Notes under the pieces: model-generated
Database searches by the model: none
Seen by the model: the letters and a program-made list of their open reading frames with translations, nothing else
What the model was told of the DNA's origin: nothing
From: a virus
Taxonomy: Duplodnaviria > Caudoviricetes
Length of the DNA: 52,237 bases
Reading direction: 5' to 3' (one strand)
IMG/VR virus record: IMGVR_UViG_3300037184_000106
Coordinates: 1 to 52,237 of that record
Program-made: the position numbers and the translations under genes
In this document: in pieces, positions 1 to 52,237 of the stretch
Layout of the letters: each line of letters opens with the position of its first letter
Position numbering within the stretch: position 1 is the stretch's first letter

Positions 1-1
1 A

Positions 2-913
2 ATAAAAGTCTCTAACCATCACTGGACAAGCATTGCCTGTCTTGCACAATCTACTTTAGCTGTTCGGAGTGATGGAACTCTTTGGGGATGGGGAGCAAAT
101 GAATCAGGGCAACTTGGATTGGGTGATGCTGCAACTAGTTCTATCATATATGTCCCAACTCAAGTAGGAAGTAATAGCAATTGGCTACAAGTATCGGTGG
201 GCGCATGTTCATTTGGTATTCAAGCTGATAATACGCTATGGGCTTGGGGTTATAACGATCAATCACAGACTGGAATAAATACTTCCGGATTAAATATTAC
301 GATCCCTACATTGGTTTCATCCAGTGTGTCAATATGGAGAAAACTTACCGGTGGGGGTGGAGCATCTTATGGAATTGCTGATGACGGTACTCTGTGGTCA
401 TGGGGAACAGGAAATAACTATCCAATACAAATGGTTGATTCAGGAAGTTGGAATGATGCTGCTGCCGGAGAAGATTATTTAATAGCAGTTAGTTCCAGTG
501 GACAGTTATGGGAATTCGTGAATCCCGGCCCCGGAATAAGTGGATCTCTTCGCGATTCTGGTTCGTGGATTTCATCGTATTGCGGTGGTTATGTTGCAGG
601 AGCAATAAAGTCTGACGGTACACTTTGGCTCCGTGGTCAAAATAGTTATGGAGAACTTGGACAAGGATATACATCAAGTTTCCATGACGAATTTCAGCAA
701 GTAGGAACAGGTTCTTGGACATATGTTGCTTGTGGATACGAAACATGTTTTGGAATACAGAATGATGGCACCGGTTGGGTATGGGGAAGGAATGGATCTG
801 GAGAATTAGGTATTGGCGACACAGTTGATCACTGGTCTCCCACGAAGATTGGCACTCAAGTTTGGTCTCAGACCTCTAATGGACAAGAATTCGGTGTAGC
901 AATTTTCTCGTAA
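2..913 (+). CDS. RCC1/BLIP-II-like beta-propeller repeat protein (5'-partial), probably virion-associated
   Basis: Frame is open from base 2 (IKVSNHHWTSIAC...DGTLWGWGANESGQLGLGD); repeated 'DGTLW.WG.N..G.LG.G' units throughout. Confidence 0.85.
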   Translation: MKVSNHHWTSIACLAQSTLAVRSDGTLWGWGANESGQLGLGDAATSSIIYVPTQVGSNSNWLQVSVGACSFGIQADNTLWAWGYNDQSQTGINTSGLNITIPTLVSSSVSIWRKLTGGGGASYGIADDGTLWSWGTGNNYPIQMVDSGSWNDAAAGEDYLIAVSSSGQLWEFVNPGPGISGSLRDSGSWISSYCGGYVAGAIKSDGTLWLRGQNSYGELGQGYTSSFHDEFQQVGTGSWTYVACGYETCFGIQNDGTGWVWGRNGSGELGIGDTVDHWSPTKIGTQVWSQTSNGQEFGVAIFS

Positions 914-940
914 TTCTATGAAAAGCAGGTACGATTTTTG

Positions 941-968
941 TTGACCGATCTGACATAGAGCATATACT
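941..968 (+). promoter_or_regulatory. sigma70-like promoter for primase operon
   Basis: TTGACC(941-946)-16 nt-TATACT(963-968); ATG 7 nt downstream, no SD. Confidence 0.65.
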
Positions 969-975
969 GCTCGAA

Positions 976-1950
976 ATGGGTCTTATTGCTCAGTCAAATT
1001 TAGTGGCTTTTCTGGAACGAATATTGAAGGAATCCGGTCGTATTCGAACCGGAAATAATTTTCAAGTACATTGTCCTTTCTGTCACTATCCCATAGAACG
1101 GAAACTTGAACTTTGTCTCGACCCTCCTTACTATTGGCACTGCTGGCACTGTGATGCTAAAGGAAGAGGATTTTATACTTTTTTAAAAAAACTTAATGCC
1201 TCTCATGATTTGTATGTTGAATTGGAGAGTATAGTCGGCAAACCAGTCAGCAATTTCATCAAGGTAGGAAATTCGTTTGATCCGTTTAATAGGACAGAAG
1301 AAGTTGTAGAAAAAGTTGAAGAATTACATTTACCAGTTGAATTTGCTAGTCTGATGAATGATGATGGATCTAGACAATATAATCAAGCATACAATTATGC
1401 AAAGAAACGTAAGATTACGCCAGCAGATGTTGTGAAATACAACATCGGATATTGTTCAAGTGGGCTCTATCAGGACCGACTAGTATTTCCCTCCTATAAT
1501 AAAGATAATAAACTGAATTTTTTCTCTGCTCGGAGTTATTATGACGACAGTTTTATGAAGTATCGCAACTGTGATGCTTCCAAGAATATCGTTGGATTTG
1601 AGAATCTCATAGATTTTGATTATCCAATTTATTTATGTGAGGGAGCGCTTGATGCTATTTCATTAAGAAGAAATGCTATACCACTGTTTGGCAAGACGAT
1701 AAGCGATGCTTTAAGAATAGCAATTGCAGGTAGTAACTGTCCAGAAGTTAATATAGTATTGGACGACGATGCTCTAAAAGCAGCATTGAATATTTCTGAA
1801 TTTCTAACTTCAATCGGGAAAACGACAAAACTAATTCGATTACAAGGAAAAGATCCGAATGTATTGGGTTTTGATAAGACTATGGAACAAATTCGAAATA
1901 CGGAAAAGCTTGACTTTATGCAGATAATGAGGTTAAGATTGAAGCTATGA
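976..1950 (+). CDS. DNA primase (zinc-binding domain + TOPRIM)
   Basis: CPFC...WHCWHC zinc finger, RLVFP, TOPRIM motifs LCEGALDA and VLDDDA, KDPN. Confidence 0.9.
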   Translation: MGLIAQSNLVAFLERILKESGRIRTGNNFQVHCPFCHYPIERKLELCLDPPYYWHCWHCDAKGRGFYTFLKKLNASHDLYVELESIVGKPVSNFIKVGNSFDPFNRTEEVVEKVEELHLPVEFASLMNDDGSRQYNQAYNYAKKRKITPADVVKYNIGYCSSGLYQDRLVFPSYNKDNKLNFFSARSYYDDSFMKYRNCDASKNIVGFENLIDFDYPIYLCEGALDAISLRRNAIPLFGKTISDALRIAIAGSNCPEVNIVLDDDALKAALNISEFLTSIGKTTKLIRLQGKDPNVLGFDKTMEQIRNTEKLDFMQIMRLRLKL

Positions 1951-2441
1951 TAACAATATTACAACCAAACGAAGTATATATATTTGGATCGAATTCTACG
2001 GGATTTCATGGCGCGGGTTCGGCAGGATTAGCGTGTAGAGGAGAAGCTAAGAATACATGGAGAACCGATCCTTGGTTTCTAAAAGCCATGAAGTCTCCAG
2101 TCGGTTCACCAGATAGAATTGGTAAATGGGCAGTGTATGGCATCGCCCGTGGTTATCAGGTTGGCCGAGAAGGAGCTTCTTATGCAATACAGACAATTGT
2201 ACGACCGGGGCAGAAATGTAGCACTCCTTTATCTGAAATTAAGGATCAATTAATTGAATTATCAGAGTTCGCTCGGGAACATAAAGAACGTCGATTCATT
2301 ATGACACCGGTTGGAACTGGTTTGGCCGGTTGGAAGAAATCGGAAATGAAAGAAATTTGGGATGATGTAGTTCATTATATGCCTTCGACGGTTATTTATC
2401 CCCTTGATTTGTATTCTAACGTAAACGTATTGGAAACATGA
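1947..2441 (+). CDS. A1S_2505-family / macrodomain-like phage protein
   Basis: EVYIFGSNxxGxHGAGSA, SYAIQT and TPVGTGLAG motifs. Confidence 0.7.
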   Translation: MITILQPNEVYIFGSNSTGFHGAGSAGLACRGEAKNTWRTDPWFLKAMKSPVGSPDRIGKWAVYGIARGYQVGREGASYAIQTIVRPGQKCSTPLSEIKDQLIELSEFAREHKERRFIMTPVGTGLAGWKKSEMKEIWDDVVHYMPSTVIYPLDLYSNVNVLET

Positions 2442-5400
2442 TAGACACATTCGAATTAATCGACATAGATCTTCCCGTAGTTTCTACGGTCATGCATCTT
2501 GCAGATATTCATATCCGCCTAACCGATAGACATGGAGAATGGCGCGAGGTTTTCTCTAAAGTATATGAAGATGCCAAGAAACTACCAGAGAGTAGTATTA
2601 TTACTGTTCTAGGCGATGTTCTCCATGGAAAAGTGGACCTGTCGCCAGAAGCCGTTGAACTTTCCAGTGAATTCTTAAAGAACTTGGCCGATATTCGTCA
2701 TACTATTCTCGTTCCCGGAAATCATGATTGTTTGCTTACGAATAAAACGAGACTGGATAGTTTATCCCCAATCGTAAACAATCTAAATCATAAAAAGTTA
2801 CACTATCTTAAGAAGTCTGGACTATACGGAGTAGGTAATATATTGTTTAATAATATGAGCGTCTTTAATGACGTTACCAAATATCTGGACATAAGGAATA
2901 TATCTAAGAAGATTCAAAATACATTTGATTGTAAAGTTGCATTGTTCCATGGTGGGGTGCATGGATCATTAACCGACCTCGGATATTTGATCGAGAATAA
3001 GTTAGTACCAAGAGACTTCTTTGATGGCCACGACATAGTGATGCTGGGTGATATCCACAAAGCTCAAACATTCTTCATAGAAAAGACTATTCCAATAGAA
3101 GAGGTGGAAGAATATAAGCAGTTTAGTGGATGGGAAGTTACTGATATAGAAGTCGGTGTAAGTGCCAGAGCAACTAAAAAACAACCAATCTTCCGTTATC
3201 CCGGTTCGCTTGTAATGCAAAACCACGGCGAGTCTATAACTGGCCATGGTTACTCATTATGGAATATAAAAAATAGAACGTTCGAACATATTGAGATACC
3301 TAATGATCATGGTCATTTTACTATCAATATTGACGGAGGTAAATTGGTAACTGATATCACAAACATGCCTTCTAAGCCAAGGTTACGAGTTCAATATACG
3401 AACAGTGTGGCTACAGAAGTGAAGAAAATTGTAGCTGATGTTAAGGAAGATCGAACATTAGACGATTTAATCTATCTCAGAATGGATGGTGAGAACATTC
3501 AAGATAATATCACCGTAAAAAAAGTAAATAGTTTAAATTCTATTAGTGATGTAGAATATCAAAACAAACTTATCGAGGAATTTCTGAAAAAGAAATATCC
3601 TATGATGGATAACGATACATTAGAGGAAGTCTATAAGATCAGTAAAACTACAAACGAGAGTGTGGGTAAAGATGATAATAGCAGAAATATCCGCTGGAAA
3701 CCCATTAGGTTTGAGTTCTCGAATATGTTTTCATATGGTGAGAGTAACATAGTTGATTTTACCAAATTAAGTGACGTATATGGTCTATTCGCCGCGAACG
3801 CATCGGGCAAATCTTCGTTGATGGATGCACTCTGCTTTATCATTTTCGATAAGTCCGCTCGGGCATTCAAAGCAGCACACGTGATCAACACTCAAAAATC
3901 ATCGTTCTCGGGAAAATTTACGTTTGAAATTAATAGTGTCAAGTACGTCATTGAGAGAGACGGAATTAAAGATAAGAAGAATAACGTAAAAGTGAATGTA
4001 AAGTTCTATAAACTAGATGGAGATAAACAAGTATCTCTGAACGAGGAGGAACGTCGAAGTACCAATGAAGTCATTCGTAATTATCTTGGTTCATACGACG
4101 ATTTCATTTTAACATCCCTCGCCATTCAAGGAAATCAGGGCTCAATCATCGATGAAGGTCAGACAGAATTAAAGGAATTACTGGCTAAGTTTATTGGATT
4201 GACACTATTTGATCGATTGGTAAAGGAAGCAAGTGATAAAGTCAAGGAAACTGCCGGGGCGATTAAGGTGTTCAATAAGGAAGACAATGCCAAGAAGATT
4301 ATAGATATGACGGCAGAGATTCCGGTACTAGAAGAGAAACTCGTTTGGTTAAACGAAGAAAAAGAGAAGTTATCCAACGGAGTGAAAGAATTGGAACAAT
4401 TTATCGTTCATAATAATTCATTAGTTGTTAAACTCGAAAACGTTCCTGAGGATCTTGGACCGCTTATACAACAAAAGAAAAGTATACAAGAAAAAATTCA
4501 ATTGTATAAAGATAGGCAGCAAATAGCGGAAAAAGAAATATCATCAATTAGTGTTTTGATAGAATCATATGATAAAGAGCTAACATCTTATGACATTCCA
4601 GAACTTTTGAAAAAACACGAAATATACGTCAAGCTAGGTGAACAATATAGTAAACTTTCTAGAGAAATGGATCGTTATCGTATTATAATAGAAGAAAAAC
4701 TCAAAAAATTGGCTCATCTTGATGAACACAAGTATGACCCAAACTGTCCGTATTGTATGAACAATGTTTTTGTAAAGGATGCGATCACCACTCGTGAAGA
4801 GTTAAAAAGTGATAAGACATCCGTATCGACTCTACGTGCCTCTATACAGGACGTAGATGAGAAGATGAAAGAATTGGAGAAAGGATCGTTGGACTACAAA
4901 TATTCACTCTCTATAACACAAAAAAGAAATCCACTCGCCGCCAAGAGATCTAGAATGGAATTGGCAGCTATCAGTTACATAGACGAGGTTTCCAATAATC
5001 AGAATAGATTAAAAATAGTCGATGAACAAATTGAACTCTATGAAAGATCTAAAGAAGTGATAGAAAAAAATCATGCAATTGAACGAGGAAATGACGAAAT
5101 AAGAAAGAAGCTGTTTACTACCAATTATGAGTTGAAGACTGTTACGTCTAAATACATGGAAATCTATGGTAGGAAAATATCATTAGTTGACCGTATTTCC
5201 TTATTGAAATCACAGTCCGAAAAAATAGAGAATCTTGAGCATGAGCATGCCGCATATGAATATTATTTAGACGCGGTTGGTCGAGATGGAATTCCTTATC
5301 ATATCATTTCAGATGTTATTCCTCAAATTGAACAAGAGGTAAACAATATTCTGTATCAAATAGTTGAATTCGGGGTAGCTATCGAGACTGATGGAAAGAA

Positions 5401-5728
5401 CGTAAATATATTTATAAAGTACGAAGATCGTAAATGGCCATTGAAAATGTCATCTGGAATGGAAAAATTTATTTGTGCATTAGCACTTCGGGTCGCGTTA
5501 ATAAATATAAGCAATCTTCCAAGACCAAATTTCCTTGTTATTGACGAAGGCTGGGGAGCACTTGATGCAAATAATATGGCTATGGTTCATGCATTGTTTG
5601 ATTACCTTAAGAGTAGTTTTGATTTCATTATCGTAATAAGCCACTTAGATGCAATGCGTGACATGGTGGATAAACAATTAGAGATTAGGAAGGAAAACGG
5701 ATTCTCTAAGATCGATAATACTGCTTGA
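2438..5728 (+). CDS. Fused SbcD/Mre11 nuclease - SbcC/Rad50 ATPase (T4 gp47-gp46-like recombination nuclease)
   Basis: Phosphoesterase motifs ADIH, GDVLH, GNHD, FHG, GDIH; Walker A AANASGKSS; coiled coil with CPYC zinc hook; signature SGME; Walker B FLVIDEG; IISH. Confidence 0.92.
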   Translation: MIDTFELIDIDLPVVSTVMHLADIHIRLTDRHGEWREVFSKVYEDAKKLPESSIITVLGDVLHGKVDLSPEAVELSSEFLKNLADIRHTILVPGNHDCLLTNKTRLDSLSPIVNNLNHKKLHYLKKSGLYGVGNILFNNMSVFNDVTKYLDIRNISKKIQNTFDCKVALFHGGVHGSLTDLGYLIENKLVPRDFFDGHDIVMLGDIHKAQTFFIEKTIPIEEVEEYKQFSGWEVTDIEVGVSARATKKQPIFRYPGSLVMQNHGESITGHGYSLWNIKNRTFEHIEIPNDHGHFTINIDGGKLVTDITNMPSKPRLRVQYTNSVATEVKKIVADVKEDRTLDDLIYLRMDGENIQDNITVKKVNSLNSISDVEYQNKLIEEFLKKKYPMMDNDTLEEVYKISKTTNESVGKDDNSRNIRWKPIRFEFSNMFSYGESNIVDFTKLSDVYGLFAANASGKSSLMDALCFIIFDKSARAFKAAHVINTQKSSFSGKFTFEINSVKYVIERDGIKDKKNNVKVNVKFYKLDGDKQVSLNEEERRSTNEVIRNYLGSYDDFILTSLAIQGNQGSIIDEGQTELKELLAKFIGLTLFDRLVKEASDKVKETAGAIKVFNKEDNAKKIIDMTAEIPVLEEKLVWLNEEKEKLSNGVKELEQFIVHNNSLVVKLENVPEDLGPLIQQKKSIQEKIQLYKDRQQIAEKEISSISVLIESYDKELTSYDIPELLKKHEIYVKLGEQYSKLSREMDRYRIIIEEKLKKLAHLDEHKYDPNCPYCMNNVFVKDAITTREELKSDKTSVSTLRASIQDVDEKMKELEKGSLDYKYSLSITQKRNPLAAKRSRMELAAISYIDEVSNNQNRLKIVDEQIELYERSKEVIEKNHAIERGNDEIRKKLFTTNYELKTVTSKYMEIYGRKISLVDRISLLKSQSEKIENLEHEHAAYEYYLDAVGRDGIPYHIISDVIPQIEQEVNNILYQIVEFGVAIETDGKNVNIFIKYEDRKWPLKMSSGMEKFICALALRVALINISNLPRPNFLVIDEGWGALDANNMAMVHALFDYLKSSFDFIIVISHLDAMRDMVDKQLEIRKENGFSKIDNTA

Positions 5729-5757
5729 TTCATATTTATACCATAGTTATAAGAACT

Positions 5758-8151
5758 ATGGCGCAGATATTAGACAACGATCCAAATTCAAACGATTTTT
5801 TTTACATAACCGGACTTTCAGACGTGTTCGGGGGTGGAAAGAATTCGTTTATGATTAATACTACCCCGAGAGTGGTGGCGGGAGAAGGTGTTTCCGTGAG
5901 CGTAAAGGATATAAATGGAAACCCTCTTCCAACTAACATCGCAATGCCGTATAATTCAAAATACGGAGGAAAAACGGTAACAGGGACGATTTATGTCACA
6001 GACATATCTCCATCAGTTAAAACAGGTATTGGAACCATAACGATAACTGCCACTGGCCTTGATTCAGACAATACTCAACAACCACTCACATGGACCAGAA
6101 ATATCTTAATAGATCCTAATAGAAACACAGAAACACAGGTAAGTTTTTTTAACTTACCCTATATCAATATAGTTCCAGAGATTTACATGTCAGCACGATA
6201 CCCGAGTGGATCATATGTATTTGGATCTGGATCATTCTATTCAACAGCAATTTCTCCTAAAAATAATTATAGTGGAGATTACGACGCACAATTTACTCCG
6301 ACCGTATATCAAGTTTATCTTACATCTGGAACTGCGTTTTCATCTTCGATGCAAGGCGAAAAAATTAGACTAAAAAACGTATCTGTAAAAAGTTTCACTT
6401 ATACCAATAATGCAAACAATGCATTAACATTTGCCGGTTCTCTTAATACGGATTTTATTGCCACAGTAAAACAGATTATTAATGAAAATACTTTATTGTT
6501 GGACGTTCCGTTCAGTACGGTGTCAAATGTAATAACCACTATAAATCAAAATTCTGAATATGCCAGAAATGATTTAGTTTCTATCGAAGGATATATTGTT
6601 AATAACGATCCATCAAAACAATCAGTTAATTATAAGAAGAATTTTTACATTCTTAGTCTAACCAGCGGAGAGTTTGAAATAATTTATAAAAGCGTTCCCG
6701 ACTTAGTTACAACAGAGACAGGTTCTGCTAAGTCATTACTTAATATTGAATTTAGGAATATTAGAGTAATGGGAGGTAATCTAGATACATACAAAATATT
6801 CGGAAAAAGTTTGAGTGTTCCTCAATCAAGAGTATTATTAGCAGAAGGGGATGTTTCTGCTAACGAGACAATAATATCCACAAATTTTAACAATGGATAT
6901 AAGAATCTACCGGGAGTATTTTATTCATCCGGCCACCTTAGCAGATTTTGGTTAACAAGTAGTAACGATATAACGTTCAAGCAAGATAATTCTATTTTGA
7001 TCAATGGTTCATATCTGTCTTCTTCCAATACAAATGAATCTGATTATGTTATCTTCAAAGACGATTCTATTGAATCTAGTAGAACGAGCGATTATATAAG
7101 TGCAAATATGATCACAAGTTCATATTGGTACGGAGAAAGTCAGGCATTTGGAAATTCATCTGTATATCCTAGTGCTTCTTATCCGAATGCAGTTATTTTA
7201 TCTCCACTGACTCAATTTACAGAATCTCAAGAAAACATTCTTAGCGGGAAATTTCACAACAGTAATCCAGTGAAACTGTGTGGAAACTGCCTGTATAATT
7301 TTACTATGCTTGTCAGGGCGGATACAAAGAATAGAACTAATTCTAAGCTTAATGTTTATTTTGTTAACGGAACCGATCAAACTCAAATTGGTGTAATAGA
7401 TTCATCCTTTAAATTTGGTGCCAATCAATTATACAGTAGTAGCTTTTTTGTTCCAAATACAAGATATGGAACTATTAAACTGGTTCCTTCCGTTGGTGCT
7501 TGGTATCTCGCAGATATCTCAATCAAACCTTATCAAAGTAAAGCATATTCAATTGATTGTTTTTCAATAAAGGTTCCAATTCAGAACTCGGTTCCCAATG
7601 AATTATTTGAAATTGAAGCAGAGTTATATGATGGTTCTGGGAGACTGTGTTACGGAATGGGATCATATACATTCGAAAACAATGTTCTTTATGCTCCGTT
7701 ACTAAAACAAGTATATGTTGACGTTGAAGGAAGGACTAATCTAGCAATTATATCAGATGGAACTGTTTCTTCTTCCATACAAACTATTAACTATTTACAG
7801 GGGTCAAATATTTACTCCAGTTCAGCTCAATTAGATGGCTATCTTATTACGACTGCAAGTTATTCAAGCGGAAGTTCTATAGTAGTTACCTCTAATGGAT
7901 TCTCTTCTTCGTTTTTTTCAGCAAATACGGTACGAACAGGAACTGCATCTTTCGTGGGAGGTTCAGCTTCAATATCCGATCCATATACTTTATATTCTAC
8001 AATAATAGAAATATCGTATATGCATCCAAGCGGAAGTTCTATAGGAGCCGCATATCTGTTTTCTAAAACAAGTGGAAGTGGATTCGTGTTAAAGAGTACG
8101 GCTGGTTCATCCGATATATCTACTGTCTTTTATCGATCTTTCGAATTATAA
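5758..8151 (+). CDS. Large Ser/Thr-rich beta-structured protein, probably virion structural
   Basis: Start moved to ATG 5758 downstream of TATTTATA (5733-5740); shares a C-terminal SSSAQL module with 30787-32274. Confidence 0.55.
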   Translation: MAQILDNDPNSNDFFYITGLSDVFGGGKNSFMINTTPRVVAGEGVSVSVKDINGNPLPTNIAMPYNSKYGGKTVTGTIYVTDISPSVKTGIGTITITATGLDSDNTQQPLTWTRNILIDPNRNTETQVSFFNLPYINIVPEIYMSARYPSGSYVFGSGSFYSTAISPKNNYSGDYDAQFTPTVYQVYLTSGTAFSSSMQGEKIRLKNVSVKSFTYTNNANNALTFAGSLNTDFIATVKQIINENTLLLDVPFSTVSNVITTINQNSEYARNDLVSIEGYIVNNDPSKQSVNYKKNFYILSLTSGEFEIIYKSVPDLVTTETGSAKSLLNIEFRNIRVMGGNLDTYKIFGKSLSVPQSRVLLAEGDVSANETIISTNFNNGYKNLPGVFYSSGHLSRFWLTSSNDITFKQDNSILINGSYLSSSNTNESDYVIFKDDSIESSRTSDYISANMITSSYWYGESQAFGNSSVYPSASYPNAVILSPLTQFTESQENILSGKFHNSNPVKLCGNCLYNFTMLVRADTKNRTNSKLNVYFVNGTDQTQIGVIDSSFKFGANQLYSSSFFVPNTRYGTIKLVPSVGAWYLADISIKPYQSKAYSIDCFSIKVPIQNSVPNELFEIEAELYDGSGRLCYGMGSYTFENNVLYAPLLKQVYVDVEGRTNLAIISDGTVSSSIQTINYLQGSNIYSSSAQLDGYLITTASYSSGSSIVVTSNGFSSSFFSANTVRTGTASFVGGSASISDPYTLYSTIIEISYMHPSGSSIGAAYLFSKTSGSGFVLKSTAGSSDISTVFYRSFEL

Positions 8152-8191
8152 TAAGTAGATAAGTGGTGATTTTCGATTTTACTCTATATAT

Positions 8192-8872
8192 ATGAGTACA
8201 AGACTCGTATATATGAAGAAAAATATTGAAATCGTAAAAGATTATCTTGCAGGAAATCGTCCAATAACTCAATTTGGTTATACCGGTGATGAAAAATATA
8301 TCATTAGAAAAGAGGGAGAAACGTGGATCGATAAAAAAGGAAAACAGTGGATTCAGAAAGAATACGGCCCACAGACCGTAACAAAAGTAATCGACATTGT
8401 TCGAGAACTTTCAAATCAACGCTGTTCTAAATGTAATAGAGAAATTAGATGGGGTTCTCGACAAGACGAGAAGATTCACGCAAAGACTGGTATGTGTCTT
8501 GATTGTCTAGCTGAAGAAGAAACAATGTTAAGAATTACCGGACAATACAAAAATTATGAGAAAAAGAGGGTTCTATCAAATGAACTAGCATGGTTGATGG
8601 ATACAAAACAAAGATTATCCGAAGCCAAGGATTATGTTACGGAACACAAGACGTTCACATATATGAATTCGAATGGAACGACTGAAGAATGGGTCAATGA
8701 AGCTCGTGATGATGTACTAAAAAATCTTCAGAAGGACTTTATTCATTGCCTTAAAGAAATAAACAGAGTTGAAACCGAATTAAAGACGGTGATTGCTGAG
8801 ATGGAAAAGAATAAATCTGTGAAACCAGAAGAAGTTAAAAATGAATCTGACCGACAACTTGCCCCAGCATGA
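8192..8872 (+). CDS. Hypothetical protein with CxxC...CxxC zinc motif and coiled coil, upstream of terminase
   Basis: CSKC and CLDC motifs; 226-aa ORF. Confidence 0.6.
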   Translation: MSTRLVYMKKNIEIVKDYLAGNRPITQFGYTGDEKYIIRKEGETWIDKKGKQWIQKEYGPQTVTKVIDIVRELSNQRCSKCNREIRWGSRQDEKIHAKTGMCLDCLAEEETMLRITGQYKNYEKKRVLSNELAWLMDTKQRLSEAKDYVTEHKTFTYMNSNGTTEEWVNEARDDVLKNLQKDFIHCLKEINRVETELKTVIAEMEKNKSVKPEEVKNESDRQLAPA

Positions 8873-9236
8873 GTATATTTTAGCTATTGCGGAACGAGTG
8901 AGTCATCGATATCCTTCTGCAAACGGCCAGTGCGAATTCATGGCAAATGATTTAGTAAAAGAACTTAAAAAGATAGGCGTTCGATCTAATCATGTAATAG
9001 GAAACTTTCATCTAGATGAACCCGCTGCATTTGAATATGTGAGTGAAGAAGACGAAAATAATAAGGACGATTATGTTGTCAATCATGATTGGGTGAATGT
9101 TGAAGGGAAAATTCTTGATATTTCAGCCAAACAATTTAGAAAATATGTAACAGATCCAATTCCCGATATAGTGTTTATCGGATGTGAAGATCCGTTATCC
9201 AACCATTATGAGGAACTAAGTCATGCCACCCAATAA
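8841..9236 (+). CDS. Small transglutaminase/papain-like protein (YunG-like Cys-His-Asp)
   Basis: GQC...NHDW...GKILDISAKQF pattern. Confidence 0.55.
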   Translation: MNLTDNLPQHEYILAIAERVSHRYPSANGQCEFMANDLVKELKKIGVRSNHVIGNFHLDEPAAFEYVSEEDENNKDDYVVNHDWVNVEGKILDISAKQFRKYVTDPIPDIVFIGCEDPLSNHYEELSHATQ

Positions 9237-10917
9237 TACTACATCTACTTTAAACATAAAAGACGTTATCCGATCTGAGTACGCGAAGTGTGTTAAAGAT
9301 CCCGTTTATTTTATGAAAAAATATGTGAAGATTCAGCATCCGATGCGAGGAACCATTCCATTTACAACTTATGCTTTTCAAGATAAGACTCTTTCCGAAT
9401 TCATGAAGCATCGGAATAATATTGTGCTTAAGTCGAGGCAAATGGGTATTACAACATTAGTCGCAGCATATTCTCTTTGGTTAATGATCTTTCATAGTGA
9501 CAAAGATATACTCTCCTTATCTATTACACAAGAAACGTCGAAAGCGATTGTAACTAAAGTTAGATTTGCAAACGACAACTTACCGGGATGGTTAAAAGTT
9601 CCTGCTATTGAAGATAATCGTCTATCACTAAAATTGAAAAATGGATCGATGATAAGGGCAGTATCTTCTGCCAGTACATCTGGTAGATCGTCAGCTCTGT
9701 CACTTCTAATTCTGGACGAAGCTGCATTCATAGAAGATGCTGGAGGTATCTGGTTGTCATCTCAATCAGCATTATCTACTGGTGGTAAGGCTATTATCCT
9801 TTCAACTCCGAATGGAGTAGGGAATTTCTTTCATAAAATGTGGTTGGAAGCTGAAGAAGGATCTGGACCAGATAATTTTAATCGAATTACACTCCCTTGG
9901 TATTTAAATCCAGAACCAGATCGTGGACAGGCTTGGAGAGACGGCCAAGAAAAATTACTTGGTGCAAAAGGTGCAGCACAAGAATGTGATTGTGTATTCA
10001 GTACGTCGGGTAATACTGTTATTGAAATTCCAATATTGGAATGGTATGAGAGTAAAGAACGCGGAGGAACACAAGTAAGAGATCCTATTGAAAATAGATA
10101 TATTGATCGTGGATTATGGATTTATGAATATGCTCAAGCAGGTAGAAGTTATATGGTAGCTGCTGACGTTGGCCGTGGAGATTCTACTGACTTTTCTGCT
10201 GCTCAAGTAATAGATATAGAATCTCTTGAGCAAGTTGCAGAGTATATGGGAAAAATACCAACAAAAGATTTCGCTCGGCTTCTCATGACATTGGCAACCG
10301 AATACAATAATGGCTTGTTAGTTATAGAAAATGCTAACGTGGGATGGGCAGTTCTACAGGAAGTAATCGATAAAAGTTATCCAAATTTGTTTTATAGTTC
10401 AGCTGATATGCAATATGTGGATGCAGAATTACAGATGACAAATAAAATAAATTCGCTTGAGAAGAAGTTGGTTCCGGGGTTTACTACATCTAGTAAGTCT
10501 AGGCCACTGCTTATTTCTAAACTTGAAAGCTATTTTAGGAACAAAGAAGTCATTGTCCACTCCAGTAGATTGATCGGTGAGCTAAAAGTCTTTATTTGGC
10601 ACGCAACCGGCACCAGTAGTAGTAAAGCTGAAGCAATGAAGGGTTATAATGATGATCTTGTAATGGCCATGGCGATTGGACTCTGGATCAGGGATACTGC
10701 TTTGAGATTGAGATCTGAATCGGATGTTGTGGTCAAGGCAATCATTGACAGAATAGGAAGCTCTGCTACCGCTACCGATAAAGAAAAGATGCGTCCATTA
10801 TTAGTTCCCGGCGCTCATAATCCTTACGGGATTTATGACGATCCATGGAAGATGAAGATGGGCAATTATGGAGAAGAAGACCTTCGGTGGCTAATTAATG
10901 CACCAGCACGAAAATAA
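9223..10917 (+). CDS. terL: Terminase large subunit (T4 gp17-like)
   Basis: LKSRQMGITT Walker A, LLILDEAAF Walker B, STPNG, nuclease motifs ADVGRGDSTDFS and NDDLVMA. Confidence 0.95.
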   Translation: MPPNNTTSTLNIKDVIRSEYAKCVKDPVYFMKKYVKIQHPMRGTIPFTTYAFQDKTLSEFMKHRNNIVLKSRQMGITTLVAAYSLWLMIFHSDKDILSLSITQETSKAIVTKVRFANDNLPGWLKVPAIEDNRLSLKLKNGSMIRAVSSASTSGRSSALSLLILDEAAFIEDAGGIWLSSQSALSTGGKAIILSTPNGVGNFFHKMWLEAEEGSGPDNFNRITLPWYLNPEPDRGQAWRDGQEKLLGAKGAAQECDCVFSTSGNTVIEIPILEWYESKERGGTQVRDPIENRYIDRGLWIYEYAQAGRSYMVAADVGRGDSTDFSAAQVIDIESLEQVAEYMGKIPTKDFARLLMTLATEYNNGLLVIENANVGWAVLQEVIDKSYPNLFYSSADMQYVDAELQMTNKINSLEKKLVPGFTTSSKSRPLLISKLESYFRNKEVIVHSSRLIGELKVFIWHATGTSSSKAEAMKGYNDDLVMAMAIGLWIRDTALRLRSESDVVVKAIIDRIGSSATATDKEKMRPLLVPGAHNPYGIYDDPWKMKMGNYGEEDLRWLINAPARK

Positions 10918-10968
10918 CAACCGAATATTGAGAGAAACTCATATTTATATTTAGTAACTCATACATAT

Positions 10969-12879
10969 ATGGCTGAAGTTAAAACAAAAGATCTGTTTAG
11001 TAGACTGAAAAAGATGTTTTCGACCGATGTAATCGTTCGAAACGTTGGTGGAAAAAAATTGAAGGTTATTGATACTGATGAGCTTCAGTATGCAACTGAT
11101 AGAAATAGCCTTCGAGATAGATATAATCGTCTACGAAGTTCTACATACAATCTTCACAATCGAGATATGTCAATGGCATATCAGGGCGCTCGGTTGGAAT
11201 TATTCCGAGACTATGATGTAATGGATATGGACCCAATTCTAGCTTCTGCATTGGACATTTATGCAGACGAATGTTTGGTTCCTAGCGAACTTGGTAAAGT
11301 TTTGACTATTCGGTCAAATAATGAAAATATTAAAAAAATACTGGAGAACTTATTCTATGACATCCTCAACATCGAATTCAACCTCTGGTCATGGACCAGA
11401 AACATGTGTAAATACGGAGACTTCTTTCTCCGTATGGAAATCTCTCCGGAATACGGTGTCTTCCTTGTACAACCGATTTCTCCTTACGAGCTTACTCGTA
11501 TCGAAGGTTCTGACCCCAATAACATCAATTATGTAAAATATCAACATGATGGTTTAGGTGGTGGAATGGAATATGAGAATTTTGAAATTGCCCATTTCAG
11601 ATTAATTTCAGACAGCAATTTTCTACCATATGGAAAGTCAATGGTGGAACCAGCCAGACGTGTCTGGAAGCAACTTAGCTTAATGGAAGATGCCATGTTA
11701 ATTCACCGTATCATGCGGGCTCCTGAAAAACGTATTTTCAAGATCGACGTGGGTAATATTCCTCCAGCAGATATTGACGCTGCAATGCAAAAGATTATAG
11801 CACAAGTAAAAAAGGTTCCGTACATTGATGAACGGACAGGTGACTACAATCTCCGTTTCAATTTAAATAATATGATCGAAGATTTCTATCTCCCTGTCCG
11901 TGGTGGAGATAGTGGAACATCGATTGATACTCTTCCCGGCATGGAATTTACTGGTATTGATGACTTGGAATACGTTAAGAATAAAATGATGGCGGCATTG
12001 AAGATTCCTAAAGCGTTCTTAGGATATGAAGAGGGAATATCGGGTAAATCTACGTTGGCGGCAGAAGACGTTAGGTTTTCCCGCACAATTGGTAGAATTC
12101 AAAGAATTCTTACTTCTGAATTGACCAAAATTGCAATCATCCATCTGTATGTTCAAGGCTATCAGGATGCTTCACTTGTTGATTTTGAACTTGAACTCAG
12201 TAACCCATCTACAATTTTTGAGAAAGAAAAGATTGAGATTTGGCAGGACAAAGTAAACGTTGCCAAAGATATGATGGAATCCGACCTATTTAGTCGTAAG
12301 TGGATATATAATCAGGTATTCAATATTTCGGAAGATGATGTAGAAGAACTTGAACAAGATGTTATTCGGGACAAAAAGGAAATGTGGAGACGAACACAGA
12401 TTTCTGAAGAAGGAAATGATCCTATGATCAGTGGACAAAAATCTGGTGAAGATGGATTATCAGATGTTGGTGGAGGAGCTGAAAGTGGGGGCGGGGAACC
12501 TGATCTTCCTGACCTCGGAAGTGAATCCGGTGGAGGAGAGGCTGGTGGTGAAGAGAGTGGTGGTCCAGAACTTCCTCCGTTAGAAGAAGACAAAGAAAGG
12601 AAACGTGATCAAACCGGAAATAAAGAGAAGTACACCAATACTTTCGATAAAACACGTGGAGAAGATCCATTGGGAGATATGACTAATTCAGAGAAATCTA
12701 AATCAGATAGATCTCTTGACAGAAAAACACGTAAATCTGCAATGTCAATGAGCGAAGATTTAAGAAGTATAAAACGAACTCTTTCTAAACGATATGATAG
12801 AAATAAAAAGGCGGTGATTATTGAACAGAAATCTCTACTTGATGAATCTAATCTTATCAGCAGTGACAAACCACTGTAA
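10969..12879 (+). CDS. gp20: Portal protein (T4 gp20-like) with acidic Gly-rich C-terminal tail
   Basis: LMEDAMLIHRIMRAPEKRIFKIDVGN, EDFYLP, IDTLPG, ALKIPK motifs. Confidence 0.95.
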   Translation: MAEVKTKDLFSRLKKMFSTDVIVRNVGGKKLKVIDTDELQYATDRNSLRDRYNRLRSSTYNLHNRDMSMAYQGARLELFRDYDVMDMDPILASALDIYADECLVPSELGKVLTIRSNNENIKKILENLFYDILNIEFNLWSWTRNMCKYGDFFLRMEISPEYGVFLVQPISPYELTRIEGSDPNNINYVKYQHDGLGGGMEYENFEIAHFRLISDSNFLPYGKSMVEPARRVWKQLSLMEDAMLIHRIMRAPEKRIFKIDVGNIPPADIDAAMQKIIAQVKKVPYIDERTGDYNLRFNLNNMIEDFYLPVRGGDSGTSIDTLPGMEFTGIDDLEYVKNKMMAALKIPKAFLGYEEGISGKSTLAAEDVRFSRTIGRIQRILTSELTKIAIIHLYVQGYQDASLVDFELELSNPSTIFEKEKIEIWQDKVNVAKDMMESDLFSRKWIYNQVFNISEDDVEELEQDVIRDKKEMWRRTQISEEGNDPMISGQKSGEDGLSDVGGGAESGGGEPDLPDLGSESGGGEAGGEESGGPELPPLEEDKERKRDQTGNKEKYTNTFDKTRGEDPLGDMTNSEKSKSDRSLDRKTRKSAMSMSEDLRSIKRTLSKRYDRNKKAVIIEQKSLLDESNLISSDKPL

Positions 12880-12926
12880 TTATAAGGTTTTTGCTATTTC
12901 AAGACATATTTATAAGTAACAACTGT

Positions 12927-13802
12927 ATGAAGAAACTTAAACATTCCAAATTTAAGAACGCTGGTATCCTCTTCGAGCTACTCGTTCGCCAAGTAACAGC
13001 TGATATTCTTAACGGATCAGAGGATTCTAAAGCGAATACCATACTACGAACATTTTTCTCCGAAGCCACCGAGTTAGGCAAGGAGAACAGGATGTATAGA
13101 ATAATACTTGAAGATAAAGTAAAAGATCAGAATTCAGCTGACCGTTTGCTTGAAAGTATTATCAAAGCTAGACAAAAACTGAATGAAGCTTCTTTAAGTC
13201 AACAGAAATACGATCTTATAAAAGAGATCAAAAATAGTTATCCAATTGAGGACTTCTTGAAAGGAAGTATTTCAAACTATAAACTATTAGCTTCAATTTA
13301 TAAAATTTTTGAAGAAGCGGTTCATTCTGTCGAATGTGATCCAAGAGAACTTTTTAAGGCCAAGAGTTGTATTGTTGAGAGTATGGTTGTTAGTAAAACA
13401 CCCACACGTCTTATTACTGAGGAAGAGAAACAAAATTTAATCAAGGTATATCAACAACAGAATGAAGATGTTAGATTACTTGCATATAAATTATTGGTCG
13501 ATTCGTTTAACGAAAAGTATGCTGGATTAGATGATAAACAAAAAATACTTATCCGAGAATACATTAATAATATCAGTAACACTAATTCTCTCCGTCAATA
13601 TATGAATACCGAGATTCCTGAAGTTCGCAAGCAGATTACGGAATTAAAAACCAAGGTATTAAATGACGTTATCCGTATAAAATTGGATGAAACTATAAAT
13701 CAACTGGACAAGATTTCTAGAGGGACGTTAGTTAAAGAAAATCAGGTTATGGCGCTTCTATTGTCTTATGAACTGATTAAGGAATTGAAGGAAATCAAAT
13801 AA
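12927..13802 (+). CDS. Helical head-module protein of unknown function
   Basis: Start ATG 12927 after TATTTATA (12907-12914); KHSKFKNAGILFELLVRQ; lies between portal and protease. Confidence 0.6.
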   Translation: MKKLKHSKFKNAGILFELLVRQVTADILNGSEDSKANTILRTFFSEATELGKENRMYRIILEDKVKDQNSADRLLESIIKARQKLNEASLSQQKYDLIKEIKNSYPIEDFLKGSISNYKLLASIYKIFEEAVHSVECDPRELFKAKSCIVESMVVSKTPTRLITEEEKQNLIKVYQQQNEDVRLLAYKLLVDSFNEKYAGLDDKQKILIREYINNISNTNSLRQYMNTEIPEVRKQITELKTKVLNDVIRIKLDETINQLDKISRGTLVKENQVMALLLSYELIKELKEIK

Positions 13803-14302
13803 TGTCCAAAGATAATGCCAGACAACTTTTAAGAGAACTTGTCCAAGAAGTATTGGACGAAATGACCGCAACGGGTGCCGTTCAAGGATATGCAACTCCT
13901 TTTGCTTTCCGTGGACATAAAAGTAAGAAAGCAGCTGCTGAACGTTCAATGCCCGGTGGAAAAGTTGTTGGAAGTGAAGATGAAGCAGATGATACTACGG
14001 TAGGAGAATCTAATGGAAATCTTGGGGTCATTCGCCACGGAGGAAAAATAGCAGAGAGTCGATATAGTAACTTTAAACACAGTGATTTGATGAAAAATCA
14101 CGCTAAAATTTCCTATGGTGTTAAAGAAGCTAAAAAAATTCTACGAGAAATAGATTTTTTAGTTGATATCTGTGGACGTTTGAAAAGCGAATGTGGTGTA
14201 GATAATGATCAACTTTGGAAAAGCACCAAACCCGATCTCATTCGTATTAATCGATATCTTAAAGAAATAGCTAGGAAGATCAATCGTATCGGAAAGCAAT
14301 AA
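13802..14302 (+). CDS. Hypothetical head-region protein
   Basis: Overlapping stop/start with upstream gene; N-terminal QLLRELVQEVLDE, GYATPFAF. Confidence 0.6.
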   Translation: MSKDNARQLLRELVQEVLDEMTATGAVQGYATPFAFRGHKSKKAAAERSMPGGKVVGSEDEADDTTVGESNGNLGVIRHGGKIAESRYSNFKHSDLMKNHAKISYGVKEAKKILREIDFLVDICGRLKSECGVDNDQLWKSTKPDLIRINRYLKEIARKINRIGKQ

Positions 14303-14304
14303 TC

Positions 14305-14889
14305 ATGAAATTAATTACAATTTACAAGTCAATCATTAATGAAGATTCTTGGGGAAACAATCCATCATCAGGTGGTTCAGCCGCTCCCGGAAAAACTCCT
14401 AATGCAACTTCTCCCGCTGCACCAGCCGCTGCTCAAGCAAATGTTAAAATGTATGATGTATTGAAGGATTATCAGACGCTTGAATCAACTATTGAAAAAG
14501 AAGAAGAACAGGCGAAAAAGACCCTGAAGACTTCAGTAGCCCAGCAAGTAGGAAACAAGAAAGTTCAGGCTCGCGCTTCCAAAGGAGCAGTTGGTCAAGT
14601 AGAAAAAGACTATACTATAGATGTAGTAGATGTTGATGTATCTTACCAGAGTGAGAAATTTTATATTATTCTAAAAGGTAAGGATAAGAAGGATTATTAT
14701 ATTAACACCGGATTCAAGATTAAAGTTTTAGGTGCTGCAACGAATACCAATCCAACAAAGGAGACTCCTGCCGAGGAACCTCCAACCGCTCCAACCGCTC
14801 CAAATGCTACCGGTAGAAATCTTGGAATAAAATATCCCCAAAATATGGGTGTATCCACTAATAAGCCAAACACTGTAGGAACTCCATGA
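14305..14889 (+). CDS. Hypothetical head-region protein
   Basis: Tightly packed 194-aa ORF; N-terminal MKLITIYKSIINE. Confidence 0.6.
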   Translation: MKLITIYKSIINEDSWGNNPSSGGSAAPGKTPNATSPAAPAAAQANVKMYDVLKDYQTLESTIEKEEEQAKKTLKTSVAQQVGNKKVQARASKGAVGQVEKDYTIDVVDVDVSYQSEKFYIILKGKDKKDYYINTGFKIKVLGAATNTNPTKETPAEEPPTAPTAPNATGRNLGIKYPQNMGVSTNKPNTVGTP

Positions 14890-15524
14890 GCAATACAAAA
14901 GACACACGACAACTATTAATTGACTGTATTATGTTTGATATCACGCCTCAAATGATTAATGAGGCCAGAACGAATGATGGAAACAAACCATTCACTCTAA
15001 AAGGTATTTTACAGAAATCAGGTCAAAAGAATCACAACGGTCGGGTATATCCCGATGCTGTATTACGTCGTGAAATAGAAAAGTATCAGGAAGTTATTAA
15101 AGAACAAAGAGCAACTGGAGAATTAGATCATCCAGAAGAAGCGGTTATTAATCTCAAGAACGTTTCTCATAAAATAATCGAATGCCATTGGGAAGGAAGT
15201 GATGTAGTCGGAACATTGGAAGTTCTTAGCACACCAAACGGTAATATTGTTCGTGATCTTATAAAAGGAAACGTTCGTATTGGTATTTCTAGTCGTGGTT
15301 TAGGAACGGTTCGTCCAATCGACGAAAGTACGGTAGAAGTTCAGGATGACTTTGAACTACTTTGCTTTGATCTCGTTTCTTCTCCTTCAACACGTGGTGC
15401 GTTCATGTCACTTAATGAAAGTATAAATCACGGTAAGAAGAACGTTATTGTAGAAGGAAAAGCCATTGACAAATATATGAAGATTGAAGGTATCATTCAT
15501 GATATTCTTTCGGAGACCCGGTAA
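14886..15524 (+). CDS. gp21: Prohead protease (T4 gp21-like)
   Basis: NHNGRVYP, GELDHP, GISSRGLG, FDLVSSPSTRGA. Confidence 0.95.
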   Translation: MSNTKDTRQLLIDCIMFDITPQMINEARTNDGNKPFTLKGILQKSGQKNHNGRVYPDAVLRREIEKYQEVIKEQRATGELDHPEEAVINLKNVSHKIIECHWEGSDVVGTLEVLSTPNGNIVRDLIKGNVRIGISSRGLGTVRPIDESTVEVQDDFELLCFDLVSSPSTRGAFMSLNESINHGKKNVIVEGKAIDKYMKIEGIIHDILSETR

Positions 15525-15541
15525 AATTATCTGAGAATGAC

Positions 15542-15820
15542 ATGAACGGTCCCAAAAGATTAATAATTAATGGTAAACAAGTAGATTCTAGATCTATAGA
15601 GATAGATGGAATAGATCAAAGAGATTACCCAGATTTTTCGGATGCTTATATATCTTATGCTGAATTTGTTGACGGTACGGCGTTGAATGATTTGGAATTA
15701 GATAAATTGAATAATCAAGAAGGAGAATTAGTTAATAATCTCGCCCATGATAGGTCTATTCGAGAGGTTATAAGAAATACTGTCAAAGAAGTCTTAAAAG
15801 AAAGCGGTTTAACAAAGTAG
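15542..15820 (+). CDS. Small hypothetical protein
   Basis: 92-aa ORF, IDGIDQRDYPDFSDAYI; C-terminal IREVIRNTVKEVLKE. Confidence 0.6.
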   Translation: MNGPKRLIINGKQVDSRSIEIDGIDQRDYPDFSDAYISYAEFVDGTALNDLELDKLNNQEGELVNNLAHDRSIREVIRNTVKEVLKESGLTK

Positions 15821-15835
15821 GATATATTTATACAC

Positions 15836-16558
15836 ATGAGCAAACCAATCGGAAATCTATTTCTAAAGCAAATCTTGGCAGACATTTCTAGTCATGCCAA
15901 TGAAGGCAGGTTAACTGTTATCACTGAAGGTAAGAAGCATAAGAAAATCGTTCGTGAAGCTAATCCTGTTCCACCAAAGGAAGACGAAGAGAAACCAGAG
16001 GACGATCAGACAACCGGTGCTCAAGGACCGAATGGTTCTGCTCCCGTTCCTGCGCCCGCCGCTCCAGCCAATGCTGATAAAGGTGCCTCTGATATTGGTC
16101 AAGAAAAAGCTCCAGCTGCATCTCAAGAAGCTCCATCAGAAGCTCCTTCGACCCCTGCTGAAGAAGAACCAGCTGGTGAAGATTCCGAACAAGCTCAAGC
16201 TGATGCTGCTGCTTCTAAAGCAGAATTAGAAAAAGCTAAAGCGGAAAAAGACCAAGCGGAAAAAGAAATAAAGAAACAATCTTATGTGCATCTAGTATCT
16301 CCAACCGGAGTATTCTTTCTCTTACAAAAATTAGTAGATCATGCATTCAAAACCAATACAATTGATAGTTTGGCCGCAGAGATGGCACAGAAATTGAAAA
16401 TTGCTAATCAAGAAGATTTTTCTAATTTCTCGGAAGAGATGATTCCATACAAAGCAATTCCCGGTGTAGCTGAATTGTTGGTGTCCATCAGGGGCATGGC
16501 TGCATCGCAACCAAATCCAGAAACTGATGATACGACTTCAAGAGAAGAAAATACCTAA
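15836..16558 (+). CDS. Hypothetical Ala/Pro/Glu-rich head-region protein
   Basis: TATTTATA 3 nt upstream of ATG; low-complexity linker. Confidence 0.6.
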   Translation: MSKPIGNLFLKQILADISSHANEGRLTVITEGKKHKKIVREANPVPPKEDEEKPEDDQTTGAQGPNGSAPVPAPAAPANADKGASDIGQEKAPAASQEAPSEAPSTPAEEEPAGEDSEQAQADAAASKAELEKAKAEKDQAEKEIKKQSYVHLVSPTGVFFLLQKLVDHAFKTNTIDSLAAEMAQKLKIANQEDFSNFSEEMIPYKAIPGVAELLVSIRGMAASQPNPETDDTTSREENT

Positions 16559-16575
16559 GACAACTATTTATACTT

Positions 16576-17001
16576 ATGCAATCTCTAAAATTAAGAAGCT
16601 TACTTGAGGGTTTTAGCTCTCAGAAAAAAGAATGGCCGAAGGAAGAAAAGAAAGCCGCATTGGAGGCCATTGGCCGGTATAATGAATATGGCAATCATCT
16701 TCGTCGTGAACACAATTTAATGGAAATTGCCCACACGCTTTCCAACATTACAGAAGCCGCCGAAAAATTCACGTTGTCTGAAACCGAGGGTTCTTTCGAT
16801 TCAGCAACGGTAAAGAAAAATATTTTAGAACTTCGTAAGATCAGTGATCAATTCGGAAAATTGGCACAAGAAGCTCATGTCACACAACAAAGAATGGAAG
16901 CGTTGTATGAGGATGGTGGACACATATTGAATAGATATTTTGAAATTAAAGATTTAGATGAGGGTGTAGCAGCAGCTGTATCCAAAATCAAAGTTTCATA
17001 A
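16576..17001 (+). CDS. Hypothetical head-region protein
   Basis: TATTTATA 3 nt upstream of ATG; QQRMEALYEDGGHILNRYFEI. Confidence 0.6.
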   Translation: MQSLKLRSLLEGFSSQKKEWPKEEKKAALEAIGRYNEYGNHLRREHNLMEIAHTLSNITEAAEKFTLSETEGSFDSATVKKNILELRKISDQFGKLAQEAHVTQQRMEALYEDGGHILNRYFEIKDLDEGVAAAVSKIKVS

Positions 17002-17146
17002 AATAATAAGAAAAAGTAATATTTCTGTCGTTTTTCATAAATACACAACTACTTATTATTACAAAAATGCATTAATCTTTTAATGCGAATGTTTCCAAAC
17101 CTCATTTGAAACTTCAATAGTTTCACAATTAACAAGGACTTAAACT

Positions 17147-18589
17147 ATGTCAGATCTATTGAAACAAGCCATTGCCGACGCGAAAGCAGTTCGTGCAACA
17201 GCACTCGCAAATGCCAAGGCCGCTTTGGAAGAACATTTCGCACCAAAATTACAGAGCATGCTTGCTACCAGACTTCAACAAGAAGTCGAAGGTGATGAAG
17301 AAGCTCCAGAAGAATTCGGCGCACCCGGAGCTGCACCTGAAGGTGCTCCTGCTCCAGAAGAGAACCCACTCGGAGGGACTGATGAAGTTCCTGTAGCAGA
17401 CGCTCCTGCTGTTCCAGAGGCACCTGTTGGTGAACCAACCGATGTTCCAGCCGATGTTCCACCTCAACAGGACGTAGTTCCTGCTCCAGCTGAAGAGGGT
17501 ATTCCTCCAGTGGGTGAAGAAGGTGAAGATTTTGCAAGAGAAATGGAAGAAGAACTACTTGGTCAAGGAAATCCGAATCCACCAGAAATGACGGATCGTT
17601 TGACCGAAACCGAGAAGGCTTCTCCAGATTATAAGAAAACCACTTCTGGACACAAGACCGAAGATCCCGGTAAGCAAATGATTAAGCCAAAAGGTTCTGC
17701 TCTAAATGGTACTCCCGGTGGACCAAAAGAAGGTCCAGCAGAACGTACTGCAAATTCTAATTATAAGACCGGAGAAACCGGCAAACGTCCCGGTAAGATT
17801 ACAAATATTAAATCCGGTGGAACAGAAGATCCACAAGGTGCAAGTGAAGAACTAGCTGATGGTCCTAAGAAGGATCAGACTAAAGACACTGACAAGAAGC
17901 TCGAAGAGAGCGAAATGGAAGATGTCAATGATGAAACACTTGATGAAATCTTGAAGGAACTCGACGCCGAGGCTAATGGAGGTACATCAGCACCAGTTGC
18001 TCCAACCGCTTCAGCAGATGATCAAGAGGTCAATCTTGCTGAACTATTCGAGTCCGATGATGAAGACAAGAAAGAAGATAAGAAGGACGACGAGGATAAG
18101 GACGAAGACAAGGAAGAGAAGAAAGACGGAAAGAAACTTCCACCTTGGCTCCAGAAAGAAAATATTTCGTTGAAGAAGGAACTACAAGAATACCGCAGCA
18201 CCGTACAATATCTGCGGGACCGAATCAATGAAGTCAACCTGCTTAATGCAAAGTTGCTGTATACGAACAAATTGTTCAAACAGGCCAACTTGACCAACGA
18301 GCAGAAACTCAAAGTAATTGAGTCATTCGATCTTACGAAGTCGGTTCGTGAAGCTCGGCTCATTTATGCTACGCTGACCGAATCCTTTAATTTCGGTGGG
18401 AAGAAAGCTGCATCAGCACCAACTACCAAGAAGGTTGCCGCACTGAAAACCATCACCGAAGGTTTGGCATCGAAGTCGATTGCATCAACTAAGCCGACAG
18501 CCAGTGTATTGAACGAGGGATCAGAAATGGCAAATCGTTTCAAGAAATTGGCCGGTATTCGTGCCCCCATCGTGGCACAAAAGAAGTAA
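17147..18589 (+). CDS. Prohead scaffolding/core protein
   Basis: Directly upstream of major capsid gene; very acidic and low-complexity, with AIADAKAVR N-terminus and C-terminal coiled coil INEVNLLNAKLLY...RFKKLAGI. Confidence 0.75.
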   Translation: MSDLLKQAIADAKAVRATALANAKAALEEHFAPKLQSMLATRLQQEVEGDEEAPEEFGAPGAAPEGAPAPEENPLGGTDEVPVADAPAVPEAPVGEPTDVPADVPPQQDVVPAPAEEGIPPVGEEGEDFAREMEEELLGQGNPNPPEMTDRLTETEKASPDYKKTTSGHKTEDPGKQMIKPKGSALNGTPGGPKEGPAERTANSNYKTGETGKRPGKITNIKSGGTEDPQGASEELADGPKKDQTKDTDKKLEESEMEDVNDETLDEILKELDAEANGGTSAPVAPTASADDQEVNLAELFESDDEDKKEDKKDDEDKDEDKEEKKDGKKLPPWLQKENISLKKELQEYRSTVQYLRDRINEVNLLNAKLLYTNKLFKQANLTNEQKLKVIESFDLTKSVREARLIYATLTESFNFGGKKAASAPTTKKVAALKTITEGLASKSIASTKPTASVLNEGSEMANRFKKLAGIRAPIVAQKK

Positions 18590-18630
18590 GTTAACCAAAT
18601 TCAACACTCTTAAAAGGAGAAAAATAAACT

Positions 18631-20235
18631 ATGTCAGCAGATATCAAACAACTACTCAGCGAGACCATGAATCCCATGGTCCAGCTCATGGCCCAAACTC
18701 GCGGCCTTGTAAATAAATGGGATAAGACTGGATTGCTTGAAGGCATCAAGACCGATATGGAAAAATCCCATATGGCCATTTTGCTTGAAAACCAAGCAAA
18801 GCAGTTAATCGACGAAGCTACCCGTACAGGTACTTCTGCAAATTCCGAACAATGGGCCGGTGTGGCACTCCCACTCGTCCGTCGTGTGTTCGCCGAAATT
18901 GCTGCTAAGGAGTTCGTATCCGTGCAGCCAATGAACCTTCCATCAGGTCTCGTGTTCTATCTAGACTTCAAATATGGAACAAATCAAGCGGGCAAACCTG
19001 CTTTCTTGAACCAGTCCCTCTTCGGTGGTACTGGCACAAAGCTCGGTTCAACTGACTCAGCCGTTAATGGTTTGTATGGTCAGGGTCGTTTCGGTTATAC
19101 TATCAATGATCAGACGTTGGCTGGTGCAGCGTCTGTCACATCTGTCGCTTCATGGCAGGCAGCAAACTTCGTGGACGCTCTTTCGGGTTCCGCAGACGCA
19201 GGTCAACTGTTCTACTTGTCTGTGGACTTGACTGGTACAAGCTTCGATTTCAATGGTGTTCGCGCCTTCACGGTGTCGGGCTCCGGTATCGTTGACTTCT
19301 ATCCAGCATTCACGACCACAGCTGGTCAGTCAGTAACATTCATCGTTTCGGGTTCGGCTTTGTCCAATCCAACGGTCACGGTTGAATATCAAGTTCAGCC
19401 TTCCGATCAGTCACGTGGTGACTTCGAAGATAAGGGTTCTCCAATTCCTCCACAGGGATTGAATGCTGATATCGGTATCCCCGAAATCAACTTGGAACTC
19501 AAGAGCGAAGCAATCGTTGCGAAGACCAAGAAGCTCAAGGCCGTCTGGACTCCAGAATTGGCACAAGACTTGAACGCATATCACTCAATCGACGCAGAAG
19601 CGGAATTGACTGCATTGCTCTCGGAATACGTTTCAATGGAAATCGACCTCGAAATCCTTGACATGTTGATCGTCAATGCCCCACAGGCAACAACTGAATT
19701 CTGGTCTGCACGTATTGGATCTGAATTTAATCCACAACTCGGAAAATTCGTTGATACGGCAACAAACCGTACAGCTTATGTTAAGAGCACGTGGTTCCAA
19801 ACTCTCGGCAACAAGATCCAAAAGGTCTCGAACAAGATTCACCAGTTGACACTGCGTGGTGGTGCAAACTTCCTCGTTGTATCTCCTGACGTTGCTACCA
19901 TCATCGAATCCATCCCCGGTTTCACGACCAACACAGATGGTGATATGGCAAAGTTTGCAATGGGTGTCGCAAAGGTCGGAGCCCTCTCCAACCGTTGGAC
20001 GGTTTACAAGAACCCATACATGACGGACAACGTAATGCTCGTCGGATTCCGTGGAACAAACTTCCTCGAAACCGGTGCAGTGTACGCTCCATATATTCCT
20101 CTCATCCAGACTCCTCTGGTATACGATCCCGTGAACTTCACGCCACGGCGTGGTGTCATGACTCGTTACGCCAAGAAGATGCTCCGTCCGGAATTCTACG
20201 GAAAGATCATCATCGGCAATCTGAACGAGGTATAA
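18631..20235 (+). CDS. gp23: Major capsid protein (T4 gp23-like)
   Basis: LLENQ, PLVRR, VQPMNLPSGLVFY, KLKAVWTPELAQDLNAYH, YAPYIPL, PRRGVMTRYA; SD AAGGAG. Confidence 0.97.
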   Translation: MSADIKQLLSETMNPMVQLMAQTRGLVNKWDKTGLLEGIKTDMEKSHMAILLENQAKQLIDEATRTGTSANSEQWAGVALPLVRRVFAEIAAKEFVSVQPMNLPSGLVFYLDFKYGTNQAGKPAFLNQSLFGGTGTKLGSTDSAVNGLYGQGRFGYTINDQTLAGAASVTSVASWQAANFVDALSGSADAGQLFYLSVDLTGTSFDFNGVRAFTVSGSGIVDFYPAFTTTAGQSVTFIVSGSALSNPTVTVEYQVQPSDQSRGDFEDKGSPIPPQGLNADIGIPEINLELKSEAIVAKTKKLKAVWTPELAQDLNAYHSIDAEAELTALLSEYVSMEIDLEILDMLIVNAPQATTEFWSARIGSEFNPQLGKFVDTATNRTAYVKSTWFQTLGNKIQKVSNKIHQLTLRGGANFLVVSPDVATIIESIPGFTTNTDGDMAKFAMGVAKVGALSNRWTVYKNPYMTDNVMLVGFRGTNFLETGAVYAPYIPLIQTPLVYDPVNFTPRRGVMTRYAKKMLRPEFYGKIIIGNLNEV

Positions 20236-20278
20236 GAAATCCTTCTCGGCAACGAGATTTAAACAGTTACATTAAGTT

Positions 20279-20307
20279 GGGCGACCGAAAGGTCGCCCTT
20301 CTTTTTT
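20279..20307 (+). terminator. Intrinsic terminator after capsid gene
   Basis: GGGCGACC-GAAA-GGTCGCCC followed by TTCTTTTTT. Confidence 0.85.
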
Positions 20308-20343
20308 GTATAAACTGTAGGTACATTATAATCTATCACTATA

Positions 20344-20379
20344 AACAAAAAGCCGCACGTTTCGTGCGGCTTTTTTGTT
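20344..20379. terminator. Bidirectional intrinsic terminator between convergent units
   Basis: AAAAAGCCGCACG-TTT-CGTGCGGCTTTTTT. Confidence 0.85.
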
Positions 20380-20388
20380 CGATATAAA

Positions 20389-20622
20389 TTATCTATGCCT
20401 GTGTGGAGGACCGTAATGTCCTCTCCAACCTATACCAAATTCCCATGACCAAAAAATAGGAACCGGATAGTAAGGATCATATATTACAACCGGAGGAGGT
20501 TGTGGAACGACTACTATGGGTGCAACAGGTGGTGTAATGACTTCCCGATATGGAATATAGACACAACTACACATCACAAATAGTAATGTAGAAGCAATCA
20601 ACGATGTTATTACTTTTTTCAT
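20389..20622 (-). CDS. Small Pro-rich putative lipoprotein
   Basis: MKK + hydrophobic stretch + MCSC, then PPVAP...PQPPP and a Trp/His/Arg tail. Confidence 0.6.
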   Translation of the reverse strand: MKKVITSLIASTLLFVMCSCVYIPYREVITPPVAPIVVVPQPPPVVIYDPYYPVPIFWSWEFGIGWRGHYGPPHRHR

Positions 20623-20629
20623 ATTCTAC

Positions 20630-20764
20630 TTATCGACGACCATGTTCTGCCCAATGATATCTATTATATTCGTGCCCATAGTATCCATGAGGAACAACAA
20701 CACATCCGTTTAAGGCAACCATAAGGGCCATAACAGTTAATATTTTGACGACTAATTTTTTCAT
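20630..20764 (-). CDS. Small putative lipoprotein (44 aa, not in ORF track)
   Basis: MKKLVVKILTVMALMVALNGCVVVPHGYYGHEYNRYHWAEHGRR; lipobox-like LNGC; SD AGGA. Confidence 0.65.
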   Translation of the reverse strand: MKKLVVKILTVMALMVALNGCVVVPHGYYGHEYNRYHWAEHGRR

Positions 20765-20785
20765 ATTATTCCTATTGTTTGACTC

Positions 20786-20814
20786 ACTATCACATAATTT
20801 GTTCCGTTTGTCAA
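20786..20814 (-). promoter_or_regulatory. sigma70-like promoter for the lipoprotein pair
   Basis: TTGACA-17 nt-GATAGT on - strand. Confidence 0.6.
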
Positions 20815-21542
20815 GTCTTCTCTGCTACAACATATACACTGCTAGTATAAGCCATAACTAACTGAATGTGATCTACCCAAGGAGAACCACCCATCCAATA
20901 CATTGGTTGACGCATTTTTCTTTCAGGATAACCTTCAGCAGCAAATACAAACCATCCATTAAATGCCATATTGTATCCCGGTGTAAGAGTAAATTCAATA
21001 ACGTCTTTATAATCAAAACTCTGTGATGCTGGAGATACAACACTTCCCCACACATTGGTATAAACTGGTCCTCGGTTTATATCGTTTGTAATACCACTTA
21101 TCATACTATATGGTTTTACATAATTTCCGGTTAATGATATAACAAGATTATTTAATAGATAAGTTGCTTGTAAAAAATCAGGTCCATAAACAGTCTGAAT
21201 AACAAACGCCAACGGTCCTCCTGAATATGGCGTGATCATTGATCCTGACCAAGACATTGTTGTTGCAGCTGTTCCATCCATTTGGAATGTATCCGAGTTA
21301 GTGGGAGACATAACCTCAAAAACCATAACACTTCCAGTACCTACATACTCAAACAATTGAACATGAAATTCATCTGTATTTATTGCGTCACTGTTAATTG
21401 ATGCTGTTGACCATATCGCGGAAACGTTGCCATAATTGTATGAATAATTATGCGGCAATGACGATGTATCCATTAATACACCATGTGGATTTTCATCTAT
21501 TGGACCAATATTAACACTTGGTAAATTAAAACTGGCACTCAT
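20811..21542 (-). CDS. Hypothetical beta-rich protein, possibly virion-associated
   Basis: 243-aa ORF co-oriented 3 nt behind the lysozyme; contains TAS/TGS/SGS motifs. Confidence 0.5.
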   Translation of the reverse strand: MSASFNLPSVNIGPIDENPHGVLMDTSSLPHNYSYNYGNVSAIWSTASINSDAINTDEFHVQLFEYVGTGSVMVFEVMSPTNSDTFQMDGTAATTMSWSGSMITPYSGGPLAFVIQTVYGPDFLQATYLLNNLVISLTGNYVKPYSMISGITNDINRGPVYTNVWGSVVSPASQSFDYKDVIEFTLTPGYNMAFNGWFVFAAEGYPERKMRQPMYWMGGSPWVDHIQLVMAYTSSVYVVAEKT

Positions 21543-21545
21543 ATA

Positions 21546-22199
21546 TTAAGACGCACTTTTAAATACTTTTGCATTCCATTCCATGCGTTTCTTTATTCCT
21601 CGATTATTTGTACTTCTATATTCTCTATTATTCAGATATTCATCTGCGGCTTCTTTAAATTTATGTTGTGCTAGAAACATTTCTGTCTTAGGACCGAGAT
21701 CTCCACGAAATAATGAATTCAAAACTGCAATCTTTACCGTCATCGGTAATATATCAAAGTTCTTTATTTTAGACTTTATCCTATTTATTTTAAGTTGAAT
21801 ATCTTTATGCAGTAAATCATCGGCTTCAGAATCAGTTATTCCTTCATTAAAATTTTCTCCGGGAAGCATTTTATGTCCATAAGCTATTGTCGGTGTTCCA
21901 CCTTCAAGACTTTTGTGAGGAAACCATCTTTTCTTAGTCTTATCATAACCTCCCCGCACGTTCGACGGATTGTTCTCAAATTGTTTTATGACTTTTGATG
22001 CCTTATCTACGATATTTGAGTCACTGTCTCCAGCATTAAAATCTACATTACCCTGATAATACTGCGCTCCAGCCGCATCAGACGCTGGTTTGGCGTATGC
22101 GTGCCACGCAGGCTTGTTTAAAAAGCTTATAGTTGGAGGAGGTACATCGACTGCCTCTGATAGTAATTGCTTAGATATAAGTGACTTTAATTTGATCAT
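21546..22199 (-). CDS. Phage lysozyme-like (GH24) muramidase
   Basis: IKQFE...EGGTPTIAYGH...ITDSEADDLL...FKEAADEYL; TATTTATA 7 nt upstream on - strand. Confidence 0.75.
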   Translation of the reverse strand: MIKLKSLISKQLLSEAVDVPPPTISFLNKPAWHAYAKPASDAAGAQYYQGNVDFNAGDSDSNIVDKASKVIKQFENNPSNVRGGYDKTKKRWFPHKSLEGGTPTIAYGHKMLPGENFNEGITDSEADDLLHKDIQLKINRIKSKIKNFDILPMTVKIAVLNSLFRGDLGPKTEMFLAQHKFKEAADEYLNNREYRSTNNRGIKKRMEWNAKVFKSAS

Positions 22200-22247
22200 C
22201 TAGATCTATAAATATCATCCAATCAACCAATGCTGCCAAATTTGTTC

Positions 22248-22276
22248 TTGACGTTTTTGATTACTGCATCCATATT
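22248..22276 (+). promoter_or_regulatory. sigma70-like promoter
   Basis: TTGACG-17 nt-CATATT; ATG 6 nt downstream. Confidence 0.55.
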
Positions 22277-22282
22277 ATCCCA

Positions 22283-23446
22283 ATGAGTTCTAATACAAAA
22301 CGTATAGTTTCTATAGTTCTTACAGGTGGTCCCTGTGGTGGTAAGACCACAGCTAAAGCAAAAATAAAAGATTACTTCGAACCTCGTGGTTGGCGTGTTA
22401 TTATAGTTCCTGAGTCTGCTACCCAATTAATATTGTCCGGTATAGTTCCGTTCAAAGAGTCATCTATCGCCTTTCAATCAGCACTTCTCTCCACTCAATT
22501 GACTGCTGAATCTGTTGCCAAAACTTTTGCTCAACATTTAAATGAAAATGTTCTTCTTGTGTTTGATCGTGGTATTGTAGATGGAAGTGCTTTTACCCCG
22601 CTTGTAATTTGGCAATCTTTGATTGCCGAAAAAGGTCTTACACCAATCACTGCTAGAGATACACGATATGATGCCGTATTTCATCTGAATACCGCTGCTA
22701 AAGGCGCAGAAGCGTTTTATACATTGGAAAACAACCGTGCTCGGTGGCAGTCACCGGCTGAAGCAATTGAGAAGGATGATCTAATCTTAGCTGCTTGGTT
22801 GGGTCATCCACATTTACGTGTAATTGAGAATACTGGTGATTTTGACATCAAAATAGGAAATCTTTTACGTGAAATATCCACAATTTTAGGAATCCCCGAA
22901 CCTATTGAAAGAGAGCGCAAATTTCTTGTCTGTCTGCATTCGTTACCGTCCGAAGTCGAAAACTCTGCATATACTATCGTCCAAACATATCTACCTAAAT
23001 CTCCGGATTCTGACCAACAATTACGTTTGCGTAGAAGAGGAAGGAACGGTGAATGGATGTACATACAGACCTGTAAACGACCAATTCCGGGAGATCCAAC
23101 TGCTCGTTATGAGGTTGAAGTATTATTATCTGCTCAGGATTATTGGAAAAAGATCACCGAACCACGTGAACTAAAAGAATTGACTAAGCAGCGGGCATAT
23201 GCACTACATCAAGATGGTGGTCAGACACTGTATCTTGAGATTGATCGTTATATGTCATTTGATCCAAAACCACAATGTAATATTCCTATAGATCCATGGG
23301 CTATCGTTGAGGTAGAAACAGATCGTACTGACAACATTACTTTGCCTAACTGGTGTACTATTTTAGAAGAAGTTACCTTGCGCCCCGAGTGGCTTAACGT
23401 CTCGCTTGCACGAGACTATCTATCCAATCCTTATATTAATCGTTGA
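22283..23446 (+). CDS. NadR/Ttd14-type P-loop kinase (AAA_28) fused to CYTH-like domain
   Basis: VLTGGPCGGKTT, VPESAT, FDRG, YDAVFHL; then IERERKFLV, QTYL, RLRRR, EIDRY, IVEVE. Confidence 0.85.
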   Translation: MSSNTKRIVSIVLTGGPCGGKTTAKAKIKDYFEPRGWRVIIVPESATQLILSGIVPFKESSIAFQSALLSTQLTAESVAKTFAQHLNENVLLVFDRGIVDGSAFTPLVIWQSLIAEKGLTPITARDTRYDAVFHLNTAAKGAEAFYTLENNRARWQSPAEAIEKDDLILAAWLGHPHLRVIENTGDFDIKIGNLLREISTILGIPEPIERERKFLVCLHSLPSEVENSAYTIVQTYLPKSPDSDQQLRLRRRGRNGEWMYIQTCKRPIPGDPTARYEVEVLLSAQDYWKKITEPRELKELTKQRAYALHQDGGQTLYLEIDRYMSFDPKPQCNIPIDPWAIVEVETDRTDNITLPNWCTILEEVTLRPEWLNVSLARDYLSNPYINR

Positions 23447-23487
23447 AGTTCCTTGTACTTTTGCCCTACAGAATAATATTTATAGGT

Positions 23488-24903
23488 ATGAAACTTATCC
23501 AGATCATACGAAATATCATTTTAGAGAACGATGACGAAGGTGGATCGCTCGAAGTAGACAAGAAGATGACCGAAAAAACCCTTGACGATACTTTTAATCT
23601 CAATGATAGAGGACTTGATTATGTTAAAACTCAGTTGGAAAAACTTAATAAGAAGGCCAGTCGCATAGGAGTTCCTCCTCTTGAATTAAAGATATTGAAC
23701 GAAAAGTTCGTTAAAGTTACTCATGAAGATTTTCCAAATGGCTTCATGATGATAAAATACTATACGGTTAAAATAGAAGGAAAATCACCGATTATTGACG
23801 GATATGAATTCATTGCCAGTATTGAACATAGCTCCGCAGGGAACATTATAAATATATCTCCCAATGCAAGTGTAAGAGATCTTCCTCCGGAATACAGAAC
23901 GTCTAACACCGATTGCGATTATTGTCATACCAAACGTGATCGATTGAATACGTTTGTTTTGATGAAGACAGATACCAAAGAATTCAAGAAGGTCGGTCGA
24001 TCATGTTTGAAGAACTTTCTTCCCGGAAAAGATCCACAGTCAATTCTCGTTTGGGCAGCAATACTCAGTAGAATGTTGAATAGCCTTATAGGTGGAGAAG
24101 AAATGGAATATGAAGATCGAGATGGACGTGGAGGAGGTGGAGGATGGGGGAAATATTACGATGCCGAAACATATTTCAAGTACATGTGTTTAGCTTATTA
24201 CTTGAACGGAGAAAGATTTACTTCCGGTAAGGTTGCTCGTGAACATGAAGGAATGGTATCAACAGCAAATTTTGCGATGAATTTGATGAATATCAGTCGC
24301 CAGCCCGAGGACTTTAAGAAGGATTACCGAGAGAAAATTGCATCAAATATGCCAAAAGCAGAAGCTTTAGCCAAGAAAGTGGAAGAGTGGAAAGACACCA
24401 AGGATTGGGACGCCGAGATGGAAAAGAAACCGGATATGGCAAACTATTTCCACAATATGAAAGTGCTTTCTAATTCAGAAGCTATTCAATTTAAAAACGC
24501 CGGATATCATGCTTCTTTACTAGGTGTTTATCTCCGAGAGAAGGAATGGGGAGACAAACAGACGGTTGCTAAAGAAAAGGCAAAAACCAAATCTTACATT
24601 GGAAAGATAGGCGATAAGATCACATTCACCGGAGTATTAAAGAAATATACGTCATGGGAGTCTCAATATGGGTGGACACATCTATATAAGTTCTTGGAAG
24701 ATAATACAGAAAATGAAGTAATATACTTCTCAACCAGAGATCTTAACCTAGAAGAAGGAAACCGGTATAAAGTCAAGGCAACAGTCAAGAATCAACAGCC
24801 TTCGAAATATACCGGGGCTCCTGAAACAATTATTACACGTGGCAAGGTTGAACCGGCTGAAGGTACTGTATCGGCTCCTGTTGCCCCTATATCTCCACAA
24901 TAG
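23488..24903 (+). CDS. Phage protein with Cys motif and C-terminal OB-fold-like domain
   Basis: Start ATG 23488, 3 nt after TATTTATA; CDYC...VGRSC; C-terminal YIGKIGDKITF...SQYG...YKF. Confidence 0.6.
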   Translation: MKLIQIIRNIILENDDEGGSLEVDKKMTEKTLDDTFNLNDRGLDYVKTQLEKLNKKASRIGVPPLELKILNEKFVKVTHEDFPNGFMMIKYYTVKIEGKSPIIDGYEFIASIEHSSAGNIINISPNASVRDLPPEYRTSNTDCDYCHTKRDRLNTFVLMKTDTKEFKKVGRSCLKNFLPGKDPQSILVWAAILSRMLNSLIGGEEMEYEDRDGRGGGGGWGKYYDAETYFKYMCLAYYLNGERFTSGKVAREHEGMVSTANFAMNLMNISRQPEDFKKDYREKIASNMPKAEALAKKVEEWKDTKDWDAEMEKKPDMANYFHNMKVLSNSEAIQFKNAGYHASLLGVYLREKEWGDKQTVAKEKAKTKSYIGKIGDKITFTGVLKKYTSWESQYGWTHLYKFLEDNTENEVIYFSTRDLNLEEGNRYKVKATVKNQQPSKYTGAPETIITRGKVEPAEGTVSAPVAPISPQ

Positions 24904-24968
24904 TCGTTTTATAGAGGTGTGAGTGCATAATAGCGGTCGCAAACGCTTCGACCGACATATTTATAGAT

Positions 24969-25835
24969 ATGTCCATACAGGAAATAATTTCACATAGAAG
25001 CAAAAGATTCTCGGAAGTGTTATCTTATACATATACTATTACTAGAAAGAGTGATGGACAGCAGTATCATGGAGTAAGATACAAAAATGTGAAAGATGGA
25101 ATTTCTCCAGCAGAAGATCTTGGAAAAAGATATTTTACATCAGGAGTATTTAAATCAGATTTTAAATTAGATCCCAATGATTTTGAGGTAAAACTAAGAT
25201 GGACATTCGATAATATAGAAGATGATTTATTATGGGAATCTAGGGTAAATAGTCGGATTATACATAGAGAGACATGGGCCAATATAGCGGTTGGAAAAGG
25301 ATGTAGAGACATTGAAAAATTAAAGGTGAGACGTGAAGAAGCATGTGTTAAAAAGTATGGTGTTCCACATAATATGATGGTTAGAGAAATAAGAGATAAG
25401 AGAGACGAAACATTAGTTAGATTATTTGGAACTAAAAATATTTCTTCTTTGGATATTATAAAAGATAAAGTAAAACAAACATGTTTAAGAAAATTTGGAA
25501 CGGAATATTCATTTCAATCACCTTCGGTCAAGTCAAAAATAAAGAAATCTTTAATAGAAAGATATGGAGTTAGTAATCCAGCATTATGTCCTGCTATATC
25601 AAAAAAGAAAATGGATTCTAATATTAAAAAGTATGGAATGCATTATTTTAAAACAAAGGAATTTCTTGAATTAAATAAAATTAAAAGGGACGATATGTAT
25701 ATTAAATTAGCTAAAATGGATATAATATCTTTTACTCAATATTTATCGACGTTGTCTCAACATAAATCGATTCAAAATCAAAAGAAAACTCAACGAGAGA
25801 TTGGTGTAAAATTATTGGAGACTATAAATGCCTAA
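24969..25835 (+). CDS. Putative homing endonuclease (GIY-YIG-like N-terminus with KYGV repeats)
   Basis: YTY...YHGVR...YFTS; repeats KKYGV/RLFGT/RKFGT/ERYGV/KKYGM. Confidence 0.7.
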   Translation: MSIQEIISHRSKRFSEVLSYTYTITRKSDGQQYHGVRYKNVKDGISPAEDLGKRYFTSGVFKSDFKLDPNDFEVKLRWTFDNIEDDLLWESRVNSRIIHRETWANIAVGKGCRDIEKLKVRREEACVKKYGVPHNMMVREIRDKRDETLVRLFGTKNISSLDIIKDKVKQTCLRKFGTEYSFQSPSVKSKIKKSLIERYGVSNPALCPAISKKKMDSNIKKYGMHYFKTKEFLELNKIKRDDMYIKLAKMDIISFTQYLSTLSQHKSIQNQKKTQREIGVKLLETINA

Positions 25836-27045
25836 CACAAGTATAAATTATACAGTTGATAGTGACCGCGTGAGATGGCCGGGATCTGGGTCTGCTATTA
25901 CAACCGGCAGTGGAAAAACCCCCTTTGGTTTTTATGACGGCGACTTAGCGTTTCAATACCAAGCCCCACGAGCTGCTCAATGGGCAGCACTTATGTTAGG
26001 ATATCCGATTGTTGACGTAGAAATGCTTGATGTCAATTTTTATGCGTGTTTAGAAGCTGCTACTACTGAATATACAGCTCAAGTAAATCAGTTTAACATC
26101 ATTAATAATATCAGTCTTTTACAAGGACAATCTACAGATATTGATGTGACTCAACAGAACATACAGGGGTCTGGTCTTCCTTATTTGATTCGTCTTAGTG
26201 AAGCCTATGGAACGGAGTTTGGAGTAGGAGGGTTTGTCGATTGGAAAAAAGGACATATTCATATTCATCCAAATACACAATCATATGATTTACAAGCTTT
26301 GTGGGGAAACACCGTCGAAAGTGGGTCAAGAATAGAAATTAGAAGAATATTTCATGAAATGGTTCCTGCGGCTGCTCGTATTTACGATCCATTCTCTATG
26401 ACTGGAATGAGTTACAGTAATGTTCTAAATGAAATGGGATTCGCCGGATATTCTCCTGCGACTCAATTCTTAATGACTCCTATTTTTGAAGATCTATTGA
26501 GAATGCAGGCTATTGAATTCAATGACATGGTTAGAAAATCTGCATATAGTTTTGAGTTAGTCAATAATAAATTAAAGATATTCCCGATTCCGACTGTTCA
26601 TATGAAATTGTATTTTGAATATCTCTTGAATTATGAGCGGGACGCTCAGATATATAGTTCAGGTTCCTATTATCAAGTATCTGGTTCATCTAGTTATAGT
26701 GAAATTGGAGATTATAGTAATGTACCATATAACTTAATTCCATATTCAAAGATAAATTCTGTTGGCCAACAATGGATACGAAAATACTTTCTGGCGCTAT
26801 GTAAAGAGTTACTTGGAGCCATTCGTCAAAAATATCAAACTATTCCAATTCCCGGAGCAGAAGTTACTATGGATGGTGGAGAATTAAGACAAGAAGCTCA
26901 ACAAGAAAAAACAGATCTTATTACACAACTTAGAGAGAACTTAACGGCAACAGGCCGTAAGGCTCAGATGGATATGATATCGGCACAATCACAGCAAATA
27001 CAAGATTCTCTTAAAATGACAATGCTTGGAATCTATATCGGATAA
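25828..27045 (+). CDS. Neck protein (T4 gp13-like head-tail adaptor)
   Basis: LGYPIVDVEM N-terminal motif; WIRKYFLALCKELLG.IR.KY..IP.PG.EVTMDG C-terminal motif. Confidence 0.8.
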   Translation: MPNTSINYTVDSDRVRWPGSGSAITTGSGKTPFGFYDGDLAFQYQAPRAAQWAALMLGYPIVDVEMLDVNFYACLEAATTEYTAQVNQFNIINNISLLQGQSTDIDVTQQNIQGSGLPYLIRLSEAYGTEFGVGGFVDWKKGHIHIHPNTQSYDLQALWGNTVESGSRIEIRRIFHEMVPAAARIYDPFSMTGMSYSNVLNEMGFAGYSPATQFLMTPIFEDLLRMQAIEFNDMVRKSAYSFELVNNKLKIFPIPTVHMKLYFEYLLNYERDAQIYSSGSYYQVSGSSSYSEIGDYSNVPYNLIPYSKINSVGQQWIRKYFLALCKELLGAIRQKYQTIPIPGAEVTMDGGELRQEAQQEKTDLITQLRENLTATGRKAQMDMISAQSQQIQDSLKMTMLGIYIG

Positions 27046-27046
27046 C

Positions 27047-27448
27047 ATGGAATCACTTCTAGCTAATTTATTGTCTCCAACAGAAAAGAAACGGCTTAGC
27101 TTTTTAGGCATAAAGAAGTCGTTGCATCCACGCACCAAGTTTACCGGTCTTGAACGAAGATACTACCATATGCTGAAAAGCATGGATGTATTTTTTATAC
27201 CACAATATCCACTCTGTGGTCGTTATTTCGATGCGTATCTTCCAGAACAAAATATATTATTTGAATTTGATGGATCGTTTTGGCATCCAAAAGAAGACAA
27301 AGATTGTAAGTATGGATTTCAAAAAAAGAACATGAAAGTTGATGAATTAAAAAATACCATTGCTAAAGAAAAGGGAATGAAAATTATTAGAATTCGAGAA
27401 GAAGCACCAATAACAGAAAACGAAATGAAGGCACTTATATGGGGTTAA
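27047..27448 (+). CDS. Vsr/DUF559-like PD-(D/E)xK endonuclease
   Basis: TGLE...QY...FDAYLPEQNILFEFDGSFWH...D..K...GMKIIRIRE. Confidence 0.75.
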   Translation: MESLLANLLSPTEKKRLSFLGIKKSLHPRTKFTGLERRYYHMLKSMDVFFIPQYPLCGRYFDAYLPEQNILFEFDGSFWHPKEDKDCKYGFQKKNMKVDELKNTIAKEKGMKIIRIREEAPITENEMKALIWG

Positions 27449-27912
27449 AAGGACGATATTTTTCACAGCGGGATTTGAATTTCGTTAATTCGGTGAACGG
27501 TGAACTTATGGGAGACATTATTGAGGATCTTGTGTTGGTCTTCAAAATATCTCCCATTGAAACCGAGACCAACATCTACGGAGAAACTTCGGATAAAACA
27601 GGTAAGTGGTATCTACCGGGAATAGAAATATCGTCTCTTACAGATCGTCCAGAAATGACAGCTGAGTATGATGACTTTGGACCATCTCGTAGCCAGACCC
27701 ATATATTTAAATTCCGTGAAAAAATGTGTAGAATGCTCAACTTCTATCCAGAAATCGGAGACATCGTATTCTGGAATGACCGTTATTATGAAATAGATAA
27801 TGTAGTTCAAGAACAGTTACTGGGAGGTATTGCTGAGAAGAGTCATTCAGTTATTTGCAATTCTCACTACACTCGTATTACTTCTCTAAACGTTGTGGAG
27901 CGAAATTCATGA
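27439..27912 (+). CDS. Neck/head-closure protein (gp14-like)
   Basis: TNIYGE, PEIGDIVFWNDRYYEIDNV; position after gp13-like gene. Confidence 0.65.
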   Translation: MGLKGRYFSQRDLNFVNSVNGELMGDIIEDLVLVFKISPIETETNIYGETSDKTGKWYLPGIEISSLTDRPEMTAEYDDFGPSRSQTHIFKFREKMCRMLNFYPEIGDIVFWNDRYYEIDNVVQEQLLGGIAEKSHSVICNSHYTRITSLNVVERNS

Positions 27913-29069
27913 GTATAATTAAACTAAAATATTTGGTTAAAGAAATAGTCGAAGGAACGACATCGCTTCCTGACGGACTACCTTCTAAATGTATCATATC
28001 ACTTGAGGATTTTCTGATGGGTGTAAATGAATCCGATTTACTTGGATCTAAGAATACTCCTATATCCCCAGACGATCTACATTCATATTTAGGTAGAGTA
28101 AAGAATAAACAGACGGTTCCAACTGACAAATATAAGTTTCCATTTATCCATGCATCGAATATTCCTATTACCGACGAAAATGGAAATACATATGATTTAG
28201 AAGCATTGAAAAAAGACATAACAACAAGACCCGATCACATTCTGAAGCAGAATGCTAAATCTGAACTTACCGGTGGAGGAAAGAAGTTACAGTTGGAAAT
28301 AGGTCTCCCGGCTTTATTAGGTCTGGGGGTAAATGAAAAAACGAGCGAGTTCGTAATTGTTAACACTTGTCCGGGTGCGGGATCATGTAAAATAAATTGT
28401 TACGCCAAAGGAGGGAGCTATATAATGTTCCAACGAAGCCAGTTGAATCAGACTCGTATGCTTAATTTTGTATTGAACGATCCCGACGGGTTTGTGTTTA
28501 AGCTGTCTGAAGAAATAACTGCCCAAACAAAAAAGCTTTCTAAACAGGGAAAAACTCTTATAGTTAGATGGCATGACTCCGGAGATTTCTTCAGTCCCGA
28601 TTATTTAGATATTGCCCGTAAAGTAGCCAATAAGTTCCCGGAAGTAGAATTTATTGCATATACTAAGATGGCCTATGCCATGGGAGATAACCCACCTAAT
28701 TTAATGACTACATTTTCACATGGAGCAACTCCAGATCAAGAGAATAAAATAGATTTTGATACGTCCAAGCAGGCTATAGTTGTTCCATTGATTATGTTCA
28801 AAGACCTTGTTCACATGGCAAAGAATGGAAGACCTAAGAAAGATGAAAATGAAAAGATTCAATTCAACTCAAAAGAATCTTTTGATGAGTTAAGAAAGAG
28901 AGTCAGTGACAAATACCATATAGAATATGATACCATACTCTCATATGATGAACTAATGAAATCACCAGTTGAGAAGAAGAAGACATTTAATGTAATTGTT
29001 GTATCAGGAGATGGTGACGATGCGGCAAGTCGTCCAGACGTTCTTGGGATATATTTATTGGAACACTAA
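27909..29069 (+). CDS. GP88-family (radical-SAM-like) protein
   Basis: TCPGAGSCKINCYA Cys cluster, VRWHDSGDFFS, AYTK. Confidence 0.75.
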   Translation: MSIIKLKYLVKEIVEGTTSLPDGLPSKCIISLEDFLMGVNESDLLGSKNTPISPDDLHSYLGRVKNKQTVPTDKYKFPFIHASNIPITDENGNTYDLEALKKDITTRPDHILKQNAKSELTGGGKKLQLEIGLPALLGLGVNEKTSEFVIVNTCPGAGSCKINCYAKGGSYIMFQRSQLNQTRMLNFVLNDPDGFVFKLSEEITAQTKKLSKQGKTLIVRWHDSGDFFSPDYLDIARKVANKFPEVEFIAYTKMAYAMGDNPPNLMTTFSHGATPDQENKIDFDTSKQAIVVPLIMFKDLVHMAKNGRPKKDENEKIQFNSKESFDELRKRVSDKYHIEYDTILSYDELMKSPVEKKKTFNVIVVSGDGDDAASRPDVLGIYLLEH

Positions 29070-29074
29070 AACAT

Positions 29075-29377
29075 ATGAAAAAATCAGAATTAAAACAACT
29101 CATTCGTGAAGTCGTGGAAGAGCTTAAGGAAGAATGGAGCCGAGTATCCGAAGAATTCAACCGCAGATTAGATGGATTGAACGATCAGCAGAAAAGAGAT
29201 AATGGAATCGTTATTAGCATGATTTCAGATTTTGTAGATGAACTTAAACGAGAAGGATCATATAATGTCCGTGCTGCGAACGATCTTCGTCAATCGCTTA
29301 GAACGCATCAAATTGACTCCGGGTTATTCGATGATGCAATGGAATCGTCTGGAATTAATGATGATGTTGATATTTAA
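29075..29377 (+). CDS. Small hypothetical protein
   Basis: MKKSELKQLIREVVEE N-terminus. Confidence 0.6.
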   Translation: MKKSELKQLIREVVEELKEEWSRVSEEFNRRLDGLNDQQKRDNGIVISMISDFVDELKREGSYNVRAANDLRQSLRTHQIDSGLFDDAMESSGINDDVDI

Positions 29378-29382
29378 ATAAT

Positions 29383-30543
29383 ATGGCATGGCGTGGACCA
29401 GACAAATCAGTTAATCAAGAACCGAATCCAATAAGTCATGGACCGGAAATGTCCGATATGATTCGAACTAACAATCGTGCCGAACAAGTAAGAAGAGATA
29501 AAGATGAAGTAAAAAATTTCTCTGTTACACTGGCGGATATTGACAATACAATATTCAATTATTTGGATACGGTTATCAATCCTTCAGTTGTTACCGAGGG
29601 AAGGACAATCAAAGTTCCTGTCATTTTTTCATCTCAAGAGCGGTGGAAATCGATCAAGAAAGACGGTTATATTCGAGATAAACAGGGAAAAGTACAGTGT
29701 CCTGTCATTGCGTTCCGTAGAACTACAACTCAGCGCAATGACAATTTAACAACTCTCAATCGTTATCTACAATATCCAGCAGTCAAAAGATTTTCTGAGA
29801 AAAATCAATACGATAAGTTTTCTCTCATGAGTGGATTTGAACCTCTACAAGAGGTGTATTCTGTGGCATTACCGGACCATGTTATTATAAATTATGATTT
29901 CATAATCTGGACGGAACTCACTACACAAGGGAACTCTGTTATAGAAAAAATAAATTTCTCCAGTGAAGATTATTGGGGAGATATGAAACGATTTAAATTT
30001 CGTACAAGCATTCCAGATTTTAACCACCAAGTAGAGATAAGCGCAGATCAAGACCGCGTTGTAAAAACCACGTTTAGTATGATGACTTACGCATATCTTT
30101 TGCCTGACATATATGAAAATTACAAAAGCGTTGTACAAAAAGCATTCACTCAAAGAAAAATTGTATTTGATGTTGAACTGACCGGAGACTCTATAAAAAA
30201 TATCAACAATCAGAAAAAAGTATCAAAGACAACAAAACTGGGAAAGGACACTGTTCCAGACATCGACATAATTGATCCTATCCCATACAAAAATAGGAGT
30301 AGAACAATACGACCTTCAAATATAGAAGTAACGGAATGTTCTCAAGCAGTATTTGCTGGAATAACATCTAGTTATGCACTAGATGCAAAGATTTCAGACT
30401 TTGCTATAACTGCTAGTTATGCAACATTTCATACCGGTAGTTTCGTTGTTACTGCAAGTGGAGTTCTTTCTGATGAAACCGCAAGCTATGCATTAACGGC
30501 CAGTTATGCAGAAGACGTTGTTGCCGATGGAGGTACGTTCTAA
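29383..30543 (+). CDS. Tail completion/sheath stabiliser (gp15-like) with C-terminal TASYA extension
   Basis: KVPVIF...ERW, P.IAFRR, PDHVIINYDFIIWT, RVVKTTF. Confidence 0.7.
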   Translation: MAWRGPDKSVNQEPNPISHGPEMSDMIRTNNRAEQVRRDKDEVKNFSVTLADIDNTIFNYLDTVINPSVVTEGRTIKVPVIFSSQERWKSIKKDGYIRDKQGKVQCPVIAFRRTTTQRNDNLTTLNRYLQYPAVKRFSEKNQYDKFSLMSGFEPLQEVYSVALPDHVIINYDFIIWTELTTQGNSVIEKINFSSEDYWGDMKRFKFRTSIPDFNHQVEISADQDRVVKTTFSMMTYAYLLPDIYENYKSVVQKAFTQRKIVFDVELTGDSIKNINNQKKVSKTTKLGKDTVPDIDIIDPIPYKNRSRTIRPSNIEVTECSQAVFAGITSSYALDAKISDFAITASYATFHTGSFVVTASGVLSDETASYALTASYAEDVVADGGTF

Positions 30544-30549
30544 TTGCCC

Positions 30550-30756
30550 ATGTTTGCACCTATTACTGCCAGTTATACGTTGGATGCACAGACTTCAGAT
30601 TACGCCGTATCAGCCGGTTACAGTCTTAATATAACCACTATTCCTACTGGTGCTTTTGTACTCGTTGCTAGTGGTGCTCTTTCAGATGAAACAGCAAGCT
30701 ACACTATGACGGCGAGTTATTATGAACCGATTATATTAAATGCCGGAACGTTTTAA
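30550..30756 (+). CDS. Small protein duplicating the C-terminus of the preceding gene
   Basis: In frame right after TAA; LSDETASY.xTASY...GTF is shared with the upstream protein end. Confidence 0.5.
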   Translation: MFAPITASYTLDAQTSDYAVSAGYSLNITTIPTGAFVLVASGALSDETASYTMTASYYEPIILNAGTF

Positions 30757-30786
30757 TTCTTACACGTACATATTTATAAAGATACA

Positions 30787-32274
30787 ATGAGTAAGATCCA
30801 AATAAAGAGAGGTTTAGATTCAAATCGACACAATATCGTTCCAGATGTAGGTGAATTGATTGTAACTACCGATACTCATACACTTTTTATTGGAGATGCA
30901 TTAACTTCTGGTGGTCTCGAAATAACTTCAAGTTATTCTGTTACGGCTTCTTATGTTGATTCGGCTTCATACTATCCGAGTGTAGCATCTCAATCATGGG
31001 AAGGTCTTCTAAACAAACCCACCGTTGTAAGTTCATCCACTCAAGTAGATTATAATCAGATTCAAAACCAACCAACGGAAATAGAGTCTTCTTCGGTATC
31101 GGTGTCATCTTCTTATTCTGAAACTGCTTCCTATTCTTTCACTTCATCATATGCAGTCAATATAACTCTTCCTGATGGTGTAATATCGTCATCTAACCAG
31201 CTTCCAAGTGAAATCGTATCAAGTTCGAACCAGATTATAACAGACATTCAAGGGTTAGGAATATTTTCTTCGTCTGCACAGCTTCCCGGTGGATTAGTGT
31301 CTTCGTCAGATCAGGTATTACTTGATACTCAAATTGTATCTTCGTCAGCTCAGATCATAACGGATATTCAAGATTATGGAATTTTCTCTAGTTCCGATCA
31401 ATTACCTTCTGGCATTGTTTCTAGTTCTGATCAGGTATTATTCAATAGCAACATTATATCCGGTTCAGCACAAACAATAATCAATCTTCAAGAATCTAAT
31501 GTATATTCAAGCTCCGCTCAATTGCCCGATGGATTGGTTTCAAGTTCTGATCAGTTACCCACAGCATCTTATGCGTCCCAATCTATCAGTTCTTCATATT
31601 CCTTATATGCAGAAACGGCATCATATGCATTGACAGCATCATATGAAATATCAAATTCATATGCATTATCAGCTTCTAATGCTCAGACGGCATCATACGT
31701 CTCTCAATCAACTACTCTTTTATCTATAATTGAAACGAATATTTTTTCTTCGTCTGCTCAGTTTCCAGATGGAACGGTGTCAAGCTCGTTACAGGTATTT
31801 CAGGGATCAAATATTTATTCTTCGTCAGCACAATTACCAGATGGAACCGTATCGTCGTCTATTCAAATTTTACAAGGGACAGATATAGTTTCAAGTTCAG
31901 CACAGATATTAACTGATCTTCAGTTATCAGAAATCTATAGCAGTTCAGCTCAATTGCCTTCCGGAGTCGTATCTAGTTCGACTCAAGTTGATTTCAATTT
32001 TATACAAAATCAACCGACAACAATATCTACTGCGTCGTATGTACAGTCAGCGTCATATGCTCCAACTATCCTTCCAAGTGGAACGGTGTCAAGCTCTGAT
32101 CAAATTCTTTTTGGAACTAACATTGTATCGTCTTCAGCTCAGCTTCCATCATCATCGTGGGCATCTCAATCAGTCTCTGCATCATACTCTTCAACGGCAG
32201 ACACAGCTTCATTTTTAACAGCTGCACCTTGGAATATTTACACGATTTTGGCATTTCAAGTAGCAATGGCTTAA
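30787..32274 (+). CDS. Ser-rich repeat fibre-like virion protein with Mtd_N-like N-terminus
   Basis: IQIKRG...GEL..TTDT..LFIGD; many (I/V)(V/Y/F)SSS(A/D/N)Q(L/I/V) repeats and TASYA repeats. Confidence 0.7.
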   Translation: MSKIQIKRGLDSNRHNIVPDVGELIVTTDTHTLFIGDALTSGGLEITSSYSVTASYVDSASYYPSVASQSWEGLLNKPTVVSSSTQVDYNQIQNQPTEIESSSVSVSSSYSETASYSFTSSYAVNITLPDGVISSSNQLPSEIVSSSNQIITDIQGLGIFSSSAQLPGGLVSSSDQVLLDTQIVSSSAQIITDIQDYGIFSSSDQLPSGIVSSSDQVLFNSNIISGSAQTIINLQESNVYSSSAQLPDGLVSSSDQLPTASYASQSISSSYSLYAETASYALTASYEISNSYALSASNAQTASYVSQSTTLLSIIETNIFSSSAQFPDGTVSSSLQVFQGSNIYSSSAQLPDGTVSSSIQILQGTDIVSSSAQILTDLQLSEIYSSSAQLPSGVVSSSTQVDFNFIQNQPTTISTASYVQSASYAPTILPSGTVSSSDQILFGTNIVSSSAQLPSSSWASQSVSASYSSTADTASFLTAAPWNIYTILAFQVAMA

Positions 32275-32322
32275 AAATGTAGATCGTCCCATATTTATAA
32301 CCAATACCAATAAAAATATACT

Positions 32323-33879
32323 GTGAAAAAACTAATAGGACATGACATAGGAAGTTATACTTTTAATCCATCGGCAAAAACGATTATTTTTTCTGGTGTA
32401 TCATTAACTCTTGACCAACTTCTCATAGTTACTAATGTAACAAGTGGATCTATTATTTATAATTTTGCGAATCCTTCTATGACCGGAAGTTTAGTCGGAA
32501 GCGTATTAACCCTCGCAACTGATACAACTGCAATGAATGGGTCAGACGCATTGCAGATCTATGTTGATACTCCGGGTACAAATGACGCAACTTATTTATT
32601 TACCGGATCGGTATCTGTTAAGGGGTCGGGAACAGCAATCGATACCACAGGATATCAATCTATAATTATTCAGGTTGATTCCGATAGTTCTTCTCTTTGG
32701 AATGGAACAGTAATGTTAGAAGGATCGAACGACCAATCTACTGGGTCTTGGAATGAACTGTTCATGACATCCATTGATGATTTTATTATATCGGATACTA
32801 TAACAGAGGAAGGCCAGTACATTATCAGAGCTTCAACCAAATATATCAGATATAATGTATATTCGTTACAGACAGGATCTATAGCTTTCAGTATAATCGG
32901 AAGAACCATGTCCGATGGTGCAGATGCTGCCAACCGTTTGGCGATTGCATTAGATCAATCAAGTGGAGTTAATTTATCTGTCGCTGTTCAAAATTTAAAT
33001 ACAGATGGTCAAGGAGGATTAATACTTAGTGATGCTCCCGCGAATAAAATGGCGACAGGAGTTGGCGCAGCTGCTTCGGCGGGGTGCCCACATCCATTAT
33101 TTACATTGGATACTGCTGGTTATGAAAGTGTGGCGCTTCAACTCTACGGAACGTGGGCGGGAACAATAACTTTTCAGGTTTCTAATGATGGTGCTAATTG
33201 GTTTTCGGTTTCCGGTTGGAATACAAACGTTCCTACTGCTGCTGTTATATCTTCAACTACGAACGGAATGTTTTCAATTCCATGTGTAGGTAGATGGTTT
33301 AGAGCAACGCAAACGGCGTGGACATCTGGAATAACACAAGCAACTGCATTTTTACGACTCCAACCAGCAAGTCCAATGTTGGCATCTCCAAGTATGGCCG
33401 CTAATTCAACTATTAACGTTGCTCAATGGTCAGGCTCTTCGATTATAAGTACGGGTGTGAGTGGATCGGTTGCTATAGGTGGATCGGCTACACTAGGCGG
33501 TCTTCCGGGTAATATAAACCCAGTTACAATTGGAGGTGTTAGTTATATATCTGGATCGGGCATAGGTGGGGCATCAGTTGCCGGTCCACAATATCCGGTA
33601 CAAGCAGTTCGTCGTTTATCGTTAGATCAGTTTGGTAATATCATATTATCGGGAGTCCCTGCCGCATCAAGCTTTCTAAATCTACCGGTTGCACCGGTAA
33701 GTGACATTACACAGTTAGAAGGTCAGTCGGCAATAGAAATTTTAAATCAAATATTAATTGAACTTAAAATAAGCAATCAATACTATGCAGATTTACCTTG
33801 GCAGCTTCAACATGGGGACTCTTATTACAATGACGCTCCTGAAGTTTTTCGAAATGATCCATCATTTTTTAAGACTTAA
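32323..33879 (+). CDS. Virion structural/fibre-like protein with internal domain duplication
   Basis: GTG start after TATTTATA; YTFNPSAKTI; duplicated DTxGYxS...WxGT....SND..W units. Confidence 0.6.
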   Translation: MKKLIGHDIGSYTFNPSAKTIIFSGVSLTLDQLLIVTNVTSGSIIYNFANPSMTGSLVGSVLTLATDTTAMNGSDALQIYVDTPGTNDATYLFTGSVSVKGSGTAIDTTGYQSIIIQVDSDSSSLWNGTVMLEGSNDQSTGSWNELFMTSIDDFIISDTITEEGQYIIRASTKYIRYNVYSLQTGSIAFSIIGRTMSDGADAANRLAIALDQSSGVNLSVAVQNLNTDGQGGLILSDAPANKMATGVGAAASAGCPHPLFTLDTAGYESVALQLYGTWAGTITFQVSNDGANWFSVSGWNTNVPTAAVISSTTNGMFSIPCVGRWFRATQTAWTSGITQATAFLRLQPASPMLASPSMAANSTINVAQWSGSSIISTGVSGSVAIGGSATLGGLPGNINPVTIGGVSYISGSGIGGASVAGPQYPVQAVRRLSLDQFGNIILSGVPAASSFLNLPVAPVSDITQLEGQSAIEILNQILIELKISNQYYADLPWQLQHGDSYYNDAPEVFRNDPSFFKT

Positions 33880-33915
33880 CTAATACTTATAACCAGAACC
33901 TAAATAACTTTTACT

Positions 33916-34551
33916 ATGCTAGTACAAAATCAAGTCGGTCCAATCGCTGCTGCAACGTCTTTAACTGCTGGTACACAAGTACCCGGACGTGCAGGTCAAC
34001 TCGGTGACTACATCTTTTCCAAGTTGAGTCCCGATTATTACGAAGCGGCATACCGCCGACTTTCTTTTAATGCTGCCAACCAAGCCGGTGCTGTTACTAC
34101 TGTAGGTTTAGCTGCTACCTATACAGGACTTGCAATTGCAAATCCAGTAGGTTCATCGGTAAATGCTGTATTGACAATGGCTGGATATGCTTTTCCTGTA
34201 GCTCCTGCTGCTGACGTTGTTGTTGGTATTATGGTCGGATTCAATGCCGGTACTCAGATTACCAATACTACTGCCGGTGTTGTTCACAGTAATTTCTGGG
34301 GTGTCGGTTCGATTGGTCAGGTCGTTGCGTCCGTATCGGCTACATTTCCAACTGCTCCGTTTTTGGCAAAAGTATTGGGTAAGGTTGATACTGGTGCCAT
34401 CTCAACGATGACACAAGTTGCTCCTGCACTCGTCGATCTTAAAGGATCTATCGTTCTTCCTCCCGGAGCATACGCTGCATTTTATACTTCAACTGTTGCT
34501 AATACAGCGGGTTTCTTCGGTTCATTTGATTGGTTCGAAATCCCAGTATAA
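33916..34551 (+). CDS. Structural protein, paralogue A
   Basis: Ala/Gly/Thr-rich; clearly homologous to 34561-35199. Confidence 0.6.
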   Translation: MLVQNQVGPIAAATSLTAGTQVPGRAGQLGDYIFSKLSPDYYEAAYRRLSFNAANQAGAVTTVGLAATYTGLAIANPVGSSVNAVLTMAGYAFPVAPAADVVVGIMVGFNAGTQITNTTAGVVHSNFWGVGSIGQVVASVSATFPTAPFLAKVLGKVDTGAISTMTQVAPALVDLKGSIVLPPGAYAAFYTSTVANTAGFFGSFDWFEIPV

Positions 34552-34560
34552 TATTATACA

Positions 34561-35199
34561 ATGATCATTCAGAATCAAGTTGGCACAAACGCAATTGTAA
34601 ATTCTCTTCCCCCCGGTTCTACCATTGTGGGAAGAGCAGGTGGATTAGGAGAAGGAATTGGTTCTGTCCAATCTCCTAATTACTACGAATCCGTATACAG
34701 AAAAGCTTCGTTTTTTACTTGTAACTCAGTACCAACGCAGGTAACAGGGGGATTAACTTCCTCATACTCTGGATTAGCGATTTCAAATCCTCCGGGATCA
34801 ACTATTAACGCAGTGCTTCAAAATATAGGATACTCTTTTCCATCGGCTTCTTTCACCGGTAGTGCGGCTGTGATAGGACTTATGGTTGGATATAATGCTA
34901 CGGCCCCTATCACAAACAGCGTTGCGTCTACCATTAGAAACAGTTTTGTCAACGGTCCTGTGGGTCAAGTAATCGGTTCAACTAGTTGCACATTTCCTAA
35001 CACTCCGGTTCTTACCAAAGTATTTGGAAAAATTGATACAGGGTCGATTACAGTTTCAACTCAGGCTCCTATGGGATTTGCGGAATTAAAAGGAACCCTC
35101 ATTCTTCCTCCCGGAGCATATGCCGCAATTTATTCATCAATATCTTCGTCAAACGCCGTATTGCTCGGTTCGTTTGATTGGCAAGAGATTCCTATTTAA
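34561..35199 (+). CDS. Structural protein, paralogue B
   Basis: Shares QNQVG, SPxYYE, GLAIxNPxGS, GKxDTG, LPPGAYAA, GSFDWxEIP with 33916-34551. Confidence 0.6.
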   Translation: MIIQNQVGTNAIVNSLPPGSTIVGRAGGLGEGIGSVQSPNYYESVYRKASFFTCNSVPTQVTGGLTSSYSGLAISNPPGSTINAVLQNIGYSFPSASFTGSAAVIGLMVGYNATAPITNSVASTIRNSFVNGPVGQVIGSTSCTFPNTPVLTKVFGKIDTGSITVSTQAPMGFAELKGTLILPPGAYAAIYSSISSSNAVLLGSFDWQEIPI

Positions 35200-35271
35200 A
35201 TTTATTATTATTTAGACAAACGTGTCTAATAATAGTGTTTTTGTCTTTCTCAGTTCTATATATATGGTATT

Positions 35272-35568
35272 ATGGAACAATCTACGATAAAAGAAACACT
35301 TCCTACAACGTTGACACCAACTAAGTTCACTGTTGATGAACAGGGAGAAATTAAAAGTATTCGAGATGGATTTGACCGTGCAACGGTAACATTTGGAAAT
35401 CTATATCTTCAGAAATTAGATTTAGAGAAGCACGAAAAACAATTACAGAAGGAATTTGAACTTCTTCAAAGTCAAGAAAAAGCTTTTCTTGACAAGATAG
35501 TTGCTAAGTACGGAGAAGGAACATACGATCAATCAACTGGAGTATTTACTTCAAGAAAAAAATCTTGA
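35272..35568 (+). CDS. Small coiled-coil protein upstream of sheath (possible assembly chaperone)
   Basis: Coiled coil ending IVAKYGEGTYDQSTGVF. Confidence 0.55.
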   Translation: MEQSTIKETLPTTLTPTKFTVDEQGEIKSIRDGFDRATVTFGNLYLQKLDLEKHEKQLQKEFELLQSQEKAFLDKIVAKYGEGTYDQSTGVFTSRKKS

Positions 35569-35661
35569 TCGACTTTTTCTTACATTTTAGTGGTTTTGAT
35601 CTTTTGAACAATATTTATACATAGACTTTTCATCTCTTCAATTTTATAGGAGAAAACACAT

Positions 35662-38646
35662 ATGGCACTGACAAAAAATGGCAATTACACACCCGACGAG
35701 CGAATTGTTTCGCCCGGTGTATTCACGAGAGAAAACGACCAATCCTTTTTGGCACAGGGAGTAGCTCAAATCGGCGGTGTTGTTGTGGCTCCTTTTCCAA
35801 AAGGTCCGGGATTTTATCCTACCGTTATCACAAACGCAAATGACCTGAGTAGCATCTTTGGTGATCCAGACGGAGTTCTTTATGGTCCATATACTGCACA
35901 ACAATATCTCGCTCAACAGGGTCAGGTAACAATCTGTCGTGTAGGTGGGCTTGCTGGGTATACGCAAAAAGGTGCATTAGTCATTTCGGCCTTCCCCGGC
36001 CAATATGATCGATTTGTTGAATCAGGTTCATTCTCTGGTTCAACGCTTGGTACGGTCATTACTACAGATGGACTCGGTAATTTTAGTATCCAAGGTACAT
36101 TGAGCGCTAAATTCACAACGGGTGAATATGCTGGTGATACATTGGTGGTAGGACAAATTAGTGGATCGGTCATAACTCCGGTGTATTCTGCAAGCGTATT
36201 ACAATCTGGTGTTTTCAACGGTATTCTTTATAATCAAACTTTACCGATTGATCCAAACTTCCCAACAACGGTTGTTTCTTCTAGTTTTGTTATTGTAAAT
36301 GTAAGCCCGTGCAAACAAGAAGCTCAATTCAATGGAAACATTGTTGGAGCATATGGTGTTCTTAATGCTGCAAGTTGGACACCCGGCACGGCTTCATCTG
36401 AAGATGATTGTGGTGGAGTAACCGGTTCTGGTACTCGTGATGAAGTGGTTCTAGCTGTATTGGCTAACACCGCTCTTGATCGTGGTCAGGAACTATATGG
36501 ATTCAGTGGATCTATTCTAACTCCAACAAACGAAGCATTGAGTTCTGTTTATCAGCTCGCATTAAATGAAACCTATTTCGACGTAGCACTTGGTCAGTAT
36601 ATTTCAAGTTCTTATGGAACATATACTTTCTCAGTCGATCCTTCCAATCCATCGTATATTACGGCGGTCTTTGGAACTAATCCAGAAGCTGGTTATGTTG
36701 CCGTTGCTACTGGTCAAAAAGTTGAAGCAGCATATACCTATGTTCACTTCGATAACTTGGCGCAGAAAATTGTAAACGAAATGCTTGCATCAGGAAGCTG
36801 GAAAATACAAGTTTCTGTTCGTGATGATGCATTGACATTTGCTGATGGTATTACACCTGATGTTGGAACGTCTGCTTATGATTTACGTGAAGCAGTAACT
36901 CCATTTATTCGTTCACAACAGATTTCTCCATATAGTGGATCTGGTCCACAAACTGCTGCTGAATATGATCTGTTTGCTGTTCATACTCTTTCTGATGGTA
37001 CGAATATGAATACGACATACAAGATTGAAATCTCCAATGTCAAATCTCCGGGATCAATTCCAAATTCAGACTTCGGTGCGTTTGACTTAACCGTTAGAAA
37101 CTTCTATGATACGGATCAACGTACCAACATTCTTGAAAGCTATCCTAACTTGTCGCTTGATCCAAACAGCGCCAATTTCGTTGCTCGGAAAATCGGTGAC
37201 ACGTACAGTTATATCGATTTCAATGGTAAAATCACAGAATATGGAACCTATGCCAACGTAAGTAAACTAATTCGTATTGAGATGGCATCTTCGCCATATC
37301 CAGATAATTCAATTCCATTTGGTTTCGGGCCATATTCAACACCAGTAGGTGGAGATTATGCTCGCCTTGGAAAGTTACCTAGCATCCAATACACTAGCGC
37401 GTCGATCTGGTCGGAAAGTCCCGGACGTTATGCTTCCGGAATCGCATTTAATCCGGCTCCAGCGAATTCTGATGATGAATTAGCTGCACTCTATCCAAAC
37501 GGAACCGAAGTTGGTCCTGAACGTGATAATTTTGAGTATTTCAATCCAATTCCAATTGGTGCCGCCACCAAAGGTGCTGGATTCAGTCTCCAAAACATTG
37601 GAGTTACTCCAGATTACGTTCCTACGAACGAATCAGTTAATCGTGATATGCGTCGTTTCGTCCTCGGTTTCCAAGCCGGTTTTGATGGCCAGAGTCCTTC
37701 TATTCCGATCTTGGTTGGAAACGACATTATTCCAACCAATCAACAGGGTCTAGACTGTTCGACTAATAAGAGTTTCGGAACTTATGCTTACAAACAAGCC
37801 TTGGCCGCTCTCGGAAATGCTGATGAGTGGGATTTCAACTTAATCGTTATTCCCGGAATCAACTATCAATATCATCCATATGTCGCAACTCTTGCAGTCA
37901 ATGTTTGCGAAACCCGTGGTGACGCTTTCTACATCATGGACATCGCTCCAAATCAAGTAGCTGGTGACGCTTCTATTAATAACGTAATCGAACTCGCTTC
38001 CGATTTCGATACTAATTATGCCGCGACCTATTATCCTTGGATAAAGATTTTGGACTCGAATACCAATAAGATCATTCCTGTTCCACCGTCTGTTCCAATG
38101 ATGTCGGTTTATGCAGCGAACGATGCTGTAGCCGCTGAATGGTTTGCTCCAGCTGGTCTAAATCGTGGTGGTCTCCCAGCTGCAAAGCAAGTTATAGACC
38201 GTCTCACTCACCGTGATCGTGATAGTCTTTATGAAAATAAAGTCAATCCAATCGCTGCCTTCCCCGGACAAGGGATCGTTGCATGGGGAAACAAGACACT
38301 TCAACAGAAGCCATCAGCACTTGACCGAATCAACGTTCGCCGTCTATTGATTGCTCTTAAGAAGTTCATTGCTTCTTCATCTCGTTACTTGGTATTCGAA
38401 CAGTCTGTTTCGACTACATGGTTGAAATTCACAAATATGGCAAATCCATACCTTGAAGGAGTTCAACAACGTAGTGGTCTTTATGCCTTTAAGGTAGTTA
38501 TGGATTCATCTAATAACACACCAGATAAGATCGATCAGAATATCATGTACGGTCAAATTTGGTTGCAGCCCACGAAGACAGCTGAATTTATAATATTAGA
38601 CTTCAATATAACCCCTACGGGTGCCCAGTTTGGGACCGGAGTATAA
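35662..38646 (+). CDS. gp18: Tail sheath protein (T4 gp18-like)
   Basis: VSPGVFTREND, WFAPAGLNRG, LYENKVNPI, WGNKTLQ, LDRINVRRLL, AEFIILDF; SD AGGAG. Confidence 0.95.
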   Translation: MALTKNGNYTPDERIVSPGVFTRENDQSFLAQGVAQIGGVVVAPFPKGPGFYPTVITNANDLSSIFGDPDGVLYGPYTAQQYLAQQGQVTICRVGGLAGYTQKGALVISAFPGQYDRFVESGSFSGSTLGTVITTDGLGNFSIQGTLSAKFTTGEYAGDTLVVGQISGSVITPVYSASVLQSGVFNGILYNQTLPIDPNFPTTVVSSSFVIVNVSPCKQEAQFNGNIVGAYGVLNAASWTPGTASSEDDCGGVTGSGTRDEVVLAVLANTALDRGQELYGFSGSILTPTNEALSSVYQLALNETYFDVALGQYISSSYGTYTFSVDPSNPSYITAVFGTNPEAGYVAVATGQKVEAAYTYVHFDNLAQKIVNEMLASGSWKIQVSVRDDALTFADGITPDVGTSAYDLREAVTPFIRSQQISPYSGSGPQTAAEYDLFAVHTLSDGTNMNTTYKIEISNVKSPGSIPNSDFGAFDLTVRNFYDTDQRTNILESYPNLSLDPNSANFVARKIGDTYSYIDFNGKITEYGTYANVSKLIRIEMASSPYPDNSIPFGFGPYSTPVGGDYARLGKLPSIQYTSASIWSESPGRYASGIAFNPAPANSDDELAALYPNGTEVGPERDNFEYFNPIPIGAATKGAGFSLQNIGVTPDYVPTNESVNRDMRRFVLGFQAGFDGQSPSIPILVGNDIIPTNQQGLDCSTNKSFGTYAYKQALAALGNADEWDFNLIVIPGINYQYHPYVATLAVNVCETRGDAFYIMDIAPNQVAGDASINNVIELASDFDTNYAATYYPWIKILDSNTNKIIPVPPSVPMMSVYAANDAVAAEWFAPAGLNRGGLPAAKQVIDRLTHRDRDSLYENKVNPIAAFPGQGIVAWGNKTLQQKPSALDRINVRRLLIALKKFIASSSRYLVFEQSVSTTWLKFTNMANPYLEGVQQRSGLYAFKVVMDSSNNTPDKIDQNIMYGQIWLQPTKTAEFIILDFNITPTGAQFGTGV

Positions 38647-38662
38647 TCTAAACTCTCCTCTG

Positions 38663-38695
38663 AAAGTCCGTCCCTTCTGGGACGGATTTTTTTTT
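38663..38695 (+). terminator. Intrinsic terminator after sheath gene
   Basis: TCCGTCCC-TTCT-GGGACGGA + T9. Confidence 0.85.
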
Positions 38696-38758
38696 GCTCT
38701 TATTTATGTGTTTGATATTTCTACTTACTATTTATCTAGTAGGATTTTAATAATACAC

Positions 38759-39745
38759 ATGAAAAACACAGAATCATTTCGATATAAACATTATTTAAGA
38801 GTCATGAAACGTTTAACTATGGGAGGAGTTATTCCAGCATTCAATTTCGAAAATTACACCGGAACTAAAAATGTTGAATATAAATTTAAATGTATTTCTT
38901 GTGATTTTGAATTTTCTGGTACTCTCGATAATGGCCACACACCATTATGTCCGAAATGTCATCCGAATAGATTGACTATAAATCTTGGCCATCCAGACAC
39001 CATAGTCAAAAAATGTGAAGAATGTAATAAATATTTTTTAGTAATATGGAAAAACCGCAATCAGAGATTTTGTTCAGTATCATGTAAAAGAACCTTTATC
39101 TCAAAGAGTGTCAGAGAAACGGTTAATTGTTTAAATTGTGGAAAACCATTTGTACGACGTAAAAAAGCTGATAGTGGAAGAGAAAACCCAAGACAATATT
39201 GTTCAAATCATTGTTCAGTTATTTCATTAGAGAACCGAAATAAGCGCAGGGAGTGGGGATTATCAGGAAATAACCATTGGAGAAAATCAGAGTGTCAAGC
39301 CAAAGTATCAGAAACAAAATTGAAAAGATACGGAAATAAAAAATATAATAACACTGATAGACAACTAAAAACTATAAAAGATAGATATGGAGTTTATTGT
39401 TCTTTCGATTTACCACAATCAAAATCAGGTGGCCACAGAGTCTCAAAATTTCAAAAAATTACCTATGAGAGAATTTTAAAAGACAATCCAGATGCACTCT
39501 TAGAAGAATATCTTAGCGACGTAGAAAGATCGGTTGATATCTATATTCCTTCTAAAAAACACATCGTTGAGTGCAACGGAGATTATTGGCATTGCAATCC
39601 AAAAATTTACGGTCCAGATTACTATAACAAATTAGTCCACTTGACGGCGCAAGAAATATGGGACAAGGACGAAGAAAAATATAGACAATTACGATCTAAT
39701 GGATATTCTGTTGACATTGTTTGGGAAAACTCCCGAAACCATTAA
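38759..39745 (+). CDS. Putative homing endonuclease (CxxC zinc ribbons + DUF559/Vsr-like nuclease)
   Basis: Start ATG 38759; CISC, CPKC, CEEC, FCSVSC, CLNC, YCSNHC; VDIYIP...VECNGDYWH...IVWE. Confidence 0.8.
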   Translation: MKNTESFRYKHYLRVMKRLTMGGVIPAFNFENYTGTKNVEYKFKCISCDFEFSGTLDNGHTPLCPKCHPNRLTINLGHPDTIVKKCEECNKYFLVIWKNRNQRFCSVSCKRTFISKSVRETVNCLNCGKPFVRRKKADSGRENPRQYCSNHCSVISLENRNKRREWGLSGNNHWRKSECQAKVSETKLKRYGNKKYNNTDRQLKTIKDRYGVYCSFDLPQSKSGGHRVSKFQKITYERILKDNPDALLEEYLSDVERSVDIYIPSKKHIVECNGDYWHCNPKIYGPDYYNKLVHLTAQEIWDKDEEKYRQLRSNGYSVDIVWENSRNH

Positions 39746-39766
39746 AACAGTTATATTTATAAGCAT

Positions 39767-40378
39767 ATGCAGATTCTATTACGAGATATACTTTCGGAAA
39801 TTACCTCTACAGAAGATCCGAAAGACACGCCATTAAAAGTTCAAATCTATTGTGATATGGATGGAGTCCTCGTGGACATGGACAAAGGATTCAAGGAGCT
39901 TTCCGGAGGTTATACTGTAGACAATTATGTGGACAAATTTGGTGGTGATCGAAAGATCGCTCAAAAGAATTTTTGGAAACTTATCGGAAGAAAAGCGGAT
40001 TTCTGGAGTTCACTTGATCCAATGCCAGATGCATCGATACTATGGAAGTTTATTACTGACAACTTCAAAGATCCCGTTCCAGTTGTATTGAGTGCCGGTC
40101 AAGGTTCTAAATTAGCACAGCAAAAAACTGAATGGATTCATAGACATTTTGGTCCACATGTTCGCGTAATAATTGCAACTAAAGGAGTAGATAAACCGAA
40201 CTACATTCTTGATAATGGAACTCCAGAAGAAGGACAATATATTACTAATGTTCTAATTGACGACACTCAGAAAAATATCAATGCTTGGGATAGCGAACCA
40301 AAACATAGAATTGCTATATTTCATAAGAATGCTGCTGAAACGATCAAGGCATTACAGCCGTTCATCGATAAACAATAA
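39767..40378 (+). CDS. HAD-family 5'(3')-deoxyribonucleotidase-like protein
   Basis: IYCDMDGVLVD, FWSSLDPMPDA, VLSA, KTEWI, LIDD. Confidence 0.85.
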   Translation: MQILLRDILSEITSTEDPKDTPLKVQIYCDMDGVLVDMDKGFKELSGGYTVDNYVDKFGGDRKIAQKNFWKLIGRKADFWSSLDPMPDASILWKFITDNFKDPVPVVLSAGQGSKLAQQKTEWIHRHFGPHVRVIIATKGVDKPNYILDNGTPEEGQYITNVLIDDTQKNINAWDSEPKHRIAIFHKNAAETIKALQPFIDKQ

Positions 40379-41091
40379 TGAATTATCCATTATACAGCGA
40401 CACACTCTGTCTTGATATCTGGAATAAAGACGGTGAAAACTATGTGATGAAACCGGAGATTCGAAAAGATCTTCTTCAAATTGCTCAAGATTTCATCAAA
40501 GAGGATCTTAAAGACGCAAAGATTACGATTGGTATAAAAGATGTAGTCATTATCGGATCATCGGTTAATTACAATTGGACGCCATATTCTGATATAGATT
40601 TGCACATCTTAGTAGATTTCTCAGAACTGGATATGTCTGAACAGGACGCCGAGGCTTTTCTTGGAGCAATTAAAGCAAATTGGAATAAGAAACATCATAT
40701 TACAATAAAAGGTCACGATCTAGAAATTTACGTTCAAGGAATAAGTCAAAAAGTGGATTCTTCGGCAGCATATTCTATAAAAAATGGTAAATGGATCAAG
40801 CCTCCAATAAAAAATAGACCTTCGTTTAACAAAGAACTAATCAAGAAGAAGCATAAGGATCTTAAAGCCCGCATAGATGCCGTTATAAACGACAGGAACG
40901 AGGAAGAATTGAGAAAGATACTGGAGAAGCTGTTTGTTATACGACAGGCTGGATTGGACAAGAAAGGCGAATTCTCCGAAGAAAATATTGTATTCAAGAT
41001 CCTGAGGGCGCAAGGGTATCTTGATAAATTAAAAGATTACATTGTAAAAATTTACGATAAAGAACGGTCTATCTCAGAATTATCAATTTAG
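40378..41091 (+). CDS. Pol-beta-superfamily nucleotidyltransferase
   Basis: GSSVNYNW..YSDIDLHI, ExYVQ, GEFSEENIVFKILR. Confidence 0.8.
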   Translation: MNYPLYSDTLCLDIWNKDGENYVMKPEIRKDLLQIAQDFIKEDLKDAKITIGIKDVVIIGSSVNYNWTPYSDIDLHILVDFSELDMSEQDAEAFLGAIKANWNKKHHITIKGHDLEIYVQGISQKVDSSAAYSIKNGKWIKPPIKNRPSFNKELIKKKHKDLKARIDAVINDRNEEELRKILEKLFVIRQAGLDKKGEFSEENIVFKILRAQGYLDKLKDYIVKIYDKERSISELSI

Positions 41092-41093
41092 TG

Positions 41094-41121
41094 TTGACAT
41101 TTGATAAAAGTCAATCAAACT
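41094..41121 (+). promoter_or_regulatory. sigma70-like promoter
   Basis: TTGACA-16 nt-CAAACT; ATG 7 nt downstream. Confidence 0.55.
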
Positions 41122-41128
41122 GTCCGGT

Positions 41129-41899
41129 ATGAGTAAATATGACATTCGTAAAACCAGCAAACTAAAATTTGCTCGGTTTGGGGGTCTGTCTTCCGTTAAT
41201 CAACGAGGCTATAAAAACCATCCGAAAAGTTTTCACAGTCCTCCAGCACACCGTGGATTTTATGCTTTCGTGTGGCCATATTACGAATTTTTTCTACTCG
41301 GCGCTCCCGAAACCGATGATCCGAAGGTTCCCGGTTCAAAGTTTTCTTATGTTAGGGACGATAATGGAGATATCATTACCGACAAACATCCTGAGTACGA
41401 AGCATTAACCGAAAGATGGAAATGCTGGTCTGTTGATAGTAGCGAATACACTAAATACAAAAAAGATCATTATCCAGAAGGAGAACCGGATTATGAAGCC
41501 AGTGACACAGTATGGAATGCTTGGAGACCAAAACGAGATGCTTTTTATACTGCATGGGAGAAAACCGGCCCCCCTCGTTCGGTGCTCGTTACCAAACCTC
41601 ATCCTCGAATCTTCACTCACACCGGACAACTTTGGCATCATCTGGAATCATCCATGAGTCCCGGAAGAATCTTAGGTCGTCACGGAAGCTGGGTAAAGTC
41701 GGATGTAAATGATTATCGGGATGCACTGGAGAAAGAAATGCATGCCGCTCGACGGGATACTGTGAGCATTGGGCATAGCACATTTAAAGAATTCGGAGGA
41801 AATGATTCGTTAGTGAATACTTATTTCTCTCCAAATTCCAAAAATCCATTTCGGAATTACGACAAATGCATGCTCGAAGTTTTTATCGAGAAACTCTAA
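41129..41899 (+). CDS. Hypothetical protein
   Basis: 256-aa ORF, FHSPPAHRGFYAF...LWHHL...LEVFIE. Confidence 0.65.
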   Translation: MSKYDIRKTSKLKFARFGGLSSVNQRGYKNHPKSFHSPPAHRGFYAFVWPYYEFFLLGAPETDDPKVPGSKFSYVRDDNGDIITDKHPEYEALTERWKCWSVDSSEYTKYKKDHYPEGEPDYEASDTVWNAWRPKRDAFYTAWEKTGPPRSVLVTKPHPRIFTHTGQLWHHLESSMSPGRILGRHGSWVKSDVNDYRDALEKEMHAARRDTVSIGHSTFKEFGGNDSLVNTYFSPNSKNPFRNYDKCMLEVFIEKL

Positions 41900-42101
41900 T
41901 CACTCGGTGTTTGATCTCTATTATTGATCCAAATTCTTTAGCAATACGGCGTAATTCTTCATAAAGAGCTGCCATCGTCTCATATTCATTAGGAGAAAGT
42001 TTCGATGGCTCAATTCCATTTACATAATCAATAATTTGAGCCCCATTGTCTTCAGGATAACGCCGAGTAAATGAGATAGTAGTGTCAGGTAGTAGTTTCA
42101 T
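41883..42101 (-). CDS. Small hypothetical protein
   Basis: Overlap-coupled ORF in minus-strand operon. Confidence 0.5.
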   Translation of the reverse strand: MKLLPDTTISFTRRYPEDNGAQIIDYVNGIEPSKLSPNEYETMAALYEELRRIAKEFGSIIEIKHRVIRVSR

Positions 42102-42324
42102 ATGTAATTAGTTTCTTTAATTCCTCACGTAATTTTTGTCTAACCGGTCTTCCGTCGATAGATGGTTCGGCCAAATATTCTCGTAGTTTTTCTTCCAACG
42201 TAGCCAATCTAATTGACGCTGGAGACGTTGAACATGACCAGCACACTTGAGCACTAGAAAACCCTCCACATATCCGACACTTCATTTCGGTGCGTTGGAC
42301 TGGACGTAATTCGTCTATATTCAT
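42085..42324 (-). CDS. Small hypothetical zinc-finger protein
   Basis: CRIC...CWSC; ATGA overlap with upstream gene. Confidence 0.55.
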   Translation of the reverse strand: MNIDELRPVQRTEMKCRICGGFSSAQVCWSCSTSPASIRLATLEEKLREYLAEPSIDGRPVRQKLREELKKLITYETTT

Positions 42325-42881
42325 GATTTGAAAGTATTTTCGTAAACGGCTTTAATTGCATTTATGCCGTTAGCATTAATTTCACGTGTACCGATCCCGG
42401 CAAAGTTTTCTGTTAGAAGTGGTGTATATGGATAGTTAAAAAAGACATCCTCATCAAAAGAGAACCTATACCACGTTCCTTCGTTCTGTTCATAGAAACA
42501 AATTGGTTTATTATTGTTTATAGCCATCTGTACAGCCCACCCGGTTCCTCCATTAACCAGTTTTTTTGATCCTTTAATGAATGTACCTATTGGAAATATG
42601 CACTCGGAATTTTTTACCTGAAACCAGTTTCTTGCAATAAGATTCCTCACGTAACGTTTATCTACCACATAATTCCAAGGACGTTTTAAAATTATTGAGG
42701 CAGATTCTGCTTGTTCGGCACCTTCATCCAATTCGGTCGAAGTAAGTATTTGACGGTTCTTTGAATATTGAGTGTGACCAAGGAAAGAATAACCAATGGA
42801 TTTAACTCCGTATTTATATCCTTCATTTTCCCACGTCATGTCTGCACCCGGACAACCTCCACTGTGATTAACATAGTTCAT
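42321..42881 (-). CDS. SLOG-superfamily (DprA/MoCo-carrier-like) nucleotide-binding protein
   Basis: Start ATG 42881; HSGGCPGAD, RNWFQV, GGTGWAVQMA, FAGIGTR. Confidence 0.65.
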   Translation of the reverse strand: MNYVNHSGGCPGADMTWENEGYKYGVKSIGYSFLGHTQYSKNRQILTSTELDEGAEQAESASIILKRPWNYVVDKRYVRNLIARNWFQVKNSECIFPIGTFIKGSKKLVNGGTGWAVQMAINNNKPICFYEQNEGTWYRFSFDEDVFFNYPYTPLLTENFAGIGTREINANGINAIKAVYENTFKS

Positions 42882-42890
42882 TTTGACATA

Positions 42891-42919
42891 AGTGTCATAT
42901 AAAATGTTCGTTTTGTCAA
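42891..42919 (-). promoter_or_regulatory. sigma70-like promoter
   Basis: TTGACA-17 nt-GACACT; ATG 9 nt downstream. Confidence 0.55.
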
Positions 42920-42963
42920 GAAAAATCCCTAGAATCGTGATACTTATCATCTAGGAGAATATT

Positions 42964-43683
42964 ATGACAAAAGTATGTACTAAATGTAGAACCGAAAGAT
43001 CTATTGAAGAATTCAACAATTGGAGTCGTGGAAAAGATGGAAAGTTTCACCAATGTAAAATATGTTGTTACGAGAGATATAAGAATTATAGAAAAAATAA
43101 TCGGAGTAAGTTACTTCTATATGGAAAAAATTATTATAAAACATATTACAAGAATAATAAAGAAAGTGTCATAGCAAGTCATAAGAAAGATTACGAACAA
43201 AATAAAGAAAAATGGAAATTGACCAGAAAAAAATATTATGAAGAGAATAAAAGTAGATTATTAAAAATTCAAAAAGAGAGATTGAAAGACCCAGTGGTGA
43301 GAGTTAATAGATTAAAAAGATCAGCTATCCGTGAGAAAGAAAGATGTAAAGAGGATATAAATTTCAAACTTAAGAAATATTTGCGAACACGTGTTTGGAA
43401 CGCACTTAAAGGAAGAGTCAAATCAAAAAGAACACGAGAACTCCTTGGAGCAACAATAGAAATTATAAAAGACCATTTACAATCGAAGTTTGTCGAAGGA
43501 ATGTCGTGGGAAAATTATGGAAAATGGCACGTTGACCATATTATTCCTTGTGATTCATTTGATTTATCAATAGAAGAAAATCAAAAGAAATGTTTTCATT
43601 ATACAAATTTACAGCCTCTCTGGGCTATAGATAATATACTAAAAAGTAATAAATTAGTCAGTCCATTGACCTATTCTTTTTAA
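42964..43683 (+). CDS. HNH-type homing endonuclease
   Basis: CTKC...CKIC; WHVDHIIPC...CFHYTNLQPLWA.DN..KSNK; SD AGGAG. Confidence 0.85.
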   Translation: MTKVCTKCRTERSIEEFNNWSRGKDGKFHQCKICCYERYKNYRKNNRSKLLLYGKNYYKTYYKNNKESVIASHKKDYEQNKEKWKLTRKKYYEENKSRLLKIQKERLKDPVVRVNRLKRSAIREKERCKEDINFKLKKYLRTRVWNALKGRVKSKRTRELLGATIEIIKDHLQSKFVEGMSWENYGKWHVDHIIPCDSFDLSIEENQKKCFHYTNLQPLWAIDNILKSNKLVSPLTYSF

Positions 43684-44082
43684 TTCTTGCTCTATTAAAT
43701 ACCAATCATTTTTTTCAAAGCAACTTTTATCATCAAGTAAGATGTTAAAATAAAATTTCCTATCGAAATTGCATAGTTCATTGCTTGGACAGTCTAAATT
43801 TTCATTTACGAACTTGAAATAAACTTCTTCTTTTCGTAAATTTTCTAATACAGTACGTGTTGGCTCGCCATGAGAGGAAGTCCAGAGTATCAAAACAGTA
43901 TCAGACCGTTTCGATAAATACCGAAGCACTTTTAGAGCATTGGGAAGATATCTAGCTCCGTCATTGTTCTTCTTGTAAACCCCCTCAAGGATGACATCAT
44001 GAACGTCAATGCACCAATACAACTTCTCCCATCCACGTTCCTTTTTGTCTTTAAATGCCCGTTCTATATTAAAAATATTCAT
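43654..44082 (-). CDS. HAD-superfamily phosphatase-like protein
   Basis: IDVHDVI, ILWTS, VNEN, LLDDKS. Confidence 0.65.
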   Translation of the reverse strand: MNIFNIERAFKDKKERGWEKLYWCIDVHDVILEGVYKKNNDGARYLPNALKVLRYLSKRSDTVLILWTSSHGEPTRTVLENLRKEEVYFKFVNENLDCPSNELCNFDRKFYFNILLDDKSCFEKNDWYLIEQELKRIGQWTD

Positions 44083-44089
44083 GCAAAAC

Positions 44090-44117
44090 AGCTTGAACGA
44101 GACTTATAAAATGTCAA
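44090..44117 (-). promoter_or_regulatory. sigma70-like promoter
   Basis: TTGACA-16 nt-CAAGCT; ATG 7 nt downstream. Confidence 0.5.
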
Positions 44118-44123
44118 GAACAA

Positions 44124-44291
44124 TTATTCTCCAGAGCTATACTGAAGATAATCTTCTTCATCCTGACACCATTTTATGAGTTGATTTCTGCACTCGGGCG
44201 TAATAGCTTGACTCATCTGACGAAGACCAGCACGGACAACCGAGATAACTTCCAATAAATGTTCTTCAGGTATAGCAAGTATTTCGTTCAT
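44124..44291 (-). CDS. Small hypothetical protein (55 aa, not in ORF track)
   Basis: MNEILAIPEEHLLEVISVVRAGLRQ...YSSGE*; ATGA overlap with 44288-44473. Confidence 0.55.
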   Translation of the reverse strand: MNEILAIPEEHLLEVISVVRAGLRQMSQAITPECRNQLIKWCQDEEDYLQYSSGE

Positions 44292-44473
44292 TGTTCTTTT
44301 TTTCTAAAATCACTGGCTCTATAGGATGACCATCCAAGTGCGAATATCTGATTAGGTGGTAGTTTTTCAATTTCCTCTCTAATACTATCATTTCCACTCG
44401 ACCACCATTCTTTTGCAGCTTCTCCGTTCCATCTAGCTATAATTGACAATTCTTCTTCGGTAAAATTTTTCAT
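44288..44473 (-). CDS. Small hypothetical protein
   Basis: 61 aa, ATGA-coupled to neighbours. Confidence 0.5.
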   Translation of the reverse strand: MKNFTEEELSIIARWNGEAAKEWWSSGNDSIREEIEKLPPNQIFALGWSSYRASDFRKKEQ

Positions 44474-44904
44474 CCGAATGATGCCTCTACATTGAAGATT
44501 CCTTTAAGATGTTCGATTGTTGACTTGATTTCCACTGCCTCTGGAGCATCTGTTTTACAGATAACTCGAAATTGACTATTTCCATATCTGTCATATTTCT
44601 CTGGACGGATCAATCTGTCAGCTTCTTTCTCCGTTACAATACCTTCTTCAACAGCTGATTTAAGTTCTTCCTCAGTCATAAGTTTTTCGGCATATTTCTC
44701 ATCAATATAGGTATCCACAGCATACGCAACATCGATAGTGAACAGATCTTCGGATTTTTTAGTTGATTCGGCAAGTTTCAATATATTGTTAATTAGAGCA
44801 TGAACCATATTGACCGAGCCATCGTCAACGGACATGAATACTTGACTACTGGAATTAGTAATCAAGTCAACGAAACTATGATATGGAATTGAGAATGTAT
44901 ACAT
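44470..44904 (-). CDS. ITNSS-motif family protein, copy 5
   Basis: MYTFSIPYHSFVDLITNSSSQVF. Confidence 0.75.
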   Translation of the reverse strand: MYTFSIPYHSFVDLITNSSSQVFMSVDDGSVNMVHALINNILKLAESTKKSEDLFTIDVAYAVDTYIDEKYAEKLMTEEELKSAVEEGIVTEKEADRLIRPEKYDRYGNSQFRVICKTDAPEAVEIKSTIEHLKGIFNVEASFG

Positions 44905-44906
44905 AA

Positions 44907-45434
44907 TTAGTTATACGTCGCTTCGATTTCAAACAATGCGGTGAGATCGGACAACACTTTGGCCGCAGCAACCGCAGATTTGTTGGTCTTGTCCTTTACC
45001 GTAACACGAATTTGAGATCTTGGATACCCTTCACCATCGTCATCATTAAATGACCACGTTTCCAGCTCTTCGATCTTGCCAGTCAAATCTTCACGTTCCT
45101 TACTAGAACCATCAGGAAGCTTTTCTAACTCATTCGAATATTTTTCGATAAGATCGTCGATTTCCTTTTTCTTTACCTTTATTTCTTTTTCGGTAAGAAA
45201 GACTTCATCGTACCCTTCATCAGTACAACTAAAAACAATTTCAAAATCAAAAAGTTCGTCAACCGTGTATGGGATATGATCTCCGGTAGGTTCCTTCTGA
45301 CCAGCATTAATTAAATCATTTACCAATTTCTTGATAGCTTTGACAGTGCTTTTATTTGCAGCAACGAAGATTTCGCTGCTTGAATTCGTAATAACGTCCA
45401 CGATACTATGGACTGGAATGAGTAATGTTTTCAT
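44907..45434 (-). CDS. ITNSS-motif family protein, copy 4
   Basis: Start ATG 45434: MKTLLIPVHSIVDVITNSSSEIF. Confidence 0.75.
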   Translation of the reverse strand: MKTLLIPVHSIVDVITNSSSEIFVAANKSTVKAIKKLVNDLINAGQKEPTGDHIPYTVDELFDFEIVFSCTDEGYDEVFLTEKEIKVKKKEIDDLIEKYSNELEKLPDGSSKEREDLTGKIEELETWSFNDDDGEGYPRSQIRVTVKDKTNKSAVAAAKVLSDLTALFEIEATYN

Positions 45435-45444
45435 GTTTTTAGTT

Positions 45445-45864
45445 TTATTGTTCACATTGTTCCGCCGATGTTGATACACCAAATTCTTCCAGCAACTTGG
45501 CAATTTTCTTTAGACTTGCATCAGTGCCTTTCTTAGCAGTGATCTTAAGAACATTCCATTTCTTTGTATATTCGTCGTCAATTTCGATGTTGTTCTTATC
45601 AAAAAATCTACTCGCCGCAGCCCTGTCAGGAAATTCTTTTTCTTCACGATCATAATTGTCACCGACTGGATATCTAACCCAATAGGCGAGCGATACATCG
45701 AATAATTCATCGACCGTTTGAGTCGATCCAGTAGCCTTGAGAATAGCGGTAAGAACGCTTTTAGCAGCCGTGACTGTTTGTTCCGTAGCCTCAACATACA
45801 GTTCGGTAGAACTGTTGGTAATTACGTCTATCACGGAATGAATAGGTATAATGATTGATTTCAT
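45445..45864 (-). CDS. ITNSS-motif family protein, copy 3
   Basis: MKSIIIPIHSVIDVITNSSTELY. Confidence 0.75.
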   Translation of the reverse strand: MKSIIIPIHSVIDVITNSSTELYVEATEQTVTAAKSVLTAILKATGSTQTVDELFDVSLAYWVRYPVGDNYDREEKEFPDRAAASRFFDKNNIEIDDEYTKKWNVLKITAKKGTDASLKKIAKLLEEFGVSTSAEQCEQ

Positions 45865-45875
45865 AGAGATTAAAA

Positions 45876-46184
45876 TTATCTATCGGTTTCAGCGGTAATA
45901 TCAAACAATCCACTTAGATTGCTTAAAGTCATCGCTGCTTCCTTTATTTTACTTAGGTTCGGAACATCGCCATCTGATTTGGGTGTTACAACAACTCTGT
46001 TACGATGTAGACTTATTACAAACAAGTCATCGAATTTATACGTTGACCCGGCCCCGTCTAGAATATTATCTACCAATTCTTTTACCGAACTAACCGTGCC
46101 CTCATCGGCATGAATATACACTTCAGTAGAACTGTTTGTGATCATGTTAACGAAACTATGGATCGTAAGATTTAAACTTTTCAT
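45876..46184 (-). CDS. ITNSS-motif family protein, copy 2
   Basis: Start ATG 46184: MKSLNLTIHSFVNMITNSSTEVY. Confidence 0.75.
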   Translation of the reverse strand: MKSLNLTIHSFVNMITNSSTEVYIHADEGTVSSVKELVDNILDGAGSTYKFDDLFVISLHRNRVVVTPKSDGDVPNLSKIKEAAMTLSNLSGLFDITAETDR

Positions 46185-46185
46185 A

Positions 46186-46632
46186 TTAACAAGATCGTTC
46201 TCCGAGTGTATATGCACCGATCAGTCCAGACAATGATTTTGCTGCTTTAACTGCTTCTTTATTCGTTTCGTCTGTGGCTTTAACCTCAACGACACATGTG
46301 TAATATTCACTTTCCTCGGTTGGAAAGTTCCACTCATCAATCTCGTCGTCAGTTTCATCAGCTTCATAACGCTTCTCCAATTCAGCCTTTTTAGCGGTGA
46401 TTTCTTTCTTGGTCAGGAATATTTCCTTACCCGTTGGATCATCACAGGCATAAACCAGACGAAAGGTGAATAGATCATCAGGAATTACACTGCTACCGGC
46501 AGCAGACAGTATATTAGCAGTAACTTTCTTTAGAGCAGTGACAGTCTCGCTTGTTGCAGCGATGAATGCCTCGGAGGACGAATTCGTGATAAGATCAACG
46601 AATGAATGTATAGGAACGAGTATTGGTTTCAT
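46186..46632 (-). CDS. ITNSS-motif family protein, copy 1
   Basis: MKPILVPIHSFVDLITNSSSEAF. Confidence 0.75.
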   Translation of the reverse strand: MKPILVPIHSFVDLITNSSSEAFIAATSETVTALKKVTANILSAAGSSVIPDDLFTFRLVYACDDPTGKEIFLTKKEITAKKAELEKRYEADETDDEIDEWNFPTEESEYYTCVVEVKATDETNKEAVKAAKSLSGLIGAYTLGERSC

Positions 46633-46636
46633 ATTT

Positions 46637-46825
46637 TTAGAGAAAATTTATGTTAGGCGTATAAACGGAAATTTTTAGAAGAGTTCCATCTGGACACGCA
46701 AATACAAACGGTTTCTTCTTGGCTTCAGTAGCCATTTTAGAAATAAAAACTCTCATTCCACGTTGTTCTTCCCAAGACGGGGTTTCTTTGAGATTTTTCA
46801 AATAGTCAAATGGTGTTATATTCAT
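46637..46825 (-). CDS. Small hypothetical protein
   Basis: 62 aa, fills gap in minus-strand operon. Confidence 0.5.
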   Translation of the reverse strand: MNITPFDYLKNLKETPSWEEQRGMRVFISKMATEAKKKPFVFACPDGTLLKISVYTPNINFL

Positions 46826-46828
46826 AAT

Positions 46829-47131
46829 TTATTTCTTATCGGGAGCGATAACATAATCGATTACGATCCACTCCTGCCCCTGTTCAGTTTGTATTCCAAC
46901 ACAACCGGTAAGCGAATTTTCAGATTGATCTGGATTGACGAATACTTTGTAATCGAATAGTTTGGATTTGGCTTTCAATCGACCGATCTCTTCACTTACC
47001 TTTTCAACAAATATGTTCGTATTATCCTCTTTATTGTCAAAGAGAAGTTTTTCACCAACATCAGAAATTACTTTCTGGATGGCTTCAATTTGTTTCTTTA
47101 CGGTGGGGTTCTTGAGTGGATCTTTTTTCAT
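46829..47131 (-). CDS. Stand-alone tail-sheath C-terminal-domain-like mini-protein
   Basis: By-eye alignment to last ~100 aa of the sheath (LLFD/LVFE, LFDYKVFVN/LYAFKVVMD, EWIVIDYVI/EFIILDFNI). Confidence 0.6.
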   Translation of the reverse strand: MKKDPLKNPTVKKQIEAIQKVISDVGEKLLFDNKEDNTNIFVEKVSEEIGRLKAKSKLFDYKVFVNPDQSENSLTGCVGIQTEQGQEWIVIDYVIAPDKK

Positions 47132-47194
47132 ATTTTCTTTACTTTTCGATTATATTCTCGTTCGAGTTTATTCAGTTCTTTATCACACTTGGAT

Positions 47195-47413
47195 TTAATT
47201 CTCTATTGCTTTATCATTAGCTCGACGCAACGCTTCCAATTTTCTCGTTGTACGCTCACAATCGGCTGGAACTTCCTCTACGGTATCTGCTCTATCTTGA
47301 CCAGTATGTTTTGCATCTATAATAGACCGAGCTTCGTCTAAGGAATTCGCCTTCAAAAATTCCTCCCAACCCCAACCACCCGGTCTATCTAGATATGCCC
47401 GAAAATGTTTCAT
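47195..47413 (-). CDS. Small hypothetical protein, possibly frameshift-truncated
   Basis: 72 aa; a coiled-coil continuation exists in the +1 frame to 47128. Confidence 0.5.
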   Translation of the reverse strand: MKHFRAYLDRPGGWGWEEFLKANSLDEARSIIDAKHTGQDRADTVEEVPADCERTTRKLEALRRANDKAIEN

Positions 47414-48417
47414 TTGAACGACATTTCATTCTTGAAGAACCACGCCTTCGCGGCCTTCGTAATTTCACCACCGGCTTTCTTGATATCCAAACCAGAAGCC
47501 TTGGCAGTATCGGATTCTTCCTTTTCCACGTCGGCAACAATCCATTTTATAAATTCGCCGATTGAAGTACGATCCAACTGTTTGCCAGCTTCACGAAGTT
47601 TGTCAATGCCTTGACGGCAACGATTCTCCGTAACAGTCTTTTCGGCAAATTCCCGTTGAGAGTTGACTAACTCAACATCGACGGCAGCAAGGGTCTTGAC
47701 CTTGGAAGAGGAATGTTTCACTCCCTTAACCTTGAAATAGAACTGTGGATCTTCCCATCCGGGAGTAATACACTTCCAAACAATTCCTTCGCCGATACCA
47801 TCAACACCCATTGCCTTGGCAACAGGACAGGATTCCTCGACTTTGATCGTCAGTTCAGACAACTTGTTCTGGGACAACTCAGGACGATTAAAATCAATAT
47901 CAATGGTTTCAGTCTGATAATCGTAGATATTGTAAACACCAATAGATTCATATTTGACCTTGCTGACAAACTCACGGGGAAGCCATTTACCATCAACAAC
48001 AATGTTAAAGATAACAAATCGCTTGGATAGCTGAGCTAAAGCAACAGTGGGCTGAATACTGCCTCCGCACCACTCACCGTAAATGATCACTTCATTGAAT
48101 AGAGGAAAGTTCTTGATGAAACTCAAATCCTTGTCACCAGTCAGAAAATGACGAACAAATCCAGCATTGTCTTTCTCCAACGTGAGAATGGTATCCCGAG
48201 ACTGAAACCATAGTTCAGAAGTCGTGGCGTTCCAACAAATAGCTGCATTCGTTCCATGCAATTTGACCGTTCCTTCGTAGGTCAAAACGGGCAAAACTTT
48301 TGTGTGATCATAAATTGGATCTCCACCATTATCCACACCAATATGGCGGGCGGCACAAGTAACCTTGTGAATGGCATTTCGGAATTGTTCGATCTCTGGA
48401 TAGCGAATATGTCTCAT
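47410..48417 (-). CDS. Rnl2-family RNA ligase
   Basis: YPEIEQF, motif I TVKLHGTNA, QSR, IYGEWCG, FVIFNI, GEGIVW, FKVKG. Confidence 0.85.
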   Translation of the reverse strand: MRHIRYPEIEQFRNAIHKVTCAARHIGVDNGGDPIYDHTKVLPVLTYEGTVKLHGTNAAICWNATTSELWFQSRDTILTLEKDNAGFVRHFLTGDKDLSFIKNFPLFNEVIIYGEWCGGSIQPTVALAQLSKRFVIFNIVVDGKWLPREFVSKVKYESIGVYNIYDYQTETIDIDFNRPELSQNKLSELTIKVEESCPVAKAMGVDGIGEGIVWKCITPGWEDPQFYFKVKGVKHSSSKVKTLAAVDVELVNSQREFAEKTVTENRCRQGIDKLREAGKQLDRTSIGEFIKWIVADVEKEESDTAKASGLDIKKAGGEITKAAKAWFFKNEMSFK

Positions 48418-48427
48418 AATTTGGCCC

Positions 48428-48455
48428 ATAATGACTTTTTATTGTCAGTTGTCAA
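48428..48455 (-). promoter_or_regulatory. sigma70-like promoter heading the RNA ligase-ITNSS operon
   Basis: TTGACA-16 nt-CATTAT; ATG 48417 is 10 nt downstream. Confidence 0.55.
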
Positions 48456-48780
48456 GCACAATTTCGGAATTAATGCTATGTTGTTTAATTTCAAAATTGA
48501 GCAGAACCGGATCTCTCATGTAAGGCGAAGAGAGTTGAAGAGTTCCGTGGAGATATTCCTGTTCAGGATCTGACATAATCACTAGAACATGCTTAAGATA
48601 ACATCCTCGTTTCTGAAGATCGACCATATAATCATCGATCATCCGATAAAGTTTATCTACAGTTTCCTTTCCCAGTCGTTCTCCAAAGGCGAATTCCGTT
48701 AGAAAAGAAATAACCGATCTTCGAATATAAACCATATAGCGCCGAACACCTACTGTATTAAGTGTGCCGTCGTATTTCAT
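48445..48780 (-). CDS. Stand-alone tail-sheath C-terminal-domain-like mini-protein
   Basis: Start ATG 48780; LNTVGVRRYMVYIRRSV vs sheath LDRINVRRLLIALKKFI; YMVDLQKR vs YLEGVQQR; LHGTLQL vs MYGQIWL; VLLNFEI vs IILDFNI. Confidence 0.65.
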   Translation of the reverse strand: MKYDGTLNTVGVRRYMVYIRRSVISFLTEFAFGERLGKETVDKLYRMIDDYMVDLQKRGCYLKHVLVIMSDPEQEYLHGTLQLSSPYMRDPVLLNFEIKQHSINSEIVLDN

Positions 48781-48781
48781 C

Positions 48782-49207
48782 TTATTGGAGTCTCTTTGCT
48801 GCTGCGGAAAATGACATCGATGTAATATCCATTCCCCAATCGCCAATGTCTCCCCAAACTTGTAATTCCCACGTGTTCCATTTATTCTTCTCGAATACAT
48901 GCTCACCGTCATCTCCACGTTCAATGTTATTTGGGTAATTCGACACTATCATATGCCCCTGTGGATATGGTTCGTATATGGAACCATTGGCAAACATAAA
49001 TTTTGAATTCTTGGTGATCTTGTAAAACTTTTTCGGAATCATGTATGGATACCATGTAGCATGCAATGATTCGGCTAGACTCTTTCCCTTCATAAACAAC
49101 CTGTTGGCAATTTCGATTCGTCTAGTATGGCTATCTCGCGAGCGGGATTCTTTCTTACTGGAGAAGACGATCCCATCGTCAGAAGTATATGTCGTGGTAG
49201 TTTTCAT
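48782..49207 (-). CDS. Hypothetical protein
   Basis: 141 aa, N-terminal TYTSDDGIVF. Confidence 0.55.
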   Translation of the reverse strand: MKTTTTYTSDDGIVFSSKKESRSRDSHTRRIEIANRLFMKGKSLAESLHATWYPYMIPKKFYKITKNSKFMFANGSIYEPYPQGHMIVSNYPNNIERGDDGEHVFEKNKWNTWELQVWGDIGDWGMDITSMSFSAAAKRLQ

Positions 49208-49476
49208 TGGAAATATACTTTCTCCATTCGAGGCGCAAACATACGAAACTTCTCTCCGGGATATGCTTCGTCAACACCTTTAATACCGGGGTACTTAAAA
49301 TAAAGCTCTACTTTGTACGTTCTATTCTCCGTAACGTATAACCTATACAACTCAATTGCTCTACGAACCGCTTCGGATCTATCCATACACCCCCATTCTT
49401 CAATTACTCTTAAAGCATATTCTGTACTCTGTGGTACAGTTGCTGTAATTTCTGTTGTATATAATTCTTCACTCAT
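49204..49476 (-). CDS. Small protein with ribbon-helix-helix-like motif
   Basis: ITATVP...MDRSEAVRRAIELY. Confidence 0.45.
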   Translation of the reverse strand: MSEELYTTEITATVPQSTEYALRVIEEWGCMDRSEAVRRAIELYRLYVTENRTYKVELYFKYPGIKGVDEAYPGEKFRMFAPRMEKVYFQ

Positions 49477-51083
49477 GGTATCTGCACTGTAGAGGGTTTT
49501 TGTGATTTGTCAACCCAAATCCACTTGGAATGCCCGCAATCCCAAATTCGGTCGAATCCATTGACCTTCATGTTTTCCCATTCGGAGAGGGCGGGGTCGA
49601 AAAACGTCAATTTCTTTTCTAGCTTGGCTTTCTGCCAGTTGACATTGTTTTCTAGAACATCATATGATTCAATAATATATTGATAATCAGGAGCTAGGTT
49701 TTCAACAAATGTGAATCCTAGTTTCAAAAATGATTCACCAGAGAAATATCTTCTGTCAGTATAAGCAGCTACGATTTCTGGTTTGAAGTGTTTAATGAAA
49801 TATGAAAACAGTTTCGACATTCCACCTACAACGGTGACACCTAATAAAGAACAATATCTACTGATTTCCCAATGTTCCTTCTCTGTAAATTTAGAAGACG
49901 AAAATGTCATCGCCGCAATCAACCGATCTTCATCGAATAGTCCCAACCGAATCATGGCAGTATCATTGCCATGAAGACTATTTTGCTCTAGAAACTCAGA
50001 TTTTTGGATTGGATCTATTTCTTTTATAGAGCATTTTCTGGCATAAATAATTCGGTTCTCTTTCAGCAGGAGTGTTTTTAATATAGACTTGACTATATTC
50101 TTACAATGATTCCAGTCATTTTCAAATATATGAACGAGCCGGATACCTTTCATAGCACACAACTTAGTCTTATTTAAGTGATAATTCTTGTTTCTTGTAC
50201 CTGACACTTCGGAATGATAATAAATACCGTCCGCTTCAATTGCTATGTTTTTTCCGGGAATGTATATGTCTAATTCTAACGGACTAAGCACCGCTCGATT
50301 ATTGATTACAATTGGTTCACTTGGAAGTAACTGTTTAACATAGTCAACTATTTCTGTTTGAAATATTGACATCGATGCATCACATACCGAACATCGAAGA
50401 GCGTAACGAGTCAGATCAAAATCTTGTTCTTTATTACATCGATTACATTTAAACGTATATTTTTTATTGAACTGGACGGTTATACCGTCATATTCGTCTA
50501 TCGAGAAACACGGTGTAAAATTCTTGAATCGTTCAGATTCAATGAATTTTTTGAACATGGCTTTTTTATGACTTTGTTTGAAAGTGCTGCTGTTGATCTG
50601 TTCTTTTCTGTCTCCTTGCATGGAAGCATGTGGAACACCGTATTTCTTCAAACATGTTTCTTCATATTTCTTACGACATTCATCTGTCTTCTTGTAATTG
50701 TCTGCCCCATATCGCTCCAAACATGTTTGTTTCATTTGATCGATATTATTATATCTCTCATCTCCATATCTTTCAAGTTTGGTGGCTTTAGTTTTATCAA
50801 CGAATTCATCGGTCTGGCTAAACCATGCCTTTCCGTGTCGTTCTATCATCGTTAGAGTGAGTTTTTCCTTTGTTTGAGGATTCACTGCCATTGGATGGCC
50901 ACCATATTTAGAATCAAATGCTTTGGCTACACCAATGCGATTTTTCTCTTTCACAGCTGGATCGTTTACTGCACATTTTTTACAGCAATAAGTCTTTTCT
51001 TTTCGCCGTTCACAAGTAAATGGTTGTTTACACGTGGGACATGTCTTGTGTAGCGTATTATTTGGATCTTTAGGTCTAGCCAT
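49473..51083 (-). CDS. Hef-like homing endonuclease (zinc ribbon, ERYG repeats, DUF559-like nuclease, C-terminal GNAT/Mom-like region)
   Basis: Start ATG 51083; CPTC; ERYG/KKYG repeats; ELDIYIP..NIAIEADGIYYH; YARKC, VVGGMSKLFSYF, YTDRR, IWDCG. Confidence 0.8.
   Translation of the reverse strand: MARPKDPNNTLHKTCPTCKQPFTCERRKEKTYCCKKCAVNDPAVKEKNRIGVAKAFDSKYGGHPMAVNPQTKEKLTLTMIERHGKAWFSQTDEFVDKTKATKLERYGDERYNNIDQMKQTCLERYGADNYKKTDECRKKYEETCLKKYGVPHASMQGDRKEQINSSTFKQSHKKAMFKKFIESERFKNFTPCFSIDEYDGITVQFNKKYTFKCNRCNKEQDFDLTRYALRCSVCDASMSIFQTEIVDYVKQLLPSEPIVINNRAVLSPLELDIYIPGKNIAIEADGIYYHSEVSGTRNKNYHLNKTKLCAMKGIRLVHIFENDWNHCKNIVKSILKTLLLKENRIIYARKCSIKEIDPIQKSEFLEQNSLHGNDTAMIRLGLFDEDRLIAAMTFSSSKFTEKEHWEISRYCSLLGVTVVGGMSKLFSYFIKHFKPEIVAAYTDRRYFSGESFLKLGFTFVENLAPDYQYIIESYDVLENNVNWQKAKLEKKLTFFDPALSEWENMKVNGFDRIWDCGHSKWIWVDKSQKPSTVQIP
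49486..49513 (-). promoter_or_regulatory. sigma70-like promoter
   Basis: TTGACA-16 nt-TACAGT; ATG 9 nt downstream. Confidence 0.6.
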
Positions 51084-51103
51084 AGTTTTGGTTCTTATGC
51101 AGA

Positions 51104-51131
51104 ATAATAGACGAAAATACATAGATGTCAA
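51104..51131 (-). promoter_or_regulatory. sigma70-like promoter
   Basis: TTGACA-16 nt-TATTAT. Confidence 0.55.
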
Positions 51132-51211
51132 GAACTTTTTTTCCAACACTGTTTATTTATATTCGTGAGACAAATTACCAGCGATAACAATCAACTCGGA
51201 GATAAATAATT

Positions 51212-51706
51212 ATGGCAGACCTACTATCAGCACAAGAAATCTTCTTTACGGCCTATGAACCGAAGGTCCAGAATAGATTTATAATGTACATCGACGGCAT
51301 TCCCGCGTACATGATCAAAGCCGCATCCCGGCCCAATATCAACAATAACGTGATCACACTTGACCACATCAACCTAAAGCGTAAGCTGAAGGGTAAGTCC
51401 GAGTGGCAGGATCTCGAAATTACTCTTTATGATCCCATCGTTCCTTCGGCTGCACAAGCTGTCATGGAATGGGTTCGTTTGTGTCATGAATCTGTTACCG
51501 GTCGTAACGGTTATGCTGACATGTATAAGAAAGATGTTACCATCGATGTTCTAGGACCGGTAGGTGATAAAGTTGAAGAGTGGCAAATCAAGGGCGCATT
51601 CCCATCACAAGTTAACTTCAACGGAAGTGCCTTGGACTGGTCTGCACAGGAAGCGTTACTCATTACTGTCACTTTGTCGATGGACTACGCGATTTTACAA
51701 TTTTGA
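51212..51706 (+). CDS. gp19: Tail tube protein (gp19-like)
   Basis: EPKVQNRF, W.DLEITLYDPI.PS.AQAVMEW, YKKD, LGPVGDKVEEW.IKGAF. Confidence 0.9.
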   Translation: MADLLSAQEIFFTAYEPKVQNRFIMYIDGIPAYMIKAASRPNINNNVITLDHINLKRKLKGKSEWQDLEITLYDPIVPSAAQAVMEWVRLCHESVTGRNGYADMYKKDVTIDVLGPVGDKVEEWQIKGAFPSQVNFNGSALDWSAQEALLITVTLSMDYAILQF

Positions 51707-51738
51707 TATAACATTATCTATTTTAATCGTTTGAAGAG

Positions 51739-51771
51739 GCTCCTTGCTATTTATTTAGTAAGGAGTTTTTT
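51739..51771 (+). terminator. Tube terminator hairpin that also contains a late motif and the downstream SD
   Basis: GCTCCTTGCTA-TTTATT-TAGTAAGGAGT followed by a T-run, then ATG at 51772. Confidence 0.7.
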
Positions 51772-52237
51772 ATGATTAAATGTGAAATAGATGGAAAAGA
51801 ATTTACTAACGGTGGTGTAATGGCTAGGCACATAAAAAAGAATTACAAACTAACATATAAAGAATATTATCATCGGTATATTCTAAAAAGCGACGTAGTT
51901 CCAAAATGTAAATGTGGATGTGGAGGTGATCTTCCATGGACACCTATTGGTTATAGAAATTATCTGAAAAATCATTTGATCCGTCTAAATAATAAAATCA
52001 ATAATCCATGGGGATGTAATCCAATTGCCATTCAAAAAAGTGCAGAAACGAGACGAGAACAGTTTAGAACTGGAGAGCGGGTAACGTGGTCAAAAGGGAG
52101 ATCCGTTGAAACCGATCCATCTCTTCAATCTGCTGCAAGAAAATTATCCGAAAGATTTACACCTAAAATAAAACAAGAATACTCCAATAGAATGAAACAA
52201 CAATGGGAAGATAAGCAAATAATAGGTTTGAAAGGAA
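51772..52237 (+). CDS. Probable homing-endonuclease-type protein (3'-partial, not in ORF track)
   Basis: MIKCEIDGKEF...RHIKK...YKEYY...PKCKCGCG...; open to window end; SD AAGGAG. Confidence 0.6.
   Translation, partial: MIKCEIDGKEFTNGGVMARHIKKNYKLTYKEYYHRYILKSDVVPKCKCGCGGDLPWTPIGYRNYLKNHLIRLNNKINNPWGCNPIAIQKSAETRREQFRTGERVTWSKGRSVETDPSLQSAARKLSERFTPKIKQEYSNRMKQQWEDKQIIGLKG

Follow-up and report, generated by a model that had tools for sequence, protein, structure and literature searches.

What an invariant segment near the N-terminus contributes to a set of otherwise strongly diverged small phage proteins is the question raised by five consecutive genes in the stretch of viral DNA analyzed here (the window; 52,237 nt, IMG/VR record IMGVR_UViG_3300037184_000106). 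The array itself, the family to which its products belong, the genes that accompany this family in related phages and the predicted structures of the encoded proteins are considered in turn.

The tandem array and its neighbors

The initial annotation of the window, made from sequence alone, had described five head-to-tail paralogues sharing an N-terminal motif, and this description holds for the five genes listed in Table 1, all of them on the minus strand. The intervals separating consecutive genes, as read from the sequence, are 1, 11, 10 and 2 nt. The lengths given for copies 2 and 4 are counted from ATG codons, the starts assigned by the ORF lister being a GTG at 46217 and a TTG at 45503, respectively. 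In a MAFFT alignment of the five products, copies 2 to 5 present pairwise identities of 32-42% with copy 1, and the invariant columns are M1, H9, S10, I15, T16, N17, S18, S19, V31, L54, F55 and D96. The same alignment bears out the remaining architecture that had been reported: a (D/E)(D/E)LF element and a C-terminal strand-helix are conserved in all copies, and they are accompanied by an acidic middle segment of variable length, almost absent from copy 2 and longest in copy 4. The codons of the motif vary among the five genes, with both invariant serines swapping between the TCN and AGY codon classes, which indicates that selection operates on the amino acids and that the likeness of the copies is due neither to chance nor to recent gene conversion.

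Table 1. Positions in the window of the five array genes, of the codons for their shared motif and of the adjacent RNA ligase gene.
Feature	Coordinates	Strand	Description	Motif	Motif coded at
Copy 1	46186-46632	-	S-type, 148 aa	residues 9-21, HSFVDLITNSSSE	46570-46608
Copy 2	45876-46184	-	minimal S-type, 102 aa	HSFVNMITNSSTE	46122-46160
Copy 3	45445-45864	-	S-type, 139 aa	HSVIDVITNSSTE	45802-45840
Copy 4	44907-45434	-	S-type, 175 aa	HSIVDVITNSSSE	45372-45410
Copy 5	44470-44904	-	S-type, 144 aa	HSFVDLITNSSSQ	44842-44880
Rnl2-type RNA ligase	47410-48429	-	upstream of array; PF09414 42.8 bits, phrog_548 E 2.3e-60

The RNA ligase noted beside the array is confirmed by its Pfam and PHROG matches (Table 1). 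Two related loci (L006 and L010) carry a gene of a single cluster (c12; 343 and 377 aa, respectively) upstream of the array, the former matching the same RNA-ligase family (phrog_548, E 1.3e-52). Judged by gene order, the ligase is a syntenic neighbor of the array and a candidate functional link only. The "sheath mimic" that had also been placed here could not be matched to any gene; none of the ORFs at 48445-48924, 48782-49207 and 49204-49476 matches a Pfam or PHROG family. Given the shared strand and the tight spacing, cotranscription of the array with the ligase is plausible, and the promoter-like sites returned by a consensus scan, one upstream of the ligase (48455-48428) and one inside the array (45904-45875, 10/12), are evidence neither for nor against it. 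In an RNA library (X13), two contigs of 151 nt match parts of copies 1 and 2 without a mismatch; they may represent DNA carry-over and hence do not constitute evidence of transcription, and regions of the window left uncovered in X3, X4 and X13 are likewise without significance.

Family membership and conservation of the motif

The five genes encode proteins of the S-type within an extensive family of small alpha/beta proteins that has no name and is restricted to phages; it comprises 2137 representative clusters at E<=1e-3, and its profile recovers copies 1 to 5 with hmmsearch E-values of 5e-40, 9e-33, 2e-37, 1e-43 and 4e-37. Members span 95-320 aa and yield confident folded models. A regular expression for the motif matched 116 of 120 homologues among the matches listed, the four misses being two window ORFs with a later called start and two proteins with Ala replacing Asp. 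In an alignment of 100 sequences, residues H9, S10, I15, T16, N17, S18, S19 and F55 are invariant, and the distance of the motif from the N-terminus is fixed in nearly all members. A sister subfamily, designated HLG-type, retains TNSS and presents Gln or Asp instead of His9 in some of its members; it also displays a second conserved site, DN(S/T)IPY...HxG, which lies at the C-terminus and is pocket-like in appearance. Fusion proteins of the S+HLG kind carry their second motif copy internally, and an N-terminal position is therefore not required for the motif. A search for fusions among proteins of 325-2000 aa returned one S+HLG fusion only and no fusion to the radical SAM enzyme described below, a result that is weak evidence by the method's own caveat. 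Two profile families (S-type and HLG-type) and one radical SAM subfamily could be defined from the alignments.

Nearly all members come from uncultured phages: no more than 6 loci were detected in 185,579 species genomes, and tblastn searches with copy 1, an HLG-type protein and an rSAM of the kind described below against 50,697 GenBank phage records identified no cultured carrier. Conservation of the array in relatives is apparent from the presence of at least two copies in 74 of 80 family-seeded loci, and the notion of a diversified family in which a conserved scaffold carries a variable insert is likewise borne out. Lineage-specific duplications are frequent, in a pattern of birth-and-death evolution, and the family tree, in which 16 of 111 inner branches are well supported, is too poorly resolved to date the duplications in the window.

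Searches against described families and folds were uniformly negative. The best Pfam match for any of the five copies scored 17.3 bits against a cutoff of 33.1, and the best PHROG (v4) match (E 9e-4) extended over 31 residues and was to a family without known function. NCBIfam 20 yielded nothing for copies 1 and 3, the two tested, and none of 240 homologues among the matches listed carries a precomputed Pfam domain. Profile searches of the PDB with either alignment, S-type or HLG-type, produced no match below E 0.27, and Foldseek reported no match at E<=1e-3 for the S-type model against the PDB or for the HLG-type model against the PDB and BFVD. Matches in the ESM Atlas, scoring up to 0.87, were confined to viral clusters without names. 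No described family in Pfam, PHROG, NCBIfam or the PDB accounts for the motif, for which the initial annotation likewise knew of no assigned function, and nothing on the module that the family forms with a radical SAM enzyme was found in the titles and abstract openings returned by full-text searches. Two sets of candidates were set aside. The HLG-type model resembles the SAM lyase fold (TM 0.54 to 9lqe/9gad) at a non-significant E of 0.28-0.30 and with no sequence match, and likenesses of the motif to the ASKHA phosphate-1 hairpin, the PRPP loop and the AdoMetDC cleavage site were dropped for lack of tool support. Neither fold nor sequence matches (profile searches of the PDB, Foldseek against the PDB and BFVD) gave any hint of a later role of the family proteins.

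Linkage to a radical SAM enzyme and predicted docking of the motif

Dereplication of the family-seeded loci left 35 groups, 34 from IMG/VR and one represented by the window, and in 29 of these a gene from one cluster of ~300-aa radical SAM enzymes (rSAM) lies no more than 4 kb from the array. In the loci mapped, the rSAM gene directly follows the array, the usual order being one HLG-type member, one to five S-type genes and the rSAM. The association also holds in the reverse direction. Among 80 loci fetched by means of the rSAM alone, 79 have one or more family members encoded in the same orientation no more than 6 kb away, and after dereplication at 85% a family member is present in 58 of 59 rSAM-seeded groups (28 with both types, 20 with S-type only, 10 with HLG-type only and 1 with none). 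Each rSAM is accompanied by one to six family copies. The cognate rSAM and S-type pair of locus L005 is the nearest to copies 1 and 4 of the window. The two nearly complete records in which S-type genes lack an adjacent rSAM encode it elsewhere (G002, 83% complete, E 2.8e-91; G004, 84% complete, E 8.7e-126), and the two records devoid of any rSAM are fragments representing 14% and 5% of their genomes. Linkage to the rSAM in relatives is thus near-obligate. The module is surrounded by genes of replication and nucleotide metabolism (helicase, Sak4, primase, MazG/HD-like, exonuclease, nucleotidyltransferase and RNA ligase), and no recurrent protease, exporter or transporter was seen beside the arrays in the loci mapped.

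The window itself represents ~26% of the genome of a phage that occurs in peat samples, and a six-frame hmmsearch of its 52 kb recovered neither an HLG-type gene nor an rSAM (best rSAM E 1.9). The connection of this phage to the enzyme accordingly extends by homology and extrapolation only, and its rSAM gene presumably resides in the ~74% of the genome outside the record. The array in the window nevertheless keeps all the invariant residues with no rSAM within 52 kb, as would be expected if the family acted independently of the enzyme, either as diversified host-interaction or anti-defence proteins or as a hetero-oligomer assembled through the N-terminal strand. The hypervariable, acidic inserts and the birth-and-death evolution of the family are in line with such a role, and the low model confidence of the motif in monomers, described below, could also reflect strand exchange between copies. 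Nonetheless, linkage to the rSAM is near-universal wherever enough sequence is available, and modules with exactly one family member are common (16 of 59 rSAM-seeded groups), so that hetero-oligomers are not required; we regard independence from the rSAM as rather improbable. Even less credible is that the segment serves as a signal for targeting to, and cleavage within, the virion or capsid. The internal proteins of phage T4 do share an N-terminal sequence, and the family genes are tandem and diverged, with the motif at a fixed N-terminal distance in nearly all members. The arrays, however, are located in a replication and nucleotide module beside the rSAM and away from head genes, the motif can be internal in fusion proteins, and it does not vary even among very different phages, a constancy that would not be required of a phage-specific protease site. 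The chance of a virion signal is accordingly very slight.

The partner enzyme in relatives displays the defining features of the radical SAM superfamily. The three cysteines of its CxxxCxxC motif (C50, C54 and C57), and no others, are conserved without exception in an alignment of 25 sequences, and PF04055 matches all seven rSAMs tested (22.1-38.6 bits), three of them above the 29.5 cutoff. Apart from PF04055 and one weak Fer4_12 match, a Pfam scan of these seven rSAMs revealed no SPASM/twitch or RRE (PqqD-like) domain. An rSAM with no auxiliary cluster, SPASM domain or recognizable RRE differs from most rSAMs that modify proteins or peptides, and a role of the family proteins as non-covalent subunits also fits these data. 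The best sequence matches of the rSAM core among solved structures include CteB (27 bits) and SuiB (26 bits); its similarity to viperins amounts to 27-29 bits with NF038283, for which the NCBIfam cutoff is 180, and ~21 bits with viperin entries of the PDB.

The relationship between the enzyme and the family was examined by co-folding a cognate pair from one locus (L001; rSAM of 305 aa, S-type protein of 142 aa) with alignments for both chains, a 4Fe-4S cluster and SAM. The three runs gave ipSAE values of 0.75, 0.74 and 0.66 (median 0.74), versus 0.01 for the best of three controls, with partner pLDDT of 75-77 and at least 75% of contacts shared between runs. The mark used for calibration is reached by 58 of 80 solved complexes and by 2 of 110 mismatched pairs and is only rough here (own alignments and ligands), and enzyme-substrate pairs are rarely informative with this tool. 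On the partner side, the predicted interface spans residues 7-26, which contain the whole motif, the helix 30-41 and residues 95, 103-106 and 133-136; outside the motif, partner interface residues show no excess conservation over the rest of the protein (p 0.20). On the enzyme side it comprises residues 18-27 and 17 of the 31 invariant columns (hypergeometric p 6e-7), among them D43, Q90, N120, T122, N170, H172 and Y199, an enrichment that partly restates that the interface lies at the active site. Both the binding and the location of the interface are thus predictions of the model. In the AF2 monomer of copy 1 (pLDDT 85.8), residues 1-20 fall to ~50, and the motif segment, at ~50 in S-type and 54-64 in HLG-type monomers, is the least confident part of the models though the most conserved. 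Such low confidence would be expected of a segment that becomes ordered on a partner.

The initial annotation had interpreted the invariant His...Thr-Asn-Ser-Ser as a self-processing site, acting through Asn cyclization or a Ser N-O acyl shift as in pyruvoyl or Ntn enzymes. Some pyruvoyl enzymes do cleave at Ser-Ser or before Ser, and the composition of the motif and the placement of its loop between two strands, and nothing else, speak for this interpretation. No match to any such family was obtained (Pfam, PDB sequence and Foldseek at E<=1e-3), the replacement of His9 by Gln or Asp in HLG-type members that retain TNSS argues against it, and the conservation of the motif is already accounted for by the rSAM association. 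We consider self-processing highly improbable, and the motif is better explained as a segment predicted to dock into the co-encoded rSAM.

We therefore propose, with confidence evenly divided, that the family proteins are clients, and most likely substrates, of a dedicated phage rSAM. Under this proposal, the invariant strand-HSxxDxITNSS(S/T)E-strand segment would be a docking element whose first strand pairs with the N-terminal strand of the rSAM, bringing the T-N-S-S-S-E loop to the conserved polar residues around the barrel opening, where a hydrogen atom might be abstracted at or near Asn17, Ser18 or Ser19. A single enzyme would act on the one to six diversified proteins encoded alongside it, and the remainder of each protein, including the hypervariable acidic insert, would be free to diverge. 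Covalent modification of the family proteins, and the site at which it would take place, are what we infer from these observations. More tentatively, and with somewhat less than even confidence, the module may embody a phage-specific "whole-protein RiPP" logic, in which a minimal, SPASM-less rSAM installs a new kind of modification at the invariant Asn-Ser-Ser of small, folded, diversified proteins and the products act in early or middle infection beside the replication genes.

The linkage and co-fold data would also fit if the family proteins were unmodified, non-covalent accessory or specificity subunits of the rSAM, with the motif loop completing or gating an active site whose substrate is a small molecule or a nucleic acid and the paralogues providing alternative specificities or regulation. 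The location of the module amid replication and nucleotide-metabolism genes, the lack of both the RRE and the auxiliary clusters that peptide maturases typically have and the pocket-like second site of HLG-type proteins all agree with such subunits. The variation in copy number per rSAM, the occurrence of S-only, H-only and mixed arrays and the frequent duplications, on the other hand, fit interchangeable clients better than a fixed holoenzyme, and a loop filling the barrel mouth as modeled would compete with any other substrate. We hold a purely accessory role to be unlikely, if worth serious consideration. If the family proteins are indeed clients of the enzyme, thousands of uncultured phages, with genomes from ~40 kb to >500 kb, carry an undescribed two-component module made up of a compact rSAM and one to six clients bearing one of the strictest short motifs in phage "dark matter". 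This would provide radical SAM enzymology with a new substrate class and probably new chemistry, and it would offer a function-linked handle on more than 2000 protein clusters now without annotation.

Comparison with known systems

Viperin-like rSAMs resemble the present enzyme in their size of ~300 aa, their single cluster and a weak sequence similarity, with scores far below the corresponding cutoff; viperins, however, use nucleotides as substrates and are not known to require a small protein as partner. The glycyl-radical activase PflA and the small radical-carrier protein GrcA/YfiD offer a parallel in organization, since they too combine a single-cluster rSAM with a small protein whose conserved loop is presented at the enzyme's active site. 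The glycyl-radical loop motif is nevertheless RVxG[FY]-like and contains a conserved Gly, whereas the invariant segment described here has none, each enzyme has several clients, and no NCBIfam or Pfam match to activases or glycyl-radical domains was found. The anaerobic sulfatase-maturating enzyme acts on a Ser/Cys motif of a folded protein and in this sense resembles the proposed system, in which the rSAM would likewise have a protein as substrate and a motif with Ser near its N-terminus as target; its (C/S)xPxR motif, in contrast, is absent from the family, and so are SPASM auxiliary clusters from the phage enzyme.

A resemblance in gene organization exists to multi-precursor rSAM RiPP systems, such as SCIFF/CteB and SuiA/SuiB, in that one rSAM lies beside one to six tandem diverged genes with an invariant N-proximal segment. 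Such genes accompany the rSAM in 29/35 and 58/59 groups, in relatives only, the window having no rSAM. As in those systems, predictions have the partner bound through strand pairing and its conserved segment extended into the barrel, and prochlorosins likewise illustrate how one enzyme can serve many tandem diversified precursors. The phage module departs from the RiPP systems in that SPASM/twitch and RRE domains and auxiliary Cys are absent from its enzyme (seven rSAMs) and no protease or exporter recurs beside it. Its partners, moreover, are folded alpha/beta proteins of 95-320 aa rather than short peptides, it is the conserved segment, and not a variable core, that is predicted to occupy the active site, and the system is almost exclusively a phage one.

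The five-gene array and its protein family

The tandem array of five paralogous genes described in the initial annotation was found to be real by ORF calling in the window, with all copies on the minus strand and 1, 11, 10 and 2 nt between successive genes from copy 1 to copy 5. Alignment of the five copies gave identities of 32-42% to copy 1 and invariant columns at M1, H9, S10, I15, T16, N17, S18, S19, V31, L54, F55 and D96, and it bore out the acidic, length-variable character of the middle part, which copy 2 almost lacks and of which copy 4 has the longest version. The codons of the N-terminal motif, HSxxDxITNSS(S/T)E, are not identical among copies, and both invariant serines alternate between TCN and AGY; the identity of the motif is therefore upheld by selection at the protein level and not by recent copying. 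A peat metatranscriptome library (X13) contains two 151-nt contigs that match window positions 46047-46197 (copies 2/1) and 46351-46501 (copy 1) exactly, which is only a weak hint of array expression, since such libraries can contain DNA.

Scans against Pfam, PHROGs and NCBIfam yielded no model for the array copies, and the family is new to curated libraries. A profile built from the five copies retrieved 194 homologues, with Pfam domains in none of those listed. The N-terminal segment was identified by regular expression in 116 of 120 listed homologues, the four misses being two window ORFs with a wrong start and two proteins with Ala replacing Asp, and H9, S10, I15, T16, N17, S18, S19 and F55 are invariant among 100 aligned sequences. 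An exhaustive HMMER search with this 100-sequence alignment returned 2137 representative clusters at E ≤ 1e-3, of which 1065 also passed E ≤ 1e-10. With few exceptions the clusters are stand-alone proteins of about 95-195 aa. One homologue (P0038, 132 aa) is named 'phage terminase Nu1 subunit' by one source, a name without support in this analysis. Matches were obtained in 162 IMG/VR stretches, at only six loci among 185,579 species genomes (all six on short MAG contigs) and in none of the GenBank phage records searched. These results indicate a large, unnamed family that is essentially limited to uncultured phages.

Many arrays of related loci contain a second kind of member besides the S-type proteins encoded in the window. 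These HLG-type proteins (116-320 aa) share the N-terminal segment and first helix of the S-type; an insert that varies between members comes next, and the proteins end with the conserved C-terminal sequence (G)xILIxSxxDN(S/T)IP(Y/F)...RxH(L/I/M)G. At E ≤ 1e-3 the HLG-type profile matched 1987 proteins, including members of the S-type, and all those listed lack a Pfam domain; no HLG-type gene was found in the 52-kb window. Three single polypeptides join both types, in either order (P0349, 332 aa; P0242, 400 aa; P0278, 399 aa), although each is a one-member cluster that could reflect read-through or assembly error. The second motif in these fusions is internal, which argues against any role requiring the N-terminus.

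Linkage to a radical SAM gene in relatives

At least two family copies were identified in 74 of 80 family-seeded loci by ORF calling and family profile search, and one neighbour cluster recurred in 29 of 35 dereplicated groups, the window being counted among the 35. In the loci mapped, this neighbour directly follows the array and shares its strand. The encoded protein is about 300 aa long and has an invariant CxxxCxxC but no other invariant cysteine. The radical SAM model PF04055 matched all seven proteins tested (22-38.6 bits; three above cutoff), NCBIfam matches were far under cutoff, and the closest solved relatives by sequence are all remote (Tes, 39 bits; CteB, 27; SuiB, 26; viperins, about 21).

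In a reverse test, 80 loci (59 groups at 85% identity) were collected with the radical SAM protein alone as seed. At least one family member was encoded on the strand of the enzyme gene and no more than 6 kb from it in 79 of these loci and 58 of the groups; 48 groups have their members upstream of the enzyme gene, 9 have them downstream and 1 has them on both sides. Group composition was HLG-type plus S-type in 28, S-type only in 20, HLG-type only in 10 and neither in 1, with one to six family copies per module. An S-only array such as that of the window is thus common, and the minimal module consists of the enzyme and a single family member. For both nearly complete records whose S-type genes stand alone, the enzyme gene was found elsewhere in the same genome; two records without any such gene are 14% and 5% genome fragments.

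In two loci (L054, L060) the radical SAM gene is split in two by an inserted gene of another neighbour cluster, c1; the example scanned, L060:8378-9562, encodes a 394-aa protein with a match to homing endonucleases (phrog_314, E 3e-24). Two radical SAM pieces were also observed in L128 and L164.

Gene content of the phage fragment

The window record, a linear IMG/VR entry, represents part of the genome of a large tailed phage, with an estimated completeness of 26%. No radical SAM gene was found in the 52-kb window; by extrapolation from relatives, its phage would be expected to encode one. In other respects the gene order follows that of relatives: one of them (L006) has, like the window, a phrog_548 RNA ligase gene upstream of its array, and L010 carries a member of that neighbour cluster in the same place. 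In larger phages the module is located among helicase, Sak4, primase, nucleotide-hydrolase, exonuclease and nucleotidyltransferase genes.

Array copies and other genes of the window
Feature	Position	Strand	Length (aa)	Matches
SbcCD-like nuclease fusion	2438-5728	plus	1096	
Large terminase	9223-10917			
Portal	10969-12879			
Major head protein	18631-20235			
DprA-like family protein	42321-42950	minus	209	phrog_768, E 3e-14; no Pfam match
HNH / endonuclease VII-like gene	42964-43683	plus		phrog_1035, E 7e-16
Protein of phrog_1238 (named phosphoheptose isomerase)	43654-44082	minus	142	phrog_1238, E 2e-9; no Pfam match
Array copy 5	44470-44904	minus	144	
Array copy 4	44907-45434	minus	175	
Array copy 3	45445-45864	minus	139	
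Array copy 2	45876-46184	minus	102	
Array copy 1	46186-46632	minus	148	
HNH / homing-endonuclease-like protein	49473-51149	minus	558	phrog_3339, E 1e-107; Pfam DUF7487, 72.9 bits

The phrog_1238 and DprA-like genes lie downstream of the array, the position of the radical SAM gene in relatives. Contigs identical to the whole array were recovered from run X2 of a second study, and near-identical pieces from X3 and X4; all three runs are recorded as peat or soil metagenomes. In one X3 contig, 35 other letters replace the 811 nt between positions 42849 and 43661, and this contig thus represents a phage variant without the HNH / endonuclease VII-like gene, which is consistent with that gene being a mobile homing endonuclease. 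The 558-aa protein is encoded by a second endonuclease-type gene less than 8 kb from the array.

Predicted complex and interpretation of the conserved segment

Copy 1 was modelled with AF2 (100-sequence alignment) at a pLDDT of 85.8; outside residues 1-20, where the motif lies and pLDDT is only about 50, the model consists of helix-strand-strand-helix-strand-helix. A minimal HLG-type protein (116 aa; 113-sequence alignment) was modelled at pLDDT 84.7 as strand-helix-strand-strand-helix-strand, its motif forming a long low-confidence connection (54-64) from the first strand to the first helix. Three structure searches (PDB, BFVD) with the S-type and HLG-type models returned no match at E ≤ 1e-3, the best TM-score, 0.54 to SAM lyases, being not significant (E about 0.3).

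Co-folding of the cognate pair from locus L001, namely the radical SAM enzyme (25-row alignment) and a 142-aa S-type protein (125-row alignment) with a 4Fe-4S cluster and SAM, yielded ipSAE values of 0.75, 0.74 and 0.66 (median 0.74) versus 0.01 for the best of three controls, with partner pLDDT of 75-77 and at least 75% of contacts agreeing between runs. In tool calibration 58 of 80 solved complexes reached the mark, as did 2 of 110 mismatched pairs, figures that apply only roughly here, where own alignments and ligands were used. The co-fold thus supports binding between the two proteins at the level of a prediction. The confident interface on the S-type partner is predicted to comprise residues 7-26, the entire conserved segment, together with first-helix residues 30-41 and residues 95, 103-106 and 133-136. 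The tightest predicted pairs are strand pairings of enzyme residues 20-26 with partner residues 7-14, and the other enzyme contacts are conserved residues at barrel strand ends. Of 31 invariant enzyme columns, 17 fall among the 54 interface residues of the enzyme (p 6e-7). On the partner, interface residues beyond the motif show no significant excess of conservation over its other residues (p 0.20).

The best explanation of the invariant segment is that the family proteins engage a dedicated radical SAM enzyme through it, and the motif is most likely a docking, and probably modification, site for this co-evolving phage enzyme. The self-processing motif proposed in the initial annotation gained no supporting result, and not every HLG-type protein retains His9. 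We give roughly even odds to the family proteins being clients, that is substrates, of the enzyme; a role as its non-covalent subunits appears less likely. The copy numbers of 1-6, the existence of S-only, H-only and mixed arrays, the frequent lineage-specific duplications and the conserved loop predicted at the barrel mouth agree better with interchangeable clients than with a fixed multi-subunit enzyme. The enzyme lacks an auxiliary cluster and, apart from the three ligands, any conserved cysteine; the residues on offer in the loop are Thr, Asn, three Ser/Thr and Glu. The hypothesis of an enzyme and its clients is directly testable with two genes. Literature searches over the full text of articles returned nothing on a module of this kind. 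Such a module would apply a known logic, that of a radical SAM enzyme plus tandem diversified substrates, to clients that are small folded proteins.
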